Positions 1 through 56,296 of a DNA stretch of 56,296 nt are shown piece after piece. The stretch's first letter is position 1; the number at the start of each line of letters is the position of its first letter. The translations under genes were made by a program, and so were the position numbers. Under the pieces are notes generated by a model. It saw nothing but the letters and a program-made list of their open reading frames with translations. It did no database searches and was not told the DNA's origin. The stretch is taken from positions 1 to 56,296 of the forward strand of contig CAUJHK010000068.1 in assembly GCA_963204715.1 (NCBI GenBank). Direction: 5' to 3'. This DNA comes from Pseudomonadota bacterium. Its GTDB lineage: Bacteria; Pseudomonadota; Alphaproteobacteria; Micavibrionales; Micavibrionaceae.

Positions 1-489
1 GCCTATTTATCCCATTACGTGCCCAAAACCCTATCCGTGGTCGGGTTGTTTGTGAACCCCAGCGATGACGACATTACACAAGTTCTGGAAAACGTACGCC
101 TTGATATGATTCAACTCTCTGGCAATGAGCCCGTCGACCGCGTCCAGCGCATTGCCCAAACTTTTAAAAAGCCCATTATAAAATCTTTTTCCATTCAAAC
201 CCCCGAAGACCTTCACCATGTCACCGCGTATGAGCCTTATATTGACTGGTTATTGCTGGATTCATCCCAAGGCGGCAGTGGCGAGGTTTTTGATTGGAGC
301 TTGCTTAAAAACGCTTCCTTTTCCAAGCCATGGATGTTGGCGGGTGGCTTAAATGACCAGAATGTGGGGGATGCCATCACACGCCTGTCCCCCGATGCAG
401 TGGACGTGTCCAGCGGGGTGGAAAGCGTGCGTGGTGTGAAAGATGTTGCCATGATAAAAAGCTTTATAGAGCGCGTTAAAAACGCGTGA
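1..489 (+). CDS. trpF: phosphoribosylanthranilate isomerase TrpF (5' end cut by the window edge)
   Basis: The frame is open from nt 1. The C-terminal ~160 aa (VVGLFVN..LLLDS..GGSG..FDW..LAGGL..VDVSSGVE) match TrpF motifs. It lies directly upstream of trpB. Confidence 0.85.
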   Translation, partial: AYLSHYVPKTLSVVGLFVNPSDDDITQVLENVRLDMIQLSGNEPVDRVQRIAQTFKKPIIKSFSIQTPEDLHHVTAYEPYIDWLLLDSSQGGSGEVFDWSLLKNASFSKPWMLAGGLNDQNVGDAITRLSPDAVDVSSGVESVRGVKDVAMIKSFIERVKNA

Positions 490-522
490 CAGCACAGCTC
501 CCTTGCCGCTAAAACCATAGGC

Positions 523-1737
523 ATGAAAACAAACACAAACTCCTATCGTTCTGGCCCCGATGAAAACGGGCATTTTGGCGCCTATGGCGGCCGCTATGTC
601 GCCGAAACCCTTATGCCCCTTATTCTGGACGTGGAAAAAGCATGGCATGCGGCGCGGGACGACGACGCTTTCTGGAAAGAGTTTCATGCTCTGGCCGCTG
701 ATTTTATAGGCCGCCCATCCCCGCTTTACTACGCCAAAAAGACGACAGAACATTTAGGCGGCGCAAAAGTCTATTTTAAACGGGACGAGCTAAACCACAC
801 AGGCGCGCACAAAATCAACCACTGCCTTGGGCAAATTCTGGTTGCCCGCCGTATGGGCAAAACCCGCATCATTGCAGAGACAGGCGCAGGCCAGCACGGC
901 GTGGCCACAGCCACCGTTTGCGCGCTGTTTGACCTTCCTTGTACCGTCTTTATGGGCGCAGAAGATGTCGAACGGCAAAAACCCAACGTATTCCGCATGA
1001 AATTGCTGGGCGCGGAAGTGATTCCCGTCACATCAGGATCATCCACCTTAAAGGATGCGATGAATGAAGCTTTGCGCTATTGGGTGGCCAATGTGCACGA
1101 CACCTACTACCTGATAGGCACCGTGGCAGGCCCGCACCCCTATCCTGAAATGGTGCGCGATTTCCAGTCTGTTATCGGGAATGAGCTGCGTGAACAGATG
1201 CGGCAAAAAGAAGGCCGCCTGCCAGATTCCCTTGTTGCCTGTATTGGCGGGGGGTCTAACGCCATGGGGCTGTTTCACCCGTTTTTGGATGATAGTGGCG
1301 TAAAAATGTATGGCGTGGAGGCTGGTGGCCATGGTGTGATGACCAACAAACACGCGGCCAGCCTGTCAGGTGGCAAACCCGGTGTGCTGCACGGGATGAA
1401 ATCCTACTTTTTGCAAAATGATGATGGGCAGATTACCGAAGCGCACTCTATTTCCGCAGGGTTGGACTACCCTGGTATCGGCCCCGAACATGCATGGCTT
1501 TATGATGAAAAACGGGTGGAGTATGTATCCGTGACTGATGATGAGGCTTTGGAAGCTTTCAAGCTTATGGCCAAGCTGGAAGGAATTATCCCCGCACTAG
1601 AGCCATCACACGCCTTTGCGCACGTTATAAAAACAGCCCCCTCTTTACCCAAAGACCATATCATGGTGATGAATTTGTGCGGGCGCGGGGATAAGGACAT
1701 CTTTACCGTTGCGGAGAAGTTAAATGTCACAATCTGA
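523..1737 (+). CDS. trpB: tryptophan synthase beta chain
   Basis: 404 aa with the [11 protein letters not shown]-lysine motif and GGGSNAMG. Full-length TrpB-like. Confidence 0.97.
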
Positions 1738-2221
1738 TGCAACAAAGAAAACAGCCAATATAGAGGCGCAAGCCATCGACGGATTTCATGTTGTGGGCAT
1801 ATCGGCCATGACCTGTAACAAAAATGGCCAAGCCGCCGAAGACATCAATGCCCTGTGGCAGCGGTTTTATGAGAAGGATATGCTGCACAAAATTGAAGAC
1901 CGTGCCGAGAATGTTATTTACGCCGTCTATTCGGATTATGAGGGCGATCACACAAAGCCATTTCGTGTGACCATCGGCTGTAAAACCAGGGGCGCGGCCA
2001 ATGACCTGCCCCACGGGCTACACAAAATTCATGTTCCATCAGCCCATTACGCCATGTTTGCGGCGCGCGGGGAACAGCCAAAGGCGTTGTTAAAAACATG
2101 GGAAGGCGTTTGGAAAAGCAACCTGCCCCGCACCTATGTGGCGGATTTGGAAATTTATGGCCCCCGATTTTTTGAAGAAGGGCTGCACGAAATTTTGGTC
2201 TGCGTTGGGGTGAAGATATGA
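1724..2221 (+). CDS. GyrI-like (SbmC/AraC effector-binding fold) small-molecule-binding protein
   Basis: 165 aa. The pattern GF.VVGIS...W..F....I......YAVY.DYE......IG......H.I..P...YA.F...G matches the GyrI-like domain. Its start overlaps the trpB stop and its stop overlaps the trpA start (ATGA). Confidence 0.7.
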
Positions 2222-3015
2222 ACCGTATTGATACCTGTTTTAGCGCGCTGAAGGCAGCGGGCAAAAAGGCGCTCGTCACATTCACCATGGCGGGCGATCC
2301 CGATGAAAAAACATCGCTTGAAATCTTGCATACGCTTGCCCAAAAGGCCGATATTTTAGAAATTGGCATGCCGTTCACAGACCCTATGGCCGATGGCCCT
2401 GTCATTCAGGCGGCTGGGCTGCGGGCACTGGCAGGTGGCACAACCCTCAAATCCACCCTTTTTATTGTGCAGCAATTTCGCAGCAAAAATAAGGATACCC
2501 CCATTGTGTTGATGGGGTACTTCAACCCTGTTTTGCAGTATGGTGTAGATAAATTTATTAATGATTGCAAGGAATTAGGCGTTGATGGTCTTATCATTGT
2601 TGACATTCCGCCAGAAGAAGCGGGCGAAATTGCCCCCAAAGCGCAGCAAAATAACATCGCTTTTATCCGTCTTTTGACGCCAACAGCCGACCAGTCCAGA
2701 CTGGACAAGATATTGGGTGTGGCCTCAGGATTTTTATATTATGTGTCCGTGGCGGGCATCACGGGGACAGCCAGTGCAGACCCAAAGGTGGTTGGTGCCC
2801 ACATTGCCAGCATCAAAAAACAAACCAGCCTGCCAGTTGTTGCAGGTTTTGGCATTAAAACCCCGCAAGATGCAAAAGCCATGGCGGCCGTGGCGGACGG
2901 GATTGTTGTCGGCTCTGCCCTTGTGCAGACCATTGAAAGCGCGGGCGAAAAGCATACGCTGGCCAAGGACTTGGAAGAGCAGGCGGCCGCACTTTTGGAG
3001 GCCATACGCGCTTAA
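2218..3015 (+). CDS. trpA: tryptophan synthase alpha chain
   Basis: 265 aa with EIGMPFTDPMADGPVIQ and YYVS..GITG motifs. Confidence 0.95.
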   Translation: MNRIDTCFSALKAAGKKALVTFTMAGDPDEKTSLEILHTLAQKADILEIGMPFTDPMADGPVIQAAGLRALAGGTTLKSTLFIVQQFRSKNKDTPIVLMGYFNPVLQYGVDKFINDCKELGVDGLIIVDIPPEEAGEIAPKAQQNNIAFIRLLTPTADQSRLDKILGVASGFLYYVSVAGITGTASADPKVVGAHIASIKKQTSLPVVAGFGIKTPQDAKAMAAVADGIVVGSALVQTIESAGEKHTLAKDLEEQAAALLEAIRA

Positions 3016-3130
3016 ACGCCTCTTTTGGACATTTAAATCCACATCTATTCGCTTGATGTAGTATTTTAAAAAACCCTTATAAAACAAATGGTTATTCTTT
3101 CCCTATCCAAACAGGTGTGTGCTAAATTCC

Positions 3131-3160
3131 TTGACTTTTTGTCCCGTGCGGAGCTATAAC
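3131..3160 (+). promoter_or_regulatory. candidate sigma70-type promoter for accD-folC
   Basis: TTGACT (3131-3136), an 18-nt spacer, then TATAAC (3155-3160), about 35 nt upstream of the accD ATG. Confidence 0.3.
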
Positions 3161-3194
3161 CCAAGGCTGTTTTGACCATAAAGGATTGTATCCC

Positions 3195-4241
3195 ATGAAC
3201 TGGCTGACCAATTTTATCCGTCCTCGCATTCGTTCTATCGTCGGGGACCAAAAGGATGTGCCCGACAATCTTTGGAAAAAGTGCGATTCTTGCGAGGGCA
3301 TGCTCTTCCATAAAGAGCTAAAAGCCAATTTGAACGTCTGCTACCATTGTGGCAACCACCTTGCGCTGGATGTCAAAGACCGCTTAGAGCTGATGTTTGA
3401 CGGTGGTCAGTATGACCGAATCCCCACCCCGCGTGTGCCGCACGACCCTTTGAAGTTTAAAGACAGCAAAAAATATGCAGACCGCTTGAAAGCTGCGCAA
3501 AGCAAAACGAAGGAGCTGGACGCCATACAAATTGCCAGCGGCCTGATTGGTGGCCAAAAGGCCGTGGTGGCCGCGTTTGATTTTGCCTTTATGGGCGGGT
3601 CTATGGGCACCGCCGTGGGCGAAAGCATTGTCAAAGCCGCGCAAACGGCCGTAGAAAAATCTGCCGCACTCATTGTTATTCCCTCTTCAGGCGGGGCACG
3701 GATGCAAGAAGGGGCGTTTTCCTTGATGCAAATGCCGCGCTCTATCATTGCGGTTGATATGGTGAAGGAAGAGGGCCTGCCCTATATCGTGCTTTTGACC
3801 AACCCAACAACGGGCGGCGTATCAGCCTCTTTCGCCATGGTGGGTGACGTACACCTTGCCGAACCTGGCGCGATGATTGGCTTTGCAGGCCGCCGCGTGA
3901 TTGAAGAAACGGTGCGCGAAACCTTACCCAAAGAGTTTCAGACCGCCGAATACCTGCTTGACCATGGCATGGTGGATATTGTTGTTAAACGCTCTGAGCT
4001 AAAAGCCACGCTGGCCAATTTGCTGGATCTTTTGATGCTGAAACAAAAATCATCCGCCCCTGGCTCTATCAAAGGCGGCATGGGCAAGATTATGTCCGTC
4101 GGCGTGGGCAAGGGCGACAAAGCTAGCGGCAAAGGCACTGTTGCCCTGCTCAAGAAAAAAGCCAGAGCCAAACTAACCTCTCAACCTGCCAATGCGGTTT
4201 TAGCCGATGTTGCCAAAACCAAAAAGTCAGCCAAGCAATAG
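3195..4241 (+). CDS. accD: acetyl-CoA carboxylase carboxyltransferase beta subunit
   Basis: N-terminus MNWLTNFIRP, a Zn-ribbon (CDSC..CYHC) and a carboxyltransferase core (FMGGSMG). ATG 3195 is preceded by AAGGA; the ORF track starts at TTG 3186. It carries a Lys-rich C-terminal extension. Confidence 0.93.
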   Translation: MNWLTNFIRPRIRSIVGDQKDVPDNLWKKCDSCEGMLFHKELKANLNVCYHCGNHLALDVKDRLELMFDGGQYDRIPTPRVPHDPLKFKDSKKYADRLKAAQSKTKELDAIQIASGLIGGQKAVVAAFDFAFMGGSMGTAVGESIVKAAQTAVEKSAALIVIPSSGGARMQEGAFSLMQMPRSIIAVDMVKEEGLPYIVLLTNPTTGGVSASFAMVGDVHLAEPGAMIGFAGRRVIEETVRETLPKEFQTAEYLLDHGMVDIVVKRSELKATLANLLDLLMLKQKSSAPGSIKGGMGKIMSVGVGKGDKASGKGTVALLKKKARAKLTSQPANAVLADVAKTKKSAKQ

Positions 4242-5607
4242 CAGCTTTCAAGCGCGGTTCACGGGTGCATCAGATGACCCGATTCTAGAGGCGCGTCTGA
4301 CAAGCCTTCTGGAAGGCATTTACTACCTACACCACAAGGAAATAGACCTTGGTTTAGACCGAACGTATCGTTTTTTGGAGCGTATCGGCAACCCGCATCT
4401 GCACCTTCCGCCCGTGGTTCACATTGCTGGAACAAACGGAAAAGGCTCAACAACCGCAACGCTTCGCGCACTGCTTGAAGCCTCGGGTCACAAAGTTCAT
4501 GTGTACACATCACCGCATCTGGTACACCCGACCGAGCGGATTCGGCTGGCTGGCGCACCCATCACATCCCAAGCCCTTTTGGACATTTTGAACGAGTGTA
4601 TCGAAATCAACAACGGTGACCCGATTACATTTTTTGAACTGTTCACCTGCGCCGCCCTTTTGGCGTTTCAACGAACCCCCGCTGACTTTGTTTTGCTGGA
4701 AACAGGCATGGGTGGACGGCTGGATACTACCAATGTGATATCAAAACCCGCTTGCACCATTATCACCAGCATCTCTTATGACCATCAGTCCTTTTTGGGA
4801 GATACTTTGGCCAAAATAGCCTTTGAGAAGGCGGGCATTATGAAGGCAGGCTGCCCATGCGTGATCGGCTATCAGTTTCACGAAGCCATTGAGGAGGGCG
4901 TGCTGGAGGTATTCCACAAAACATCCCAAGGCTTATCCACACAACCTCCGCTTCATATTTTTGGCGCGCAGTGGAGCAGTGAAGCGAATCCTGATGGTAT
5001 GGTGTTTCGCTACGAAGATGACTCTATTGCGCTCCCAAAGCCCTGTCTTCTTGGGACTCACCAGATTTGGAACGCTGGTGCAGCGCTGGAGGCATTTCGC
5101 CTCATTGCACCGACCCATTTTAAGCCCCAGATTTTATCCACTGCCCTTGGGAAAATTGACTGGCCCGCGCGCCTGCAGACTCTGGAAAAACATCCCTTTA
5201 AAGAACTTTTGCCTAAGGGTTGGGAGATATTTCTGGATGGTGGACATAATGACAGCGCGGGAGCTGTCCTAGCACAGCAAATGGACGAGTGGGTAAAAAC
5301 CAGCCCGCGCCCCCTTCATTTGATTGTCGGCATGATGGCACGAAAGGACGCGGGGGCTTTTTTAACGCCTTTGCTGCCATACGTACACTCCCTCACCTTA
5401 ACCGAGGTAGAAGGCGAAAAAGACAGCTTTGCCGTAGAGGATTTGGAAAAAATTGCCAACAGCGCCGGCTTCAAAACCATCCATACCGCCAAAAACATCG
5501 CAGCTGCCGTAAAAACCGTTGCTGACAGCGAGGATTTATCTATCCCGTCCCGCATTGTTATAGCGGGGTCTTTGTTTCTGGCGGGACAAGTTTTGGCCGC
5601 GGAATAG
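4207..5607 (+). CDS. folC: bifunctional folylpolyglutamate synthase / dihydrofolate synthase
   Basis: P-loop HIAGTNGKGST, Mur-ligase family layout, and the conserved accD-folC adjacency. Confidence 0.9.
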   Translation: MLPKPKSQPSNSSFQARFTGASDDPILEARLTSLLEGIYYLHHKEIDLGLDRTYRFLERIGNPHLHLPPVVHIAGTNGKGSTTATLRALLEASGHKVHVYTSPHLVHPTERIRLAGAPITSQALLDILNECIEINNGDPITFFELFTCAALLAFQRTPADFVLLETGMGGRLDTTNVISKPACTIITSISYDHQSFLGDTLAKIAFEKAGIMKAGCPCVIGYQFHEAIEEGVLEVFHKTSQGLSTQPPLHIFGAQWSSEANPDGMVFRYEDDSIALPKPCLLGTHQIWNAGAALEAFRLIAPTHFKPQILSTALGKIDWPARLQTLEKHPFKELLPKGWEIFLDGGHNDSAGAVLAQQMDEWVKTSPRPLHLIVGMMARKDAGAFLTPLLPYVHSLTLTEVEGEKDSFAVEDLEKIANSAGFKTIHTAKNIAAAVKTVADSEDLSIPSRIVIAGSLFLAGQVLAAE

Positions 5608-5698
5608 ACCCCTCGTCACCGAAAAACCTCATTTGCGCCTTGAACATGCCCCCATGCAAGGCTACATATGGATGGAATAACAAAATGATAGGACAGAC

Positions 5699-6400
5699 AT
5701 GGCCCACAACATTGCCCTTATTGATGATGACAAAAACATCCTCACCTCCGTTTCCATGGCACTGGAAGCCGAAGGCTTTAACGTCAAAACCTATAGCGAT
5801 GGCGAGGAAGGCTTAAAAGGCGTGACGACAACCCCGCCCGAGCTTTTGGTGCTGGATATAAAAATGCCAAGGATGGATGGCATGGAAGTGCTGTCCAAAC
5901 TGCGCGAACAATCCTCCTTGCCCGTAATTTTCCTGACATCCAAAGATGATGAGGTGGATGAGGTCATTGGCCTTCGGATGGGGGCGGATGACTATATCAC
6001 CAAGCCTTTTTCCCAGCGTTTGCTGATTGAGCGCATCCGCGCTTTGCTGCGCCGTCAGGATTTGATGAAACAAAAAGAAGACGGGCCAAAAGAAGCCGCC
6101 GAGCGCGTCCTTCGGGGACATCTGGAGCTTGATGATTCACGTCATCTGTGCACATGGAAGGGCAAGCCCGTCAATTTGACGGTGACAGAATATTTGCTGG
6201 TCAAAGCCCTTGCTCTGCGCCCTGGCCATGTTAAAAACCGTGACCAATTGATTGATATGGCCTATGGTGAGAATATCTATGTGGATGATAGAACCATTGA
6301 TTCCCACATCAAACGGGTGCGCAAGAAATTCAAACAGGTAGACGATGATTTCAACCATATCGAAACGCTGTATGGCATTGGCTACCGCTATAAAGAATAG
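5699..6400 (+). CDS. chvI: OmpR-family response regulator ChvI
   Basis: Close by-eye match to ChvI (ALIDDD.NILTSVS.ALEAEG..V.TY.DG; [11 protein letters not shown]; VIFLTSKD; [15 protein letters not shown]). Confidence 0.9.
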
Positions 6401-8138
6401 CCGATTGCTGCACCCCTTCGTCACCTTCTGGCGAATTGTGCAACGGCGCAAAAGCCGCGAGAAACTGGAGTTTGACCCCAGCACCCCCCCAGACCAGATG
6501 AGTGGCCTGACCCTTCGCATTCTGGCCGTTAACATTATCGCGATCATGATTTTGGGCCTTGGGATTTTGTACCTTGGCCAATATACCGATTCCCTGATTG
6601 AAGGAGAGCTGGCGGGTCTGCGGTCTGAGGCGCAGCTTTTTTCAGGGGCCATTTCCGAAGGCGCTGTGCGCCCTGTCTTCCAGATTTCCCCCGTCCCTTT
6701 CGAAAGCCCGCAGGAAATTGAAGCCATAAAGCCAGAGCTGGCACGACGCATGGTGCGCCGCTTGGGCGAAATTGGCAAAAGCCGTATCAGGCTTTATGCG
6801 ATTGACGGCTCTGTCTTGTCAGATTCCCACCAGCTTTCAGGCTCAGGCACCAGCGTATCCGCCGATGTGGAGATGGAAAGCCTGTTGCCTGTTCCACCAA
6901 AGGTTACGTTCGACTCGCTTTTTACCCAGTCTGCCTCGCGCTTTCTTGACCTCATCCCCATGAAGACCCAGCTGATGGAGTTTCCGCGCTCCATGGTGAC
7001 AAATATTTACACATTTCCAGACACGCAGGCCGCTTTGTCAGGCAATGTGCAGGCCAGTGCGTGGAAGGACAAGGACAACCGCATCATTTTAACCGTCTCC
7101 GCCCCCATTCAAAAGGGAAACCAAGTGCTTGGCATTGTGCTTTTGCTGCGCGACGGGGCAGAGCTGGAAAAGGCCATAGCCGAAGTACGGGTTGATGTTT
7201 TCCGTGTGTTTTTGGGGGCGTTGGGGATTACGGTCATGCTGTCCATCTACCTGTCAGGGTTGATATCCCGCCCCTTACAAAGACTGGCTTATGCTGCAGA
7301 AGCCGTGCGTCAGGGCAAAGGGCGTTATGTCGAAATTCCTGACATGTCCCATCGCAATGATGAGATTGGGGATTTGTCCGTCGCGCTGCGTGATATGACC
7401 TATGCCCTTTTCACCCGCATGGACACCATTGAACGCTTTGCGGCCGATGTGGCGCATGAAATAAAAAACCCCCTTACATCCTTGCGCAGCGCCGTGGAAA
7501 CAGCCGCAAAAATCACCGACGAAGAAAAGCGCAAAAAACTGCTTAGCATTATCCAGCATGATGTACAAAGGCTCGACAGGCTTATCTCTGACATCTCCAG
7601 CGCATCGCGCCTTGATGCTGAATTATCCCGTGAAGAAATGGGCCGCGTGGATATTCACGCGCTGATGCACCGCCTGCGCGATGCCTACAAAAAGCCCCTC
7701 AAACGGCTTGAGGGAGAGGACCATGGGGACGATGATAAAATCATTCTGGACCTGGCCAGTGATGAGGCCTTTTATGCCAAAGGTAATCCTGAACGCCTGG
7801 AGCAGGTTTTTGGCAACCTTATCAGCAACGCCCTATCATTCTCCCCAGATGATGGCCGTGTGACCATCCGCGCATTCCAGCAAAATGACAAGGTTATGGT
7901 ACAGGTGGATGATGAAGGGCCAGGCATACCTGAAAACAAACTCCACACAGTGTTTGAACGCTTTTATACTGAACGCCCGCAGCATGAAGGATATGGCCAG
8001 CATTCAGGCCTTGGCCTGTCCATTTCCAAGCAGATTATTGATGCTCATGGCGGCCAGATTTGGGCGGAAAACTTAAGAAAGCATGATGGCAGCATAGCGG
8101 GTGCACGCTTTAATGTGGTTCTGGCAGGTGCAGCATGA
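6372..8138 (+). CDS. chvG: sensor histidine kinase ChvG/ExoS type
   Basis: TM-periplasmic-TM-HAMP layout, H-box [15 protein letters not shown], HATPase N/G boxes, immediately after chvI. The start is uncertain: ATG 6345, ATG 6372 and TTG 6405 are all in frame. Confidence 0.85.
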
Positions 8139-8992
8139 CAAGCCATGATACCGCGCAAAAAACACCTCCCGTTTTCGTCACAGGCTTGTCTGGTGCGGGA
8201 TTGTCCTCTGCTTTAAAAATTCTGGAAGATTTGGGATATGAAGTGTTCGACAACTTCCCTATCCCGCTGATTGACAGTTTGATGGAGGATGTAAATGCGG
8301 ACAAGCCCGTGGCTTTGGGGCTGGACACCCGCACAAGGGGGTTTAACCCTCAAGTCATTATACAAAAAGCGCAGCAATATACTGCACGGCTTTTGTTTAT
8401 CACCTGCGATGAAGCTATCTTGCAAAAACGCTTTACCGAAACACGCCGAAGGCATCCTTTGGCTGCCGACAGACCCGTGAGCGCGGGAATCAAGCGGGAA
8501 CTCGCCATGCTGCACCCCCTTAAAATGGCCGCAGACCCCGTCATAGACACAACCGACATTTCCATTCATGACCTTAAGAGGTTAATGGGCGGGCATTTTG
8601 AGCAAAGCACGCGCAACCATTTAACCCTGACAATCTTGTCTTTTGGCTTCAAGAACGGCCTGCCGCGCGAGGCCGACATAGTTATGGATGTGCGATTTTT
8701 GAAAAACCCGCACTGGGAAGAGGATATTCGCGCCAAAACGGGGCAGGACAAGACGGTGCAAGCATTTATAGCCAAAGATAAGTCCCTAAAACCCTTCATC
8801 GAGAATTTTAAGGTGCTGCTGGAGCCTTTGCTGGAACGATACAGGCTGGAGGGCAAAAGCTACCTGACCATCGCGATCGGCTGCACGGGAGGCAAGCACA
8901 GGTCTGTCTATGTGTCCGAAATGATGGGGGAATGGGCGAAGTCACTGAATATTTCAACGTCCGTTGAGCACAGGGACATGAACAGGGTTTAA
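8135..8992 (+). CDS. rapZ: RNase adapter / P-loop NTPase RapZ (YhbJ)
   Basis: Walker A GLSGAGLSSAL, a C-terminal IGCTGGKHRSV motif, 285 aa. ATGA overlap with the chvG stop. Confidence 0.9.
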   Translation: MTSHDTAQKTPPVFVTGLSGAGLSSALKILEDLGYEVFDNFPIPLIDSLMEDVNADKPVALGLDTRTRGFNPQVIIQKAQQYTARLLFITCDEAILQKRFTETRRRHPLAADRPVSAGIKRELAMLHPLKMAADPVIDTTDISIHDLKRLMGGHFEQSTRNHLTLTILSFGFKNGLPREADIVMDVRFLKNPHWEEDIRAKTGQDKTVQAFIAKDKSLKPFIENFKVLLEPLLERYRLEGKSYLTIAIGCTGGKHRSVYVSEMMGEWAKSLNISTSVEHRDMNRV

Positions 8993-9018
8993 TCTTTTTA
9001 TAAATTTACATAATATTA

Positions 9019-9047
9019 TTGACTTTTCTTTTCATATTCTATATTTT
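9019..9047 (+). promoter_or_regulatory. candidate promoter
   Basis: TTGACT (9019-9024), a 17-nt spacer, then TATTTT (9042-9047), upstream of ATG 9082. Confidence 0.3.
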
Positions 9048-9081
9048 CCCTGCAGGTTTTAACAAAAAGGGCTTAAGTATC

Positions 9082-10344
9082 ATGCGTAAAATTTCAACAT
9101 TACTGGGCGCGGCTGCAATTGGCGCTGTTACAACAACGGGAACAGGCGCGACAACCGTACAGCCCAGTTCTGGCCCGCTGGAATTTTTTGACCGCCTGAC
9201 ACACGAAACGATGCAAACACAAGGCAACTCACATCTAGGACAAATTCGCATTACGCCTGAAGCGAGCCACGCCGCAGGCGCGCCACAGGTTTATGCCGTG
9301 CGTGACGAAAACGACAACAAGCAATGTATCATCGGAAGCCATCTGGCGAAAAAATCTACCGCGTACTCGGCAGAGATTTTTGATACGATTGCACAATCTG
9401 GTAAACTTGATGCACTGAATAACGCCCAAGAGATCGATATTACCACGCTGACACGAAACGGTGCTTATGCATACCCCGCGAACACAACGCCAGAAGATGG
9501 TTTTTTCAGAGCCAACGCTGGCTTTGGTATTGATAAGGCGGTTGTTTTCGTTGATGGCAAAATGCTTGACCTAACAAACAGTGTTGAAAGCAGCCATTAC
9601 ACCACTAAGGCTCAAGGGGCTTTAAACGACACCATTCAGGCCGCTTATCTAGACGGAAAGTCCGTGACCTATGTTTATCTTTCAGACAACGGCCACACGG
9701 TTGTTGACACATTCAATATGGACAAGTCCGTTATTGCGACCTTTGACAAATGCCTTGAGACAATTGACGCCATCGCCATTCCACAAAACGATTATGTGAC
9801 GTTTGAATCCATTCCATACCCAAAAGCGACACCAGAAATCATTGCCCAGATTAAAGGCTCGCAATGTATCAGTGGCCTTAAGGACGAAGATGTTGTGGAT
9901 GTGCGCACAATTCAGTCCGTAACGGGGGCCATCCTCCCCTTTTCCTACAGCCTGATTTTAAAAAACGGGGATGAGGTTGTTTCAGACTTTTTCAAAAAGA
10001 CGGCCGATGGCAAAATGTATTTATCACAAAGCCTGACACAGTTTGCTGAACACAAAATATCGTCCTGCGCGGGCAACCTTCCTGTGGCCCAGCCGCCCCA
10101 GCTTTTGGCATCTCTTTTTCCATCCGTAACCAATTTTGCAACCGTAAGCTCGAATCCTTTGGGGCCCATTCTCACCACCACCCCTCCTTTGGGCGGTGGC
10201 GGCGGCGGTGGTGGCGGATGCAAAGATGATTGTGTCCCCGCGCCCGTTCCCCTACCTTTGGGTGGAGGTATGCTTTTGGGCGGACTTGGCATGCTTGGCG
10301 GAATCGTCCGACTTCGCAAGAAAGGCCCGTCACTGGATTTATAA
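9082..10344 (+). CDS. secreted protein of unknown function with poly-Gly tract and PEP-CTERM/VPLPA-CTERM-like C-terminal sorting tail
   Basis: The signal peptide MRKISTLLGAAAIGAV begins at ATG 9082; the ORF track start at 9019 adds an implausible extension. The C-terminus reads G9-CKDDC-VPAPVPLPLGGGMLLGGLGMLGGIVRLRKK, that is motif + short hydrophobic helix + basic cluster. Confidence 0.6.
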   Translation: MRKISTLLGAAAIGAVTTTGTGATTVQPSSGPLEFFDRLTHETMQTQGNSHLGQIRITPEASHAAGAPQVYAVRDENDNKQCIIGSHLAKKSTAYSAEIFDTIAQSGKLDALNNAQEIDITTLTRNGAYAYPANTTPEDGFFRANAGFGIDKAVVFVDGKMLDLTNSVESSHYTTKAQGALNDTIQAAYLDGKSVTYVYLSDNGHTVVDTFNMDKSVIATFDKCLETIDAIAIPQNDYVTFESIPYPKATPEIIAQIKGSQCISGLKDEDVVDVRTIQSVTGAILPFSYSLILKNGDEVVSDFFKKTADGKMYLSQSLTQFAEHKISSCAGNLPVAQPPQLLASLFPSVTNFATVSSNPLGPILTTTPPLGGGGGGGGGCKDDCVPAPVPLPLGGGMLLGGLGMLGGIVRLRKKGPSLDL

Positions 10345-10353
10345 AAATGCAAA

Positions 10354-10379
10354 AGCGGGCTTTAATGCCCGCTTTTTTG
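10354..10379 (+). terminator. rho-independent terminator
   Basis: AGCGGGC-tttaat-GCCCGCT hairpin followed by TTTTTT, 10 nt after the stop. Confidence 0.65.
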
Positions 10380-10440
10380 TGCTGGTTCTCCTATCGCAAA
10401 TCCCTCTTTGAGAGGGCATTCCTTTTAAAATGGTGGCTTT

Positions 10441-10470
10441 TAATTTTTCAAGCTTTGAGCCATAAATTCC
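10441..10470 (-). repeat. fourth, degenerate copy of the toxin-tail core repeat
   Basis: The 21-nt core taatttttcaagctttgagcc (10441-10461) also occurs at 11006-11026, 11543-11563 and 12121-12141. It encodes (I)YGSKLEKL on the minus strand. No membrane-protein gene follows this copy. Confidence 0.7.
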
Positions 10471-10596
10471 AGATAGGTTCACCGCCATAACATTCAAATG
10501 TAAAAAAACTGGAATCAGGACAAATTGCCCATTTGGTTATTTGAGTACAGATAAACGCCGCACCGCCCCAATACAAAAAATCAATAATTAAAATCA

Positions 10597-10941
10597 TTAC
10601 TGTGTAGACGAATGCCTGAAAAGCATATTCATATTTTTTTTATACCAATAGTAACCGACATATGCAGCAGACAAAATGATTAAAAAGTCAAAAACAAAAT
10701 CAGTCCCTTCATGAGCATACATAAAATATAACCATGGTAAGTCCAAGATGGATTCTTGTGCTTCAAAATAATCTATTTTGTTATCGGAAGCTTTTAGAAC
10801 ATAATAAAAGAACGCCAAAAACCCATAGGCATGAAGAGTGCACGCACAACAAAACGCGTAAACAGGCCAGAAAGCCCTGACCCATTGCCATGAAAAAGAC
10901 TGGTGATAATGTTCCCGCAAACTAGCGTATGTTATCTTCAT
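10597..10941 (-). CDS. small predicted 2-TM membrane protein, paralog A of a candidate immunity family
   Basis: 114 aa. It shares SF(S/T)..W(V/L)..FWP.Y with the 11050 and 11616 ORFs and has aromatic-rich hydrophobic segments. ATG start. Confidence 0.6.
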   Translation of the reverse strand: MKITYASLREHYHQSFSWQWVRAFWPVYAFCCACTLHAYGFLAFFYYVLKASDNKIDYFEAQESILDLPWLYFMYAHEGTDFVFDFLIILSAAYVGYYWYKKNMNMLFRHSSTQ

Positions 10942-11041
10942 TTACGCCATTCCATTGAAACTTATGGTCTTTGATTGTTCCGCGTTCAAGTGAAACCTCA
11001 CCGTCTAATTTTTCAAGCTTTGAGCCGTAGATACTTTTGCA
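10922..11041 (-). repeat. orphan copy of the toxin 3' tail (39 codons + TAG)
   Basis: Translates to CKSIYGSKLEKLDGEVSLERGTIKDHKFQWNGVNEDNIR*. The toxin end reads KPFKIYGSKLEKLNGEVSLERGTIEDHKFQWNSVSERNLR*. It begins right after the paralog B stop. Confidence 0.8.
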
Positions 11042-11049
11042 CAAAAAAA

Positions 11050-11520
11050 TCAATGACAGAAAGGCATTGTATCTGTTTGATTACAAATCGCGACTGTGCT
11101 TATAAATTCGTATAAGTCGTATGTAAATTTCCAGTTCAAAACAAACGAAACAAGCATTATAAAAATGTAACCTACGGACGAAAAAACATATTTATATTTC
11201 TTTAGAATTAAAAAATAGAGACAAAATAAACAAGACAGGGCAATAAAAAATAACATAGGCCAGCTAAATACAAAATCAAAATTATAAATAAATATATCTG
11301 GAAAAAAAGTTGGATCATCTTCATTGTCCGTTAAAAAATAATGAAGAAAAAACAGGAAAGAGAACCTTTCCAAAAAAAATACTATCCAATACAAATAGAC
11401 TGGCCAAAAATGTTTCAGCCAGTCCAGTGTAAAAGAGGCACGGAAGTCAGATGTTATTTTAGCGTGAATCTGTTTCCAAGATAGGATTCCACCTAAACTT
11501 TTGATCCTTAATTGTTCCAT
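11050..11520 (-). CDS. predicted 3-TM membrane protein, paralog B of a candidate immunity family
   Basis: Shares FRASFTLDWLKHFWPVYLYW with paralog C. I use ATG 11520; the ORF track uses GTG 11538, which lies inside the repeat. Confidence 0.6.
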   Translation of the reverse strand: MEQLRIKSLGGILSWKQIHAKITSDFRASFTLDWLKHFWPVYLYWIVFFLERFSFLFFLHYFLTDNEDDPTFFPDIFIYNFDFVFSWPMLFFIALSCLFCLYFLILKKYKYVFSSVGYIFIMLVSFVLNWKFTYDLYEFISTVAICNQTDTMPFCH

Positions 11521-11602
11521 GCTCAATAGAAACCTCACCGTTTAATTTTTCAAGTTTTGAGCCCTGCACTTCAAAAGGTTTTGAATTAGGAATGTTTCGT
11601 AA
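11459..11602 (-). repeat. orphan copy of the toxin 3' tail (47 codons + TAA)
   Basis: Translates to LRNIPNSKPFEVQGSKLEKLNGEVSIEHGTIKDQKFRWNPILETDSR*. The toxin reads LRYIPGSKPFKIYGSKLEKLNGEVSLERGTIEDHKFQWNSVSERNLR*. It is bounded upstream by an in-frame TGA. Confidence 0.8.
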
Positions 11603-11615
11603 TCATTCTATCCCA

Positions 11616-12116
11616 TCATGTTGGAAAAGCACACAAGAGGGGCCAGACAGGCAAATCTGGGCAGACCAGTCTTTGATTTATAAACATATATACCCATTTT
11701 GAACAAAAACTGAATAGTGGATAGCCAAAAAATATACCTGTAAAATACAGATATGTTTGTAATGCTTGGCTATGCTTTTTGATCATTAAATAATAGCCAA
11801 CTTGTAAAAACGCTAAACACATTAAAAAATATATCAATATTTCAACTTCAGGATAATCTCTGTTTTTTGATGTCCAGGCAAAAACCTGAGATTTTCGGTC
11901 ATACGGCTTAAGGTGTTCAAAAAAAACATGCATACCTATAAGCGTTTTCGTAATACACGCTATCCAAAACAAGTAGGCTGGCCAAAAATGTTTCAGCCAG
12001 CCCAGTGTAAAAGAGGCTTTAAAATTCGCTTTTATTCTATCGCAAATTTCTTTCCGAGACAGAATTCCATTGAAACTTATGGTCTTCGATTGTTCCGCGT
12101 TCAAGTGAAACCTCAC
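11616..12116 (-). CDS. predicted 3-TM membrane protein, paralog C of a candidate immunity family
   Basis: 166 aa as called from GTG 12116, overlapping the last 80 nt of the toxin gene in another frame. No ATG lies near the toxin stop, so the true start is uncertain. Confidence 0.55.
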   Translation of the reverse strand: MRFHLNAEQSKTISFNGILSRKEICDRIKANFKASFTLGWLKHFWPAYLFWIACITKTLIGMHVFFEHLKPYDRKSQVFAWTSKNRDYPEVEILIYFLMCLAFLQVGYYLMIKKHSQALQTYLYFTGIFFGYPLFSFCSKWVYMFINQRLVCPDLPVWPLLCAFPT

Positions 12117-12684
12117 CGTTTAATTTTTCAAGTTTTGAGCCATAAATCTTAAATGGTTTTGATCCTGGAATGTACCTAAGCGCACCTAAGACTTTATCAT
12201 CTTTGTTATAATCATACACATCGTTAAAGCGATGATCGACAAGGCCATCTACCAAAACCTTATCGCCTTTTCGTGTCGCCTTCAAGGAACCTGTGGAGCG
12301 AAATTTAACGCGGCCTATCCCCAAACCTTGATCCTCATCAAAATTACGCAACCCCTCGGTAGCGCCAATATCTTGATCCCAATAATCAACACCGCCATCA
12401 ACGGCGGGATTCTTTAAAACAATAGACTCCCCATCCCGCAAACGTAGGATTTGGTCTTTGAAGGGGTGTTTTAGTCCATTCACCTCACCTTTGACCATGC
12501 TGTCTTCAAACCGCTTTTTATTATCAGCCGTCATGTAGCCATGGGGTTCAGGGGCTTGGTTAAGGTCATAAAGACCAAAGTGGCTTAATATTTTTTTGAC
12601 GCGCATTACATCGTCTGGGTTGTTTGTACGGTTGTTGCCCACATCAGCCTTAAGGATGCGGGAAGTCTGGTCAGAATTGGCCAT
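12037..12684 (-). CDS. 215-aa toxin-like protein: N-terminal peptidoglycan-binding-like module and a C-terminal domain with a weak colicin-M-like motif (hypothetical)
   Basis: ATG 12684 is preceded by ACAGGAG with a 7-nt spacer; the ORF track start at 12732 lacks an SD. No signal peptide. It is followed by the three membrane-protein paralogs, and its tail is copied three more times. Confidence 0.6.
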   Translation of the reverse strand: MANSDQTSRILKADVGNNRTNNPDDVMRVKKILSHFGLYDLNQAPEPHGYMTADNKKRFEDSMVKGEVNGLKHPFKDQILRLRDGESIVLKNPAVDGGVDYWDQDIGATEGLRNFDEDQGLGIGRVKFRSTGSLKATRKGDKVLVDGLVDHRFNDVYDYNKDDKVLGALRYIPGSKPFKIYGSKLEKLNGEVSLERGTIEDHKFQWNSVSERNLR

Positions 12685-12711
12685 GAAAAACTCCTGTAAA
12701 AGTGAAGATTT

Positions 12712-12750
12712 AAAAAATGAAAAAGCGCCCACAAGACGGACTTGGGGCGC
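12712..12750 (-). promoter_or_regulatory. GC hairpin plus T-run in the leader of the toxin-like gene (attenuator, or terminator of the upstream gene)
   Basis: The minus strand reads GCGCCC-14 nt-GGGCGC followed by TTTTTCATTTTTT. It lies between the candidate promoter and the SD. Confidence 0.35.
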
Positions 12751-12762
12751 ATACAGTGGAAT

Positions 12763-12791
12763 ATAATCCTATATATTTATAAAATTGTCAA
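12763..12791 (-). promoter_or_regulatory. candidate sigma70-type promoter of the toxin-like gene
   Basis: On the minus strand: TTGACA (12791-12786), a 17-19 nt AT-rich spacer, then GATTAT/ATTATA/TTATAT. Confidence 0.3.
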
Positions 12792-12887
12792 GGGCTTTGG
12801 GTGGGCCGTTTTTCTGGACTTGGCGTTGGATGGGGCGTGCCTTGCGCACTGGTGCATGCACAAAGACCTGCGCAAACATCTTTCAAA

Positions 12888-13274
12888 CTAATAGACATGT
12901 TCATCCCTTTCTATTCTGAACAGCGCGTTTTCAACGGACACGCCGCGTTGATTAAGATGGTAAAAAATAGCGTTAAATTTACCGTCCTCGTCTTTTTCAT
13001 TCACCACGCGGTATAACACCCGCGCCTTGGTTTCATGGCCAAGTTGCATCAGCGTTTTGCGGCCGTTCAAAAGCGATATCAGGTTTATGACTTTCTTTTC
13101 TGACAGCATAAAATCTTCAGAGGAATCCAAAACCGTATAATCCCCCACGGGCACAGGCTCCCCCGCCATATCGTCCGCATATTTCAAAACCATAAAGCCG
13201 CGGGGGTGAACGGGGCTTTTGGCGTAGGTATATATGGGCGAGGCCGCCTCTTGGTTAAAATCATTTGTCTGCAT
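12888..13274 (-). CDS. hypothetical protein, 128 aa
   Basis: An ORF at housekeeping-like G+C with no motif I recognise. It is divergent from ahcY and on the same strand as the toxin array, upstream of it. Confidence 0.5.
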   Translation of the reverse strand: MQTNDFNQEAASPIYTYAKSPVHPRGFMVLKYADDMAGEPVPVGDYTVLDSSEDFMLSEKKVINLISLLNGRKTLMQLGHETKARVLYRVVNEKDEDGKFNAIFYHLNQRGVSVENALFRIERDEHVY

Positions 13275-13363
13275 GCTTGGCCGTTCTAACTTGCAATTTT
13301 CGTCCCTAACCCTTAAGTCATAACGGATAATTCTTAAAAAACCTTAAAACGAAGGAAAAAACT

Positions 13364-14674
13364 ATGGCCGTAGCCCCCAAAACCGTTGAAAACGACTATA
13401 AAGTCAAAGACATCTCTCTGGCCGAATGGGGCCGTAAGGAAATTACGATTGCCGAAATTGAGATGCCTGGCCTTATGGCGCTTCGTAGTGAGTATGGCAA
13501 AAAACAACCTTTGAAAGGCGCGCGCATTGTCGGCTGCCTGCACATGACCATTCAAACGGCTGTTTTGATAGAAACCCTGCAAGCTTTGGGCGCGAGCATC
13601 CGCTGGTCATCATGCAACATTTTCTCCACCCAAGACCATGCGGCGTCTGCGATTGCCGCCACGGGCACCCCTGTTTTTGCTTGGAAAGGCATGAGCGAAG
13701 ACGAATATGACTGGTGCATTCACCAGACCATCAAAGGCCCAGATGGCTGGACACCCAACATGATTTTGGATGATGGCGGGGACTTAACGGCCATTATGCA
13801 CAAAGACTACCCAGACCTTATGAAAGACGTTAAAGGAATTTCTGAAGAAACCACCACGGGTGTCTTGCGCCTGTATGACATGGAAAAGAAGGGCACGCTG
13901 GCCGTTCCTGCCATCAACGTCAATGACTCGGTCACCAAGTCAAAATTCGACAACAAATATGGCTGCCGTGAAAGCCTGGTGGATGGTATCCGCCGCGCCA
14001 CAGACGTCATGATGGCTGGTAAAGTTGCTGTTGTTGCGGGCTTTGGCGATGTTGGCAAAGGTTCTGCCGAAAGCTTGCGCCATGCTGGATGCCGCGTGAT
14101 GGTCACGGAAGTTGACCCCATTTGCGCCCTTCAGGCCGCGATGGAAGGGTATGAGGTTGTCACCATGGAAGATGCTGCGCCACGTGCGGACATTTTTGTG
14201 ACCGCCACAGGCAACAAGGCAGTGCTAACCATGGACCACATGCGCAAAATGAAAGACCGCGCCATTGTCTGCAACATTGGTCACTTCGACAACGAAATCG
14301 ACACCCAGTCTTTGCGCAACCTGAAATGGCACAATGTGAAGCCGCAGGTGGACGAAGTGGAATTCCCCGATGGCAAGCGCATCCTGCTTCTGGCCGAAGG
14401 CCGCCTTGTCAACCTTGGCTGCGGCACGGGCCACCCGTCCTTCGTGATGTCATCCTCCTTCACCAACCAGACTTTGGCGCAGATTGAACTTTACGCCAAC
14501 GCAGGCAAATATGAGAAAAAGGTTTATGTTCTGCCCAAGCATCTGGATGAAAAAGTGGCTATGCTGCACCTTGAAAAGCTGGGCGCGAAGCTCTCTGTCT
14601 TGTCCAAGGAGCAGGCGGACTATATTGGCGTTGACCAAAAAGGCCCATTCAAGAGCGATGCTTACCGTTACTAA
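13364..14674 (+). CDS. ahcY: adenosylhomocysteinase
   Basis: 436 aa. Motifs [28 protein letters not shown], the [11 protein letters not shown]-binding loop and the C-terminal KSDAYRY. Confidence 0.97.
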
Positions 14675-14694
14675 TCACCCATATCTCCCTTCAA

Positions 14695-14722
14695 AACCCC
14701 GCGTCAATGCGGGGTTTTTTGT
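14695..14722 (+). terminator. rho-independent terminator of ahcY
   Basis: AACCCCGC-gtcaat-GCGGGGTT followed by a T-run. Confidence 0.7.
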
Positions 14723-14763
14723 TCTTTTATTTCAAGCTGCTACGACTGCATTATGCATAAACG

Positions 14764-14792
14764 TTGACAACTGACGGTAACTTGCATAAAAC
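14764..14792 (+). promoter_or_regulatory. candidate promoter with an adjacent 10-bp palindrome
   Basis: TTGACA (14764-14769), a 17-nt spacer, then TAAAAC. The perfect palindrome TTATGCATAA lies at 14751-14760, immediately upstream. Confidence 0.25.
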
Positions 14793-14824
14793 CGCGGAAT
14801 AAGTTTTAAAAAAGAGAAGATTTT

Positions 14825-15256
14825 ATGAGAGATACATATAACGAAAACGCGCAAAGCCAATTTGCCAAAGTCTATTTGACAGCCTTGCAAGCGATTGTCC
14901 GTTTTGATGAGGAACTGACAGGCACACGCTTGAACAAGGTTCGCGATATTGCGAAAGCCCTTGCCCATGACGACCAGTTACTGGGCGCAACAGCGGCAGA
15001 AAAAGCCATATTCATAGTGCTTAGAAGCAATAAAATTCTAGAACGTGGCGTTCTGTACGGTGATTTAAAATCAACGAGCAAAGCCCCGTGGATTAAAGAC
15101 CCCGTTGTTTTGGGCATGATAAAATCACATGTTATGTTGATGGGAAACCCAGAAGACAAAGAAGTCTTGCAGGACTTTTTGGCAAAGACAGAAGCCTTTT
15201 TTGGCAAAACCGCCAAACCTGCCACACCAGCGCAAAGAATTCTGGCTGTCGTATAA
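14825..15256 (+). CDS. hypothetical protein, 143 aa
   Basis: A clean ORF with a purine-rich stretch (AAGAGAAG) before the ATG. No domain I recognise. Confidence 0.5.
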   Translation: MRDTYNENAQSQFAKVYLTALQAIVRFDEELTGTRLNKVRDIAKALAHDDQLLGATAAEKAIFIVLRSNKILERGVLYGDLKSTSKAPWIKDPVVLGMIKSHVMLMGNPEDKEVLQDFLAKTEAFFGKTAKPATPAQRILAVV

Positions 15257-15308
15257 AACAATATCAAGGGGGATGACGAAGGCGTAAAGCTGCGTCATAC
15301 TCCGCTTC

Positions 15309-16145
15309 ATGAATGTCCTTCGTATCACTTGCATTGATAAGCCTGGAATTGTCGCCGCTGTGGCGACCACACTTTCCAACAATCAGTGCAACATTGAAGA
15401 ATCATCGCAGTTTTATGATCCTTTTTCAGGCAAGTTTTTTATGCGTGTGGTGTTTCGCGCGCTGGCCGATGGCTGCCTGAATGGCTTTAAAACCCGCTTT
15501 GATGAGGTCGCCAAAACCTTTGCCATGGACTACCAGATTTGTGATTTAACCGCGCCCGTCCCCACCTTGATTATGGTATCGAAAGCAGACCATTGCCTGC
15601 ACAATCTGCTATACCATGCCCGCACAAAAACCCTGCCCATTGTCATTACGGGAATTTGCTCCAACCACGATGATTTAAGGCCTTTGGCTGATGCTGCACA
15701 AATTCCATTCTACAAAATAAATATAAACAAAAACAAAGAGATGCATGAAGACGAGATTGCCAAAATTGTTGCACAAACTCATTCTGACCTCATATTACTG
15801 GCGCGTTATATGCAGATTTTAAGCGATGATTTCTGCAGCAAATTTTCAGGCCGTGTCATCAACATCCATCACTCATTTTTACCCGGATTCAAGGGGGCAA
15901 AACCCTATCATCAGGCCTATGACAGGGGGGTGAAAATCATTGGCGCGACGGCGCATTTTGCTACGCAGGAGCTGGATGAAGGCCCTATCATCTGCCAGGA
16001 TGTTGAACCTGTAAACCACAGCCATTTCCCCGACAAAATGCAGCAAATGGGGAGGGACATTGAATCCCGCGTTCTGGCACAAGCCACCGCCCTGTTTTGC
16101 GAACGACGCATCTTTGTCAACGGCACACGCACCGTCATTTTGTAA
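15309..16145 (+). CDS. purU: formyltetrahydrofolate deformylase
   Basis: An N-terminal ACT domain (CIDKPGIVAAV) and a formyltransferase core (INIHHSFLP.FKGA.PY.QA). Confidence 0.93.
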   Translation: MNVLRITCIDKPGIVAAVATTLSNNQCNIEESSQFYDPFSGKFFMRVVFRALADGCLNGFKTRFDEVAKTFAMDYQICDLTAPVPTLIMVSKADHCLHNLLYHARTKTLPIVITGICSNHDDLRPLADAAQIPFYKININKNKEMHEDEIAKIVAQTHSDLILLARYMQILSDDFCSKFSGRVINIHHSFLPGFKGAKPYHQAYDRGVKIIGATAHFATQELDEGPIICQDVEPVNHSHFPDKMQQMGRDIESRVLAQATALFCERRIFVNGTRTVIL

Positions 16146-16218
16146 AACACAATAAAACTGCAGCATAAAACTTATTGCTTTATTTCCGTCCGCCGTACCC
16201 GTAAAATTAACCAAGATT

Positions 16219-18504
16219 ATGAAGCCAGCCACATCAAAACCTTCTCTTTTCTCGCACCTTCTGGCGCCCCTGACGGGCGCGGACAGGCTGGCCGTGGAAA
16301 AAGCACGTCTGGAGGCTTTTTTGAATGCCTTCCCTGGCGAGTATTGTGGCTTTCATGAAGATGGCAGCGTGGCCTATAGCGAGGGATTTTGCACCCTTTT
16401 GGCCGTTGCCTCCATTGCGCGGATAGAAGATGTGCAGGCCGCACTCACCACCACGGATTCGGCCATTTTGGAAGGCGCGTTTTTAAAGCTGGAGGAGGAA
16501 CGAAAGCCTTTTTCCCTCAACGTGCAAAACGAGGCAAAAACCAAGGTGTTGCGCATTCGCGGCGCGGCAGGCACGGCCATAGACGGCAGTGACAAATTCA
16601 GGATTCTATGGCTTGAGGATGTGTCAGACGACGAAGACAAGCTGCAGCAAATTCGCCTTGGGCGAGAGGATGCTCAAAATCAGCTGGGTATTATGCGCGG
16701 CGGGTTGGAGCATCTATCTTCGCCCGTGTGGGTCAGGGATGCGCAGCATGAGCTGGCATGGGTGAACAAGGCCTATGCGGGGCTTTTGGGCACCGTGCCT
16801 GATGATGTAACGCTATCGCAGCTGGAAATTATTCTGCCCCAAAAGCCAGGTGTAAAATCACTAAAGGAAATGGCGCAGGCCGCGCTGGCCGAAGGCAAGA
16901 CGCAACAGGCACAATGCCATGTCATAGTGGGCGGCAAACGTAAATGGATGGAGTTTATAACCCTGCCGCTGTCAGGCACGCACCAGACCATAGGCTATGC
17001 CAGAGATATTACGCGTGAAGAGGAAATCCAAGGCACGCTGGACCGCCAGACCGCCGCCAACAAAAGCCTTCTGGAACAGCTCCGTGCGGCCGTGGCCATA
17101 TTCTCCTCCAACCAGACGATCGAGTTTTTTAACTCCGCCTTCGTCCATTTATGGGGGCTGGAGGAGCAATGGCTCAACGGCCACCCCAAGCTGGGGGATA
17201 TTCTAGAGAAACTGCGGGAAGGCCGCCGCCTGCCCGAACAGGCTGATTTTGTGAAGTACAAACAAGGCTGGCTAAGCCTTTTCACCAAGCTTATAGACCC
17301 GCACGAAGACATGATGCACCTCCCCGATGGCAGCACTTTACGGCTTCTGGTCATCCCCCACCCTATGGGCGGATTGATGATGACATTTGAGGACGTTACC
17401 AGCCGTCTGGCGCTGGAATCTTCATACAACACGCTGATAGAGGTACAAAAGGAAACGCTTGATAACCTCGCCGAAGGGGTAGTTGTGTATGGTGGTGATG
17501 GCCGTATCAAACTATGGAATCCTTCCTTTGCCACCATCTGGGATTTAAACCCCGAAGATCTGGAAGGACAGCCGCACATCAACAAAATTGTTGACAGCAT
17601 GAAAGATTTTTTTGCCCCAGACATATGGGCGGACAGCCGTAAGAGCCTTATATCGCAGGGTCTTGAGCGGCAGGAACAAGAGGGACGCATGACGCGTACA
17701 GACGGCGTACAGCTGCGCTATGCCTCACAGCCCCTCCCCGATGGCGGCATGATGGTGTCCTATTACGACATTACGGATTCCGCGCGCGTTGAAAACGCCC
17801 TACGGGAGAAAAATTCTGCCCTTGAAGCCGCCGAACAGCTTAAAACGGACTTTCTGGCCAATGTATCCTACCAGTTCCGCACGCCTTTGAACGCCATTAT
17901 GGGGTTTGCTGAAATTCTCGAAAACCAGTATTTCGGGGCTTTGAATGAGCGACAAAAGGAATATACCTCAGGCATTCGGGAATCGGGCGACCGCCTTGTG
18001 TCGCTTATTGATGATATTTTGGATCTTTCCACCATTGAGGCGGGCTATATGGAGCTTCATAAAGCCGACCTTGCTGTGAAGCCGCTTCTAGAAACTCTAT
18101 ACAATTTAACCTCACCATGGGCGGGTAAACAAAATTTGCATATAAAATTATCCTGTCCCTCAAATATATCAAATATTTATACGGATGAAGCTCGTATAAA
18201 ACAAGCATTGCTCAATATTATCCGCAATGCCATCCACTTCACTCCCGAATCAGGGAATATAGAGATTTCTGCCGAAAATTACGGGGACAGGGTAAAAATT
18301 ATAGTACAAGATAATGGCGTGGGCATAAAACCTGAGGATTTAGAACGCATCTTTATGCCTTTTGAAAAAACAGCGGCTACGAAATCCTCTCATGGTGCTG
18401 GACTGGGCCTTGCTCTGGTGAAAAACATTGTTGAACTGCACGGCGGCAGTGTTATTGTTGAAAGTAATGTGGGGACAGGAACAAAAGTGACATTAACATT
18501 ATAA
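16219..18504 (+). CDS. cytoplasmic multi-PAS sensor histidine kinase
   Basis: 761 aa with no TM segment and several PAS-like blocks. H-box FLANVSYQFRTPLNAI and HATPase motifs (NAIHFT, DNGVGI, GAGLGLALV). No adjacent response regulator. Confidence 0.85.
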   Translation: MKPATSKPSLFSHLLAPLTGADRLAVEKARLEAFLNAFPGEYCGFHEDGSVAYSEGFCTLLAVASIARIEDVQAALTTTDSAILEGAFLKLEEERKPFSLNVQNEAKTKVLRIRGAAGTAIDGSDKFRILWLEDVSDDEDKLQQIRLGREDAQNQLGIMRGGLEHLSSPVWVRDAQHELAWVNKAYAGLLGTVPDDVTLSQLEIILPQKPGVKSLKEMAQAALAEGKTQQAQCHVIVGGKRKWMEFITLPLSGTHQTIGYARDITREEEIQGTLDRQTAANKSLLEQLRAAVAIFSSNQTIEFFNSAFVHLWGLEEQWLNGHPKLGDILEKLREGRRLPEQADFVKYKQGWLSLFTKLIDPHEDMMHLPDGSTLRLLVIPHPMGGLMMTFEDVTSRLALESSYNTLIEVQKETLDNLAEGVVVYGGDGRIKLWNPSFATIWDLNPEDLEGQPHINKIVDSMKDFFAPDIWADSRKSLISQGLERQEQEGRMTRTDGVQLRYASQPLPDGGMMVSYYDITDSARVENALREKNSALEAAEQLKTDFLANVSYQFRTPLNAIMGFAEILENQYFGALNERQKEYTSGIRESGDRLVSLIDDILDLSTIEAGYMELHKADLAVKPLLETLYNLTSPWAGKQNLHIKLSCPSNISNIYTDEARIKQALLNIIRNAIHFTPESGNIEISAENYGDRVKIIVQDNGVGIKPEDLERIFMPFEKTAATKSSHGAGLGLALVKNIVELHGGSVIVESNVGTGTKVTLTL

Positions 18505-18597
18505 CTACCGCTTGTCTGGCCAGCCCTTAGATTGTCCAAAAGCTGACGGAAGAATAGCCAAATAGGCATAGCCGTAGCCAGCCAGTGTACGAGCTTG

Positions 18598-19011
18598 CTA
18601 CGAACAGTCTGCACTGAGCTTTTTAAACCCGTTTTCATCAGGCTGCGCGTCGAGATAAACAGGTTTGTCTATTTTGGTTTTGCATTCAAAAAGCGGGATA
18701 AGTGTACGTAAAACTATTTTAATGCGGCGGCCTTCAAAAAATGGTCCCGCCACGCAAAATTCCTGCTCCGCCCCTGCATTCAGGCGAAAATTATCGCTGT
18801 GTTCCACAACCTCGCCACTGGCAACCTGCTGTTTTGCAGTCATCAAAGTGCCTAGAATGGTTTGATCAGACCGATTGACCAGCTTGGAGCAGATAGGGCT
18901 TTGGATAATTTCCCCCTCCTTGCCCTCCATAAGGGGCATTTGTGCCATGCCCTTGCTAGAAGAGAGCAGAATAATAAAAAGTGCCAGAAAGGGAATCGGG
19001 TAAAGCTTCAT
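18598..19011 (-). CDS. secreted hypothetical protein, 137 aa, Cys-containing
   Basis: Signal peptide MKLYPIPFLALFIILLSSSKGMA. No domain I recognise. Confidence 0.5.
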   Translation of the reverse strand: MKLYPIPFLALFIILLSSSKGMAQMPLMEGKEGEIIQSPICSKLVNRSDQTILGTLMTAKQQVASGEVVEHSDNFRLNAGAEQEFCVAGPFFEGRRIKIVLRTLIPLFECKTKIDKPVYLDAQPDENGFKKLSADCS

Positions 19012-19065
19012 AATTTTTTAGTATGCGCCAAATTACGACTAAACGGGAGAGGATATTTTACACCT

Positions 19066-20088
19066 TTATGATGCCCCTGGAACACCCTTGGTAGTCGAAT
19101 ACTCAAAATGAAATTCTTTGTCTGGGTTGAGTTGCGCCCGAATAGCGTGGGCGGCCATCGCGGCCTCATGAAAGCCTGTTAAGATAAGTTTTTGTTTGTT
19201 TTTGTAAGACGCAATGTCGCCAATAGCATATATTCCTGTTTCACTTGTTTGTGCGGTGACTGGATCTGTCAGAATGTGGTGATTGTCTATACCCAAACCC
19301 CACTCCGTTATAGGACCTAAAGACATGGACAGACCATAGAATAGCAACAATGTGTCTATTGGAAGTGTTTTTTGTAAACCCTCCAAAGAGCTAACATAAA
19401 GGGCTGACAACTGCTCACCGTCACCCCCCAGCGCATCCATCTGGTATGGGACGACAAGCTCCAGCTTACCTGCCTTCGCAAGCTCTTCCATTTGGCGTAC
19501 GCTTTCGGGCGCGGCACGGAACTTATCGCGCCTGTGTATGACGTACAGTTTTTTTGCCAAAGGCGCTAAGGATAACGCCCAGTCAACGGCACTATCCCCT
19601 CCGCCAGCAATGGCTATGACCTTATCTCTAAAATCCTCTTTTCGCTGTACCATATAATGTACGCTTTTGCCTTCATAGGACTCCAGCCCCTCCAAAGGCG
19701 GCCTGTTCGGGCCAAAAGCACCCGCACCCGCCGCAATAATCACGGCTTTTGCCTTAACTTCCGTACCTGTTGAAGAAGATATATGCCAAAAGCAATCTTT
19801 TTTGCTTAAAGAGACAATTTGTTGTCCTAAATGATATTCTGGCTTAAACGGAGCTATCTGGCGTTCCAAATTCACTATCAAATCCCCCGCCAGAATCTCT
19901 GGGCAACCAGGGATGTCATAAATAGGCTTTTCAGGGTATAGCGCGGTGCACTGGCCACCCACGCAAGGAAGCGCATCAAAAACTACGCATGACAGGCTGA
20001 GCATGCCGCACTCAAACACAGCAAACAGCCCTGACGGCCCCGCGCCTATAATGACCACGTCTTTTTCAATGATCTCGCCCATGGGCAT
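19066..20088 (-). CDS. ferredoxin-NADP+ reductase, thioredoxin-reductase-like type
   Basis: From ATG 20088 the protein starts MPMGEIIEKDVVIIGAGPSGL (FAD GxGxxG) and has a second GGGDSAVD NAD(P) motif. The longer ORF-track start runs into the divergent tsaE region. Confidence 0.85.
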   Translation of the reverse strand: MPMGEIIEKDVVIIGAGPSGLFAVFECGMLSLSCVVFDALPCVGGQCTALYPEKPIYDIPGCPEILAGDLIVNLERQIAPFKPEYHLGQQIVSLSKKDCFWHISSSTGTEVKAKAVIIAAGAGAFGPNRPPLEGLESYEGKSVHYMVQRKEDFRDKVIAIAGGGDSAVDWALSLAPLAKKLYVIHRRDKFRAAPESVRQMEELAKAGKLELVVPYQMDALGGDGEQLSALYVSSLEGLQKTLPIDTLLLFYGLSMSLGPITEWGLGIDNHHILTDPVTAQTSETGIYAIGDIASYKNKQKLILTGFHEAAMAAHAIRAQLNPDKEFHFEYSTTKGVPGAS

Positions 20089-20218
20089 GGTTATGCCATG
20101 GATTTTTGCCTGTCGCCAAGAGCTTTTGCACAAAGACCACATAAGGCTTTTGCGCATAAGGTTGATGCAAGCCGAATTTCCCGCGTGATATCCGCCCATA
20201 TCACCGCTATAAAAAAAC

Positions 20219-20647
20219 ATGGAGATTTTTGAAACCAGAAATGAGCAAGAAACCATTGCCGCGGCCGCCAGACTGGCAACCAGTGCAAAGGCGGGCGATG
20301 TGTTTTTGCTGGATGCCCCCATGGGTGCGGGAAAGAGCGTATTTGCACGCGGGTTTATCCGCGCCTTGTGCGGGCAGGACAAGGATGTCCCCAGCCCCAC
20401 TTTTACATTGGTGCAAACCTATGAATGCGACACAGCGCAGCTGTGGCATTTTGATTTATACCGTTTGGAAACGCCTGATGAGGTTTTGAATATTGGCTGG
20501 GATGACGCGCTATCGGGGGACGCCATCTGCCTGATAGAATGGCCGCAAAAGGCGGGGGAGTATCTCCCCCCCCACGCGCAGCATATTTCTATAGAAATAA
20601 CAGGAGAGAATGCCAGAAGGATATGCGTTGATGACAAGCAAACCTGA
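20219..20647 (+). CDS. tsaE: tRNA t6A37 biosynthesis ATPase TsaE
   Basis: Motifs PMGAGKS, SPTFTLV..Y and HFDLYRL. Confidence 0.9.
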   Translation: MEIFETRNEQETIAAAARLATSAKAGDVFLLDAPMGAGKSVFARGFIRALCGQDKDVPSPTFTLVQTYECDTAQLWHFDLYRLETPDEVLNIGWDDALSGDAICLIEWPQKAGEYLPPHAQHISIEITGENARRICVDDKQT

Positions 20648-21344
20648 TAAGGCCTTTATTCTGGCGGCAGGCATGGGCACACGCCTTCGCCCGCACACGG
20701 ACGTCATGCCAAAACCTATGGTAAGCATAGCAGGCAAAAGCATTATCCACCGCACCATTGCAAAGCTAAAACAAGAAGATGTGAAGGAGATTATTATCAA
20801 CCTTCACTATCTGGCAGATGTGTTGGAAGATCATTTAAAAGACATACAAGATCCGTGGATTATTTTATCCCGCGAGGATGAGCTTTTGGACACAGGGGGT
20901 GGCATTAAAAAAGCATTATCCCATTTTGGCAACAAACCATTTTATATCATCAATGGTGATGCGCTATGGGATGATAAACTTCCTCCTGCCCTGACAAGAT
21001 TATCCTCCCTATGGGATGACAAAACTATGGACATTCTTATGTTGCTGGAACCGAAAGACAAAATGATAGCAGGCTTTGTGGGAGATTATGACTGCAATGC
21101 GAACAGCGTGGCCACGCGCAACATGGACAAAAATGGGGAATTTATGTTTGCTGGTGTGCGCATAGCCCACCCGCGAATTTTTAAAGATTCTCCTGATGGT
21201 AAATTCTCATTCCTAACTCTTATGGACAAAGCGCAAGAGCAACAACGCCTCTATGGCATGGTGCATGATGATGCGTGGTATCATATCTCCACACCCGAAG
21301 ACCTGGACATGGTATCCGCCCTCTACAAGAAGAGAGGAATATGA
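20631..21344 (+). CDS. sugar-1-phosphate nucleotidyltransferase, MurU-like
   Basis: ILAAGMGTRLRP nucleotidyltransferase motif, and the position between tsaE and addB typical of alphaproteobacteria. ATG 20631 has better SD spacing than 20610. Confidence 0.75.
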   Translation: MTSKPDKAFILAAGMGTRLRPHTDVMPKPMVSIAGKSIIHRTIAKLKQEDVKEIIINLHYLADVLEDHLKDIQDPWIILSREDELLDTGGGIKKALSHFGNKPFYIINGDALWDDKLPPALTRLSSLWDDKTMDILMLLEPKDKMIAGFVGDYDCNANSVATRNMDKNGEFMFAGVRIAHPRIFKDSPDGKFSFLTLMDKAQEQQRLYGMVHDDAWYHISTPEDLDMVSALYKKRGI

Positions 21345-24322
21345 AAGAAACCCGTATATACACAATTCCTGCTGGTTATTCTTTCGTCGATGTTTTTGCG
21401 AAAGGCGTGCTGGAGCTTGCCAAAGGTGATAGCACGGCATTGTCCCGCATGCAGATTTTGCTGCCAACCCGCAGGGCGTGCCGAAGCCTGCGGGATGCCT
21501 TTTTAAAACTCTCCCAAGGCCGCCCAACCTTGTTGCCACGCATGCACCCGCTGGGCGATGTGGATGAGGACGAGCTTTCGATGTTTATGGCGCAAGAACT
21601 GGCAGGAGAGGAGCTTTCTCTTCCCTCCGCTATTTCAGCCACCCGCAGGCAGTTTTTGCTGGCAAAGCTGATAGGACAGCGCGGTTATGGCCGCGGTATT
21701 GTGCAAGACATGGAACTAGCCAAGGCGCTCGCCCAGCTTATGGACCAGACTTATACCGAAGACCTTGATTTAAAGGATTTACCCAAGCTTGTGGAAAGCG
21801 AAGCCTTTGCCAGCCACTGGCAGGTGAGTATTCAGTTTTTGTCCCTTATCAGCGAGCACTGGCCAAAAATTCTAAAGGATCTGGGCGTTATAGACGGCGC
21901 CGACAGGCGCAACAGGCTTTTGAAAAACTTGTCCGATCATTGGCAAAAAAATGCGCCGGAACATTTTGTTATAGCCGCAGGCACGACTGGGTCTATCCCC
22001 GCGACAGCGCGGCTTTTGAAGACAATTACAGATCTACCCAAAGGGATGATTGTTTTGCCGGGGTTAGATCGAAGCCTTGATGAGGATAGCTGGGGCGTAA
22101 TGGATGACACACACCCGCAAGCCACACTGAAAAATCTTTTAAAGACACTGGAGGTGGACAGAAATGCTGTCCAGACATGGCCCGCCCGCACAACAGACAA
22201 AGACACAAAAGGGCCTATACGGGGCTTTGTTGGCGAAGTGATGCGGCCATCCGAAACCACACAAGAATGGCAAAACCTTAAAGACATGGTCATTATAACC
22301 CCGCAAGACATAGCGATAGAGCGGTATGATTGCGAGAATCCGCAAGAAGAGGCACTGGTGATTGCGCTGGCGCTGCGCCGCGCTTTGGAAGACAAAAATT
22401 CGCTCGCCGCCCTTGTTACACCCGATAGAAATCTGGCGCGCCGTGTGACCATGGCATGCAGGCGATGGGGCATAGAGATAGATGATTCCGCAGGGCAGCC
22501 CTTGTCACAAACATCTGGGGGGCTTTATCTGCGGCTTTGCATGGAATGTGTGATAGGAGAAATGATGCCTGTTGCACTCCTGAGCTTTTGCAAGCATGGC
22601 AAGTGCCGTCCTGCTTATAAAAACTGGCGCTCTGAAATCAGGGCGTTTGATAAACATGCCGCCCGAGGGCCTATGTTTCAAGGTGGACTGGATGGCTACA
22701 CAAAAAACATTGGGGAATTAAAAGACGATTCCTCAAAAGAGAGGTTTCAGAACCTACTGAGCTTTATCCAGACAGGTTTTTCAGACCTTCTTGTTTTTGA
22801 AAAGACAGATAAACGCCCTTTTGCAGACTGGGTATATGCGCATTTGAAAGCGGCGGAATATTTTTGCCCGGCAGAGATCTTATGGGCGGGGCAGGAGGGC
22901 GAGGAAGCTTCTGTCTTTTTTAGTGCCTTGCTACAAGAAGAAGATGCGCCTGATGATTTGAGCGCGCAGGATTATATGGCGGTCCTTACAGGATTGATGA
23001 AGGCCGTATCCGTGCGGCCACGTTATGGTCTGCATCCCCGCGTTATGATTCTGGGGCAGCTGGAGGCACGCTTGCTGGAAGCGGATACCATGATTCTCTC
23101 TGGTCTTAATGAAGGCACATGGCCGCAAAAGATTTCGGCAGACCCCTGGATGTCACGCCCTATGCGAAAAGAATTTGGATTGCCACCACATGAACGCTCC
23201 ATTGGCCTTTCTGCACATGACTTTGCACAAAGTCTTTGCGCGGATAAGGTCATACTAACAAGATCAACGCGTGTGGATGGAACACCCACCGTGCCTTCAC
23301 GCTGGCTGCAGCGCATGGACACTGTTATTCGCGCCTGCAACCTGCCCGATGATATTTTAACCCACAACAAGCCTTTGTTGACCCTAGCGCGGGGCATGGA
23401 CATAGCCGCCATAAAAACACCGCCTTTGCGGCGCCCTGAGCCAAGGCCGCCTGTATCGTCACGTCCGCGCGAATTGCCTGTCACAAAAATTGATATGTGG
23501 ATGAACGACCCCTACAGTATTTATGCGCAGTACATTTTAAAACTAAAGCCTTTGAAAGATCTGGAGCAGGATATGGACGCCGCGCTCAGGGGCACGCTGA
23601 TTCACGATGTCTTGAAAGATTTTTTTGACCTTTATAAAGATAAGCTGCCCCCCGACATTGCAAAGGCTTTTGTAGAGCTGGCTATTGCCGGGATGGACAA
23701 GGTGGGTTTGGAAAAACACAGGCGCACCATGTGGCTGCCCCGATTGCAAAAGATCGGAACATGGCTATCCGTAAAAGAACAGGAAATGAGAGCGGTTTTT
23801 ATCCCAACCATTTCAGAAGAAAAGGGGGGAATGACGCTGGATGGAAAGGCCGGCGTCTTTACGCTTACCTGCCGTGCAGACCGGATTGATGTTTCAAAAG
23901 ACGGTAAAAGCGCGGCCATTATTGACTATAAGTCTGGCGGGCAATTTTCAACAAAGGGGATGGTTTCAGGATCGCTGCCGCAACTGCCTCTTGAAGCCCT
24001 GATTGTAGAGCAAGGAGGGTTTGAAAAATGCAAAAAAATTCCATCATCGCTGCTGGCCTACTGGATTATCAATGGCTCTAAAGACGGAGGGAAAATTATT
24101 AAGCTTGAGAGCGAGGAGAAAATAAGGGCGGCAATGGAACAGGCAAAAAACGGGCTGAATGCCCTGATTGATGCCTTTGATGAAGAATCAACACCTTATA
24201 TGAGCCTGCCCAAACCACACAAGGCCCCAAAATATAATGATTATGAGCATCTGGCGCGGGTGAAGGAATGGATTGCCCTTGATGATGCGGGTAATGATTT
24301 TGAAGACGGAGAAGCCGCATGA
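21341..24322 (+). CDS. addB: double-strand break repair protein AddB (alphaproteobacterial type)
   Basis: About 993 aa from ATG 21341 (ATGA overlap with the previous stop). C-terminal PD-(D/E)xK nuclease motif (RADRID...IIDYKSG). Followed by addA. Confidence 0.9.
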   Translation: MKETRIYTIPAGYSFVDVFAKGVLELAKGDSTALSRMQILLPTRRACRSLRDAFLKLSQGRPTLLPRMHPLGDVDEDELSMFMAQELAGEELSLPSAISATRRQFLLAKLIGQRGYGRGIVQDMELAKALAQLMDQTYTEDLDLKDLPKLVESEAFASHWQVSIQFLSLISEHWPKILKDLGVIDGADRRNRLLKNLSDHWQKNAPEHFVIAAGTTGSIPATARLLKTITDLPKGMIVLPGLDRSLDEDSWGVMDDTHPQATLKNLLKTLEVDRNAVQTWPARTTDKDTKGPIRGFVGEVMRPSETTQEWQNLKDMVIITPQDIAIERYDCENPQEEALVIALALRRALEDKNSLAALVTPDRNLARRVTMACRRWGIEIDDSAGQPLSQTSGGLYLRLCMECVIGEMMPVALLSFCKHGKCRPAYKNWRSEIRAFDKHAARGPMFQGGLDGYTKNIGELKDDSSKERFQNLLSFIQTGFSDLLVFEKTDKRPFADWVYAHLKAAEYFCPAEILWAGQEGEEASVFFSALLQEEDAPDDLSAQDYMAVLTGLMKAVSVRPRYGLHPRVMILGQLEARLLEADTMILSGLNEGTWPQKISADPWMSRPMRKEFGLPPHERSIGLSAHDFAQSLCADKVILTRSTRVDGTPTVPSRWLQRMDTVIRACNLPDDILTHNKPLLTLARGMDIAAIKTPPLRRPEPRPPVSSRPRELPVTKIDMWMNDPYSIYAQYILKLKPLKDLEQDMDAALRGTLIHDVLKDFFDLYKDKLPPDIAKAFVELAIAGMDKVGLEKHRRTMWLPRLQKIGTWLSVKEQEMRAVFIPTISEEKGGMTLDGKAGVFTLTCRADRIDVSKDGKSAAIIDYKSGGQFSTKGMVSGSLPQLPLEALIVEQGGFEKCKKIPSSLLAYWIINGSKDGGKIIKLESEEKIRAAMEQAKNGLNALIDAFDEESTPYMSLPKPHKAPKYNDYEHLARVKEWIALDDAGNDFEDGEAA

Positions 24323-27300
24323 CAAAACAGGCTTTGGACAAAACCCTCTCTCACCTCTCCGCCGTGGAAGAAGCCACGCAAAGACAGCGCGCCGCATCAA
24401 ACCCCATGGCCTCTTCATGGGTGGGCGCATCGGCAGGCTCAGGCAAAACAAAAGTTTTGACCGACAGGATTTTGCGGTTGCTGTTGCCACGTGAAAATGC
24501 GGAGCCAGCGACCAGACCTGAAAAAATACTGGCCCTTACTTTTACCAAGGCCGCCGCCAACGAAATGTCACAGCGTTTGTCAAAGAGGCTCTCGCAATGG
24601 GCTGTTATGGATGATGATACCTTGCGAAAGGACATGGACGAGAGTCTTTTGGGGCGTACGCCTACAAAAGAAGAAATGATCGCCGCACGAAAACTTTTTG
24701 CACGTGTGATTGATGCCCCTGGTGGCATTAATATTATGACCCTCCACTCTTTTTGTCAGTCTGTATTAGGGCGTTTTCCCATAGAAGCGGGCATCCCCCC
24801 CCACTTCAAAGCCTTGGAAGAAAGCGAAGCGGCTATGCTTTTAAAACAAGCGACGGACGAGGTTTTGGCGGGGCATAATCTGGACAGCCCTGAGCTTGTG
24901 GCACAAAGCCTCGCACGCCTAGCCACATTGACGAATGAAGAACAGTTCGAAAAGCTGGTGAAAAACGCTTTGGGCGAACGCCACCAATTTCAAAAAATTC
25001 TCGACCGTACATTCGGCGTGGACGGGCTTTATACAAAGCTATGCCAAAGCCTGGGCGTACAGGCAGGGTCAACGCCCGAAAAAGCGATACAAGATTTTGT
25101 CACGGCCCTTCGTGCCAGAGAAAAAGAATTGCGTAATGCCTGCATGTGTCTTTCAAACAGCGACAAAAAGACCTCACAAGAGCGCGGGCAAGCCATACAG
25201 TTTTTTCTAGACCAGGATTTAGAAGGACGCGTACAAAGCTATCAAAGCTATAAAAGTGCTTTTTTGAAAGATGATGGCGATTTTTACAAAAATCTGGCAA
25301 CACAAGATGTCATAAACAAAAATCCTGATGTGGAAGGCATCCTGACTTCCGAAGCGCAACACCTGTACGCATTTGAAGACACTTTAAAATCCATTGCGTG
25401 TACGCAGTCCACAAAAGACCTGTTTACCGTACTGGAAGAAATAATATCACGTTACCAAACATTGAAAACACTGCATGGTGGGCTGGACTTTGATGATTTG
25501 ATTCTAAAAACCCTCGCCTTGTTTCAGGGAGACGTTTCACCAATGCGTACTCTTGAAAACGTCACCCCGTGGGTGATGTTTAAAATGGACGGAGGGATTG
25601 ACCATATTCTGGTTGACGAAGCACAGGACACAAACCCAGAACAATGGGAGATCATACGCCTTCTTGCGCAGGAATTTTTTACAGGAGATAGCGCGAAAGA
25701 AATTACACGCACGCTTTTTGTCGTGGGGGACGAAAAACAGTCTATCTTCGGTTTTCAGCGCGCTGCACCAGAAAAATTCGGGGACATGTTTGATTATTTT
25801 CAAGAAAAAATCAAAGCTTCACACCAAAAATTTGATCCCGTAGATATCAATACGTCGTTTCGCTCTTCGCAAGCAATTTTGAATGCTGTGGATGCAACTT
25901 TCATACAATCGCATGCACAAAAGGGCATGGGGAAAAAGTACGCCCCACACCGTGCCCAGCGTGAAGGTCAAGAAGGCATTGTAGAGCTTTGGCCAATCTT
26001 GAAATCTGAACAGGTAGAAGGAGAGAGCTCGCAGAGCGATGAATGGTCTGTGCCTGATAAGGTTGTAGAGCTTCGAAGCGGGTCAATCCAAATGGCAAAA
26101 AAAATAGGGGACATGATATTTAAATGGTTAGACAATAAAGAAAATTTAGAATCACGGAACAGGCCCATTCAACCAGGCGATATTCTTGTACTGGTGCGTT
26201 CACGTAATGCGTTTGTCATGCAGCTGGTGCGTGAGTTGAAAACGCTGGGCGTACCTGTCAGCGGCGTCGATCGCATGGTTTTGGCAGAACAGCTGGTGGT
26301 GCAGGATTTATGCGCCGCCATTAATTTTGCACTTCTTCCTGAAGACGACCTCACCCTTGCCTGTCTTCTAAAGTCGCCGTTCATCGGCATTAACGAAGAG
26401 GAGCTGTATGTCATTACGCAAGGACGGGCGGGACACTCCCTCTGGCAGGCGTTCAAGGAAGTGCCCTTGCACAAAAATATACAAGACTGGCTGGAATCCC
26501 TGATTGTACGCGCAAGTGAATCTAGACCTTACGAATTTTTAAGCCATATTCTACAAACTCCGTGCCCCGCCAACAGCCGCAGTGGCTTAGAAGCCGTACG
26601 TTCCCGTCTGGGTGAAGAATCTCTTGATCCCTTAAACGAGTTTTTAAATGCTGCCATTCTTTTTGAATCTGGCCACAGCGCCAGCCTGCAAGAATTTATC
26701 AAATGGCATAAGACGGGCACGAGCGAAATAAAACGAGATCTGGATGAGGGTGGCGGTGTCATACGAATTATGACCATACATGGTGCCAAAGGTCTGCAGG
26801 CTCCTATCGTCTTTTTGCCTGACACCGTACGCCAAAGAAATGGCGCCGCAGGGACAAACCTGTACTGGCATCATAAGACTGGATTGGAACTGCCTTTTTA
26901 CTGTCCTTCTGCCAATGCCATGCCAAAGGCCATGCTGCCCGCGAAGGAGCGGCTTCAGGAAATAGACGATGAAGAAGGAAGAAGGCTTTTGTACGTTGCC
27001 ATGACGCGTGCGGAAGACAGGCTTTATATTGGTGGATACTATAACAAAAAGAAACCTTCAGACAAAACACCCACATGGCACAAGGACATTGAATCTGGCC
27101 TTTTAAATCTAGCGAATACCAAACAAATTCTGCCCCAGAATAGTGAAGATAAACAGGTCACGCTGCGCCTGCACTATGAGCGTACGGCCAGACCAGACAA
27201 AGCGAAAGCGGTTCAAGGCAAGCAGCAGACTGTGCAAATAGACCGTACACAAAGCTGGATTGACAAACCAGCGCCAAAAGAGCCATTCCCGCCCAAGCCT

Positions 27301-27834
27301 TTAATACCGTCGCGCCCATCCGAACAAGAGCCCGCCGCCGCCTCCCCGCTTACCCAGGCAGGTGCAAACAGGTTTAAGCGCGGCATTGTCACCCACAAGG
27401 CCTTGCAATATTTACCGCAAATAGAAAAATCCCGCCGTGAGGCCGCCCTAAAAACCTTTTTGGCAAACCCTGCGCAAGAATTAAGTCACGACATTCAAGA
27501 CAGCATTTTTAAGGAAGTAATAACCATTTTGAACGACCCTGTTTTTGGGGATCTTTTTGGGCAGGATTCTATGGCGGAAGTGCCCATCACGGGGTTGATT
27601 GGAGGCACGCATCTGGTGTCAGGGCAAATTGACCGCATGCTTGTGCGGGAAAACGAAGTGCTGGTGGTGGATTTTAAAACAAACCGCCCCCCACCCCAAA
27701 ACCCGCAAGACGTACCTTCTGCTTACATTCGGCAGATGGAGATTTATCGCGCCGCACTCAAGGCCATATATCCCAACAAAGCCATCCGCACAGCCCTATT
27801 ATGGACGGACGGCGCAATGTTGATGGAAATTTAA
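24319..27834 (+). CDS. addA: double-strand break repair helicase AddA (UvrD-like helicase plus nuclease)
   Basis: Walker A ASAGSGKT, LVDEAQDT, TIHGAKGL, YVAMTRA, and a C-terminal nuclease motif (GQIDRM..VVDFKT). Confidence 0.93.
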   Translation: MTKQALDKTLSHLSAVEEATQRQRAASNPMASSWVGASAGSGKTKVLTDRILRLLLPRENAEPATRPEKILALTFTKAAANEMSQRLSKRLSQWAVMDDDTLRKDMDESLLGRTPTKEEMIAARKLFARVIDAPGGINIMTLHSFCQSVLGRFPIEAGIPPHFKALEESEAAMLLKQATDEVLAGHNLDSPELVAQSLARLATLTNEEQFEKLVKNALGERHQFQKILDRTFGVDGLYTKLCQSLGVQAGSTPEKAIQDFVTALRAREKELRNACMCLSNSDKKTSQERGQAIQFFLDQDLEGRVQSYQSYKSAFLKDDGDFYKNLATQDVINKNPDVEGILTSEAQHLYAFEDTLKSIACTQSTKDLFTVLEEIISRYQTLKTLHGGLDFDDLILKTLALFQGDVSPMRTLENVTPWVMFKMDGGIDHILVDEAQDTNPEQWEIIRLLAQEFFTGDSAKEITRTLFVVGDEKQSIFGFQRAAPEKFGDMFDYFQEKIKASHQKFDPVDINTSFRSSQAILNAVDATFIQSHAQKGMGKKYAPHRAQREGQEGIVELWPILKSEQVEGESSQSDEWSVPDKVVELRSGSIQMAKKIGDMIFKWLDNKENLESRNRPIQPGDILVLVRSRNAFVMQLVRELKTLGVPVSGVDRMVLAEQLVVQDLCAAINFALLPEDDLTLACLLKSPFIGINEEELYVITQGRAGHSLWQAFKEVPLHKNIQDWLESLIVRASESRPYEFLSHILQTPCPANSRSGLEAVRSRLGEESLDPLNEFLNAAILFESGHSASLQEFIKWHKTGTSEIKRDLDEGGGVIRIMTIHGAKGLQAPIVFLPDTVRQRNGAAGTNLYWHHKTGLELPFYCPSANAMPKAMLPAKERLQEIDDEEGRRLLYVAMTRAEDRLYIGGYYNKKKPSDKTPTWHKDIESGLLNLANTKQILPQNSEDKQVTLRLHYERTARPDKAKAVQGKQQTVQIDRTQSWIDKPAPKEPFPPKPLIPSRPSEQEPAAASPLTQAGANRFKRGIVTHKALQYLPQIEKSRREAALKTFLANPAQELSHDIQDSIFKEVITILNDPVFGDLFGQDSMAEVPITGLIGGTHLVSGQIDRMLVRENEVLVVDFKTNRPPPQNPQDVPSAYIRQMEIYRAALKAIYPNKAIRTALLWTDGAMLMEI

Positions 27835-27943
27835 AGGTAAGGCTATTTTCGCTTCTTGTTGGTTTTAACACTTTGCCCCCTTGAAATTTGGGTTCATACG
27901 GGCAATGTTAATAAGGCAATTCGAATATTTAAAAAGGTGAAAG

Positions 27944-28261
27944 ATGACCCAACAAGTTTCCGATTCCACGTTTGAACATGAAGTTTTAAAATCTGACGTT
28001 CCAGTGATTGTCGATTTTTTTGCGGAATGGTGCGGGCCTTGCAAAGCCCTTGGCCCATACGTCGATGAACTTTCGGCAGAACTGCAAGGCAAGGCAAAAA
28101 TTGTGAAAATCAATATTGATGAAAGTCCGAACGCGCCCACAAAATATGGCGTGCGGGGCATTCCAACCCTTATGGTTTTCAAAAACGGTCAAGTGACCGA
28201 CACACGCGTGGGCGGTATGTCAAAATCTCAATTGTCCGAATGGGCGAACGGCGCGGTATAA
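27944..28261 (+). CDS. trxA: thioredoxin
   Basis: 105 aa with the WCGPC active site. Confidence 0.96.
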   Translation: MTQQVSDSTFEHEVLKSDVPVIVDFFAEWCGPCKALGPYVDELSAELQGKAKIVKINIDESPNAPTKYGVRGIPTLMVFKNGQVTDTRVGGMSKSQLSEWANGAV

Positions 28262-28283
28262 AGTTTCTCCATTCAATAACAAA

Positions 28284-28314
28284 AAGGGACAGCCTGAAAG
28301 CCGTCCCTTTTTTT
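28284..28314. terminator. bidirectional hairpin terminator between the convergent trxA and infC
   Basis: GGGACAGC-ctgaaa-GCCGTCCC (one mismatch), flanked by an A-run and a T-run. Confidence 0.55.
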
Positions 28315-28328
28315 GCGTTCGCTTTTGA

Positions 28329-28901
28329 TTACTCAGCCTTTGCGGGCACAGCCTTGGCAGGCACCAACATCATGATGGCCTGACGGCCTTCCATTTTTGG
28401 TTCTTGTTCAACCTTTGAAACTTCCACCAAGTCCGCTTTAAATTTTTGCAAAACCTGCATGGCCAAATCAATGTGCGCCATTTCACGGCCACGAAGGCGA
28501 AGGGTGACTTTGACCTTGTCTTCATTTTCCAAAAATTTCTTGGCGGCACGAAGTTTGACCTCATAGTCATGCTCTTCAATCGTGGGGCGGATTTTGATTT
28601 CTTTTATCTCAATGACTTTTTGTTTCTTCTTGGCTTCAGCGGCTTTCTTTTGAAGCTCATACTTATATTTGCCGTAGTTGAGAATTTTGCAAACAGGCGG
28701 CTCTGCCCCAGGAGAAACTTCTACCAGATCCAGCCCAGCCTCTTCAGCACGGCGAAGACCTTCTTGAATGGTGACAATGCCAACCATTTCTCCATTTTCA
28801 TCGACAAGGCGGATTTTGGGAATACGAATTTGTTCATTCACGCGGGTGCCATCATCAGAAGGGCGGCGCGGCGGGGTATTATTTACAGGTGGTCTGGCTA
28901 T
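28329..28901 (-). CDS. infC: translation initiation factor IF-3, probable non-canonical ATA start
   Basis: The IF-3 core is clear (IRLVDENGE..GIV; PPVCKILNYGKYKYE; EIKIRP..EEHDY; LRGREMAH). The in-frame extension ARPPVNNTPPRRPSDDGTRV resembles alphaproteobacterial IF-3 N-termini. It begins at ATA 28901, 7 nt after GGAG and just after an in-frame TGA. The ORF track starts at GTG 28841. Confidence 0.85.
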   Translation of the reverse strand: MARPPVNNTPPRRPSDDGTRVNEQIRIPKIRLVDENGEMVGIVTIQEGLRRAEEAGLDLVEVSPGAEPPVCKILNYGKYKYELQKKAAEAKKKQKVIEIKEIKIRPTIEEHDYEVKLRAAKKFLENEDKVKVTLRLRGREMAHIDLAMQVLQKFKADLVEVSKVEQEPKMEGRQAIMMLVPAKAVPAKAE

Positions 28902-28999
28902 GGGATATCTCCATCAATTGTTAAAGCTAAGGGGTATTCATAAGCCCAAACCCCATAGATTTCAAGGGGTGTTCGCATCCACCACCAAGGAACAACTCT

Positions 29000-30982
29000 C
29001 TAATACGGCGCCTTCGCCGCAGTCATCAAATCTTCGACGGCCGCGTCCATATTAATAACCCGTTGCCCATCAGACCCCAGCGTACGGATGGCGACCATAC
29101 GCTCCTCCGCCTCGCGCTTACCCACAACAAACAGATAGGGGACCTTTTGCAAGGAATGTTCGCGCACCTTGTAATTGATTTTCTCGTTGCGTACGTCGAG
29201 CTCTGCCCGTATGCCATGTGCGTTTAATTCCGCCATCACGGAACGTGCGTACTCATCCGCCTCAGACGTTATTGTCGCCACCACGCATTGGACGGGCGCA
29301 AGCCAGAGCGGCAGTTTGCCTGCGTAGCTTTCAAGCAAAATGCCTGTAAACCGTTCCAACGTACCCAAAACCGCGCGATGAAGCATAACGGGGCGTTTGC
29401 GGCTTCCATCCTCCGCCGTATAGGCGGCATCAAGACGTTCAGGCAAAACGAAGTCTAGTTGCAACGTCCCGCATTGCCAGCTACGGCCAATCGCATCACG
29501 GATATGGTATTCAACCTTTGGCCCGTAAAACGCGCCCTCACCAGCCTCTTCTGTAAAGTCCAGACCTGCCTTTGTTAAAGCTTGGCGCAACCCATCTTCC
29601 GCTTTGTCCCATGTTTCATCAGAGCCTGCCTTGTTGGTGGGGCGCAGCGCGAGCACCACGCGTACATCCTTGAAACCCATATCCGCATAAACATTTTTTA
29701 TAAGGTCACAAAACGCGACAGATTCAGACATAATCTGATCTTCGGTACAAAAAATATGGGCATCATCCTGTGTCATTTGCCGTACGCGCATAAGCCCATG
29801 CAATGCGCCGTGCGCCTCATTTCTGTGGCAGCATCCAAACTCCGCCAAGCGAAGAGGCAGGTCACGATAAGATTTTATACCCTGATTAAAAACCTGAACA
29901 TGGGCGGGGCAGTTCATAGGTTTAAGTGCCATGAAATGCTTGGGCTCTTCTTTAAAAACTTTGCCGCCTTCTTCTGTGTTGGGCTCAACATCGGGAACAA
30001 CAAACATGTTTTCGCGATATTTTCCCCAGTGACCCGAGGCTTCCCACAATTTGTTATCAATCAGTTGTGGAGTTTTAATTTCCTTATACCCCGCATCCTG
30101 AATGCGGCGGCGAATATAATTTTCCAACTGGTGATAAATCACAAAGCCCTTTGGATGCCAGAACACGCTCCCTTGTGCTTCTTCTTGAATGTGGAACAAA
30201 TCAAGTTCTTTACCCAATTTGCGGTGGTCACGCTTTTCGGCTTCCTCAATCTGGGTCAGGTAATCTTGTAATTCTTTTTCATTACGCCATGCCGTACCAT
30301 AAATGCGCGTCAACATCGCCTTGTTTGAATCGCCGCGCCAATAAGCACCCGCAACCTTCATCAATTTAAAGGCCGTACCAACATGTTTGGTGGATGGCAT
30401 GTGCGGGCCGCGACATAAATCCAACCATTCGCCCTGTTTATAAATTTTAATGTCTTCAGATGCTGGCAAATCTTGGATGAGTTCAGCCTTAAAATTCTCA
30501 CCTTTGTCTTTGAAGTATTTTATGGCGACATCACGATCCCATACTTCGCGTACAAACGGCGCCCCGCGCTCAACGATTTTTTTCATCTCTGCCTCAATGG
30601 CGGCGAAATCATCGGTTGAAAAAGGCTCGTTCCGCGCAAAGTCGTAAAAGAACCCGTTTTCAATGTTTGGGCCAATGGTGACTTGAGTACCAGGGAACAA
30701 GGTTTGTACAGCTTCCGCCAGTACATGCGCACAATCATGGCGTATCAACTCTAACGCTTCACCATCTTCGCGTTTGACCAAGCTGATTTTCGCGTTCTTT
30801 GTGATGGGCAAAGATAAGTCCGACATCTCTCCATCAATTTTGATGGCAATGACGGCCTTGGCCAGGCTTTTGGAAATGCTTTCCGCGATTTCCATTCCCG
30901 TTGTGCCAGATGTATATGTGCGCGTCGCCCCATCAGGAAGAGTGATGATGATAACGTTTTGTGCGCGCTGAGCCTCGGCCAT
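29000..30982 (-). CDS. thrS: threonine-tRNA ligase
   Basis: 660 aa with TGS, editing, class II core and anticodon-binding layout ([11 protein letters not shown]; FRNE..GALHGL.RVR). Upstream of infC. Confidence 0.97.
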
Positions 30983-31117
30983 AGTCTATCCTTTGAACAT
31001 GATTATTATGCCATTAGTTTTAGCGCAAAAAACGGGAACTTGTCGAGAGGGTTAAACCCCTATGGACAAAGGAAATCAGCACTTTTCCTACGCCTCTTTG
31101 ACGGTTAATATAACTTT

Positions 31118-31819
31118 ATGTGGCACAAACTTCTCTCGCTCTACCAACGGATTGCCGCCAAGCGGATGTTTTCGCGCTGGCATGAGAGCTATGAATTTGA
31201 TGTCATGGACAACCATTACAGCGCCGCAGATAGGGTTGCACAGGCCGCCATACGGCACATAGCCGCCTCTACACGAAATGGCGCAAAGGGCTTTATGGAA
31301 GAGCCAGATATCGCCGACATTGGCATTGGTACGGGGCTTTTGGCGCAGCAACTGCAAGAATCCCTTCCCTGCCGCATCACAGGGCTGGATTTTACCGACG
31401 ATATGATGACCATTTGCGCCCAGAAAGGCGTGGCCGAGTTGCTAATAAAATGCGATGCAGGGCGCGACCATTGGCCCATACAGGGTGCGACCATGGACAT
31501 GGTGGTCAGCGCGGGGCTGTTTGAATATTTAACCAAGCCCATGGCGCAGCATTTTTTGAAAGAGGCGGTACGCGTTTTACAAGACGATGGAATTTTGGTC
31601 TTTACCTATATGCCGCGTGATGAAAGCGGTAAAGCCGTGGAGTTATGGCGCGGCCATTCTGGCACATTCGTCGTTTGTTCCTACACGCCAAAAGAGATGG
31701 AAGAGATGCTTTTAAAATGCGGGCTAAAACTGCTGGATCATTCCGCCCCATTCAAGGGCAGCCTCTATGAAGACGGGTCTTCTTACGATTACCGCCTAAT
31801 TGCCGTCAAAAGGATTTAG
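31118..31819 (+). CDS. class I SAM-dependent methyltransferase
   Basis: Motif I IADIGIGTGLL and a post-I acidic residue (GLDFTDDM). The start is uncertain. Confidence 0.7.
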   Translation: MWHKLLSLYQRIAAKRMFSRWHESYEFDVMDNHYSAADRVAQAAIRHIAASTRNGAKGFMEEPDIADIGIGTGLLAQQLQESLPCRITGLDFTDDMMTICAQKGVAELLIKCDAGRDHWPIQGATMDMVVSAGLFEYLTKPMAQHFLKEAVRVLQDDGILVFTYMPRDESGKAVELWRGHSGTFVVCSYTPKEMEEMLLKCGLKLLDHSAPFKGSLYEDGSSYDYRLIAVKRI

Positions 31820-33273
31820 CGTTCGTTCATTGAGGAATCAAGCGTTTTAACAAACGGTTTCAAAATATATTCCATCACGGTTTTTTCGCCCGTCAAAATA
31901 TCAACCGTTGCCACCATTCCTGGGATGATGGGCAGCACTTCGCCTTTACGTTTTAGCGCGTTTTCTTGCGTAATGACGCGGACATGATAAAAGCTTTCGC
32001 CTTTTTCATCCGTCACGGCATCAGGCGATATCCCCACAACCTTGCCCTTTAGCCCCCCGTAAATAGAAAAATCATAGGCACTGATTTTGACCATCGCAGG
32101 CTGATCGGGATAAAGGAAAGCAATGTCTTTTGGCTTGATACGAACTTCAACCAAAAGCTGATCATCCTTGGGCACAATCTCAATAAAATCTTGCCCTGGC
32201 TGAACAACGCCGCCAACCGTATAAACCTTTAAATCTTTAATATAGCCATTCACGGGAGATTTAATCTCCGTGCGGTCTTTTTTATCTTCAAGCCCCACAA
32301 GACCTTTTTCAATAGAGCTCATCTCACTTGTTTTGGCGGAAAGTTCCATTTGTGATGTTGCGCGGGCAGAAGATTCAACATCACGAATGCGGGCTTCCGC
32401 TTCAGCAATGGCTGATCTTGCGCGTGGCATGGCGGCGTTTACGCTGTTTAGCTCTGTTTGTTTTTCTTTAACGGTGCGCTCTATTTGCAAGAGTTCCATC
32501 TTGGGCGCAGAACCTCTTGCAACAAGTGGCTCTACCATTGATTTTTCTTCATGTGCCAAGGAGAGCTGCCCGTTTAAATCACTGGATTTTATTTGAAGCT
32601 CGCTCAACTCTTGCGCCCGTTGTGATTTTTGCTGTTGTAGAATAATAGTCTGTCCATTGATTTTGTCCACATTGGCACGGTACGCAGCCATTTCTTCTGT
32701 TACCGCCTGTGGTGCTTTTTCCATGACATCAGCAGGAAACTCTGGGACTCTTCCTTCCACCTCCGCCTGCAGCCTTGCAATGGCTGCTTTTAAACCCAAA
32801 AGGCGGGCTTCGTTTGAGCCATAATCCGCGCTCGCCCCCACATCACGAAGGCGTACAACAATTTGCCCCGCCGTAACTTCATCGCCCTCTTTGACAAGAA
32901 TTTCATCTATAATTCCGCCTTCCAGAGAAGAAAGCTTTTGTATCTCTTTAGAGGGAATAACCTTTCCTTCTCCGCGCGTTGTCACTTCCAACTGTGCAAA
33001 ACTTGCCCAGACAAAAAACAAAAAAAAGAACGAACACACGGCAAACATAATAATATGTTTTGAGAGCGGTAAGTCTTCATCTGTTGCCAGAACACGATCA
33101 GCATGAGCTGCTGCTTTTTGCAGCTGGGCCTTCATCCACCCTTGACGTGCCTTATTAATGTTCTCATCTAACGTGGTTTGCTTGCCCCCATTTTTTTTGG
33201 CCATTTGGGCCTGCAAAAGTTTTGCAAGATTGGGGTCTTTTCCTTCAACGGTCCGAATCGGCTTTTGTGACAT
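31816..33273 (-). CDS. type I secretion membrane fusion protein (HlyD family)
   Basis: From ATG 33273, 4 nt after the ABC stop. One N-terminal TM segment, a long coiled-coil and C-terminal beta-barrel motifs (I.SPV.G.I....V.T.GGVV.PG). Confidence 0.9.
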   Translation of the reverse strand: MSQKPIRTVEGKDPNLAKLLQAQMAKKNGGKQTTLDENINKARQGWMKAQLQKAAAHADRVLATDEDLPLSKHIIMFAVCSFFFLFFVWASFAQLEVTTRGEGKVIPSKEIQKLSSLEGGIIDEILVKEGDEVTAGQIVVRLRDVGASADYGSNEARLLGLKAAIARLQAEVEGRVPEFPADVMEKAPQAVTEEMAAYRANVDKINGQTIILQQQKSQRAQELSELQIKSSDLNGQLSLAHEEKSMVEPLVARGSAPKMELLQIERTVKEKQTELNSVNAAMPRARSAIAEAEARIRDVESSARATSQMELSAKTSEMSSIEKGLVGLEDKKDRTEIKSPVNGYIKDLKVYTVGGVVQPGQDFIEIVPKDDQLLVEVRIKPKDIAFLYPDQPAMVKISAYDFSIYGGLKGKVVGISPDAVTDEKGESFYHVRVITQENALKRKGEVLPIIPGMVATVDILTGEKTVMEYILKPFVKTLDSSMNER

Positions 33274-33277
33274 GATG

Positions 33278-35578
33278 CTACACTTCCGTTTCTTCTGCGG
33301 CAGTGCCGTATTGGCGCGCCTGAAGTTTTTTAATGATTTCGTCTTTGGGGCCGTAGGCAACAATACGGCCACGATCAATCAATATAATTTTATCAACAAG
33401 GGTAAGCATTGTGCCTTTGTGCGTAATCAAAATGGTTGTGCGCCCTTGCGTAACAACCTGCAGACGTTTTAAAAGCCTGTTTTCAGAGGCAGGGTCCATT
33501 GAGGCTGTCGGCTCATCGAATATCATCACAGGCGGATCATACAAAAGTGCGCGGGCAATGGCGACCGATTGACGCTGGCCACCTGACAAAGACTCACCGC
33601 GCTCACCCACATTGGTGTCTAGGCCAGCTTGTGAATCACGCAAAAACTCGGTAACACCCGCAAGCTCGGCGGCGCGCATTACAGCGCGGTCTGGCGCCGT
33701 TTCATGCCCCATGGTAATGTTGGTGCGCACAGAGCCATAAAATAATTGCGGACTTTGCTGAACAGCGCCAACATTGCGGCGCAAATCACCAGGGTCAATC
33801 TGCCTGACGTCAGTACCATCAAGCTGCACAGAACCAGTCTGTGGCTGGTACAAATTTATCAGCAGCCTTTCAAGTGTTGTTTTACCTGACCCCACTGCGC
33901 CTATAACGCCCACATGTTCCCCTGGTTCAATAACAAAGTTAACAGCTTTTAGGGCAGGAACAGATTGTTCAGGATAGCTGAATGTCACATCCTGAAATTC
34001 AACCTTGCCCTGAATTGAGGGCATGGAAATAAAATGTTTTCCCGTGGGGCGCTCAACAGGGCGTTTCATAAGCTCGTTGAGTTGTTTTAGACCCTCTTTT
34101 GATTGGTGAAGGCGTGTTAAAAGAGCGGCGACCTGTGACAACGGTGCCATGGCGCGTCCCGTTAAAATAACACATGCAATAAGCGCGCCCATAGACAGTT
34201 TGGCGTTGGCAATAAGAAAAACGCCCACCACCACTACCACAACACTGGCAAGCTGTTGAACAAACGTTGCAAGATTTAAGGCAAGAGAGCTTATGTGTTT
34301 TGATTTGGCAGATGTTTTGGCAGCTTTTTCGGTCAGCTCTTCCCAATTTCTTTGGGTATGTCCTTCTGCGGCCTGCACCTTGATGGTTTCAAGGCCTGAA
34401 ATAGTTTCAAACAGCAAGGCATTTTTAAGCGCGCTTTCCATCATGGACTGTTTGGTCACGCGTTCCAGAGGTTTTTGCATGACCACCCCAATCAACACCA
34501 CAAGGGGGACAGCGACAAATGGCACAAAAGCAACAGGGCCGCCGACAATAGCTATCAAAACTATAAACAAAGCCACAAATGGCAGATCAATCAACACTGT
34601 CATGGTTGCGGAAGTAAAGAAATCCCTCAAAGATTCAAACTCCCGCATGTGCGATGCCATAACGCCCGCACTGGCAGGGCGTGAAGCCATGGTCATGCCC
34701 ATTAACTGTTGGAAAAGACGGGCGGATATTTTTATATCGGCTTTTTTACCTGCGTGATCCAAAAAGGTTGCACGCAGGTTTTTTAAAATGAGATCAAAAA
34801 TATAAACAACACTAACCCCCAAGGACAAAACCCACAAAGTTTCATAGGCGTTGTTTGGAATAACCCTGTCATACACGTTCATAACAAAGAGCGATGATAC
34901 GATAGCGAAAATATTGATCATCACTGCGGCTATTATGACCTCAGAATAAATGGACTTATTCTCCCATAAAGCAGACCAGAACCATTCTTTGCCTGTTTCA
35001 ATTTCGGCTGGACCTGCACGCTCATCCACGCGCGCCACAGGCCGAATAAAAAAGGCGTAGCCCGTGTATGATTTTTTTAGATCAGATATTTTAAGAACCT
35101 GCTTTTCGTCCTCCGTTTCAGGAAACTGGACAACAAATTCTGTTTCTGGATGAATCTTGCGCTTTCCATCACCTTTGGCCCCACGCTTTGCGCCAGGCTC
35201 CCTCACCTCCCATAAAATGCACGCCAGCTTATTTTCCAGCGTCAGCACGCAAGGAAGGTTTGGTGCTATGGCCAATGCTTCAAGGCTACGCTCGGCCAAT
35301 CTTGCATGCAGGCTCGCACGCTCGGCTGCCCTTGCATAAAGAAGGGGGGTGATGCCACTGGGCGGTACTGGCAGGCCCGCCGTTAAAGAAGCGACAGATG
35401 TGCGGCGGCCGTAGTAGCCCGCCAAGATACGCAAAACATCCACGAGAGGGTCTTGTATAGCAACCCTGTCGGCTTCAAGCGGCCATGAATCAAAAGCCTC
35501 TTGTCCCGCTTTTTTACTTTGAGAATCAAAGGCGGGCGCAGAGTTTGCGCCCGTCATGTTTTGGTCGTTGTTATCCAC
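33278..35578 (-). CDS. type I secretion ABC transporter ATPase/permease with an N-terminal C39-like domain lacking the catalytic Cys
   Basis: 766 aa. Six TM segments, Walker A GAVGSGKTT, signature LSGGQRQ, Walker B MIFDEPTASMD. In the N-terminal ~150 aa, DPL replaces the peptidase D-C-G position. Confidence 0.92.
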   Translation of the reverse strand: MDNNDQNMTGANSAPAFDSQSKKAGQEAFDSWPLEADRVAIQDPLVDVLRILAGYYGRRTSVASLTAGLPVPPSGITPLLYARAAERASLHARLAERSLEALAIAPNLPCVLTLENKLACILWEVREPGAKRGAKGDGKRKIHPETEFVVQFPETEDEKQVLKISDLKKSYTGYAFFIRPVARVDERAGPAEIETGKEWFWSALWENKSIYSEVIIAAVMINIFAIVSSLFVMNVYDRVIPNNAYETLWVLSLGVSVVYIFDLILKNLRATFLDHAGKKADIKISARLFQQLMGMTMASRPASAGVMASHMREFESLRDFFTSATMTVLIDLPFVALFIVLIAIVGGPVAFVPFVAVPLVVLIGVVMQKPLERVTKQSMMESALKNALLFETISGLETIKVQAAEGHTQRNWEELTEKAAKTSAKSKHISSLALNLATFVQQLASVVVVVVGVFLIANAKLSMGALIACVILTGRAMAPLSQVAALLTRLHQSKEGLKQLNELMKRPVERPTGKHFISMPSIQGKVEFQDVTFSYPEQSVPALKAVNFVIEPGEHVGVIGAVGSGKTTLERLLINLYQPQTGSVQLDGTDVRQIDPGDLRRNVGAVQQSPQLFYGSVRTNITMGHETAPDRAVMRAAELAGVTEFLRDSQAGLDTNVGERGESLSGGQRQSVAIARALLYDPPVMIFDEPTASMDPASENRLLKRLQVVTQGRTTILITHKGTMLTLVDKIILIDRGRIVAYGPKDEIIKKLQARQYGTAAEETEV

Positions 35579-35612
35579 AGATGAACCCTTTGCAAAGGTT
35601 TGTAGGAGAAGC

Positions 35613-36986
35613 TTACTTTTCGACTTGTTTGTTTTTTACGTCGATAAGGCCTGTTTCTTCAGGATATGCCACACCCAGTGTTGAGAGCAGTTGACCCTTT
35701 AGAGCCAGAAGACGATAAACCGCAAAAATTTCTAAAAACTCTGCATTGATGGTGTTTGAACGGGACACAAACAATTCATTTTGTGAGTCCAGAACGTCCA
35801 ATAATGTACGGCGATCCAGGTTAAACTGGTCTTTGTACGCGCGTACAACCTCACCATTTGCAGCCGCCTGATTTCCAAATTCCTTGGCGCGCTCTCCAGA
35901 TGAAACCATTGACGCCCAGGTTTGGCGCACGTCATTTTCAATTTGACGGGCGGCCGATGCGCGCTCTTCTTTTGTTTGCTGATGACGGTGCTTGAATTCA
36001 CGCACGCGGGCAACGTCGCCGCCACCACGATACAAATTCCAGTTCATCACAACCAAAGCAGAGGCATTGTTAATCTCACCGTCTGAACCGCCAATGTCCT
36101 TACCATGTGATCCACCTAGCTGAAGATCAAACTTCGGGTAAAGGCTGGAGCCTGTGCCCTTATATTCATTATAGGCAACCTCAACGTCAGATTCGCGAAC
36201 ACTTAAAGTCGGGCTTTGCGCCAAAGCTGTTTTCACTTCAGCCTCAACATCAGCCGCTACTGCATTTACAGGAACTGCTGGCATTACTAGGTCTTTTGGC
36301 ATGTCGCCAACTTCTTGCTGGAATTTTGATTCCGCATTGCGAAGCTGTTCACGGACAGAGGATTCTTGTGCACGCGCAGAGGACAAACGCGCCTTGATTT
36401 GTTCAAGGTCAGCGGATGTAGAGCGGCCTGCATTCACGCCTTCTTCTATCATACCCATAATGGCCACATGTTCCGCCACGTTATCACGTGTGATAGAAAG
36501 CAATTCACGCTGGCGCATCACTTCCAGGAATGACTCAACGATGGACAGACCAGTGAATTCCGATGTTTCGCGTACGCGGTTGGCAGAAGACTGAACGCGA
36601 TTTTTCTGGCGTTCATTTTCATACTTTGTACCCCAACCATCGAACAGCATTTGTGTCAATGTCAGTTGCGTGTTGTAGCGTGTAAATGTTTTATCATCAT
36701 CGCCCGTGGCACGTGTGGATGGACTGTCTGTTCTTTCAAAGCCACCATCAGCACGCAAATCAATGGAAGGGAGGTACAGTGCCTTGGCTTGATTCAGCTC
36801 TTCGTCTGTTGCGCGGCGAGAGGCGGCCACGCGTCCATATTCAGGATTTGTCATGACACCAACAGAAACAGCCTGTCCCAAGCCCATTTCAGTGGGTTTT
36901 TGCTGCGCCAAAGCAAGGGAAGCGGGCATTGTGGAGAGTGAACCTGCTAATAGCAGCGCGGCAAATTTAAATTTTATGTTTTTCAT
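35613..36986 (-). CDS. tolC: TolC-family outer membrane channel of the type I secretion system
   Basis: From ATG 36986 the signal peptide reads MKNIKFKFAALLLAGSLSTMPASLALA. Two-fold repeated TolC-like helical/beta pattern, about 457 aa. Confidence 0.88.
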   Translation of the reverse strand: MKNIKFKFAALLLAGSLSTMPASLALAQQKPTEMGLGQAVSVGVMTNPEYGRVAASRRATDEELNQAKALYLPSIDLRADGGFERTDSPSTRATGDDDKTFTRYNTQLTLTQMLFDGWGTKYENERQKNRVQSSANRVRETSEFTGLSIVESFLEVMRQRELLSITRDNVAEHVAIMGMIEEGVNAGRSTSADLEQIKARLSSARAQESSVREQLRNAESKFQQEVGDMPKDLVMPAVPVNAVAADVEAEVKTALAQSPTLSVRESDVEVAYNEYKGTGSSLYPKFDLQLGGSHGKDIGGSDGEINNASALVVMNWNLYRGGGDVARVREFKHRHQQTKEERASAARQIENDVRQTWASMVSSGERAKEFGNQAAANGEVVRAYKDQFNLDRRTLLDVLDSQNELFVSRSNTINAEFLEIFAVYRLLALKGQLLSTLGVAYPEETGLIDVKNKQVEK

Positions 36987-37110
36987 CGTTGTACCTTTTT
37001 GGATATCATGCAAAATCAATGACTTTAGCCTGTTATTTATGGCCTTTTTTAGCGCGTGGCGCAAGTATTCGTTATGGTTATTTTTTGAAAAATTAAGTTC
37101 CGTAATATGA

Positions 37111-37140
37111 AAAAATGACGCGAGAATATACCTCGCGCCA
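37111..37140 (-). terminator. hairpin terminator after the LysM gene
   Basis: The minus strand reads GCGAGG-7 nt-CTCGCG followed by TCATTTTTT. Confidence 0.4.
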
Positions 37141-37150
37141 TTTTGAAAAA

Positions 37151-38563
37151 TTAAGCAATGTTAAAACCTAAAGCAGAAGGTGTTCTTACCATCGTCACCT
37201 TCTCTGAACGCTCGGGTGTTTCTGTGCCGCCCGTTGGGTGGTCGGTTTCTCCTGTTCCTTCCGATGGATGTTCAGTTTCGCCGCCACCTGGATTCTCCGT
37301 CCCTTCGTGGTTTGTCTCACCAGTGCCGCCGCCTGTTTCGCCGCCGTTATTGTCGCCTGGTCCTGGGGGATTGTGATCACCGCCACCGTTTTCACCGTCA
37401 ACATCTGGGTTGGGGCTACCGCCACCTCCGTCAGTACCACAGTGTTCTTTGCAGCCTCCTGTAGGAGGATCTACTGGCGGTGGCTCAACTGGAGGAGTGC
37501 GCGGTGTTGCCTCATGGTCTCCGCCTGTGTCACACTGGTTTTTAGGGTTACCCCAAACGGTTTTAATAACAATTTTTCCATTTTCCATTACCAGCTTTAC
37601 TCTGCTGAAAGGCTGGTCTGCACAACCACAGCGTTCTTCAAACTTTTTGGCCAGAGGTATGGAGTAAAGCCTGTTACCAGATTTCACCAACTCGCACTGC
37701 TTGGGCATTGTTACGACTGGTGTAGAAACGCTTGGTGTATTAACTGTTTGCACAGGTTTGTGAACAATACGACGCGTTCCTGTGCAGTAGTCTTTGTATA
37801 GTTTGTCTTCTTTTTTATTAAGTTCTCCGACATCCGTTAAATCAAGCGTTTGGCCAGCGCTTAATTCATACGGCGCTCCCAAAGCTGGATTGTGTGCAAC
37901 AATTCCATCAAATGATTTGTTTTCCGCGCGCACCACATCACACAAGCCATCTCCCGACTTCACTTCATATGTGTTTGTGGCTGCAGGAGGCGTTGCGGCA
38001 GGAGCAGCCGCTACAACAGGTTTTGCCTTGGGAACAGGAGAAGATGTTAAACCCTGTGGCGCCACAACAGCCGCTTGTTCAGGCGCGCATGTTTCACACT
38101 TTTGCCCTTCTTGAAAGGCTTCCAGCTTTTCCTGTGCCATAAGTGCCTTTACATCCGCCGTCAGATCAGCATGTTCAGCTTCAACCTCCTGTGCCCAGTA
38201 TTCCAGCTTTGATTTATCGTCACATGGTTCTGCGGCAGGCGCTTCTGCCGTTGTTGCTGCAACCATAACAACGTTTTCTATAGTTTTTGGTATAACAAAA
38301 ACTTGACCCACTTTAATCGTGTCCACATTTTTGATTAAATCTGCATTCGCGTCCTGAATTTTTTCTGGCGTTGTCTGGATATCCAGTTTTGCCAGTTTGA
38401 GAACAATTTTCGAAAGACTGTCACCAGACTGAACCGTTATAGTCCCTTTGTCCTTATCAATTTTGGCCGCCTCGGCCTGCTCGGCTGTTGCAAAAAGTCC
38501 AGCCATGGCGACCACTGCAGACGCCGCGATATAACGTAATTTTTGTGTGAGTTTTCCAAACAT
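37151..38563 (-). CDS. secreted protein with two LysM domains and a Pro- then Gly/Glu/Thr-rich low-complexity C-terminal region
   Basis: From ATG 38563: a signal/anchor (YIAASAVVAMAGLFATAEQAEA), LysM 1 (ITVQSGDSLSKIV...VGQVFVIP) and LysM 2 (YEVKSGDGLCDVV...SAGQTLDL). The tail reads PPVEPPPVDPPTGGCKEHCGTDGGGG... Confidence 0.7.
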   Translation of the reverse strand: MFGKLTQKLRYIAASAVVAMAGLFATAEQAEAAKIDKDKGTITVQSGDSLSKIVLKLAKLDIQTTPEKIQDANADLIKNVDTIKVGQVFVIPKTIENVVMVAATTAEAPAAEPCDDKSKLEYWAQEVEAEHADLTADVKALMAQEKLEAFQEGQKCETCAPEQAAVVAPQGLTSSPVPKAKPVVAAAPAATPPAATNTYEVKSGDGLCDVVRAENKSFDGIVAHNPALGAPYELSAGQTLDLTDVGELNKKEDKLYKDYCTGTRRIVHKPVQTVNTPSVSTPVVTMPKQCELVKSGNRLYSIPLAKKFEERCGCADQPFSRVKLVMENGKIVIKTVWGNPKNQCDTGGDHEATPRTPPVEPPPVDPPTGGCKEHCGTDGGGGSPNPDVDGENGGGDHNPPGPGDNNGGETGGGTGETNHEGTENPGGGETEHPSEGTGETDHPTGGTETPERSEKVTMVRTPSALGFNIA

Positions 38564-38634
38564 GTTCGTAAATTCCTCTCGTGATTTCACTCTTCAGGCA
38601 CGTTATGCTTAACAATATGTAAACATTTGGTGCA

Positions 38635-38663
38635 TTTATATGACTCTTGGCAAAAAATTGCAA
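38635..38663 (-). promoter_or_regulatory. candidate promoter of the LysM gene
   Basis: On the minus strand: TTGCAA (38663-38658), a 17-nt spacer, then TATAAA (38640-38635). Confidence 0.3.
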
Positions 38664-38718
38664 GGTTTTTATTGAAAACAACGGTCAAAAATTATGGTTC
38701 TACCCAAACCTGCTGGCA

Positions 38719-38749
38719 ATAAAAAACGGGGTAAAAACCCCGTTTTTTC
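38719..38749 (-). terminator. rho-independent terminator of the RTX adhesin gene
   Basis: AACGGGG-taaaaa-CCCCGTT with A/T runs on both sides, 15 nt after the stop. Confidence 0.6.
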
Positions 38750-38763
38750 AAATTGTTATAAAG

Positions 38764-41700
38764 TTAAGCAATAATACTGCCGTTGTTAAACAAGTCTGTG
38801 ACCGTCACATTCACACCATCTAGCACTGCCACGGCTGTCGCCCCAGCAAGTCCCGTCCCGGCATTGTTGACCAAAATGGTTGTGTCAGCACCGCTATGCG
38901 TTGCAAAGACGAAATTATTGATAGCGTCGGTAACAGGATCAAAGCTCGTCAAAACATTCGACAATTCCAGCTTATCACCTTGAGAGGTGTTGAAGTCCTT
39001 AATATGATCAAGACCTTCATTAATGGCCATAAACCAGAATGTGTCTGCACCAGCACCGCCAGTCAAAATATCATTGCCTTTTCCGCCTATGATGTGATCA
39101 TTCCCCGTACCACCAAGAATGGTGTCAACACCATCATTGCCGTATAGGGAATCATTCTCTGTGCCGCCATCAATGTAATCATTGCCTTTTCCACCCGAGA
39201 TATAATCATCTCCAGCTTCACCGTACAGCTTATCATTACCGCCGTATGTTTCGCTTCCGCCAGCATCGCCGTAAAGATCATCATTGCCTGTGCCACCATA
39301 GATAGTGTCATCACCTTCACGACCAGTAATAACATCCGCTCCGACATCACCATGGACAGTGTCGTTTCCTAAACCAGCGTTGATATCATCATTGCCGTTG
39401 CCGCCGTTGATGATGTCGTTTCCATCTTCACCCCACAGCCAGTCATCTCCATCATACCCATTGATGGTATCACCCACAGATGTTCCGTGAATGACATCAC
39501 CGCCAGAGCTTCCATCAATAGGCGTTCCTGCCGTGTAGTTCAGGATGTTTATCTGCAGGCTCTGTGTATCAGTATCACCATCAAAATCCGCAATCGTTAC
39601 TGCGAAGTTCAAGGATGTTGTAGGAAGTTCTTTGTGGGTCAACGTGTATGTATAATCACCATTGGCCGCAACCACCAGAATGCCTTCAGGTGTTGTTAAC
39701 GAGGCCGTTCCTGTTAAGGGAACGTTCACCGTTGTTGTACCAAAGGAAACTGATTTAACACGACCAGGCGTATCCTGCCCGATAAGGCCTGTTGATATAT
39801 CATTCGCCAATATGTTCGAAGACACAGACCCCTGATATACAAACAAGGTGCAGGAATCTGCAAGAGCATCTGGCGCATCATCCTTGACGTTGACCGTAAT
39901 CGTCGTGCTCGCCGTATCGCCATCCGTGTCCGTCGCCACCACACCAAAGTTCAGGGTGATGATATCGTTCGGGTTCGATCCATCCGCATGATCCAGCTGT
40001 TCAAACTGGCGGTACGTATAAGACCCGTCATTGCCAATGCTCAGCGTAAACACCGTCTGGGTGCCTGCCTTGCCTGTGTAAACGCCGTTCGCATAGCTCA
40101 CCACCACGCCCACACCGCCAGAGCTCAACGCTCCGCCCAGCTTCGAGCCCGTTGAGGTAAACACATTGTTACCAGCAATCGTACCAGGACCATCATCTCC
40201 AAAGTCCGCACTCACAGACCCCGTCTTCACAATCGCGCCAGACGACAGGCTCGTCTCGTCCACAACATCCGCTGCAGGCGTGATAATCATCGGGATGGTA
40301 TCACCGTCTTGAACCTGTATGGACAAGATGGCTGTATCGCTATCTCCATCATAGTCTTTGAGCGTGTACGTAAAGTTGTCCGTACCATCCGCATTCAGGG
40401 CCTTCGAGCTATAGCTGTAAGCGCCCGTGCTGTTGATGGTCAGTGTCCCATACGTGCCATTAATCACAACATTCCCGCTTAAAGGGACAACCGTTGTCAC
40501 GCCGTTGAACACCACTTGCGTAATCTTGCCAGCAACATCCTGACCCACAGCATCATTGCTCATCACATTGCCGCTGATGGTCGCTTCTTCGCCCATCGTA
40601 CGGCTGTCATTCACAGCATCTGGCGCATCATCCTTGACGTTGATGCGAATAGAGCCAGTAACGGAATCGCCCTCAAAGTCTGAGGCAATGACAGCGAAAT
40701 CCAGTGTAATCACGTCATTTGGATTGGCGCCATCGGCATGATCCAAAGGTTCAAGCAATGTAAATTTGTAATCGCCTGTGGCGGATGTAAGCTCTAGCGT
40801 AAAGACGGTTGTGCCATTGGCTTTACCAACATAAACACCATTTTCAATGGTTACCACGACTGGTACGCCACCCGATGTCAATGCGCCATTTAGTTTTGAG
40901 CCGCTGGAGGCAAAACCGCTATCTTTAAATGCGTAAGATCCTGGTGTGTCTGCCCCGAAATCCGCGTTCAGCTTCCCTGTTTCCACGATTGGACCAAGAT
41001 TGGTTTCATCAACCGTTTCCAGACCATGATCTGGACGCGGACCATCATTTTGGAACGTAGGAGCATCATCTTTAACATTGATGATGATTGGCGCTGCCGC
41101 AGTGTCGCCATCAAAGTCCGTGACTTTTGCGCCAAAGCTCAACGTGATGATGTCATTTGCGTTTGAGTTGTCGGCGTGGTCAAGATTCCCATATTGAGTG
41201 TAAGTGTACGCACCCGTTGATGGATTTATTGTCAGCGTAAAGACCGTTACGCCGCCCGCTGTGCCGACATATCCATTTGCTGTTGCAGTAACAATAACAG
41301 GTACGCCACTGGACGTTAGCGCAGAATTTTTCAAAGAGCCTGATGCTGTAAAGTCATTCGAAGGTGTTACGCTGCCAGCGCCATCCTGACCAAAGCTTAC
41401 TACCAGAGTGCCTGTTTCCACGATTGGACCCAGATTGGTTTCATCAACCGTTTCCGTTGCGCCTGCAATGCTAGGTGCATCGTCCAGCACACCAATTTTA
41501 ATGGTGGTGGAAACAGTATCACCGTCACTGTCACTGGCAACAATTCCGAAATCCAGCGTTATCACGTCATTTGGATTGGCGCCATCGGCATGATCCAAAG
41601 GAAGATATTGGGTAAATGTATAACTGCCAGTAATGGGATTGATAACAAGATCAAACACCTTCTCACCGCCTGCCGTTGTACCCACATAGCCATTGCCCAC

Positions 41701-42888
41701 AACACTCACCGTTACGGCATCACCGTTGGATGTCAGCGCGCCGCCCAGCTGGGAGCCGCCTGATACAAAAGAGCCATTGGGAGAAATACCGCCAGGGCCA
41801 TCGGAGCCAAAGTCAACAGTTACGTTTCCTGAAACAGATGTAGAGCCGCCAGACAAATTGGTTTCATCCACCCTTCTTCCATCTGGATCAATCAAGCTTG
41901 GAGATCCATCAGGCGCAGGTGTTGGTGTTTCTGGTGTTGTGAAAAATTGTAAAGGCGTAAGTGTAGGCGCGACATAGCCAAGCTGCGTTGGATTGATGGG
42001 CCCGATATCAGCATTGGTGGCAAACGGATTCAAATCTGGACGGCTTCCAAAACCATAGCCAGAATTGGCACGGCCACCCGCTGCCTGATTCCCCGCGGCT
42101 GTTTCAATGTTGGCCAGATCTTTTGCCGATGGTTCATCGCCAGCGGCCGTTTCAATTTTATTCAGGTCTTTTCCTTTAAAGGTCTGGGCTGTTTTATGCG
42201 AAGGCCCAGCGTCATCTTGCCCATCCATATCTGCCGCGGCAAGTTTTGATTTTGGCTTGGTTTCCTCAATGGCCTCTTCTTTAACAACAACAATATTGTT
42301 ATCATTATTGGCTTGTGCCAAGTTTTGAATATTCGTGATAAGATCATCACCATCAACAACGCAAACCTTGCTCGCGATGCTTAGCTCAGGAGGGGTTGCC
42401 GAAGCCATGGCTGTTTCATAATTGTCTATAACAATTTTTCCGCCATTGGCGAAAGAGATAACCATCTTTCCATCTTTCATATCCGCGCCTTGCGTTTGTG
42501 AAAGATCGAAATCAAACATATATTTTTTGCCTGGCTCCAGAGTAATATTGCTTTGAGCATTTTCAGCAGGAACACCAATTTTTACAATATCGCCGCCTGT
42601 TTGAGAATCTTCCTTACCGCCAAGAGCTGTAAAAAGAAGTTTTGGATCTACGACTGTTCCATCGGATAAAGAAAGCGTATTTCCATTGTCTATAAATGAT
42701 TGAAAGTTTGTCAGCGTTACATTTCCGCCTTCAACAAAGCTAATGACCAAACCACCATTACCATCAAGGCGAAGCCCGTCCACATCTTCTGGTGCGAAGG
42801 AAAGCTTTGCTGATTCACTTGCAGGCAGCGTATAATTTACCGCTGTATCTACCCCTGGAACTGCAAGAATAATGTTGTTGGTTGCCAT
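38764..42888 (-). CDS. large LapA-like RTX adhesin, type I secretion substrate (1374 aa)
   Basis: An N-terminal duplicated retention-like module, four ~140-aa VDETNL...LDHADG.NPND...DGD...KDDAP repeats, VCBS-like segments, about 12 GGxGxD nonapeptides, and a C-terminal GGAGADTFWF...IKDF...GDKLELS secretion domain. Confidence 0.9.
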   Translation of the reverse strand: MATNNIILAVPGVDTAVNYTLPASESAKLSFAPEDVDGLRLDGNGGLVISFVEGGNVTLTNFQSFIDNGNTLSLSDGTVVDPKLLFTALGGKEDSQTGGDIVKIGVPAENAQSNITLEPGKKYMFDFDLSQTQGADMKDGKMVISFANGGKIVIDNYETAMASATPPELSIASKVCVVDGDDLITNIQNLAQANNDNNIVVVKEEAIEETKPKSKLAAADMDGQDDAGPSHKTAQTFKGKDLNKIETAAGDEPSAKDLANIETAAGNQAAGGRANSGYGFGSRPDLNPFATNADIGPINPTQLGYVAPTLTPLQFFTTPETPTPAPDGSPSLIDPDGRRVDETNLSGGSTSVSGNVTVDFGSDGPGGISPNGSFVSGGSQLGGALTSNGDAVTVSVVGNGYVGTTAGGEKVFDLVINPITGSYTFTQYLPLDHADGANPNDVITLDFGIVASDSDGDTVSTTIKIGVLDDAPSIAGATETVDETNLGPIVETGTLVVSFGQDGAGSVTPSNDFTASGSLKNSALTSSGVPVIVTATANGYVGTAGGVTVFTLTINPSTGAYTYTQYGNLDHADNSNANDIITLSFGAKVTDFDGDTAAAPIIINVKDDAPTFQNDGPRPDHGLETVDETNLGPIVETGKLNADFGADTPGSYAFKDSGFASSGSKLNGALTSGGVPVVVTIENGVYVGKANGTTVFTLELTSATGDYKFTLLEPLDHADGANPNDVITLDFAVIASDFEGDSVTGSIRINVKDDAPDAVNDSRTMGEEATISGNVMSNDAVGQDVAGKITQVVFNGVTTVVPLSGNVVINGTYGTLTINSTGAYSYSSKALNADGTDNFTYTLKDYDGDSDTAILSIQVQDGDTIPMIITPAADVVDETSLSSGAIVKTGSVSADFGDDGPGTIAGNNVFTSTGSKLGGALSSGGVGVVVSYANGVYTGKAGTQTVFTLSIGNDGSYTYRQFEQLDHADGSNPNDIITLNFGVVATDTDGDTASTTITVNVKDDAPDALADSCTLFVYQGSVSSNILANDISTGLIGQDTPGRVKSVSFGTTTVNVPLTGTASLTTPEGILVVAANGDYTYTLTHKELPTTSLNFAVTIADFDGDTDTQSLQINILNYTAGTPIDGSSGGDVIHGTSVGDTINGYDGDDWLWGEDGNDIINGGNGNDDINAGLGNDTVHGDVGADVITGREGDDTIYGGTGNDDLYGDAGGSETYGGNDKLYGEAGDDYISGGKGNDYIDGGTENDSLYGNDGVDTILGGTGNDHIIGGKGNDILTGGAGADTFWFMAINEGLDHIKDFNTSQGDKLELSNVLTSFDPVTDAINNFVFATHSGADTTILVNNAGTGLAGATAVAVLDGVNVTVTDLFNNGSIIA
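39031..39513 (-). repeat. RTX Ca2+-binding nonapeptide repeat block (coding)
   Basis: 161 aa of tandem G-G-x-G-x-D-x-[LIVY]-x units (GGNGNDDIN, GGTGNDDLY, GGKGNDYID, GGTGNDHII, GGKGNDILT and others). Confidence 0.9.
39871..41871 (-). repeat. four ~140-aa protein repeats (T1SS-143-type) with stretches of identical DNA
   Basis: Repeats begin at residues ~340, 480, 626 and 875. The DNA string gcatctggcgcatcatccttgacgttga recurs near 39860 and 40615. The string atcacgtcatttggattggcgccatcggcatgatccaaagg recurs near 40708 and 41561. Confidence 0.85.
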
Positions 42889-43064
42889 GTTGGTTACTCC
42901 TTAAATCCGACGTTACGATCCGCACTCTGTGGCGGGTACATCTAGTTAACATTTTACTAACGAGATGCGAAGTTTTTACTCTTTTTTTTTACACTTGTCA
43001 AACATTATGTTAATACAAAATTATTATTTCCACTCTGACCAGTTTGGCATGGCACAAGCCTGTC

Positions 43065-44507
43065 CTACCCCCAAAGGCGGTATTTGATATTGGTGTGTTC
43101 CATTACACCATATTTGCCGCCTTCTTTGCCAATTCCCGATTCCTTAACGCCGCCAAAGGGGGCAAGGTCATTGGCCAAAAAGGGCTCATTCACGCCGACC
43201 ATGCCGAATTCCAGCGCATCTGAAACCCGCCAAACCTGACCTATATTTTCACTATATATATATGAGGACAACCCATAGGGCGTATCATTGGCCAACGTGA
43301 TAACCTCTTCCTCTGTTTTAAAAGTATAGAGGGCCGCCACAGGCCCAAAAATCTCTTCCGTAGCCAAAGAGCATGATAATGGGGCGCCTGTTATAACCGT
43401 GGGCTCAAAATATGTTTTACCCAAAGCGTGTCTTTTTCCGCCCATCAACACCTCAGCGCCCGCCTTTTTGGCTGAATCAATCATTTGTTCAATTTTTTCA
43501 ATAGCCTGTATATTTATAAGTGGTCCTAGGGAAACATCTTTCTCAAGACCGTTTCCAACCACAAGCTTGCCCGCCGCCGTCATAAACCGATCCAAAAAGG
43601 ATTGATAAATATCCTGATGGACAAAAATGCGATTGGCACAAATGCAGGTCTGTCCCGCATTGCGGAACTTGGAGGCCATAGCACCTGCTACCGCTTTGTC
43701 CAAATCTGCAGAAGGAAAGACAATAAAGGGGGCATTTCCACCAAGCTCTAAAGACAGCTTTTGCATATTGTCCGCTGCCTGTTTCATTAAAATTTTGCCT
43801 GTACGCGTAGAGCCCGTAAAGGATATTTTTCGTACGCGTACATCCGAGGTTAAAGCTTCCCCTACAAGCTTTGGATTGCTAGTGGTAACAATGTTAAAAA
43901 CCCCTTTTGGCAGGCCAGCTTGCAGCGCTAATTCTCCCAGAGCCAAGGCCGTGAGGGGAGTGGCCTCGGCAGGTTTTAGGACGACCGTACACCCCGCAGC
44001 AAGAGCAGGCGCGATTTTGCGTACAACCATGCTGGCCGGGAAGTTCCAAGGGGTAATAGCCCCCACAACTCCTATCGCGTGGCGGGATATAATTATTTTT
44101 GTGCCAGGCTTGGCACCCTCTATAAACTCGCCATAGAGTCTGCATCCCTCCTCTGCGCACCAGCGAAGCGTCGCCACACAGGACATAATCTCGGATATGG
44201 CCTCACCTTTGGGCTTGCCCTGCTCTGATGTAAGCAGAACTGCCAAGGATTCTGCTTCTTCTTCAATATATTTTGCCCAGTTTTTTAAAATCTCCGCCCG
44301 CTTTGCTGGCATTAGGGAAGACCAGTCTTTGAAGGCCTTGCTGGCTGCTGCTATGGCGAGGAGTGTTTCCTCCTTGCCCATATCCGGCACGTCCCCGAGG
44401 TTTTCCTGCGTTGCGGGATTCACAACCGCAAAAACGCCGCCACCGCTGGCATCAACCCAGCGGCCATCTATTAAGGCTTTGTTTTTTAACAGCTTCATAC
44501 TTTTCAC
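43065..44507 (-). CDS. gabD: NAD(P)-dependent succinate-semialdehyde dehydrogenase
   Basis: 480 aa. Motifs SLELGGNAPFIVF and FRNAGQTCICANR, typical of GabD-type aldehyde dehydrogenases. Confidence 0.88.
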   Translation of the reverse strand: MKSMKLLKNKALIDGRWVDASGGGVFAVVNPATQENLGDVPDMGKEETLLAIAAASKAFKDWSSLMPAKRAEILKNWAKYIEEEAESLAVLLTSEQGKPKGEAISEIMSCVATLRWCAEEGCRLYGEFIEGAKPGTKIIISRHAIGVVGAITPWNFPASMVVRKIAPALAAGCTVVLKPAEATPLTALALGELALQAGLPKGVFNIVTTSNPKLVGEALTSDVRVRKISFTGSTRTGKILMKQAADNMQKLSLELGGNAPFIVFPSADLDKAVAGAMASKFRNAGQTCICANRIFVHQDIYQSFLDRFMTAAGKLVVGNGLEKDVSLGPLINIQAIEKIEQMIDSAKKAGAEVLMGGKRHALGKTYFEPTVITGAPLSCSLATEEIFGPVAALYTFKTEEEVITLANDTPYGLSSYIYSENIGQVWRVSDALEFGMVGVNEPFLANDLAPFGGVKESGIGKEGGKYGVMEHTNIKYRLWG

Positions 44508-44613
44508 ACGTGTTGATTTTAAAAAGGCGAAAGATATAAATCTCCACCCTTGACCATATCTATAAATGGTTAAGCCTTTGTAAGGAAGGTTTGTTCCAAA
44601 AAAAATTGATTGT

Positions 44614-44639
44614 TAAAAAAGCCCGCATCACAGCGGGCC
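44614..44639 (-). terminator. rho-independent terminator of serA
   Basis: GCCCGC-6 nt-GCGGGC followed by TTTTTT on the minus strand, 15 nt after the serA stop. Confidence 0.65.
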
Positions 44640-44652
44640 TTTAAATCTTTGT

Positions 44653-46230
44653 TTAGAAGGAAAGCCGCTTGGCCGTTTTTACCTGTGGCAAATTTGATAC
44701 ATCTTTCATCAATGCATCGCTTAACGGCGCATCGAGTGATATCAGACACACGGCAGAATCTGACCCCTCCACACGGCCAAGCCTGAAGTCTGCAATATTT
44801 TGCCCCGCATTGCCCAAAACAGAGCCAAGCGCGCCAATCAACCCTGGTTTGTCATCGTTGCGGATGAACAGCATGTCCTTGGTCAGCGCTGCCTCAATCG
44901 GCACACCTTCAATATTGACAATGCGTGGTTCACGGCCCGTAAACAATGTCCCAGCAATAGCGCGAGTGCGTGTTTCAGATTCAATTGTCACTGTCACAAG
45001 GCTTCTAAAATCTTTGTGCGACGAGGCTGTCATTTCAGAGATTTTAATGCCTTTGGATTCCGCCATCGGAATGGCATTTACCATGTTCACTGAGTCTGAC
45101 ACTGTTTTTAGCAAAGATGCCATCAAAGCCGCCGTCAAAGGCTTGGTGTTTAAATCCGACACAGACCCTTCATAGGCGATTTGCACGGACTTCACACCCG
45201 TATCACCAATCTGCCCCGCGAAAGATCCAAGCTGTTCCATCAATTTGATGTATTTATTCAAACGTGGCGCTTCTTCGGCTGTTACAGATGGCATGTTCAG
45301 CGCGTTTGTAATCGCGCCCGTCATCAGATAATCACCCATTTGTTCAGCAACCTGAATAGCAACGTTCACCTGCGCCTCATCGGTTGATGCGCCAAGGTGC
45401 GGTGTGCAAATCAGTTTCTCATTGCCAAACAAAGGATGTTCCTTGGCGGGTTCAACATCAAACACATCAAGCGCAGCGCCCGCAACATGGCCTGAATCAA
45501 GAGCCGCCTTTAAATCATCTTCATTGATCAATCCGCCACGCGCGCAATTGATAATCCGCACGCCCTTTTTCATTTTGGCAATAGAGTCTTTGTTGATGAT
45601 GTTCTTGGTTTTATCATTTTTGGGAACATGAAGCGTGATGAAGTCCGCATTTTCAAACAATTCATCAAGCTCCACTTTTTTTACGCCCAGCTCCACCGCA
45701 CGCTCTGCTGACAAAAACGGGTCATACGCCAAAACAGACATCTTAAGACCAATGGCACGGTTGGCAACGATAGAGCCAATGTTGCCACACCCAATCAACC
45801 CCAGCACCTTGTTGTAAACTTCTACACCCATAAAACGGTTTTTTTCCCACTTGCCTGCATGCGTTGACGCGTTGGCGGCGGGAATATCGCGTGCGAGCGC
45901 AAACATCATAGCAATGGCATGTTCCGCCGTGGTGATAGAATTTCCAAAGGGCGTGTTCATAACGATAACACCACAAGACGATGCGGCCTTGACATCGACG
46001 TTATCAACGCCGATTCCAGCGCGCCCAATGACTTTTAAATTTTTGGCCGCTGCCAAAACTTCGGGGGTTACAGTGGTGCTTGAGCGAATGGCAAGGCCAT
46101 CATACTCACCAATAATGGCAATCAGCTCTTCAGGTTTTAGGCCTGTTTTAACATCAACCTCGACACCTTTTGCTTTAAAGATGTCTTCGGCAAGTTTATT
46201 CATTTTGTCGGAAATAAGGACTTTTGGCAT
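44653..46230 (-). CDS. serA: D-3-phosphoglycerate dehydrogenase (long form with ASB and ACT domains)
   Basis: From ATG 46230 (MPKVLISDKM). NAD loop GLIGCGNIGS, catalytic R/E/H pattern, C-terminal ACT domain. Confidence 0.95.
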   Translation of the reverse strand: MPKVLISDKMNKLAEDIFKAKGVEVDVKTGLKPEELIAIIGEYDGLAIRSSTTVTPEVLAAAKNLKVIGRAGIGVDNVDVKAASSCGVIVMNTPFGNSITTAEHAIAMMFALARDIPAANASTHAGKWEKNRFMGVEVYNKVLGLIGCGNIGSIVANRAIGLKMSVLAYDPFLSAERAVELGVKKVELDELFENADFITLHVPKNDKTKNIINKDSIAKMKKGVRIINCARGGLINEDDLKAALDSGHVAGAALDVFDVEPAKEHPLFGNEKLICTPHLGASTDEAQVNVAIQVAEQMGDYLMTGAITNALNMPSVTAEEAPRLNKYIKLMEQLGSFAGQIGDTGVKSVQIAYEGSVSDLNTKPLTAALMASLLKTVSDSVNMVNAIPMAESKGIKISEMTASSHKDFRSLVTVTIESETRTRAIAGTLFTGREPRIVNIEGVPIEAALTKDMLFIRNDDKPGLIGALGSVLGNAGQNIADFRLGRVEGSDSAVCLISLDAPLSDALMKDVSNLPQVKTAKRLSF

Positions 46231-46323
46231 GTTTTCTTTTTCACTCCTATTTTGTCTTGTTAGGAAAACAGGCCACCTTGATAGCAGGGCGCGAATGAGA
46301 AAGAAAGGGGGAGAAAATAATAT

Positions 46324-46353
46324 TTGACTTCCCACATATGATATGATTATAAT
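46324..46353 (+). promoter_or_regulatory. near-consensus sigma70-type promoter
   Basis: TTGACT (46324-46329), an 18-nt spacer, then a perfect TATAAT (46348-46353). Confidence 0.5.
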
Positions 46354-46363
46354 CCTATTATAT

Positions 46364-46392
46364 AGAGGCGCATTGCGCCTTTTTTCTTTTTA
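46364..46392 (+). terminator. intrinsic-terminator-like hairpin inside the 5' leader (possible attenuator)
   Basis: GGCGC-att-GCGCC (46367-46379, extendable by A-T/G-U pairs) followed by TTTTTTCTTTTT. It lies between the promoter and ATG 46418. No upstream plus-strand gene exists for it to terminate. Confidence 0.45.
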
Positions 46393-46417
46393 TAATCGTA
46401 AAAGAACGAGATTTATC

Positions 46418-47063
46418 ATGCCCTTATTTAACAATCTGGCGCCGCTTTTGCGCGCGCCCGTAGGTAACAACCTCAAAAATAGTCCCGAAGATGTCCAGAA
46501 CCTAAAACGCAACCTGTCAAAAACTGGCCATTATAAAACCCCCATTGAAAATGGGTACATTGACCAGAAGCTTGATGATGGGATCAAGAACTTTCAGCGT
46601 AAAAAACAATTTAAAAATCGATGGTATCGCCAAACCAGGCGGGGAGACTGAAGCCGCATTGGTAAGCACACTGATGAAATTACCGAAACCAAAATCATCA
46701 AAAGAAGATGAAAAATACGGTTATCAAACCGCCAGTGTCATCCCACTTCTGGGGATATTAGGCCTAGGCCTGGGAATGTCCGCCGCAGGCGCTGCGCAAT
46801 GGTGGATGAGCGAAAACAATGCAGACAAGCGTGAAAAAATTCTAAAATCTTTTCAAAAATCTGATGAAAGCACGTCACCCCACCCAGACAACGACTCTTG
46901 TTATGACGAATATGAACGTGATATTAATGAATGCAAGCGCGTGGGGAAAAGTTTAAACTACCGTGCACAAAAAGCGTGTGAGGAAACGGCAATTTTAAGA
47001 TATACACAATGTATAAAAAATATACCGCCAAAAGAAAGGCGCAATTTACAGACAGAATTTTAG
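46418..47063 (+). pseudogene. peptidoglycan-binding-domain protein with a central TM helix and a Cys-rich C-terminal domain; reading frame broken by a +1 shift in an A6 run
   Basis: Frame A (46418-46651) gives ...DDGIKNFQRKK and then an early stop. Frame B continues NNLKIDGIAKPGGETEAAL..., which completes a PG_binding_1-like pattern. The junction is AAAAAA at 46601-46606. Confidence 0.6.
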
Positions 47064-47070
47064 AGATAGT

Positions 47071-47511
47071 ATGAAAATATCTAATAAATATCTTTATGTC
47101 TTTTTAGAGGACGCGCTTACCAATCCGCATTTGCGGTTTGATCTTCACCTAAAACCAAGACCAGATACAAGAGCGTCATACGCAAAAACGGCTTTTGAGT
47201 CGCTTGAGAAACAACAAGCTCTTAATGCTTTTGAAAGAGTTCAGGATGCAGGATTTTGGTGTTTATCAAGACTTCTAAACAAGCGAGGAATTCTAGAAGG
47301 AAAACTGCGCGGCATGATTGTTAGTGCCAATTTCGATGAACCATCCATTATCATTGATGAGTGGATACATAAAGATTATAAGGGCGGAGAATTTCATACA
47401 TTTCTTCCCCTGCCGCCGTTTCCTGAAGATTTAGATTTGGACGACATCAGCATCGATCCGCTTTTGAACATGCGGGTAGGACGTATAATTCTCAACGCTC
47501 TTTTGAATTAA
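47071..47511 (+). CDS. hypothetical cytoplasmic acidic protein, 146 aa (possible cognate or immunity partner)
   Basis: Starts 7 nt after the previous stop. AT-rich, with no signal peptide or TM segment and no domain I recognise. Confidence 0.45.
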   Translation: MKISNKYLYVFLEDALTNPHLRFDLHLKPRPDTRASYAKTAFESLEKQQALNAFERVQDAGFWCLSRLLNKRGILEGKLRGMIVSANFDEPSIIIDEWIHKDYKGGEFHTFLPLPPFPEDLDLDDISIDPLLNMRVGRIILNALLN

Positions 47512-47608
47512 ATTTTATGGCGACACTAATATGATAGGGCAGATTGACATTACTCCCACATGCAAGCATTTTAAAACATTACCAACAACTCCAACCGCAA
47601 GGCATGTT

Positions 47609-48376
47609 ATGAAATTATATTTTTATCTTCTATCCCTCGTAATCTTTATGGCCATCACGCCAGCGATGGCAAAAAGCACAACCTGTTCCGATCTTCCTGA
47701 TCAAACCGCTTTAAAAACTGCCCTTACAGAGGCCAGAAAAACTGACAATGGTGGACTTAATCTTGATATGTGGGGCACGATTGTTGATCGTTCAGGCACC
47801 GTTTGTGCCATCGCATACACAGGTGAGTCTGAAGATTCACAATGGCCAGGAAGCCGCATTATCTCCGCACAAAAAGCAAACACTGCCAACGCCTTCAGCT
47901 TGAAAGGATTATCTCTTTCCACGGCCAACCTGTATTCCGCCGTTCAACCAGGTGGTTCTTTGTTTGGCCTGCAAGAAAGCAACCCCGTGGATATTAATGT
48001 TGCCTATAAGGGCAAAGCAAAATCTTTTGGCACGCCGTCTGATCCATTGGTCGGAGCGCGCATAGGCGGGGTTAATGTGTTTGGCGGAGGCTTGGCCTTA
48101 TACAATGATGCGGGCGACATTGTTGGTGCTTTGGGTGTATCTGGCGATACATCTTGCGCAGACCATAATATTGCATGGCGCACGCGCGGAGCACTAAACC
48201 TTGATTATGTTCCGGGCGGTGTGGCTGCAGATAAGTCCGACACCATCATTTATGATATTAAGGCAGGAAAAAGCACTGGTGGTTTTGGCCACCCCACCTG
48301 CGGTGGAAAGGAAGACACTATAGCGGCGTCTTTGTCTAAAGTTCGCGCCGTTGCGAAATCCGAAGAAAAGAAATAA
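47609..48376 (+). CDS. secreted GlcG/HbpS-like (DUF336) protein
   Basis: From ATG 47609 the signal peptide reads MKLYFYLLSLVIFMAITPAMA. Motifs IVDRSGTV.A, SR.ISAQKANTA.AFS and GG.ALY...G.IVGALGVSG are typical of DUF336. Confidence 0.65.
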   Translation: MKLYFYLLSLVIFMAITPAMAKSTTCSDLPDQTALKTALTEARKTDNGGLNLDMWGTIVDRSGTVCAIAYTGESEDSQWPGSRIISAQKANTANAFSLKGLSLSTANLYSAVQPGGSLFGLQESNPVDINVAYKGKAKSFGTPSDPLVGARIGGVNVFGGGLALYNDAGDIVGALGVSGDTSCADHNIAWRTRGALNLDYVPGGVAADKSDTIIYDIKAGKSTGGFGHPTCGGKEDTIAASLSKVRAVAKSEEKK

Positions 48377-48393
48377 TTAAATTCATGTAATTT

Positions 48394-48422
48394 AAAAGGG
48401 GGCTGTGAGACCCCCTTTTTTA
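48394..48422. terminator. bidirectional hairpin terminator
   Basis: AAAAGGGGG-ctgtgaga-CCCCCTTTTTT between convergent genes. Confidence 0.6.
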
Positions 48423-48428
48423 TTTCTA

Positions 48429-49607
48429 TTACGCCGCCTTGGCGGATTGCTCACCCTTCGCGGCCTCATACGCCCAGTCAAGCCACGGCATCAGCGCGGC
48501 CATGTCGGAAGATTCCACTGTTGCGCCGCCCCAAATACGCAGACCCGCTGGCGCATCACGGTATGAAGCTATGTCATAGGCAACCGCCTCTTTATCAAGC
48601 GGCTTTATCATCCCCTTGATGAAACTTTGACGCGCCTCGTCATCCATGGCCAAAAACCATGGATCTTTAACAGCCAACGTAATTGATGTGCGAGAGCGTA
48701 TCGCATCATCTTTGCACAAGAACTCCGCCCAGTTTGACGTTTTCGTCCATGTTGCAACAGCCTGATAGTTGGCTTCAGAGCGGGCAATGGTTGCTTTCAG
48801 GCCGCCTATAGATTCAACCCATTTTAGCGCATCAAGACAGTCTTCCACGCACATCATGGACGGTGTGTTGATGGTTTCAGCCTAGAAAATACCTTCGGCC
48901 AGTTTGCCCCCTTTTGACATGCGGAATAGTTTTGGCAGCGGACGGTTTGCAGGCTTGAAAGATTCAAGACGGGCTACCGCACGGGGTGACAACACAATCA
49001 TCCCATGGCCGCCTTCTGATCCTAAAACCTTTTGCCAGCTCCAAGTGGTTACATCCAATTTGTCCCATGGCATATCATACGCAAAGACTGCGGATGTGGC
49101 ATCGCAAATAGTAACCCCTTCACGGTCAGCCGCTATCCAATCACCGTTCGGAGCACGAACGCCTGATGTTGTGCCATTCCATGTAAACACAACATCACGG
49201 GTTTTTGTATCAACGGATTTCAAATCAGGAATGTCACCATACGCGGCCTTTATCACGCGCACATCTTCCAGTTTTAATTGGTTGGTTGCATCGTTTGCCC
49301 ATTCCAGACCAAAGGCCTCCCAATGCACCATATCCACGCCACGCGCACCAAGCATGGACCACATGGCCATTTCCACCGCGCCTGTGTCCGAGGCCGGCAC
49401 AATCGCTATTTTATAATCGGCGGGTATGCCCAAAAGCGCGCGATGGCGATCACACACCTCTTGAATTTTCTCTTTGCCCTTTGCCGCGCGGTGCGAACGA
49501 CCCAAAAACGCATCTTTTAAGGCCTCCACACTCCATCCCGGGCGCTTGGCGCAAGGACCAGAAGAAAAACAGGGGTTTACGGGTTTGGCTGTGGGTTTGG
49601 ATGTCAT
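48429..49607 (-). pseudogene. serC: phosphoserine aminotransferase interrupted by a single in-frame TAG
   Basis: ORFs 48882-49607 and 48429-48857 are in the same frame. Joined across TAG (48882-48884) they read ...[31 protein letters not shown]..., colinear with alphaproteobacterial SerC. Confidence 0.85.
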
Positions 49608-49698
49608 TTTAATCTCACGTTGTTATTGGGTGCTTGTAGGGCTATAAAATTCTGTTATCACTGTCCAGCGTTTTATTTACCGTGGAAGACATTAAACC

Positions 49699-50481
49699 AT
49701 GACCCGCCTGTCCGTCAATTTGAACAAGGTTGCTTTGCTAAGAAATCAGCGGGATTTACCATACCCTGATTTAATAAAAACGGCGGAAACGATTTTAAAG
49801 GCGGGCGCGCATGGCATCACCATCCACCCCCGCCCCGATGAACGGCACATTCGGCGCAGCGATGTACCCGCTTTGTCTGAATTTTTGGCGGAATATAAGA
49901 CCCCCTTTCCCACCTTTATGATGAGGCAAGAACAGGTCAAAGATGTTGAGTTCAACATCGAAGGATACCCGGACAAAGAGTTTTTAGACCTTGTGCGCGT
50001 GCACCACTGCCATCAAGTCACACTTGTGCCAGACGCCCCAGACCAAAAAACATCTGACCATGGGTGGGATGTTCTGGTGCAAAAAGATTTTTTAAAAGAT
50101 GTTGTTGCACGTCTTCATGACAATGGGCGGCGCGTGTCCTTGTTTGTTGATGCAAAGCCAGACATGGTTTTGGCGGCCAAAGACATTGGCGCAGACAGGG
50201 TTGAGCTTTACACTGGCCCATTTGCCATGAACCATGCAATTTTACCCGATTATGTTGCGGCGGCAGATGCAGCGAAAAGTTGTGATATCGCAATCAATGC
50301 GGGGCATGATCTAAACCTAGATAATTTAGCAAAGTTTATTGCGGCCATTCCTGATTGCGCCGAAGTATCCATTGGCCATGCCTTAACCATTGACGCGCTT
50401 GATATGGGATGGAACGCCACAATCTCTGCCTATCTCACCGCCATTGCCTATGGCCTTAAAACATCGGATAATCACGCATGA
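49699..50481 (+). CDS. pdxJ: pyridoxine 5'-phosphate synthase
   Basis: Motifs LSVNLNKVALLRN.R, GITIHPR.D.RHI, EGYP, VELYTGP and INAGHDLN. Confidence 0.93.
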   Translation: MTRLSVNLNKVALLRNQRDLPYPDLIKTAETILKAGAHGITIHPRPDERHIRRSDVPALSEFLAEYKTPFPTFMMRQEQVKDVEFNIEGYPDKEFLDLVRVHHCHQVTLVPDAPDQKTSDHGWDVLVQKDFLKDVVARLHDNGRRVSLFVDAKPDMVLAAKDIGADRVELYTGPFAMNHAILPDYVAAADAAKSCDIAINAGHDLNLDNLAKFIAAIPDCAEVSIGHALTIDALDMGWNATISAYLTAIAYGLKTSDNHA

Positions 50482-51359
50482 CTTATTTTATAGCCACACT
50501 GATTGCCAGTGACACGCCGCTTTCTATTGTTCATATCGAAAAGACAGAAGCCATTGTCACTGATAACAATATTGGCCTGAACGGAAAGCCATCATGGATT
50601 GCGCCGCACACCGCCGCGCGTATCCCATTACAAAATATGCCAACGATGGAGCAGGTCAAAGACATTCGAAACATGCTTTATGCCGATAAAGTTGATGTTT
50701 TATTTACGCCAGCGAACGCGCCAAAAATAAAATTATTCTTGGCCGACATGGATTCCACGATTGTAACCACCGAAACGCTGGATGAAATGGCGGACAAAGC
50801 TGGAATTAAAGATCAGATTGCCGCTATCACCAAACGCGCCATGAATGGAGAGCTTGATTTTCATGCGGCGTTAATTGAACGTGTTGGTCTGCTTAAAGGC
50901 CTGCCCATAACCGCCCTTAAAGAGACATTGGACGAAACCATTTTGTGCGATGGTGCAAAGGATTTGCTGGCGCATTTGCGCGAACAAGACGTGACCTGTG
51001 TATTGGTATCGGGCGGATTTACCTATTTCACCGATGCGATTGCAAAAAAATGTGGGTTCCACCACAATCATGGAAATAGTTTAAACCATGATGGCGTGGT
51101 TTTGGACGGCACAGTCGGCATGCCTATTTTAGATAAAAATTCAAAGCTGGAATTTTTAAAATCTTATGCCAGTGATTTAAACATATCGGTTGATGAAACC
51201 ATAGCGATTGGCGATGGCGCGAATGATCTTCCCATGCTTTGCGCCGCAGGTCTGGGAATTGGCTACCGTCCCAAGCCCGTGGTTGAAGACACCGTGGTCA
51301 ATATTTTGAAATGGGCGGATTTGGATAAATTAGTCTATGTAACACAGTATTATCAATAA
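50478..51359 (+). CDS. serB: phosphoserine phosphatase
   Basis: HAD motifs DMDSTIV, SGGF and GDGANDLPM, an N-terminal regulatory domain, and ATGA overlap with pdxJ. Confidence 0.9.
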   Translation: MTYFIATLIASDTPLSIVHIEKTEAIVTDNNIGLNGKPSWIAPHTAARIPLQNMPTMEQVKDIRNMLYADKVDVLFTPANAPKIKLFLADMDSTIVTTETLDEMADKAGIKDQIAAITKRAMNGELDFHAALIERVGLLKGLPITALKETLDETILCDGAKDLLAHLREQDVTCVLVSGGFTYFTDAIAKKCGFHHNHGNSLNHDGVVLDGTVGMPILDKNSKLEFLKSYASDLNISVDETIAIGDGANDLPMLCAAGLGIGYRPKPVVEDTVVNILKWADLDKLVYVTQYYQ

Positions 51360-51443
51360 CCCATTTGCAAATTATTAACCATTTCTGTCACACTATAGGG
51401 GGTATTTATCCAACCGCCCGTTTTCTATAGGGATGGCGCCGCC

Positions 51444-52409
51444 ATGAGCAAGAATTACAATTTTAAAGTCCCGCAAGAAGAGCTGGATCGCCTTCTTCAC
51501 CTTTATTGCCGCAATTTCACACAATTGGCGGAACAGGGGCGGTTTGACCCTATCATAGGACGTGATGAAGAAATTGACGACGTGATGCTTATCCTTCTTC
51601 AACGCTCTCGCAAAAATGCTGTTCTGCTGGCCCCCGCTGGGGTAGGTAAAACGGCACTGGTGGTCGGCCTTGCGCAGGCAATTGTCGCAGGCCGCGTGCC
51701 TGATTATTTGAAGGGCGCACAGGTGCTTGAGCTTGATATGCCTGCCATGGCGGCGGGGACAGATTCCCCTGGCGAATTCCAAGAGCGCTTTATTCCGATT
51801 TGCCGTGGATTGGCGGAGCGATATCAATACCCTGAATTCCCTAGATACATCATGTTCATTGACGAGGTTCACACCATTATGCCCGCGGCCAAAGGGTCGG
51901 CCTATGCTGGCTTGTCTGAAGTGATGAAACCCTATCTGACCGTTGGGGATTTGCATGTGATTGGCGCAACCACAACGGATGAGTTTCGCACCTATGTGGC
52001 CATTGACCCTGCTTTAGACAGGCGTTTTCAAAAAGTTTTGCTCAATGTTCCCAATGCACAAGAAACCATACAAATTCTACAAGGGATTCGCGGCAGCTAT
52101 GAAAGACACCACAAACTTACCATCCCGGATGAATGTATCTTTGAAGTGGTCAAACAGACAGAAGAGCATATGAAAAAACGCACACAGCCCGATAAATCCA
52201 TCATCACGATGGACGCGGCTTGCGCGTGGCACAACATGTTCCGTGGTGAAAACCGCACGCTTTCCATAGAGGCTGTTCACATGATGGTGGCACGAGAAAC
52301 AGGATTAAAGGCCAATGCGTTGTCCGACAGGAAATATGATGAACGCGAAGCCTTTGACCCTGCAAAAATGAATGTGCAGATCGGCGCAAAGAATTTTCAA
52401 GATAAGTAA
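51444..52409 (+). CDS. stand-alone ClpA/ClpB-type D1 AAA+ module (no N-domain, no D2)
   Basis: FDPIIGRDEEI, a Walker A variant APAGVGKT, Walker B MFIDEVH, IGATT..E.R.Y...D.AL.RRFQ.V and PDK.I..MD. The protein ends at the ClpA-like D1-D2 linker (AVHMMVARETGL). Confidence 0.7.
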   Translation: MSKNYNFKVPQEELDRLLHLYCRNFTQLAEQGRFDPIIGRDEEIDDVMLILLQRSRKNAVLLAPAGVGKTALVVGLAQAIVAGRVPDYLKGAQVLELDMPAMAAGTDSPGEFQERFIPICRGLAERYQYPEFPRYIMFIDEVHTIMPAAKGSAYAGLSEVMKPYLTVGDLHVIGATTTDEFRTYVAIDPALDRRFQKVLLNVPNAQETIQILQGIRGSYERHHKLTIPDECIFEVVKQTEEHMKKRTQPDKSIITMDAACAWHNMFRGENRTLSIEAVHMMVARETGLKANALSDRKYDEREAFDPAKMNVQIGAKNFQDK

Positions 52410-52412
52410 CTT

Positions 52413-53081
52413 TTAGATATTCGCCAAAATTTTTATCACATTCAACGTGTCATTAAACGCGTGATCCACATGATCTTCTTTTGTTTTTTTATCATGGGCG
52501 TGATGAACAAGGGCGGTAACCATACCCATTTTTTTGGGCACGATTAAATTGCGTGATAAATCTTCGACCACCAAAGTTTGATTAGCGGTTAATCCCATTT
52601 TTGCGAGTGCAAAATCAAACCCATCAGTGTGATAGGCTTTGGCTTTGAAGCCTACATCTTCAAGCGCAAAAATATGCCCATCTTGAAAAACCGAGCGCAT
52701 ATCCAGATGTGAAAGTGTACGAAGCGCCCAATCACGCGAAGCGTTGGTTAAAATTGTCATAGGCAGGGATATTTTTTGCAAATACGATTTTAATTCTTCG
52801 TTTTTAACAACGACCATATGGTCAATTTTTTGATGAAAAAGATGGTGATAATCTTCATAAACCACGCCACGTTCACCAAACAATTTAAACGAGTGACCAT
52901 GTAAAACTTGCGATTGCCGTGCCATATCCAGTGCGTCATCCAGCGATATATCAAGGCCAAGTTCGACAACGGTTTGTGCGGCGGCGATATTGCAGGCCTC
53001 AATAAAGTAATCATTATAACGATATAGCGTGCCATCCAAGTCCCAGATAACACCGCGAATATGTGATAAATCCACGCTCAT
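52413..53081 (-). CDS. HAD-superfamily hydrolase (pyrimidine 5'-nucleotidase-like)
   Basis: DLDGTLY motif I, TNA motif II, and a late acidic motif (VVEDL). Confidence 0.8.
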   Translation of the reverse strand: MSVDLSHIRGVIWDLDGTLYRYNDYFIEACNIAAAQTVVELGLDISLDDALDMARQSQVLHGHSFKLFGERGVVYEDYHHLFHQKIDHMVVVKNEELKSYLQKISLPMTILTNASRDWALRTLSHLDMRSVFQDGHIFALEDVGFKAKAYHTDGFDFALAKMGLTANQTLVVEDLSRNLIVPKKMGMVTALVHHAHDKKTKEDHVDHAFNDTLNVIKILANI

Positions 53082-54106
53082 TTTTTGGCCTCAATCACTT
53101 TAAAACCCCCTGATTGCACAACTATTTTAAAAGACGCAAAATATTGCTTTAAGGAATCCTCATAGGGCAAATGTGTGTTCGCTACCATCATCAAGACGCC
53201 GTTTTTGCGAAGATGATGTGCAGCATTTTTGACGAACGATTGTCCTATACCGATGGTTTGCTTGGCTCCTTGGTGAAAGGGTGGGTTCATTATAATGAAG
53301 TCAAGCGGCGAAACGTTCGGCAAGGGGTTCGATAAATCATGCCAGTAATACTCTATAACCGCATCCCCCTTAACACCTTCCAGGTTCTCGCGCGAACAAT
53401 CCAAAGCGCGTGCATCTCCCTCAACCACGTAAAGTGTAGAAATGTTTTTTGATGCGCGCAGCATTTCATGGGATAAATAACCAATCCCTGACCCAAAATC
53501 AGCAACCGCGCCCTTGGTGTCTTTTGGTATATAGTCCGATAAAATAAATGAGCCCTTATCCACCCTGTCCCATGAAAAAACGCCTGGTATTGTTTTAAAG
53601 GCAAGACCTTCCCCAAAATTTTTAATGACAGATGCGCCAGAGTCTTTCCAGCCTGCCACGACATCGTCTTTAATTTGTTGAGGCTTTTGCGCCCAGACAA
53701 CCCGTGCCTTGTTTTTCGATATCATATGAGTTTCAAGGCCAAGCTCTTTCATCCAACTTTCTATGCGCGTACCTCCAGAATCATTCGCCGCAGCCGCCGC
53801 CAGAACACCGCCCGCTTTTAAATTTTCCAGTGCGCTGGCAAGCCAGAATTGCGCCTCTTCTTTTTGCTTGGGAATATTGACAAGGCAGACGTCATACTCC
53901 GCCTTGCCTGACATGTTTTTCAGCAGCACACAGGGCGAAGAATTAAAACTGTCGGCCCATGGCTTAAACGGCTGATAGACATAAACGTTTTTCAGGGTTG
54001 CCACAAAAGAGTGGTAAACGCCGCCCACGAACAAAATCTTGCCCGCGCAAGGAACATCACCCATCACGAAGGGCAAAAACAGTGTATCAATATGTGAGCC
54101 AGCCAT
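53078..54106 (-). CDS. rRNA (guanine-N2)-methyltransferase, RsmC/RlmG-like
   Basis: Two-domain methyltransferase with DFGSGIGYL motif I and an NPPFH catalytic motif. Confidence 0.75.
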   Translation of the reverse strand: MAGSHIDTLFLPFVMGDVPCAGKILFVGGVYHSFVATLKNVYVYQPFKPWADSFNSSPCVLLKNMSGKAEYDVCLVNIPKQKEEAQFWLASALENLKAGGVLAAAAANDSGGTRIESWMKELGLETHMISKNKARVVWAQKPQQIKDDVVAGWKDSGASVIKNFGEGLAFKTIPGVFSWDRVDKGSFILSDYIPKDTKGAVADFGSGIGYLSHEMLRASKNISTLYVVEGDARALDCSRENLEGVKGDAVIEYYWHDLSNPLPNVSPLDFIIMNPPFHQGAKQTIGIGQSFVKNAAHHLRKNGVLMMVANTHLPYEDSLKQYFASFKIVVQSGGFKVIEAKK

Positions 54107-54207
54107 GGCCTATCTCTAGCAAACACATGAAGGAAAAGCAAAGCTGGACTTTTACCCGCTCCTTTGGGATAACCTTGGGCGATAAACAGGATTTTTTTAG
54201 AAATATT

Positions 54208-55575
54208 ATGAGTGCAAGCAAGACAGATTTAAAAACAGGCAGTATCAGGGCTCATCTTGTCCGCATGACCATCCCCATGATCTGGGGCATCGCCGCCATA
54301 ATAAGCTTTCAACTGGTGGATACATACTATGTGTCCTTGCTGGGCACGCAATATCTTGCAGCCATGTCCTTTACATTTCCTGTCACCATGTTTGTTTTTT
54401 CCATCGTCATGGGATTTGGCATTGCCATGTCGTCTGTCGTATCGCGCCTTATAGGAGAGGGAAGAACAGAAGACGTTCGTCGCGTGGCGACACACGGAAT
54501 ATTTTTGGCCTTTGTTGTTGGGTGCTTGCTGGCCACAATAGGATTTGTGTTTCGAGATAAAATATTTGAATCCATGGGCGCGGATGAAGAGATGCGCGCC
54601 CTTATTCACCAATATATGACCATCTGGTTTTTCGGGGTGCCTTTTATGGCCACGCCCTTTGTTGGAAATTCCGCGATACGCGCATCAGGCTCAACGCTCG
54701 CGCCCGCCGTTATAATGGTGAGCGTAGCCGTTTTTAACGCGGCTCTTGCGCCATTTTTGGTTTTTGGTCTTGCAGGCTTTCCACGGCTGGAACTTCAGGG
54801 CGCGGCCATTGCTACTGTCCTTTCGAATGCGCTGGCCATGGTGATGGGGCTCTATATTTTAAAGTATAAAAAGAACATGCTTCTTCTTGCAAGCAACCTG
54901 CATTTTGAGTTTTTTGGGGATTCCTGCAAAAGACTTATCTTCATTGCTGTTGCGGCGGGCATGACCTCATCCATAGGTCCGTTGATCAATAGTTTTATTA
55001 TTTCCATTTTGTCCAAATTTGGCAGTGAAGCCGTCGCCGCCTTTGGAATTGCCACACGTGTTGAGGCTTTTTGTTTTATATTGCTTATGGCTCTGGCTGT
55101 CGGTATGGGCCCTGTGATTGGCCAGAATTTTGGCGCGCGCCAGTTGGGTCGCGTGGACGAAACATTGCGTAATGCCATCGGGTTTAGTGTTCTTTATTGC
55201 ATAGTCTTAAGCGCCCTGCTGGTTCTTCTGGCAGAGCGTGTGGCAAGCGTCTTTTCACAAGACCCTACCGTTATCTACTATGCCAAAATGTGTTTTACGG
55301 TGGTAGCCCCTTCATACTTGTTTGTGAGCTTGGTCAGCGGCTGGTCTTCAGCCTTTAACGCCCTTGGCAAACCACAACTCTCCCTTATCAGTACGCTCAT
55401 ACGCATGGTCGTTTTAACCCTACCAGCGGTTTACATAGGTGCGCATTTCGGCGGCGTTTTTGGTGTTTTTGTTGGCATATCTCTGGTCAATATTGCCTGC
55501 GGGCTTGGCATCCATGCCTGGTCACGCTCCATCCTTCGAGGGTTTAAATCAAAACTTGCCCTTGAAATGCCGTAA
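54208..55575 (+). CDS. MATE-family efflux transporter
   Basis: From ATG 54208: L.R...PM..G......L.DT.Y.S.LG and 12 predicted TM segments. The ORF-track start at 53998 overlaps the divergent gene. Confidence 0.88.
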   Translation: MSASKTDLKTGSIRAHLVRMTIPMIWGIAAIISFQLVDTYYVSLLGTQYLAAMSFTFPVTMFVFSIVMGFGIAMSSVVSRLIGEGRTEDVRRVATHGIFLAFVVGCLLATIGFVFRDKIFESMGADEEMRALIHQYMTIWFFGVPFMATPFVGNSAIRASGSTLAPAVIMVSVAVFNAALAPFLVFGLAGFPRLELQGAAIATVLSNALAMVMGLYILKYKKNMLLLASNLHFEFFGDSCKRLIFIAVAAGMTSSIGPLINSFIISILSKFGSEAVAAFGIATRVEAFCFILLMALAVGMGPVIGQNFGARQLGRVDETLRNAIGFSVLYCIVLSALLVLLAERVASVFSQDPTVIYYAKMCFTVVAPSYLFVSLVSGWSSAFNALGKPQLSLISTLIRMVVLTLPAVYIGAHFGGVFGVFVGISLVNIACGLGIHAWSRSILRGFKSKLALEMP

Positions 55576-55626
55576 ATCTATAGTCTTCTTTGTATTCTAG
55601 ACACCAGCCACATAAGGAGATTACGG

Positions 55627-56296
55627 ATGACCATCCACCGCACCCTGCTAACTTTGAGTTTAATATTCGCCGCTCTTTTACCTGCCGGCATGGCAAACGC
55701 TGATGACGAAAATTCCTTAATGTTACCGCCAGATGGCACGACTCTTATCAATCTGTCCGCAACGGAAAAACGCACACTGCCGCAAGATTTGCTGGTGGCC
55801 TCACTTCGCATAGAAGCTGAAGATAAAAACAACCCAGCCGCTGTTCAAAAGAAAATCAATGAAGCCATGACCAAAGCCCTGGAGCTGGCAAAAAAAGAAA
55901 GCTCTTTTAAAATTTCGACGGGTGCCTATTCCGTTTATAAAAACGAATACGCGGTTATCACCAACCCGAAAACAGGTGAGCAAAAAACCGAAAAAAAATG
56001 GGTAGGATCACAAAGCATAGAAATTCAGTCCAAAGATTCAACAAAGCTTTTGGAAGTTGTCGGGAAAATTCAGGAAATGGGATTTGCCATGAACAATCTG
56101 GCTTACACTTTGTCCCCTGATCTTATGGACAAAACACGCGATGAGCTTTTAACCGCCGCCTTAAAAAAACTTATGGCCAAGGCTGACATAGTGGCCAAGA
56201 CTTTGGGGAAATCAAAGGCTGATCTTGTTGATGTAAACGTTGATGCGGGTGGCCCTGTTGTTCCCATGTATAAAAATATGATGGCACGGGCAGAAG
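55627..56296 (+). CDS. SIMPL-domain (DUF541, BP26/OMP28-like) periplasmic protein, 3' end cut by the window edge
   Basis: It is missing from the ORF track because no stop is reached. ATG 55627 follows AAGGAG. Signal peptide MTIHRTLLTLSLIFAALLPAGMANA. The frame stays open to nt 56296, with a SIMPL-like pattern (L.VSA......PD.....L..EA....A..A). Confidence 0.75.
   Translation, partial: MTIHRTLLTLSLIFAALLPAGMANADDENSLMLPPDGTTLINLSATEKRTLPQDLLVASLRIEAEDKNNPAAVQKKINEAMTKALELAKKESSFKISTGAYSVYKNEYAVITNPKTGEQKTEKKWVGSQSIEIQSKDSTKLLEVVGKIQEMGFAMNNLAYTLSPDLMDKTRDELLTAALKKLMAKADIVAKTLGKSKADLVDVNVDAGGPVVPMYKNMMARAE

Follow-up and report, generated by a model that had tools for sequence, protein, structure and literature searches.

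A putative polymorphic toxin/immunity island with orphan immunity genes and a possibly ColM-like toxin domain in an uncultured alphaproteobacterium

Genes, tails, and regulatory elements of the island

The window, by which we mean the entire 56,296-nt stretch of DNA that was analyzed, carries an island between ahcY and rapZ of an uncultured alphaproteobacterium. The array is compact (~2.4 kb), and the ORF of a putative toxin, three genes for putative immunity proteins (C, B, and A), and all copies of the toxin 3' end (tails) lie on the minus strand. The features are as follows.

12763..12791, minus strand: sigma-70-like promoter (TTGACA and GATTAT with 17 nt between them) ahead of the toxin gene, a consensus match only (10/12)
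12725..12750, minus strand: leader hairpin with a U-run after it, located past the promoter-like site and ahead of the start codon of the toxin
12037..12684, minus strand: 215-aa putative toxin gene lacking 73 codons, assigned by alignments with homologues P0002 and P0003 and by family and ColM-like profile matches
11616..12116, minus strand: immunity-like gene C, predicted cognate of the resident toxin; listed start GTG 12116
11459..11602, minus strand: orphan type-B tail of 47 codons and a stop, sharing 93% identity with the 3' end of the intact allele of locus L002
11050..11538, minus strand: orphan immunity-like gene B, assigned in part from P0004; possible starts GTG 11538, TTG 11526, and ATG 11520
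10922..11041, minus strand: orphan type-A tail of 39 codons and a stop, sharing 94% identity with the resident toxin tail over 84 nt
10597..10941, minus strand: orphan immunity-like gene A, encoding 114 aa with two hydrophobic helices
10385..10470, minus strand: degenerate remnant of a fourth tail (GIYGSKLEKLK...), not followed by an immunity gene
10351..10376, minus strand: terminator-like hairpin closing the array, common to a convergent 441-aa gene

The G+C content is 0.328 at positions 11001-12000 and 0.369 across the island (10380-12790), compared to 0.479 for the entire window. A 21-nt core, TAATTTTTCAAGYTTTGAGCC, has exactly four copies (10441, 11006, 11543, and 12121), with an expectation of 0 from 100 shuffles. 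An 84-nt repeat family lies at 12064-12147, 11486-11569, and 10949-11032 with identities of 79-94%, and a 29-nt repeat family occupies four sites, one of which is 10439-10467. A preliminary description of this DNA had reported the ORFs, three tail peptides each ending in a stop, the four cores, and an AT-rich block, and every detail checked holds: the peptides are exact on translation, the core positions are exact, and the composition is as described. It had also taken C, B, and A for three paralogous membrane proteins with a shared signature. This is borne out, as the paralogs are 25-33% identical to C, share SF(T/S)..W...FWP.Y, and each have 2-3 hydrophobic segments in a Kyte-Doolittle scan.

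The promoter block is conserved in a related locus, L001, where an equivalent leader hairpin is stronger (z = -6.1) and differs in its inner stem sequence. An Rfam search of the block returns only a sub-threshold sRNA match, which sits on the closing terminator-like hairpin. Another terminator-like hairpin, within the conserved WLKHFWP codons of the immunity genes, was rejected as an element and is taken as a side effect of coding, because divergent relatives do not keep it and covariation lends it no net support.

Gene C and the toxin ORF share 66-80 nt, read in different frames, and the likelier start of C is TTG 12104, six bases past an SD-like GGTGAGG (12117-12111). Gene B encodes three hydrophobic helices and a C-terminal CX9C. 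In gene A, the third helix and the Cys pair are absent, the ATG comes directly after the stop codon (taaATG) of a short reading frame that lies upstream, and an orthologue from another sample (P0007) is also 114 aa. Within every tail lie an SD-like GGTGAGG and the codon at which the next, overlapping immunity gene starts, which gives the tails a direct functional reason to be kept. An even more degenerate tail remnant is found at the end of the L001 array.

Across the immunity family, FWPxY precedes the first helix, and the protein usually ends in a CX7-9C tail that would be periplasmic. An overlapping gene for an FWPxY membrane protein directly follows the toxin gene in the window, L001, L004, L007, L008, and L009, and this pairing is kept in the distant relatives L007, L008, and L009. 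We infer that each downstream protein of 2-3 helices is an inner-membrane protein that protects against the toxin encoded before it. The family is found only in these toxin/immunity loci; it has no match in Pfam, NCBIfam, or PADLOC, and kinship to described families is undetectable. More broadly, nothing meaningful emerges when the toxin, the three paralogs, and the neighbors are scanned against Pfam, NCBIfam, and PADLOC. Housekeeping genes surround the locus and phage genes are absent nearby in 6/6 loci examined (the window, L001, L007, L008, L009, and the P0011 locus). No secretion system tied to the locus was seen. A T1SS lies ~20 kb from the locus and accompanies an RTX adhesin.

A deleted resident toxin and variation among related strains

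The intact alleles P0002 and P0003 are 288 aa long and match PF01471 (PG_binding_1). In the protein alignment, the window allele is without residues 55-127 of P0002, with the deletion junction between 12523 and 12522. Judged from these homologues, the 215-aa gene derives, by in-frame loss of 73 codons, from the gene of a predicted 288-aa toxin consisting of PG_binding_1 and a ColM-like domain. The deletion removes part of the PG_binding_1 domain and a conserved HYLxGxG segment, and the resident toxin is therefore probably inactive in this genome, leaving a locus that probably now serves mainly to provide immunity. The deletion allele was seen on one contig only, so a small chance of an assembly error remains; the junction has no long repeat able to explain such an error.

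The scaffold had been described as very small and neither Rhs nor CdiA. The second part stands: no CDI or Rhs scaffold features are present, and the toxin proteins (215-288 aa) have no Pfam match besides PG_binding_1 and lack a large scaffold, filamentous or of YD repeats, bearing the demarcation motif VENN or PxxxxDPxGL. The smallness does not, since the allele is an internally deleted form of a 288-aa protein. By inspection, the toxin has no signal peptide or N-terminal hydrophobic signal, and the protein alignment has no ETxxV-type TonB box. No known secretion or translocation domain was seen in the toxin.

The window is 98.7% identical to L002 at the nucleotide level over 223 nt (the promoter and 54 codons) and then 66.1% identical over the C-terminal domain. 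L002 carries the intact 288-aa allele P0003, and the 73-codon loss lies exactly where the toxin sequence switches between allele types. The tail before gene B shares 93.0% identity with the L002 3' end vs 77% with the resident toxin tail, and it also matches the toxin 3' end of L004. In L004, the primary module consists of a B-type toxin and a B-type immunity gene, with a remnant besides; orthologues of the B-type immunity gene occur in both L001 and L004. L001 and L003, at the same ahcY-rapZ site, have a toxin and two immunity genes, L005 shows the B-tail-A order of the window, and L006 has a further immunity type with remnants on both sides. Module number and order vary among the window, L001, L004, L005, and L006; copy number and tail content differ across genomes as the preliminary description would have it, and a fixed single-copy arrangement was not seen.

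More distantly, the toxin of L007 is 37% identical to the C-terminal domain of the window protein, and L007 is the single relative, a distant one, among GTDB species genomes. Scans of JGI metagenomes with the toxin and immunity alignments and a scan of IMG/VR found no relatives, and tblastn against phage genomes and plasmids found none.

The C-terminal domain and the reading of the locus

The C-terminal domain, ~200 aa in the 288-aa toxin, belongs to an unnamed family of 257 clusters (E<=1e-3), nearly all without cluster names. It lies at or within ~30 residues of the C-terminus in all full-length matches but one. The N-terminal domains of 98 members are PG_binding_1 (43-49), Phage_Mu_F (9-10), and PKD/Ig (1), the others being unassigned; MuF bearers make up ~10% of the wider family, and PG_binding_1 and MuF also occur in combination. 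Three Pfam scans of 30 long members missed the MuF bearers, one of which, P0024, surfaced by chance.

The toxin family had seemed unplaceable by eye and can now be placed in part, as PG_binding_1 followed by a remotely ColM-like domain, while the immunity family stays unmatched. Alignment of the family profile with the ColM family profile (hhalign) gives a probability of 78.6% and an E value of 1.7e-5 over 136-142 collinear columns. The score is 39.0, compared to a maximum of 26.3 for 150 column shuffles and 13.2 for the reversed profile. HMM-to-sequence matches to ColM reach only E ~0.01 in both directions. The HYLxGxG and DxYDF motifs align with A132-G141 and D226/Y228/D229 of ColM, and DxYD is conserved as D in 93/98, Y in 91/98, and D in 89/98 members. 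In ColM, D226, Y228, and D229 are essential, as are H235 and R236, and the minimal active domain is residues 122-271, with the HYLWGNG segment included (PMC8469651). The DxYD of the DxYD(x5)HR signature (PMC8469651, PMC5821083) is kept among the 98 members, and the HR is absent: the H235/R236 positions are not conserved, and R211 and H224 are conserved upstream instead. PF14859 (Colicin_M) matches neither the window protein (E<=1) nor any of the 98 members (E<=10).

Of the remote-homology checks, only the profile-profile comparison points to ColM; Foldseek and Pfam do not. With an AF2 toxin model of pLDDT 91.8, Foldseek finds no ColM structure (2XMX, 4G75, 4FZM, and 4N58 were sought) among the best 50 PDB matches, and no match of any kind reaches E<=0.001. 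The PG_binding_1 part alone is matched in PDB and BFVD, with phage lysozymes and muramidases as the best BFVD structural matches to the N-terminus. A phmmer search of PDB with the toxin returned nothing. NTF2-like Foldseek matches were discarded because they came from a first AF2 model of low quality (pLDDT 53.7), for which the alignment had 3 sequences. Taken from the profiles and motifs, the domain is probably a distant relative of the ColM catalytic domain, and ColM-like chemistry, that is, lipid II hydrolysis, is slightly favored.

The same architecture could instead carry an unrelated new fold directed at another envelope target, with convergence or chance at two motifs producing the likeness to ColM. 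Such a domain would explain why no Foldseek neighbor appears in PDB or BFVD despite the confident model, why PF14859 is unmatched, why half of the signature is missing, and why the hhalign probability stays <80%. Against it, the profile alignment is collinear over nearly the whole ColM catalytic domain and far above the shuffle controls, three ColM-essential residues align with positions conserved in ~90% or more of the family, and a PG-binding domain together with membrane immunity proteins suits a periplasmic lipid-linked target; we consider a new fold unlikely, while giving it real weight. PG_binding_1 followed by a catalytic domain is also a common endolysin layout, and the phage-type N-terminal matches, the MuF fragment in some members, and small partners with 2-3 membrane helices resembling holins would fit a lysis cassette of a phage or gene transfer agent. 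We regard this as very improbable: no known muralytic catalytic domain is matched in Pfam, BFVD, or phage genomes, the C-terminal domain is unmatched in 50,697 phage genomes and in BFVD, the six examined loci lie amid housekeeping genes, and such cassettes do not show strain-level C-terminal swapping or a row of three divergent membrane paralogs accompanied by toxin tails.

The origin of the array bears on what the tails are. If an immunity gene with its embedded start had been duplicated in tandem in place, the tails would be by-products and not remnants of displaced toxins. A working duplicate would have to carry a tail because the SD-like site and start are embedded in it, as seen in all tails, and the 94% identity of the A tail to the resident tail fits this. 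However, the B tail resembles the intact allele of L002 more than it does the resident toxin, the B-type module is a primary toxin/immunity pair in L004, and the paralogs are merely 25-33% identical as proteins while orthologous modules recur across strains, which makes in-place duplication improbable.

The traits of polymorphic toxins in the sense of Zhang et al. 2012 (PMC3482391) that are found here are a conserved N-terminus with a C-terminus variable among relatives, the same C-terminal domain on different N-terminal architectures, a small fast-evolving downstream gene that co-varies with the toxin domain (the candidate immunity gene), and standalone toxin-end/immunity cassettes matching intact toxins elsewhere. 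A recognizable trafficking domain is not found, as neither the window protein nor P0002 has one in Pfam. The proposal of the preliminary description, a polymorphic toxin locus with orphan CT/immunity modules, gains support from the conserved N-terminus, the variable C-terminus, the orphan matches, the strain variation, and the pairing, and we judge it likely. The island would then be a small, strain-variable bacterial warfare locus in which the gene of a cell-wall-directed toxin is accompanied by one gene for membrane immunity and by two spares. We assign a probability of about 0.7 to the whole explanation, namely a polymorphic island with a disarmed ColM-like toxin, its cognate immunity gene, and two orphans.

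In this polymorphic-island model, the intact 288-aa toxin would combine N-terminal PG_binding_1 with the ~200-aa C-terminal domain and, because this family is probably related to ColM, would have its site of action in the periplasm, either cleaving lipid II or hitting a nearby envelope target. Each toxin type would be followed by an overlapping gene for an inner-membrane immunity protein of 2-3 helices, and the last 40-47 codons of the toxin would double as the SD-like site and start of that gene. Recombination would install a new toxin/immunity module, and the displaced module could survive as a tail plus immunity gene because the tail carries the SD-like site and start. The window would represent one resident module (C), two orphans (B and A), and a bare tail remnant, the orphans presumably coming from earlier variants of the toxin. 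A bolder version, which we find rather doubtful, is an undescribed alphaproteobacterial family of envelope toxins released without a known secretion domain, whose immunity cassettes are shuffled via a dual-use junction of 40-50 codons that would at once form the last toxin beta-hairpin, supply the RBS and start, and offer homology for recombination.

What is new is the finding of the 73-codon deletion, the unnamed domain family with its predicted relation to ColM, and the tails carrying the SD-like site and start of the immunity gene. If true, the model extends ColM-like lipid II toxins to Alphaproteobacteria on a PG-binding scaffold and brings a new family of multi-helix immunity proteins to a class of toxins in which immunity is still mechanistically unsolved. 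A scaffold without a TonB box or receptor domain would also raise the question of how the toxin exits the producer and enters the target. The locus would be a compact example of orphan immunity gene retention in which the toxin 3' end holds the start of the next gene, and a genome seemingly without the weapon and with three shields would illustrate an outcome that arms races between toxins and immunity are predicted to reach, being 'disarmed but immune'.

Comparison with known systems

ColM-family bacteriocins (ColM/Cmi, pyocin M/PmiA, and burkhocin M1/BmiA) likewise place a C-terminal catalytic domain on differing N-terminal parts (PMC5821083, PMC8469651), and HYLxGxG and DxYDF fall in the same linear order here as in ColM. 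ColM-type immunity proteins are multi-helix, with 4 helices in PmiA, 3 in BmiA, and 6 in PmiC (PMC5821083); here, the immunity gene is also directly downstream, its 2-3 membrane helices recall the three-helix BmiA, and the conserved cysteine pair has counterparts in Cmi, BmiB, and PmiB (PMC5821083). Unlike these bacteriocins, the present family lacks a PF14859 match, the HR of the signature, and a Foldseek match to ColM structures, and has PG_binding_1 (sometimes with MuF) in place of a TonB box or receptor-binding domain. Its host is alphaproteobacterial and not gamma- or betaproteobacterial, its immunity family is detectably kin to no described family, and it forms orphan tail/immunity arrays, while the word 'orphan' is absent from the cited ColM-bacteriocin perspective. 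T6EC1, a T6SS effector with periplasmic toxicity, is ColM-like by Foldseek only (bioRxiv 10.1101/2023.03.26.534264). Both are sequence-orphan toxins linked to ColM by remote methods only, but Foldseek succeeded there where sequence methods failed, whereas profile-profile comparison supports the link here and Foldseek does not. In addition, the present locus has no T6SS association.

MuF polymorphic toxins of temperate phages were reportedly described by Jamet et al. in 2017. About 10% of the present family has Phage_Mu_F N-terminal to the same toxin domain, whereas the window protein and its close relatives are without MuF. In L009, the single MuF-bearing locus examined, the MuF part is a short fragment and phage genes are absent from the surroundings. 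The trafficking domains of toxins listed in PMC3482391 and PMC12419801 include MuF.

The layout itself is already known in kind; the toxin domain and immunity families are both undescribed. A general framework is given in PMC3482391. CDI and Rhs loci were reportedly found by Poole et al. in 2011 and Koskiniemi et al. in 2014 to have orphan cdiA-CT/cdiI and rhs-CT/rhsI modules lying downstream. The present array follows the same order, with a full toxin gene and its immunity gene followed by 5'-truncated toxin ends that each have an immunity gene; the orphans match intact toxins elsewhere, and the block is AT-rich. Unlike those loci, the scaffold here is 288 aa without TPS, VENN, YD-repeat, or PAAR, and the retained toxin piece is 10-47 codons and not the full toxin domain, so an orphan could not regenerate a toxin via simple upstream recombination. 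A further difference is that the piece retained here is also the translation-initiation region of the immunity gene.

Layout of the locus and its variation among strains

The 215-aa ORF and the three membrane-protein paralogs reported in the preliminary description are present on the minus strand. The immunity-like genes C, B, and A share the signature SF(T/S)..W...FWP.Y, each encodes 2-3 hydrophobic segments, and B and A show 25-33% identity to C.

Features of the toxin/immunity block (window coordinates)
12791-12763, minus strand: promoter-like site at the start of the array
12684-12037, minus strand: resident toxin ORF, 215 aa
12116-11616, minus strand: immunity-like gene C, 3' of the toxin ORF
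11538-11050, minus strand: immunity-like gene B
10941-10597, minus strand: immunity-like gene A
10376-10351, minus strand: terminator-like hairpin at the end of the array, after the bare fourth tail remnant

The repeat finder returned an 84-nt family (12064-12147, 11486-11569, and 10949-11032; 79-94% identity) and a 29-nt family that includes the fourth copy at 10439-10467. On translation, all three tail peptides agree exactly with those given before, and the 21-nt core, for which four positions had been claimed, occurs at precisely these four, with none expected by chance. The block is AT-rich, as had been proposed, with a GC content of 0.33 in 11-12 kb and 0.37 in the island versus 0.48 in the whole window.

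The related loci L001 and L003 occupy the same site, with the order ahcY, toxin, immunity genes, rapZ, chvG, and chvI, and there an intact toxin of 288 aa precedes two immunity paralogs, the second of which has a shortened tail in front of it. In L004, the primary pair is of type B in both its toxin 3' half and its immunity gene, and a short remnant follows it. The B, tail, A arrangement of the window recurs in L005 at 98.6% identity, and in L006 a further immunity type has a remnant on either side. Strains therefore differ in how many modules they carry, in module order, and in which module is the primary one. The orphan tail that precedes B in the window matches the 3' end of the intact L002 toxin gene at 93.0% identity, but the resident toxin's own tail at only 77%. 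The interpretation as a polymorphic toxin locus with orphan immunity modules, a known kind, thus holds at the sequence level, since modules vary by strain and the B tail fits the intact L002 allele. A fixed arrangement, or an immunity family common away from toxin-like genes, had been named as evidence against this interpretation; the arrangement is variable, and the immunity family was found in these toxin loci only.

Housekeeping genes surround all six loci examined (the window, L001, the distant relatives' loci L007, L008, and L009, and the P0011 locus), and no adjacent phage or secretion genes were found at any of them. No signal peptide was seen in the toxins by inspection. A type 1 secretion set (T1SS; ABC transporter, TolC-like OEP, and a probable membrane-fusion gene) lies at about 31.8-37.1 kb on the minus strand, adjoining a 1374-aa RTX/DUF5801/cadherin-like adhesin (region 31816-42888, minus strand); it is ~20 kb from the toxin locus and appears unrelated to it.

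Several further elements were observed around the array. A GC-rich hairpin with a U-run (12725-12750, minus strand; U-run to about 12712) sits downstream of the promoter-like site and upstream of the toxin start codon and has an equivalent in L001 (5152-5190) with a different inner stem sequence (z = -2.5 in the window and -6.1 in L001); it may act as a leader attenuator or may be a terminator left behind. A 128-aa ORF without a family match (12888-13274, minus strand), between the toxin promoter and ahcY, is missing from the syntenic L001 and may therefore be part of the island. A 441-aa protein (9019-10344, plus strand) has an eight-glycine run, a C-terminal VPLPLGG...hydrophobic...RLRKK tail, and a weak PEP-CTERM-type match (NF038126, E 0.038); a homologue borders the array in L004 as well (995-1528, minus strand), and not in L001.

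Dual use of the toxin tail

A conserved tail block (GGCTCAAAACTTGAAAAATTAAACGGTGAGGTTTCACTTGAA on the coding strand) is the same in all ten modules compared. Its translation in the toxin frame is GSKLEKLNGEVSLE, which belongs to the last beta-hairpin in the predicted model, and in the +1 frame it presents an SD-like GGTGAGG, six bases, and a TTG (12104 for C and 11526 for B). The GTG starts listed for C and B also fall inside the block. In module A, the +1 frame reaches a TAA directly abutting the ATG at 10941 (taaATG), which suggests that gene A is translationally coupled via a 15-codon upstream ORF. This small ORF (10941-11015, minus strand) is in the frame that starts C and B. Overlaps between the toxin 3' end and the immunity 5' end measure 38 nt in L007 and 47 nt in both L008 and L009.

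Read from its sequence, the tail block serves both as the toxin C-terminus and as the immunity-gene start region, and this dual use is new. The putative start sites are TTG 12104 for C, either TTG 11526 or ATG 11520 for B, and ATG 10941 for A. Because the SD-like site and the start codon lie inside the block, an immunity gene would be translatable only with the toxin tail kept.

Inside immunity genes C and B, the codons of the conserved WLKHFWP motif fold into a terminator-like hairpin of 14 pairs followed by a T-rich tail (12004-11974 and 11426-11396, minus strand). A single change appears compensatory (Gly/Ala to Asp/Val), the covariation term is unfavourable, and the pairing is disrupted in A, L008, and L009.

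The deletion allele of the resident toxin

Only two close homologues of the 215-aa toxin, P0002 and P0003, were found among 5.8 billion clusters, each with 288 aa and a PG_binding_1 (PF01471) match. Alignment with P0002 shows an in-frame loss of its residues 55-127 from the window protein (73 residues, a 219-nt deletion), comprising the second half of the peptidoglycan-binding domain, a linker, and the beginning of the C-terminal domain, and PG_binding_1 is no longer detected in the window protein by Pfam scan. With L002, the locus encoding P0003, the window shares 98.7% identity over 223 nt (leader and codons 1-54) and 66.1% past the junction. The 215-aa gene thus reads as a deletion derivative of the 288-aa toxin, with a junction that, given this fall in identity, coincides with a mosaic breakpoint. 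Because microhomology at the junction is no more than GAT-scale, a repeat-driven assembly error is unlikely, although the same cluster search placed the allele on a single contig, this one.

The minimal active domain of colicin M (ColM), set by truncation, covers residues 122-271 and contains the HYLWGNG segment (PMC8469651). Because the deletion takes out the counterpart of this segment, the window allele is probably inactive. A toxin probably disarmed through deletion at a recombination breakpoint, with its inactivity predicted, is new.

The toxin and immunity families compared with colicin M

The C-terminal domain profile matched 257 clusters at E<=1e-3 among 1.84 billion representatives, in proteins of ~200-650 aa, and with one exception among full-length matches the domain lies at, or within ~30 residues of, the C-terminus. 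Across the 98 members scanned, N-terminal domains were PG_binding_1 (43-49), Phage_Mu_F (9-10), and PKD/Ig (1), with many N-termini unassigned, and no Pfam model covered the C-terminal domain. The MuF-bearing relatives are a hint that delivery is particle-associated in some lineages. Near-invariant residues (P0002 numbering) are G197, R211, G220, H224, D228, Y230, D231, F232, and W279, and an (H/R)(Y/F)LxGxG segment is conserved at 99-105. The AlphaFold model from the 98-sequence alignment is confident (pLDDT 91.8) and consists of helices followed by four long antiparallel strands. P0024 (L009 762-1889), in a non-phage context, combines a PG_binding-like N-terminus and a short MuF fragment having an NCRC motif with the same toxin domain.

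Ten immunity members from six loci share an FWPxY motif, with invariant P and Y, directly ahead of the first hydrophobic helix and a basic KK(Y/H) patch past the second; a C-terminal CX7-9C occurs in seven of them. From the Lys/Arg-rich N-terminal stretch and the three helices, the positive-inside rule would place the N-terminus in the cytoplasm and the Cys-pair tail in the periplasm. With 114 aa and two helices, A is shorter and lacks the Cys pair; its length is conserved in another sample (P0007). The family is undescribed, and its immunity role is putative. The membrane immunity proteins known for ColM-type toxins are unrelated and have 1, 3, 4, or 6 helices; conserved cysteine pairs occur in some of them, and the mechanism of these proteins is unknown in the literature (PMC5821083).

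The toxin family consensus, L.HYL.G.G ... G..kl.S.G.f.ATR.GD.I.I.G.V.H...D.YDFN ... AKPF ... G.I.I, resembles ALAHYLWGNG and DKYDFNASTHR of ColM. By hhalign, the family profile matched the single ColM sequence (which agrees with PDB 2XMX except for one residue) with a probability of 57-66% (E 5.7e-5 to 1.1e-4) and a 27-sequence ColM profile with 78.6% (E 1.7e-5), over 136-142 collinear columns (ColM residues ~126-266). The real score of 39.0 compares with a maximum of 26.3 in 150 column shuffles and 13.2 for the reversed profile. Family D228, Y230, and D231 align with ColM D226, Y228, and D229, three residues that lipid II hydrolysis requires (PMC8469651). Against this profile support, none of the 98 members scanned matched PF14859 (Colicin_M), their alignment contains no conserved counterpart of H235 or R236, which are essential in ColM, and ColM structures were absent from the best 50 Foldseek matches. 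HMM-to-sequence comparison gave E ~0.01 in either direction, and hmmsearch of the PDB reached pyocin M (4G75) at E 0.22 only. On this balance, the family is not assigned to PF14859, and we put the probability that the toxin domain works like ColM, a predicted function, at slightly better than even (about 0.55). The toxin domain family is undescribed and probably distantly ColM-like.

What the first reader, a model, noticed from the sequence alone, without database searches (positions are those of the whole stretch)
12037..12420. C-terminal half of the 215-aa protein has a weak colicin-M-like (lipid II-targeting) signature
The C-terminal segment reads GIGRVKFRSTGSLKATRKGDKVLVDGLVDHRFNDVYDYNKDDKVLGALRYIPGSKPFKIYGS.

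From memory, the catalytic end of colicin M reads LGNITLKTEGTLTISANGSWTYNGVVRSYDDKYDFNASTHRGIIGESLTRLGAMFSGKEYQIL.

The spacing of the G/L positions lines up, as does the D-x-Y-D-[FY]-N motif. A later G(S/K).(F/Y).I element lines up as well.

The His-Arg pair expected downstream of the motif is absent. K-V occupies that position, and an H-R dipeptide lies just upstream instead. The match is therefore partial and may be coincidental.

Two other observations fit an envelope or lipid II target. ColM-like bacteriocins in Pseudomonas are paired with integral-membrane immunity proteins. The N-terminus here looks like a peptidoglycan-binding module.
Basis: inference. Interest (0 to 1): 0.6.

Follow-up and report, generated by a model that had tools for sequence, protein, structure and literature searches.

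The report
Truncated colicin-M-like toxin with immunity array
This gene is a distant relative of colicin M, a bacterial toxin that destroys the cell-wall building block lipid II, but this copy has lost an essential piece and sits next to a row of membrane-protein genes that probably give protection against such toxins.

Summary
The quoted sequence is there (minus strand, ATG 12684 to stop 12037, 215 aa), and the colicin M (ColM) resemblance is real homology.

- **Sequence profile:** a profile of 86 relatives aligns with a ColM-family profile over the whole ColM catalytic domain (hhalign 81%, E 1.2e-5, 137 columns). All 12 reversed or shuffled controls gave 0.2% or less. Two signatures line up: HYLxGxG with ColM HYLWGNG, and DxYDFN with ColM D226-N231.
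- **Fold:** the model of a full-length relative finds only ColM-family structures in Foldseek ranks 1-13 (best E 4.7e-5).
- **Not in Pfam:** the Colicin_M model does not detect the family. The family also lacks the His-Arg pair of the ColM motif.
- **Architecture:** an N-terminal peptidoglycan-binding domain (sometimes with a phage MuF piece) followed by the ColM-like domain. It occurs as small islands in alphaproteobacterial chromosomes, next to membrane-anchored candidate immunity genes.
- **This copy is damaged:** a 73-aa in-frame deletion removes half of the peptidoglycan-binding domain and the HYLxGxG segment, which ColM needs for activity. It is probably inactive.
- **Downstream array:** three diverged membrane-protein paralogs follow, each preceded by a remnant of a toxin 3' tail.

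Lipid II cleavage and the export route are inferred, not shown. I rate it a new variant of a known kind.

The parts
12037..12684 (-). Toxin gene, 215 aa plus stop. An AGGAG stands 7 nt upstream of ATG 12684. Relatives begin at the same Met.
   Evidence: Translation. Relatives P0002 and P0003 are 69% and 55% identical. 162 representative relatives at E<=1e-3.
12523..12684 (-). Residues 1-54: a conserved N-terminal leader plus the first half of a PG_binding_1 domain. The second half is deleted.
   Evidence: Alignment A1. PG_binding_1 lies at residues 24-74 of P0002 and P0003. Pfam finds nothing in the window protein.
12522..12523 (-). Junction of the 73-codon in-frame deletion relative to the 288-aa relatives. 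It removes relatives' residues 55-127, including the HYLxGxG segment.
   Evidence: An independently assembled contig of run X2 covers 12112-12651 with no difference.
12040..12522 (-). Residues 55-215: the remaining part of the ColM-like catalytic domain, plus a family-specific C-terminal beta-hairpin extension of about 20 residues.
   Evidence: hhalign. Model at pLDDT 86. Foldseek and VIA-align: PaeM Z 6.2, 108 residues aligned, model 49-194.
12205..12222 (-). DVYDYN, equivalent to ColM D226-K-Y-D-F-N231.
   Evidence: hhalign register. Across the family: D 83/86, Y 82/86, D 73/86, F 82/86.
11616..12116 (-). Candidate immunity gene 1: 166 aa from a GTG that overlaps the toxin 3' end by 80 nt; the true start is uncertain. 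Three hydropathy peaks.
11465..11608 (-). Remnant of a toxin 3' tail. Its last 37 residues read (FEVQ...ETDS, up to but not including the final Arg) are identical to the tail of relative P0003. An in-frame TGA lies upstream.
   Evidence: Repeat families D1-D3.
11050..11538 (-). Candidate immunity gene 2: 162 aa, 37% identical to gene 1. Three hydropathy peaks.
10922..11035 (-). Second remnant of a toxin 3' tail, covering residues 179-215, 81% identical to the resident toxin tail.
10597..10941 (-). Candidate immunity gene 3: 114 aa, shortened, two hydropathy peaks, 29% identical to gene 1.
10439..10467 (-). Last 29-nt remnant of the toxin tail (the stretch encoding IYGSKLEKL). It marks the far end of the array.
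   Evidence: Repeat family D3, 4 copies spaced 565, 537 and 578 nt. Alignment A5.

Best explanation
The gene belongs to a family, so far unnamed, of polymorphic-toxin-like proteins found mainly in Alphaproteobacteria.

**Architecture.** The C-terminal domain of about 190 aa is a divergent homologue of the colicin M catalytic domain. The N-terminus is a PG_binding_1 module, in some members followed by a piece of the phage MuF domain.

**Likely action (inferred).** By analogy with ColM, the intact domain acts in the periplasm. There it would cleave the undecaprenyl-pyrophosphate link of lipid II, using the conserved Asp-x-Tyr-Asp site with a divalent cation. That would stop peptidoglycan synthesis.

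**Protection (inferred).** Membrane-anchored proteins encoded just downstream would protect the producer.

**This locus (shown).**
- The toxin gene carries a 73-codon in-frame deletion. It removes the second half of the peptidoglycan-binding domain, the linker, and the first part of the catalytic domain with the HYLxGxG segment.
- Three diverged 2-3-helix membrane-protein paralogs follow, each preceded by a leftover toxin 3' tail. I read this as the trace of successive tail-plus-immunity cassette replacements.

**Consequences (inferred).**
- This copy is most likely enzymatically dead.
- The locus now serves mainly as a store of immunity genes against related toxins of neighbours.

Also shown: the homology, the architecture and the repeat array. 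The export route is unknown.
For: **Homology**
- hhalign of the family alignment A3 (86 sequences) against the ColM alignment A6 (20 sequences): probability 81.4%, E 1.2e-5, 137 columns, ColM residues 126-267. HYLxGxG and DxYDFN are in register.
- 12 of 12 reversed or column-shuffled controls gave 0.2% or less, with score 16.3 or less against 46.1.
- Against the single ColM sequence: 46%, E 2e-4.
- Colicin_M is the only C-terminal Pfam family matched by 3 of the 86 members, and only below threshold (best E 0.05).

**Fold**
- Model of P0002: all 12 rows listed for Foldseek ranks 1-13 are ColM-family chains, with syringacin M at E 4.7e-5 and probability 1.00.
- VIA-align: pectocin M2 Z 7.2, rmsd 5.2, 137 residues aligned, 19% identity, model 91-267 against chain 125-273.
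- Window model: 8 of the first 10 Foldseek rows are ColM-family chains.

**Conservation**
- D155 83/86, Y157 82/86, D158 73/86, F159 82/86.

**Toxin system**
- The ColM-like domain always lies at the C-terminus of proteins of about 77-640 aa; the shortest rows are fragments.
- PG_binding_1 is found in 35 and Phage_Mu_F in 8 of the 86 members.
- 13 of 13 relatives that match only the N-terminus carry PG_binding_1 at the same place, with other C-termini.
- In 9 of 10 other loci an adjacent ORF has a predicted membrane helix. One locus has three in tandem in that scan and four in the longer fetch.
- The candidate immunity proteins show no similarity between loci. The review PMC5821083 describes the same for ColM (section 9).

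**Deletion**
- Alignment.
- A Logan contig of run X2 bridges the junction with no difference.
- Truncation work puts the minimal active ColM domain at residues 122-271 (review PMC8469651, passage read). The deleted stretch includes the equivalent of ColM 126-148.

**Array**
- Repeat families D1-D3.
- The tail remnant at 11465-11608 is identical to the tail of P0003 over the last 37 residues read.
- G+C falls to 31-39% at 10250-12250, against about 50% around it.
Against: **Membership signals that fail**
- The Pfam Colicin_M model finds nothing in the window protein at E<=1.
- It finds nothing in the window's genome at E<=10.
- His235 and Arg236 of ColM, whose alanine mutants keep under 2% of activity, have no counterpart anywhere in the family.

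**Structure alone does not single out ColM for the window's own model**
- No Foldseek hit at E<=0.001; the best is 0.012.
- In the search of 48,161 chains that does not rely on Foldseek, pilins and autotransporter barrels score as high or higher. PilA has Z 7.4, PaeM has Z 6.2 at rank 5, and nothing reaches 8.

**Weaker sequence and feature searches**
- The family profile against PDB sequences gives E 1.1-2.4 for PaeM and ColM.
- The ESM Atlas lists a ColM cluster only at rank 8 with score 0.82, below the level the tool calls more than a lead.

**Delivery is unexplained**
- The toxin shows no hydrophobic peak that could be a signal peptide.
- No TssC, VirB4 or MuF was found in the 90.4%-complete genome.

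**The deleted copy may still matter**
- The frame is still open and has a good ribosome-binding site. The deletion may be recent, or the short form may still do something.
- The deletion is firmly bridged only in a sample of the same study as the likely source. The contig from another study has 30 letters on one side, and the tool asks for 31.

**Untested**
- No activity of any family member has been tested.
Confidence: 0.7

Rival explanations
1. The 215-aa protein is still an active toxin. The remaining ColM-like core (residues 55-215) folds and cleaves its substrate without the HYLxGxG segment, and the first downstream membrane protein is its working immunity partner.
For: - The reading frame is open, with a good ribosome-binding site.
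- AlphaFold models residues 50-215 with high confidence, in pLDDT blocks of 80-98.
- The Asp-x-Tyr-Asp site is intact.
- The allele is present in several assemblies.
Against: - ColM needs residues 122-271 for activity (review passage). The segment equivalent to 126-148 is deleted here.
- That segment is conserved in the family: Y/F in 72 of 73 rows, the last Gly in 65 of 76.
- AlphaFold confidence says little about the stability of a deletion variant.
Confidence: 0.2
2. The family shares the ColM fold but not its reaction. Without the His-Arg dyad it may attack another undecaprenyl-linked or membrane lipid substrate, or act without catalysis, for example by binding or sequestering a precursor.
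For: - His235/Arg236 equivalents are absent family-wide.
- Other positions are family-specifically conserved: Arg138 81/86, His151 77/86, Ser130 79/86, Trp206 81/85.
- The ColM-like domain of PmnH, with an altered motif, appears inactive (review passage).
- Burroughs et al. 2025 (passages) treat ColM-fold domains as lipid-head-group toxins in a broader sense.
Against: - The metal-binding Asp and the Tyr-Asp that ColM needs are the best-conserved positions.
- The partners are membrane-anchored, as for ColM immunity proteins.
Confidence: 0.2
3. The resemblance to ColM is convergent or due to chance, and the domain is an unrelated helix-on-sheet fold.
For: - For the window's own model, pilins and autotransporter domains score as well as ColM proteins.
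- All VIA-align Z values are under 8.
- The Pfam model does not detect the family.
Against: - The profile-profile match covers 137 columns with two separate motifs in the same order. It stands far above 12 of 12 controls.
- Foldseek ranks 1-13 for the intact relative are all ColM-family chains.
- 3 of 86 members touch Pfam Colicin_M below threshold.
Confidence: 0.05
4. It is a cell-wall enzyme of the cell's own or of phage origin, comparable to an endolysin (N-terminal PG_binding_1 plus a C-terminal catalytic domain), and not an interbacterial toxin.
For: - Modular endolysins with N-terminal PG_binding_1 are among the structural matches of the N-terminal domain: phiKZ gp144, the AP3 endolysin and LysT84, at Z 8.0-9.4.
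- There is no signal peptide.
- Some relatives carry a MuF piece.
Against: - No phage genes were found among the 49 ORFs scanned, chosen as nearest to the toxin gene out of 91 picked in five loci of 14-20 kb.
- No MuF was found in this genome.
- The variable membrane partners, the tandem arrays and the orphan toxin-tail remnants are the marks of toxin-immunity systems.
Confidence: 0.05

Closest known systems
Colicin M and its orthologues (PaeM, syringacin M, pectocins M1/M2; Pfam PF14859), lipid II-degrading bacteriocins
   Same: - Homologous catalytic domain by profile-profile comparison and by predicted fold.
- HYLxGxG and Asp-x-Tyr-Asp-Phe-Asn are conserved.
- The partners are cytoplasmic-membrane proteins of varied topology with no mutual similarity (review section 9).
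   Different: - Not detected by the Pfam model.
- No His-Arg after the motif.
- An extra C-terminal beta-hairpin of about 20 residues.
- The N-terminus is PG_binding_1, with or without MuF, in place of a TonB box plus receptor-binding domain.
- Hosts are Alphaproteobacteria, not Gamma- or Betaproteobacteria (review section 5).
- The genes are chromosomal islands.
The 'novel Colicin M-like' toxin domains noted by Burroughs et al. 2025 (Lipocone superfamily preprint, 10.1101/2025.01.14.632903; passages read)
   Same: - Divergent ColM-fold domains used as C-terminal warheads of polymorphic toxins.
- Paired with rapidly evolving, membrane-anchored periplasmic immunity proteins.
   Different: - Those are described as fused to a lipobox plus cystatin-like domain, or to a 'broken-hairpin' domain, with BamE-like immunity proteins.
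- A PG_binding_1 or MuF fusion is not mentioned in the passages I read.
- I could not see that paper's supplements, so overlap with this family cannot be excluded.
MuF polymorphic toxins of temperate phages (Jamet et al. 2017, PMC5576092; Zhang et al. 2012, PMC3482391)
   Same: 8 of the 86 relatives carry the C-terminal part of the Phage_Mu_F / SPP1 gp7 domain between PG_binding_1 and the toxin domain.
   Different: - The window protein and its closest relatives have no MuF domain.
- No MuF was found in this genome.
- There are no phage genes around five related loci.
- The main text of the MuF paper contains neither 'peptidoglycan' nor a ColM toxin.
TelC, the lipid II phosphatase toxin of the Gram-positive type VII secretion system (PMC5555719; search listing and abstract only)
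   Same: The proposed target, lipid II outside the cytoplasmic membrane, and its use in interbacterial antagonism.
   Different: Unrelated fold and a different secretion system. It is an analogue in function only.

Membership tests
Colicin M family (Pfam PF14859) | Match to the Pfam Colicin_M model above its gathering score (27 bits) | tested here: not met
   - No match in the window protein at E<=1.
- No match in the whole genome at E<=10.
- 3 of 86 relatives match at E<=10, best 0.05.
- The same model scores 515 bits on true ColM.
Colicin M family (Pfam PF14859) | Homology of the catalytic domain (ColM about 122-271) by profile-profile comparison | tested here: met
   hhalign: 81.4%, E 1.2e-5, 137 columns, ColM residues 126-267. 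12 of 12 controls gave 0.2% or less.
Colicin M family (Pfam PF14859) | ColM catalytic fold (helices packed on a long, open, half-barrel sheet) | tested here: met
   - Met for the intact relative P0002: all 12 rows listed for Foldseek ranks 1-13 are ColM-family chains, E 4.7e-5 to 6.4e-3. Pectocin M2 gives Z 7.2 with 137 residues aligned.
- For the window's truncated copy alone the result is inconclusive: best E 0.012, and PaeM at Z 6.2 ties with unrelated folds.
Colicin M family (Pfam PF14859) | Asp-x-Tyr-Asp of the signature DxYD(x5)HR | tested here: met
   D155, Y157 and D158 are aligned with ColM D226, Y228 and D229. They are kept in 83, 82 and 73 of 86 relatives.
Colicin M family (Pfam PF14859) | His-Arg of the signature DxYD(x5)HR | tested here: not met
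   Lys-Val stands there in the window protein. No His or Arg is enriched at those columns in the 86 relatives. hhalign puts ColM's H-R-G against a gap.
Colicin M family (Pfam PF14859) | N-terminal segment of the minimal active domain (ColM 122-141, containing HYLWGNG) | tested here: not met
   - It is present in the family: H 47/73, Y/F 72/73, G 55/75, G 65/76.
- It is deleted in the window's copy.
- The requirement in ColM is taken from a passage of the review PMC8469651.
Colicin M family (Pfam PF14859) | Hydrolysis of lipid II to undecaprenol and the pyrophospho-disaccharide-peptide | not testable with these tools
   This needs a biochemical assay.
Colicin M family (Pfam PF14859) | Bacteriocin uptake architecture (N-terminal TonB box and receptor-binding domain) | tested here: not met
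   hhalign aligns only the catalytic domain. The N-terminus of relatives is PG_binding_1.
Colicin M family (Pfam PF14859) | Adjacent cytoplasmic-membrane immunity protein | tested here: met
   - Three downstream paralogs have 2-3 hydropathy peaks each.
- 9 of 10 related loci have an adjacent ORF with a predicted membrane helix.
- That these proteins give immunity has not been tested.
Polymorphic toxin systems (in the sense of Zhang et al. 2012) | Constant N-terminal module joined to alternative C-terminal toxin domains | tested here: inconclusive
   13 of 13 relatives that match only the N-terminus carry PG_binding_1 at about residues 24-74 with other C-termini. None of those C-termini is a named toxin domain.
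Polymorphic toxin systems (in the sense of Zhang et al. 2012) | Immunity gene directly downstream, and orphan toxin-end/immunity cassettes | tested here: met
   - Repeats D1-D3 and the tail remnants.
- One remnant equals the tail of the allele P0003.
- Tandem partners in G680 and an orphan toxin fragment in G696.
Polymorphic toxin systems (in the sense of Zhang et al. 2012) | A recognisable trafficking or secretion route | tested here: inconclusive
   - No hydrophobic N-terminus.
- No TssC, VirB4 or MuF found in a genome that is 90.4% complete.
- No secretion genes next to five related loci.
MuF polymorphic toxins | Phage_Mu_F domain in the protein and a prophage context | tested here: not met
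   - The window protein has no such match.
- The genome has none at E<=0.01.
- 8 of 86 relatives do have it.

The most novel reading that the evidence does not exclude
This is a separate, mainly alphaproteobacterial clade of ColM-fold enzymes with four distinctive traits.

1. **Chemistry.** It works without the His-Arg dyad, perhaps using the family-specific His four residues before the catalytic Asp together with other conserved residues.
2. **Delivery.** An N-terminal peptidoglycan-binding module takes it by a route not yet described. That route uses none of the following: a signal peptide, type IV or type VI secretion, or a TonB box.
3. **Diversification.** The last 40 or so residues form a conserved recombination handle, through which tail-plus-immunity cassettes are swapped between strains.
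4. **Ecology.** One member lies in the predatory bacterium Micavibrio aeruginosavorus, so the family might also be used against prey.
Probability: 0.3. Interest if true: 0.7.

Novelty: new variant of a known kind. Interest (0 to 1): 0.55.

Why it matters
**What is known.** In the sections I read (5, 7 and 9), the review PMC5821083 places ColM-type lipid II-degrading toxins mainly in Gamma- and Betaproteobacteria, as receptor-dependent bacteriocins.

**What this adds.**
- A family of at least 162 representative clusters that current family models miss.
- It puts the same fold behind a peptidoglycan-binding or MuF front end in Alphaproteobacteria.
- It keeps the Asp-x-Tyr-Asp site but not the His-Arg pair.

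**Why that is useful.** The catalytic mechanism of ColM is still unknown, according to the review passage. This family offers a natural experiment on which residues ColM chemistry really needs. It also offers new lipid II-targeting enzymes to test.

**About this locus.** The gene here is itself an eroded copy. Its interest lies in the family and in the array of immunity genes and toxin-tail remnants, which records cassette exchange between strains.

Tried and rejected
**Searches that found nothing**
- Pfam and NCBIfam on the window protein, the three downstream ORFs and the upstream 128-aa ORF: nothing usable.
- Family profile against PDB sequences: ColM and PaeM only at E 1.1-2.4.
- Pfam Colicin_M over 401 genomes of the phylum, meant to collect ColM sequences: 0 matches. 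I then fetched ColM from plasmid NC_009837. The accession was recalled from memory; the sequence came from the tool.
- The search for related loci with P0002 in the metagenome collection and with A1 in the genome collection: no confirmed relative.
- Earlier findings of this scan, by place and by sequence: nothing.

**Weak leads**
- ESM Atlas: a ColM cluster at rank 8 with score 0.82, a lead only.
- BtpeA C-terminal domain (9jdi_A): Z 4.8. The one paper passage I read says nothing about a ColM link. Not pursued.

**Context**
- The upstream 128-aa ORF (12888-13274) and the three membrane proteins have no tblastn match in the 29 loci then held that were searched (L009-L037); the best was E 0.42. 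I therefore do not count the upstream ORF as part of the system.
- No TssC, VirB4 or MuF in the genome. This is absence in a 90.4%-complete assembly, not proof.

**Reads**
- Parts of the stretch have no cover in runs X4, X5 and X6. I draw nothing from that.

**Literature**
- No paper in the held library contains both 'colicin M-like' and 'Alphaproteobacteria'.
- 'Micavibrio' together with 'colicin' gave only unrelated listings.

**Not done**
- The immunity proteins are membrane proteins, and the review I read says ColM could not be co-purified with Cmi.
Full report
**What is in the sequence**

The finding lies in a minus-strand ORF. The longest frame runs from GTG 12732, but the closest relatives begin at the Met of ATG 12684. 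That ATG has an AGGAG 7 nt upstream. The product is 215 aa. The pattern D.YD[FY]N occurs once in the 112,588 six-frame residues of the window. Pfam gives no family for this protein at E<=1, so it gives no Colicin_M match. NCBIfam gives none either.

**Relatives and architecture**

The word-based search found two close relatives of 288 aa, P0002 (69% identity) and P0003 (55%), both with PG_binding_1 at residues 24-74. The exhaustive representative search found 162 proteins at E<=1e-3, of which 46 were at 1e-10 or better. In nearly all of them the match is to query residues of about 50-210, and it lies at the very C-terminus of proteins of about 77-640 aa; the shortest rows are fragments.

I scanned 86 aligned members one by one at E<=10:
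- 35 carry PG_binding_1.
- 8 carry the C-terminal part of Phage_Mu_F.
- 3 touch Pfam Colicin_M below threshold (best E 0.05). No other family covering the C-terminal domain is matched by three members; FliMN_C and TERB2 are matched by two each.

A further 13 of 13 proteins that match only the N-terminus have PG_binding_1 at the same position and other, unnamed C-termini. One member, P0013, is WP_015467956 of Micavibrio aeruginosavorus, annotated only as a 'peptidoglycan-binding domain-containing protein'.

**Is it ColM-like? Sequence evidence**

I fetched true colicin M through the tools, from plasmid NC_009837 (the Pfam model scores 515 bits there). I collected 28 relatives of it and aligned 20 of them.

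- The family profile against the single ColM sequence gives 46%, E 2e-4 over 69 columns.
- The family profile against the ColM alignment gives 81.4%, E 1.2e-5 over 137 columns. These cover ColM residues 126-267, essentially the whole catalytic domain.
- Two separate signatures are in register. The family's HYLxGxG lies on ColM H-Y-L-W-G-N-G (135-141). D-x-Y-D-F-N lies on ColM 226-231. The later A-K-P-F-x-V lies on ColM G-K-E-Y-Q-I.
- Twelve of 12 controls, using reversed or column-shuffled alignments, gave probability 0.2% or less and scores of 16.3 or less, against 46.1 for the real pair.
- BLASTP of P0002 against ColM gives E 0.003 for this single comparison, over the motif region.
- The family profile against all PDB sequences lists PaeM and ColM only at E 1.1-2.4. 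That is not significant on its own.

**Is it ColM-like? Structure evidence**

*Intact relative P0002.* The AlphaFold model has pLDDT 91.7. All 12 rows listed for Foldseek ranks 1-13 are ColM-family chains. They are syringacin M (E 4.7e-5, probability 1.00), PaeM, colicin M, pectocin M2 and pectocin M1. Peptidoglycan-binding domains follow for the N-terminus. VIA-align gives:
- pectocin M2: Z 7.2, rmsd 5.2, 137 aligned, 19% identity, model 91-267 against chain 125-273;
- pectocin M1: Z 7.0;
- PaeM: Z 5.8;
- ColM: Z 4.4.

*The window's own protein.* The model has pLDDT 86.
- Eight of the first ten Foldseek rows are ColM-family chains, but at E 0.012-0.16.
- VIA-align gives PaeM Z 6.2, rmsd 3.4, 108 aligned.
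- In the search of 48,161 chains that does not rely on Foldseek, PaeM is at rank 5. It ties with pilins and autotransporter domains, and nothing reaches Z 8.

Structure alone therefore does not decide the case for the truncated copy. The case rests on the intact relatives together with the sequence profile. A Hia autotransporter fragment also appears (Z 5.3). That fits the review's remark that the ColM catalytic domain resembles the Hia beta-domain (passage).

**Where the family departs from ColM**

- The Pfam model does not find it in this genome at E<=10.
- The Pfam model finds nothing at E<=1e-3 in 401 genomes of the phylum.
- The His-Arg of DxYD(x5)HR is absent. The window protein has Lys-Val there, the 86 relatives show no His or Arg at those columns, and hhalign sets ColM's H-R-G against a gap.
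- In ColM the H235A and R236A mutants keep under 2% of activity (review PMC8469651, passage and table).
- Conserved in this family instead are Asp155 (83/86), Tyr157 (82/86), Asp158 (73/86, plus 11 Asn), Phe159 (82/86), a His four residues before the Asp (77/86), Arg138 (81/86), Ser130 (79/86), an invariant Gly124, and Trp206 in a C-terminal hairpin of about 20 residues that ColM lacks.
- The N-terminus has no ColM-like uptake part.

**The deletion in this copy**

Against both 288-aa relatives, the window protein lacks 73 residues between ...HGYMTAD and NKKRFE.... The lost stretch holds the second half of PG_binding_1, the linker, and the first 33 or so residues of the toxin domain, including HYLxGxG. 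In the hhalign register this includes the equivalent of ColM 126-148. Truncation experiments put the minimal active ColM domain at 122-271, although the structure suggested 141-271 (review passage).

The junction at 12522/12523 is bridged without any difference by a 540-nt Logan contig of run X2. That run comes from a sister sample of the likely source, so it is not independent. I take the deletion as real. I consider the copy probably inactive, and that second step is an inference.

**The downstream array**

Four copies of the toxin's 3' tail lie 565, 537 and 578 nt apart (repeat families D1-D3; alignment). Each of the first three is followed by a membrane-protein ORF:

| ORF | Length | Hydropathy peaks |
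|---|---|---|
| 11616-12116 | 166 aa | 3 |
| 11050-11538 | 162 aa | 3 |
| 10597-10941 | 114 aa | 2 |

The three proteins are only 37% and 29% identical, while the tail remnants are 79-97% identical in DNA to the reference copy of each repeat family.

The remnant at 11465-11608 is identical over its last 37 residues read (up to but not including the final Arg) to the tail of allele P0003. P0003's first 54 residues are almost identical to those of the window protein. This is what successive replacement of toxin-end plus immunity cassettes between strains would leave behind.

G+C falls to 31-39% across 10250-12250, against about 50% nearby. The flanks are ordinary genes: a sensor kinase, RapZ, AdoHcy hydrolase and a formyltransferase.

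**Context of relatives**

A profile search of 401 genomes of the class matched 41. Most of those matched only through PG_binding_1. By my reading of the listed rows, the toxin domain itself is matched in 11 genomes, the window's own included.

- In 9 of 10 other loci an ORF next to the toxin gene has a predicted membrane helix.
- Six of these are 150-290-aa proteins with one N-terminal helix.
- One has four helices and one has about eight.
- One lies on the opposite strand and has a single peak.
- The tenth did not pass my hydropathy threshold.
- The G680 locus has four such genes in tandem. G696 has an orphan toxin fragment downstream.
- These partners show no similarity to each other. The ColM review likewise describes 'an amalgam of immunity partners' of different topologies (section 9).
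- Five loci of 14-20 kb showed only housekeeping genes among the 49 ORFs scanned at E<=1e-4. I chose those 49 as nearest to the toxin gene, out of 91 picked.

**How it most likely works**

The following steps are inferred.
- The intact protein reaches the periplasm of a target cell.
- There the ColM-like domain uses the conserved Asp with a divalent cation. In syringacin M and PaeM the equivalent Asp binds Ca2+ or Mg2+ (review passages).
- It cuts lipid II between undecaprenol and the pyrophosphate, which stops wall synthesis.
- The peptidoglycan-binding module may hold the protein in the wall compartment.
- The membrane partners shield the producer at the outer face of the cytoplasmic membrane.

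How the protein leaves the producer is unknown. It has no hydrophobic N-terminus. No TssC, VirB4 or MuF was found in this 90.4%-complete genome. The MuF piece in 8 of 86 relatives hints at head packaging in some lineages, as proposed for MuF toxins (Zhang et al. 2012, passages), but not in this one.

**Comparison with what is known, and novelty**

The ColM review sections I read (5, 7 and 9) list ColM domains mainly in Gamma- and Betaproteobacteria. They describe TonB-box or ferredoxin front ends and two hybrid bacteriocins, and no PG_binding_1 architecture. Burroughs et al. 2025 mention a 'novel toxin domain unified with the Colicin M fold' behind cystatin-like or 'broken-hairpin' domains (passages). 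I could not see their supplements, so I cannot exclude that this family is listed there. The held library has no paper containing both 'colicin M-like' and 'Alphaproteobacteria'. The main text of the MuF paper mentions no peptidoglycan-binding or ColM members.

I therefore rate this a new variant of a known kind. It works like, and descends from, the ColM catalytic domain. It fails three ColM membership features: the Pfam model, the His-Arg pair and the uptake architecture. The window's copy additionally lacks a required segment.

**Verdict**

- My confidence in ColM homology of the family is about 0.85.
- My confidence that this particular copy is an inactive remnant kept beside immunity genes is about 0.6-0.7.
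- Interest: 0.55.

Noticed in passing
window 46343-47511 (+): A second gene with the same kind of N-terminus: the leader plus PG_binding_1, matching profile positions 1-94 at E 3.8e-17. It is split by a frameshift into ORFs 46343-46651 and 46545-47063 (two TGA codons in the read-through). It has a different, Cys-rich C-terminus with one hydrophobic stretch, and a 146-aa ORF with no Pfam match follows. This may be a second, broken toxin-immunity pair of the same delivery family.
   Followed up: partly
window 9019-10344 (+): A 441-aa ORF convergent with the array. It has a hydrophobic N-terminus, a run of eight Gly residues, and a C-terminal hydrophobic stretch followed by basic residues, resembling a PEP-CTERM-type sorting signal. 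The only support is a sub-threshold NCBIfam hit (E 0.038).
   Followed up: no
L039 (G680:C11) 7564-11055: A related toxin gene (446 aa) is followed by four tandem paralogs of 163-166 aa. Each of the three checked has one N-terminal membrane helix. This is the same kind of immunity array as in the window, but with unrelated proteins.
   Followed up: partly
G696:C1:4250897-4251151 (in L015 at 2973-3233): An orphan fragment of the ColM-like domain (profile positions 229-310, E 9.5e-10) lies about 800 nt downstream of a full-length 597-aa family member.
   Followed up: no
G485:C1:1534466-1544321: Five separate matches to the PG_binding_1 N-terminal module lie within 10 kb of one genome, which suggests a cluster of toxins sharing this front end.
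   Followed up: no
P0013: A 454-aa family member is WP_015467956 of the predatory alphaproteobacterium Micavibrio aeruginosavorus. It is annotated only as a peptidoglycan-binding domain protein.
   Followed up: no
model of P0002, residues 90-266: The C-terminal domain of the Bacteroides fragilis type VI effector BtpeA (9jdi_A) aligns at Z 4.8 over 139 residues, among the ColM-family rows. I could not find what activity that domain has.
   Followed up: partly
window 12037-12116 (-): The first common start codon of the first immunity ORF (GTG 12116) lies 80 nt inside the toxin gene, in another frame. The third paralog starts at an ATG 17 nt before the stop of its toxin-tail remnant. The overlap may explain why the toxin tail travels with each immunity gene.
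   Followed up: partly

Follow-up and report, generated by a model that had tools for sequence, protein, structure and literature searches.

Two unlinked genes in the stretch of DNA analysed here (56,296 nt, hereafter the window) begin with the same distinctive N-terminal module and then run into unrelated C-termini, which raises the question of what this module is and what kind of proteins carry it. The first gene (gene A) lies at 12037..12684 on the minus strand, and the second (gene B) begins at 46418 on the plus strand. BLASTP alignment of the two N-termini gave 18/42 identical and 27/42 positive residues (E=5e-7), so the common module described in the initial annotation was borne out, and BLASTP found no significant similarity between the two genes past this stretch. 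The annotation had likewise stated that nothing is shared beyond the module. This is true for the window copies, but it stems from damage to the domain: the similarity ends after about 45 residues because 73 codons of the domain are gone from gene A.

The damage in gene A was seen in the alignment with P0002 and P0003, two full-length orthologues of 288 aa with a complete domain. Relative to both, gene A has an in-frame deletion of 73 residues that took away the second half of the domain and the linker. What remains of the head is codons 1-54 (12523..12684, minus strand), which encode the N-cap and the first helix of a PG_binding_1-type domain, and the head HMM matched positions 1-54 of gene A only. 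For gene B, the ORF list and profile searches showed that ORF1 (46418..46651, plus strand) encodes the PG_binding_1-type head as far as helix 2 and then an out-of-frame tail, reading ...NFQRKKQFKNRWYRQTRRGD before the stop. The initial annotation let gene B continue as '...NFQRKNNLKIDGIAKPGGETEAAL', which is not one frame: the second part lies in the +1 ORF at 46545..47063, and such a reading needs one A to be dropped from the A6 run at 46601..46606 (plus strand). This run carries a one-base insertion, a +1 frameshift relative to all orthologues, which are intact and 214-240 aa long. The same A6 run was present in four other independent assemblies (L019-L022, 99.98-100% identical to the window), and therefore the extra A is a genuine mutation of the lineage, not an error of assembly. 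Programmed +1 frameshifting at this run was considered, but neither a slow codon nor a stimulatory element was present and the orthologues need no change of frame, so it was treated as a mutation. Thus both heads in the window are damaged, one by deletion and the other by frameshift. These lesions inside the module had been overlooked, as had the fact that the homology of the two copies begins upstream, in the promoter and leader. Since both copies are damaged, nothing here need be functional, and in this strain the system may be in decay or partially inactivated.

Profile searches confirmed the suggested fit of the module to PG_binding_1 (PF01471, gathering threshold 23 bits): the frameshift-corrected gene B scored 41.3 bits (E=1.8e-10), P0002, the intact orthologue of gene A, scored 26.4 bits, and gene A of the window, with half of the domain deleted, had no PG_binding_1 match in Pfam. 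A six-frame HMM scan of the window showed that genes A and B are its only head-bearing genes, with head HMM scores of 95 and 67 bits, and the full-length orthologues of the two families share 21 invariant columns over 88 residues. Formally, the head is therefore a Pfam member of an ordinary kind, which the initial annotation had named as evidence against its own reading, but the subfamily has an N-terminal cap (phi-x-x-PVG-N/G-N/G-x-x-N-x-P-x-DV) and an ending (PGGETE) of its own, and it always begins at about residue 1-30, without a signal peptide. No signal peptide was found in gene A or gene B, as had been noted before. The head is predicted to bind peptidoglycan, and a targeting or trafficking role may be supposed for it. 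PG_binding_1 folds as a three-helix bundle; the AF2 model of gene B placed helices at 23-35, 46-62, and 76-85 with a mean pLDDT of only 59, and that of P0002 had a pLDDT of 54 with the head below 50; both models are poor because the alignments are shallow.

The DNA homology of genes A and B reaches upstream of both coding regions, and the promoter region of gene B could be aligned with the upstream region of gene A. The gene A promoter (12756..12796, minus strand) consists of a -35 TTGACA and a palindromic, operator-like sequence, TATAGGATTATATTCC, that overlaps the -10; in the promoter scan, TTGACA-17-GATTAT was a near-consensus sigma-70 promoter (10/12). The gene B promoter, TTGACT-18-TATAAT (46324..46359, plus strand; 11/12), lies inside the palindrome ATGATTATAATCCTA, which was found by motif search. 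The strong promoter-like elements reported earlier at both genes are thus confirmed. The palindrome in both promoters is TAGGAT-N4-ATCCTA, and within the window the 18-mer motif was confined to the regions upstream of these two genes, against 0.01 matches expected by chance; the motif of gene A is kept in loci L001, L003, L007, and L015. The 5' leader of gene A (12712..12750, minus strand), downstream of the promoter and ahead of the ribosome-binding site, contains a GC-rich hairpin followed by a T-run, which is terminator-like (RNA fold -18.5 kcal/mol, z=-3.1) and was also found in the terminator scan. The leader of gene B has a terminator-like hairpin and T-run as well (46364..46392, plus strand; RNA fold and terminator scan), which cannot be the terminator of serA because serA is transcribed away from it. 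Leader hairpins in L001, L015, and L010 are alike in layout and differ in sequence, and an Rfam scan of the leader gave no match at the gathering score and only chance-level matches at a relaxed E-value. The shared promoter, palindrome, and leader suggest that the two genes are co-regulated. The GC content of the cassettes was 36.8% and 40.3%, compared with 47.9% for the window, in agreement with the earlier description of AT-rich inserts.

Downstream of its head, the gene A locus behaves like a polymorphic toxin locus, with tail swapping and orphan cassettes. The 5' end of partner 1 (11616..12116, minus strand) overlaps the end of gene A. According to the ORF list, hydropathy, and homology, it is a multi-TM membrane protein with the motif FTLGWLKHFWPAYLFW and a C-terminal Cys pair; it is homologous to partner genes in L001, L015, and L009, had no family match in profile searches, and is a candidate for the cognate immunity protein of gene A. 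It is followed by orphan toxin tip 2 (11459..11602, minus strand), the last approximately 41 codons of another allele of the gene A tail domain (CTD-A), ending in SKPFEVQGSKLEKLNGEVSIEHGTIKDQKFRWNPILETDSR before the stop (CTD-A HMM, E=9e-12). At the DNA level this tip matched the 3' end of the undamaged sister-strain gene (L002) with 97% identity, and its protein was identical to the tail of P0003. Partner 2 (11050..11538, minus strand) is a 3-TM paralogue that shares 70% identity with the second partner gene of L001 and is a candidate for an orphan immunity protein. Orphan toxin tip 3 (10922..11053, minus strand; CTD-A HMM, E=5.6e-7), ending in IYGSKLEKLDGEVSLERGTIKDHKFQWNGVNEDNIR before the stop, belongs to the same repeat family, being 94% identical to the gene A tip. 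Partner 3 (10597..10941, minus strand) is a shorter paralogue of the membrane partners, with 114 aa and BLASTP E-values of about 1e-7 to partners 1 and 2, and a fourth, truncated toxin-tip copy (IYGSKLEKL; 10439..10467, minus strand) marks the end of the array, beside a terminator at 10351-10376. The array thus has four toxin-tip copies spaced 537-578 nt apart, the first three of which are each followed by a paralogous membrane protein.

Comparison with relatives showed how the tail changes at this site. In the sister strain (L002), nt 1-224 were 98.7% identical to window 12746-12523, which covers the leader and head, and then the two sequences diverge; the L002 tail was only 74% identical to that of gene A over a part of its length. 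A third relative, L015, agrees with the window in ahcY synteny, head, promoter, and hairpin, but encodes an unrelated 447-aa protein with a secreted 177-aa partner, and it has retained an orphan 3-TM gene. A GH108 assignment for the L015 tail was set aside; it was a motif resemblance only, which Pfam did not confirm. CTD-A and a multi-TM partner occur together in the window, L001, L008, and L009, and the CTD-A partner in L012 has one TM helix and a periplasmic domain. The initial annotation had mentioned small unknown genes behind both head-bearing genes, and indeed they had no family match. It had also named a lack of variable C-termini or partner genes as evidence against its reading. Clearly the opposite was found here: a change of tail goes with a change of partner, and there are orphan cassettes. 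The tail of gene A would be toxic, and the 3-TM partners would confer immunity.

CTD-A itself (12037..12522, minus strand) is a beta-rich domain of approximately 160 residues with an invariant D-x-Y-(D/N)-F motif, and it is common to at least nine family members. It had no match in Pfam, PHROG, NCBIfam, or PDB. In hhalign comparisons with ColM family alignments, CTD-A gave P=3.9e-5 over 130 columns, and against an 8-sequence alignment of the ColM catalytic domain it gave a score of 29.5 and E=6.5e-4; the HH probability was only 27-43%. Column shuffles of this comparison had a mean score of 12.8 and a maximum of 25.1, and 0/80 reached 29.5. A ColM HMM built here recognised this region in 7/9 CTD-A sequences (best E=4e-6 in the 9-sequence test), and in this test the CTD-A of the window had E=6.7e-6. 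CTD-A has invariant residues D129 and Y131, the counterparts in the alignment of the catalytic D226 and Y228 of colicin M. However, of the catalytic signature DxYD(x5)HR, D-x-Y-(D/N)-F is kept in CTD-A with no conserved H-R after it: the essential pair H235/R236 of colicin M, in which R236 is described as an essential catalytic residue, is not conserved. None of the nine CTD-A sequences matched Pfam Colicin_M (PF14859) even at E<=10, the CTD-A profile did not retrieve ColM structures from PDB, and Foldseek with the low-confidence P0002 model gave no ColM match. The Foldseek matches of this model to an NTF2-like fold all had E>0.1 and were not trusted. CTD-A is thus a candidate distant relative of the lipid II-degrading domain of colicin M, by a sequence similarity that is weak and above chance.

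A search for further members, as the initial annotation had proposed, uncovered a large family. An exhaustive protein search gave 4,034 representatives at E<=1e-3, of which 1,117 had E<=1e-10, and the best 150 of the 4,034 matches were combined with earlier matches into a pool of 161 proteins. The head began at residue 1-30 in 120/161 pooled proteins, in one or two copies and without a signal peptide, and PG_binding_1 was found in 104/104 family members scanned. The 114 pooled head-bearing proteins with tails of at least 40 residues fell into 42 BLAST clusters, the largest of which (29 by single linkage) holds the tail of gene A and the second (22) that of gene B. Elsewhere in the family, envelope-acting tails were of the Phage_lysozyme/GH24, GH108, M23, SLT-like, and DUF2380 kinds, and many tails in the family were coiled coils only. 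Several members with envelope-acting tails have a neighbour with a signal peptide, as expected of periplasmic immunity proteins, for example the partner in the GH24-tail locus L013; the partner of the DUF2380-tail member is a 237-aa repeat protein. One CTD-A member, P0143, is encoded in a T7-like phage (L008), directly after the tail-fibre gene and before a 3-TM gene. A tblastn search with P0143 found no match in 50,697 phage records and none in plasmid records, and a head-alignment scan with an over-narrow DNA pattern found one locus in genomes, one in metagenomes, and none in viral contigs. In a full-text literature search, we found no description of this head-bearing effector family.

Gene B continues in the +1 frame (46607..47063, plus strand) with the last head helix (...LKIDGIAKPGGETEAAL), a linker, one TM helix, and a twin Cx10C helical hairpin, and it ends in a conserved proline-rich stretch, GxP...RR...Q in the window and near relatives and W/LPPL in distant members. 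The idea of a polymorphic family holds insofar as the module sits on unrelated tails of many classes, but gene B itself gives no sign of polymorphism: its tail is conserved across relatives and also kept in distant members, and it gave no toxin-like match in profile searches. The partner of gene B (47071..47511, plus strand) has 146 aa, a pI of 5.8, and no signal peptide or TM helix. Its identity with the L003 partner was 32% (E=4e-15), compared with 53% between the gene B proteins, and the L003 partner in turn matched the L018 partner (E=4e-6). By these identities, the partner evolves faster than gene B.

We consider it probable, with ample room for doubt, that both genes are modular bacteriocin-like effectors with a constant PG_binding_1-type head, a variable envelope-acting tail, and a co-varying protective partner. 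In such a system, the constant part would be the N-terminal head, present in one or two copies from residue 1 without a Sec signal, and in this lineage it would also include the promoter, the operator-like palindrome, and the terminator-like leader. The head could serve in peptidoglycan retention, import, or export, and the variable part would be a C-terminal domain acting on the cell envelope, with its co-varying protective partner. The toxin of gene A would probably have a very distant colicin-M-like domain as its tail, which would attack lipid II or some other target on the periplasmic side of the inner membrane, and the 3-TM proteins downstream would be its immunity proteins. Tail replacement has remodelled the locus, with orphan tip-plus-immunity cassettes left behind. 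Gene B combines the same head with a membrane anchor, a disulfide-type twin-Cx10C hairpin, and a fast-evolving cytoplasmic partner, and is probably a second effector or an accessory pair of the same regulon. A bolder version is conceivable and rather doubtful: the head would be the address label of a new export or import route for dozens of envelope-targeting effector classes, in Micavibrio-like predators as well as in other bacteria, the genes would form one regulon through TAGGAT-N4-ATCCTA and an antiterminated leader, and CTD-A would be a new alphaproteobacterial branch of lipid II-degrading domains.

Several features of the preferred bacteriocin-like arrangement are known from polymorphic toxin systems (Zhang, Aravind et al. 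2012; Rhs, CdiA, MafB), which likewise have a constant N-terminus with exchangeable C-terminal toxin domains, an adjoining co-varying immunity gene, downstream orphan tip-plus-immunity cassettes from tail displacement, and a location on AT-rich islets. In contrast to those systems, the constant part here is only a PG_binding_1-type domain of 70-90 residues and not a long stalk or recognised secretion domain, the promoter and leader are part of the constant cassette, and no secretion or trafficking domain or linked secretion system was found. In the survey of Zhang, Aravind et al. (2012), PGB1 is an accessory adhesion domain only. The colicin M family (ColM, pyocin M, pectocin M, burkhocin M) is also modular and signal-less, with a C-terminal killing domain of approximately 150 residues that has the D-x-Y-D-F core in common with CTD-A, and its N-terminal modules are swapped too, as with the ferredoxin domain of pectocins. 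Immunity in this family comes from neighbouring multi-TM or membrane-anchored periplasmic proteins, as supposed for the partners here, and its topologies vary (Cmi; PmiA with 4 TMH; BmiA with 3 TMH; PMC5821083). By topology alone, the 3-TMH partners can be likened to BmiA, and the L012 partner, with one TM helix and a periplasmic domain, to Cmi. However, the similarity of CTD-A to colicin M was detectable only by profile-profile comparison, CTD-A lacks the H-R pair of DxYDx5HR, the N-terminus here is a peptidoglycan-binding domain, and the hosts are Micavibrio-like alphaproteobacteria. According to one published abstract, characterised colicin M-like bacteriocins come from gamma- and betaproteobacteria, and the term 'Alphaproteobacteria' was absent from the colicin M papers searched.

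How such signal-less proteins would leave the cell was approached through the gene neighbourhoods. A check for co-occurring secretion genes, which had been proposed earlier, found no linked secretion or import machinery in approximately 15 loci; no vgrG, hcp, PAAR, T4SS, or CDI genes adjoin any examined locus, and profile searches found no known trafficking domain in head-bearing proteins. The initial annotation was right that the window has no T6SS genes, but it left out a complete type I system at 31.8-42.9 kb with an RTX adhesin, its own adjoining substrate. A double-glycine leader for this neighbouring type I ABC exporter was rejected, since 'VGNN/VGNG' is the way PG_binding_1 canonically begins rather than a GG cleavage site. 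The sequenced Micavibrio aeruginosavorus is reported to have type I and type II secretion, with neither type III nor type IV in evidence (PMC3189940).

Other explanations were weighed against the bacteriocin-like effectors. In Gram-negative phages, modular endolysins of the KZ144 or EL188 type combine an N-terminal PG_binding_1 domain with a C-terminal muralytic domain. The head proteins resemble them in the N-terminal PG_binding_1, the missing signal peptide, the neighbouring small membrane protein, and the GH24/GH108 tails of some members, and they could be read as endolysins of phage-derived lysis cassettes, with the multi-TM partners as holins and the promoter and leader terminator as a late antitermination unit, domesticated for autolysis, release of other proteins, or prey attack. 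Weak PHROG endolysin matches (in the head region only), the GH24, GH108, or M23 tails of some family members, and an order of promoter, terminator, and gene that resembles phage late control speak for this, as does P0143, which lies where a holin is expected in its T7-like phage and could have a lysis role there. However, neither window tail matched any muralytic family, the L008 phage has a separate endolysin (Hydrolase_2), and the empty tblastn search of 50,697 phage records with P0143 also counts against it. Loci in the window, L001, L003, L007, L012, and L015 have chromosomal housekeeping synteny and no phage context, and L008 alone is of phage origin. The partners had no holin match, and several end in a Cys pair, which suggests a periplasmic C-terminus. 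Unlike in modular endolysins, orphan arrays and allele replacement occur here, and tandem 'holins' each preceded by a toxin tip, with allele replacement at a housekeeping locus, typify immunity genes rather than holins. We therefore regard lysis cassettes as unlikely. A gene-transfer-agent lysis cassette was rejected, as no GTA genes were seen and no literature support was found.

It is quite unlikely that a contact-dependent secretion system whose genes lie elsewhere (type VI, type IV, or similar) delivers the proteins as its effectors, with the head as a loading or adaptor domain. The effector/immunity logic would be the same as for bacteriocin-like proteins, and PG_binding_1 has been reported fused to toxin N-termini, fused to VgrG, or stand-alone in vgrG loci (Commun Biol 2023, PMC10673891), so that N-terminal PG_binding_1 on diverse toxins is common to both; those effectors, however, are encoded within vgrG loci and reportedly occur in gammaproteobacteria only, whereas no T6SS gene is linked here and the hosts are alphaproteobacteria-like. 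The lack of vgrG, hcp, PAAR, T4SS, or CDI genes beside the examined loci argues against such effectors, with only 56 kb of this genome visible, and so does the lack of evidence for type III or IV in M. aeruginosavorus (PMC3189940). Ordinary envelope housekeeping proteins with a generic peptidoglycan anchor, an old shared domain, are very unlikely overall and most plausible for gene B beside serA: gene B and its partner are syntenic and conserved across relatives with 50-70% identity, its tail is kept across distant members, and PG_binding_1 is common in housekeeping hydrolases. However, a periplasmic anchor is hard to square with the missing signal peptide, the promoter, operator, and leader that the two genes share point to one regulon under tight control, and the tail swapping, the orphan cassettes, and the AT-rich islands do not fit either. 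Gene B is also frameshifted in a lineage sampled five times and is therefore dispensable. A chance or compositional match of two unrelated short N-termini, for which only the 42-residue length of the window alignment could be cited, has a negligible probability given E=5e-7, the 21 invariant columns over 88 residues, HMM scores of 95 and 67 bits, and homologous upstream DNA.

If the reading as bacteriocin-like effectors is true, the head would define a large effector family that comprises at least 1,100 sequence clusters at E<=1e-10 and, with over 40 classes of tail, is for the most part unannotated in its tails, and the head HMM at residue 1 would be a simple handle for mining envelope-targeting toxins and immunity proteins. 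Colicin-M-like toxins might then extend to alphaproteobacteria, and in an epibiotic predator lineage the proteins would also be candidate prey-killing factors. It would further raise how signal-less, periplasm-acting proteins exit the producer, as for colicin M itself, whose release mechanism is still open. If the reading fails, these are two damaged cell-wall-binding genes of little consequence.

One further member of the family, P0061, is encoded between fliQRflhB and flgBCfliE and has an intact GH24 lysozyme tail and a neighbour with a signal peptide. Flagellar type III export was considered for this single case and rejected, and the insertion looks incidental.

Gene A (12037..12684, minus strand, 215 aa) and gene B (start at 46418, plus strand, split over two ORFs) were compared by BLASTP, and the likeness of their N-termini was borne out with 18/42 identities between residues 10-48 and 10-51 (E=5e-7) and no further similarity outside these residues. 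ORF1 of gene B (46418..46651, plus strand) ends in ...NFQRKKQFKNRWYRQTRRGD* and the continuation lies in the +1 frame (ORF 46545..47063, plus strand); the initial annotation had quoted both as one frame. The frameshift site is an A6 run at 46601-46606, and with one A removed the gene encodes a 214-aa protein that aligned along its whole length with ten intact relatives (214-240 aa; 49-70% identity at 100% query coverage). Four independent public assemblies, which share 99.98-100% identity with the window, also carry the extra A, so the frameshift is a true mutation of the window's lineage. The only two relatives of gene A in 5.8 billion proteins, P0002 and P0003 (288 aa each), indicated that gene A had lost 73 residues in frame, namely the second half of the domain and the linker. 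Both window copies are damaged within the common head domain. Similarity between them does end after the start of the head (~45 residues), as the initial annotation stated, but the cause is the deletion in gene A.

The proposed fit of the module to PG_binding_1 was confirmed with corrected gene B, which scored 41.3 bits (E=1.8e-10) against the Pfam profile (cut-off 23 bits). Window gene A had no Pfam match, and the full domain was present in P0002 and P0003. The alignment of full-length heads from both families spans 88 residues, and 21 of its columns are invariant (G16, N17, N18, N21, D25, K30, G37, Y39, Y50, I59, F62, Q63, L68, K69, D71, G72, P76, G78, E79, T80 and E81). A six-frame scan of the window with the head profile found no third copy.

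When 1.84 billion representative proteins were searched exhaustively with the profile, 4,034 matched at E<=1e-3, of which 1,117 reached E<=1e-10 and 32 reached E<=1e-30. The 150 matches listed by this search were pooled with earlier matches into 161 proteins. Among these listed matches, the head was at residue 1-30 in 120/161 proteins, which had one or two tandem heads, no signal peptide and a length of 103-897 aa; the remaining top matches were secreted proteins with 5-11 generic repeats. PG_binding_1 was matched in 104/104 scanned proteins. The tails of 114 head-bearing proteins among the matches listed fell into 42 BLAST clusters. The earlier claim of a common head on variable tails with small partner genes was largely right in kind, and a trafficking role of the head is putative. 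The largest cluster, joined by single linkage, had 29 proteins including the gene A tail, and the iterated profile of this tail (CTD-A) found the gene A type in 9/29 of them; the second largest had 22 proteins including the gene B tail. Pfam matches were rare among the tails (GH108, Peptidase_M23, Phage_lysozyme, DUF6973 and PG_binding_3), and further types were a weak sub-threshold SLT-like match, DUF2380 in locus L011 and many coiled coils. The head family is probably a form of the known modular bacteriocin/polymorphic toxin systems and no separate category.

Homology between genes A and B starts upstream of the coding sequences. Both genes and their counterparts in loci L001, L003, L007 and L015 of relatives have a near-consensus promoter, followed by a hairpin that is GC-rich and carries a T-run, and by a ribosome-binding site. 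The promoter -10 sits within a palindrome (consensus TAGGAT-N4-ATCCTA), and this 18-mer motif has two sites only in the window, upstream of genes A and B, with 0.01 chance matches expected. The hairpin sequences vary among loci while the layout is kept, and a comparable hairpin lies ahead of a more distant member of the family in L010. An Rfam scan found no matching family for the leader. The serA terminator was ruled out as the identity of the gene B hairpin because serA is transcribed in the opposite direction. We read the upstream region as a common, tightly controlled regulatory cassette, whose control would act by a repressor or by antitermination.

The gene A locus was compared among relatives, where it lies between ahcY and rapZ/chvG in L001 and L015 (window AhcY is 86-89% identical to theirs). 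The sister strain L002 was 98.7% identical to the window across the leader and first 54 codons, and beyond codon 54 its gene had a complete head and a different tail, which matched the gene A tail over the last ~280 nt only (74% identity). The last 133 nt of this gene were 97% identical to orphan fragment 2 of the window, a CTD-A tip fragment left downstream of gene A. In the window array, the putative toxin's last ~35 codons are present in four copies with a spacing of 537-578 nt, and downstream of each of the first three copies a multi-TM paralogue bearing the motif FTLxWLKHFWPxYLxW is encoded. In L015 the site, promoter, hairpin and head are the same, but the head is joined to an unrelated 447-aa protein whose 177-aa neighbour is secreted; further downstream lies a 3-TM orphan of the same type as in the window. 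Polymorphic toxin/immunity systems are defined by a constant head with exchanged tails, together with co-varying partners and orphan cassettes, and judged by these comparisons the gene A locus behaves like such a locus.

Three further observations were made here. A 14-bp perfect inverted repeat, TGGGCTGGCTGAAACATTTTTGGCCAGCCTA, at 11974-12004 and 11396-11426 (minus strand) within partner genes 1 and 2 scored terminator-like in a scan; it coincides exactly with their conserved GWLKHFWPA motif and may be a mere coding coincidence. Directly adjoining the orphan array, a 441-aa protein (9019-10344, plus strand) without a Pfam match has a signal-like N-terminus, a run of nine glycines and a C-terminus (…VPLPLGGG-hydrophobic-RLRKK) resembling a PEP-CTERM-type sorting signal. 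A conserved ORF of 127-128 aa without a Pfam match separates ahcY from the head-bearing gene in the window (12888-13274, minus strand) and in L015 (9379-9762); it has no call in L001.

At least nine members of the family carry CTD-A (~160 aa), with 23-72% identity to the P0002 tail. The domain had no match in Pfam, PHROGs, NCBIfam or PDB sequences and no trustworthy Foldseek match. Its top conserved block, G-x-x-K-x-x-S-x-G-x-L-x-A-x-R-x-G-D-x-x-x-x-x-G-x-x-x-H-x-x-x-D-x-Y-D-F, is similar to the region around the active site of colicin M, ...TEGTLTISANGSWTYNGVVRSYDDKYDFN. With hhalign, comparison of CTD-A with an alignment of four ColM family sequences gave P=3.9e-5 across 130 columns, and comparison with an 8-sequence catalytic-domain alignment gave a score of 29.5 (E=6.5e-4), for which 80 column shuffles gave a mean of 12.8, an sd of 2.4 and a maximum of 25.1. 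The ColM HMM built here matched 7/9 CTD-A sequences at the same place, window gene A with E=6.7e-6 (9-sequence database). In the alignment, the invariant residues D129 and Y131 of CTD-A correspond to the catalytic residues D226 and Y228 in colicin M. CTD-A has no conserved counterpart of the H235/R236 pair, of which R236 has been reported as an essential catalytic residue in ColM. Partner topologies parallel those of colicin M immunity proteins (PMC5821083): the layout of the 3-TM partners is similar to that of BmiA and PmiA, and the layout of the partner in L012 (one TM and a periplasmic domain) to that of Cmi. CTD-A is a candidate distant ColM-like domain, at about even chances.

In L009, the cassette of the related protein P0018 (head, CTD-A and partner) is flanked by two sequence copies (9602-9919 and 12371-13078) that translate as …NSWFVLRILGEWLPGPDS… and have the look of the 3' portion of a tRNA gene, an arrangement suggesting that an islet of ~3 kb has inserted at a tRNA; no integrase is visible. 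Between P0018 and the 3-TM partner, a 184-aa ORF (11478-12032) with an N-terminal TM helix has last residues, …ITNPEFRWEDTGG, resembling the CTD-A tip; this ORF could represent either another tail allele that has degenerated or an orphan that became fused.

The view of head-bearing genes as lysis cassettes keeps some weight: P0143 lies in a T7-like phage (L008) between a tail-fibre gene and a 3-TM gene, some family tails are lysozymes, and the order of promoter and then terminator is reminiscent of late control in phages. Three points speak against this view: the phage encodes a separate endolysin, the partner genes form an array with toxin fragments, and allele replacement has taken place at a housekeeping site. 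A role of the head as T6SS adaptor, known from gammaproteobacteria, is unsupported by the context of any locus examined, and no T6SS, T4SS, CDI or T7SS genes were linked to any of them. The initial annotation was correct in seeing no T6SS, T7SS or CDI genes, but left unmentioned a complete type I system (31816-42888 with its RTX neighbour, minus strand; HlyD-like 31816-33378, ABC exporter 33278-35578, TolC-like 35613-37064). It adjoins a LysM protein and a 1,374-aa RTX/cadherin/DUF5801 protein, its likely substrate, and is similar to the hemolysin and T1SS cluster of Micavibrio aeruginosavorus, for which type I and type II systems but no evidence of type III or IV, and genomic islands bearing 'peptidoglycan binding proteins', have been reported (PMC3189940). 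The head may hold the protein on peptidoglycan within the periplasm of the target, or may function in import or in export; the release mechanism is reported as unknown for colicin M itself. In another bacterium (L013 9519-13091), P0061 (head and GH24 lysozyme) and a signal-peptide neighbour lie between fliQ-fliR-flhB and flgB-flgC-fliE, an insertion that is probably incidental, with flagellar export as a less likely reading.

Gene B belongs to the same family as gene A and probably to the same regulon; nothing in its tail marks a toxin, and of the two genes it is the only one for which a housekeeping role is conceivable. The tail has one TM helix, then two helices carrying C-x10-C ... C-x10-C and a conserved proline-rich C-terminal motif, and is conserved across 18 members, two-head proteins included. 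Relatives of gene B are syntenic and adjoin serA; in L007, an uncultured Micavibrio MAG whose SerA is 77% identical to that of the window, both serA and serC are neighbours. A homologous cytoplasmic partner follows in 3/3 loci with the window-type tail (window, L003 and L018): between window and L003 the partners share 32% and the gene B proteins 53% identity, and in L018 the partner can still be recognised. In L007 the tail has diverged, and a different small gene (DUF6968) adjoins on the opposite strand.

Directly after the gene B partner, within the same AT-rich stretch, lies a secreted HbpS-like protein of the haem-degrading family (281 aa, 47531-48376, plus strand), also found in the near-identical assemblies L019-L021. 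The phosphoserine aminotransferase gene serC (48429..49607, minus strand) is split by an in-frame TAG at 48882-48884, where relatives have Lys; since serC is called intact (392 aa) in the 99.98% identical assembly L019, the stop appears private to the window's assembly or isolate.
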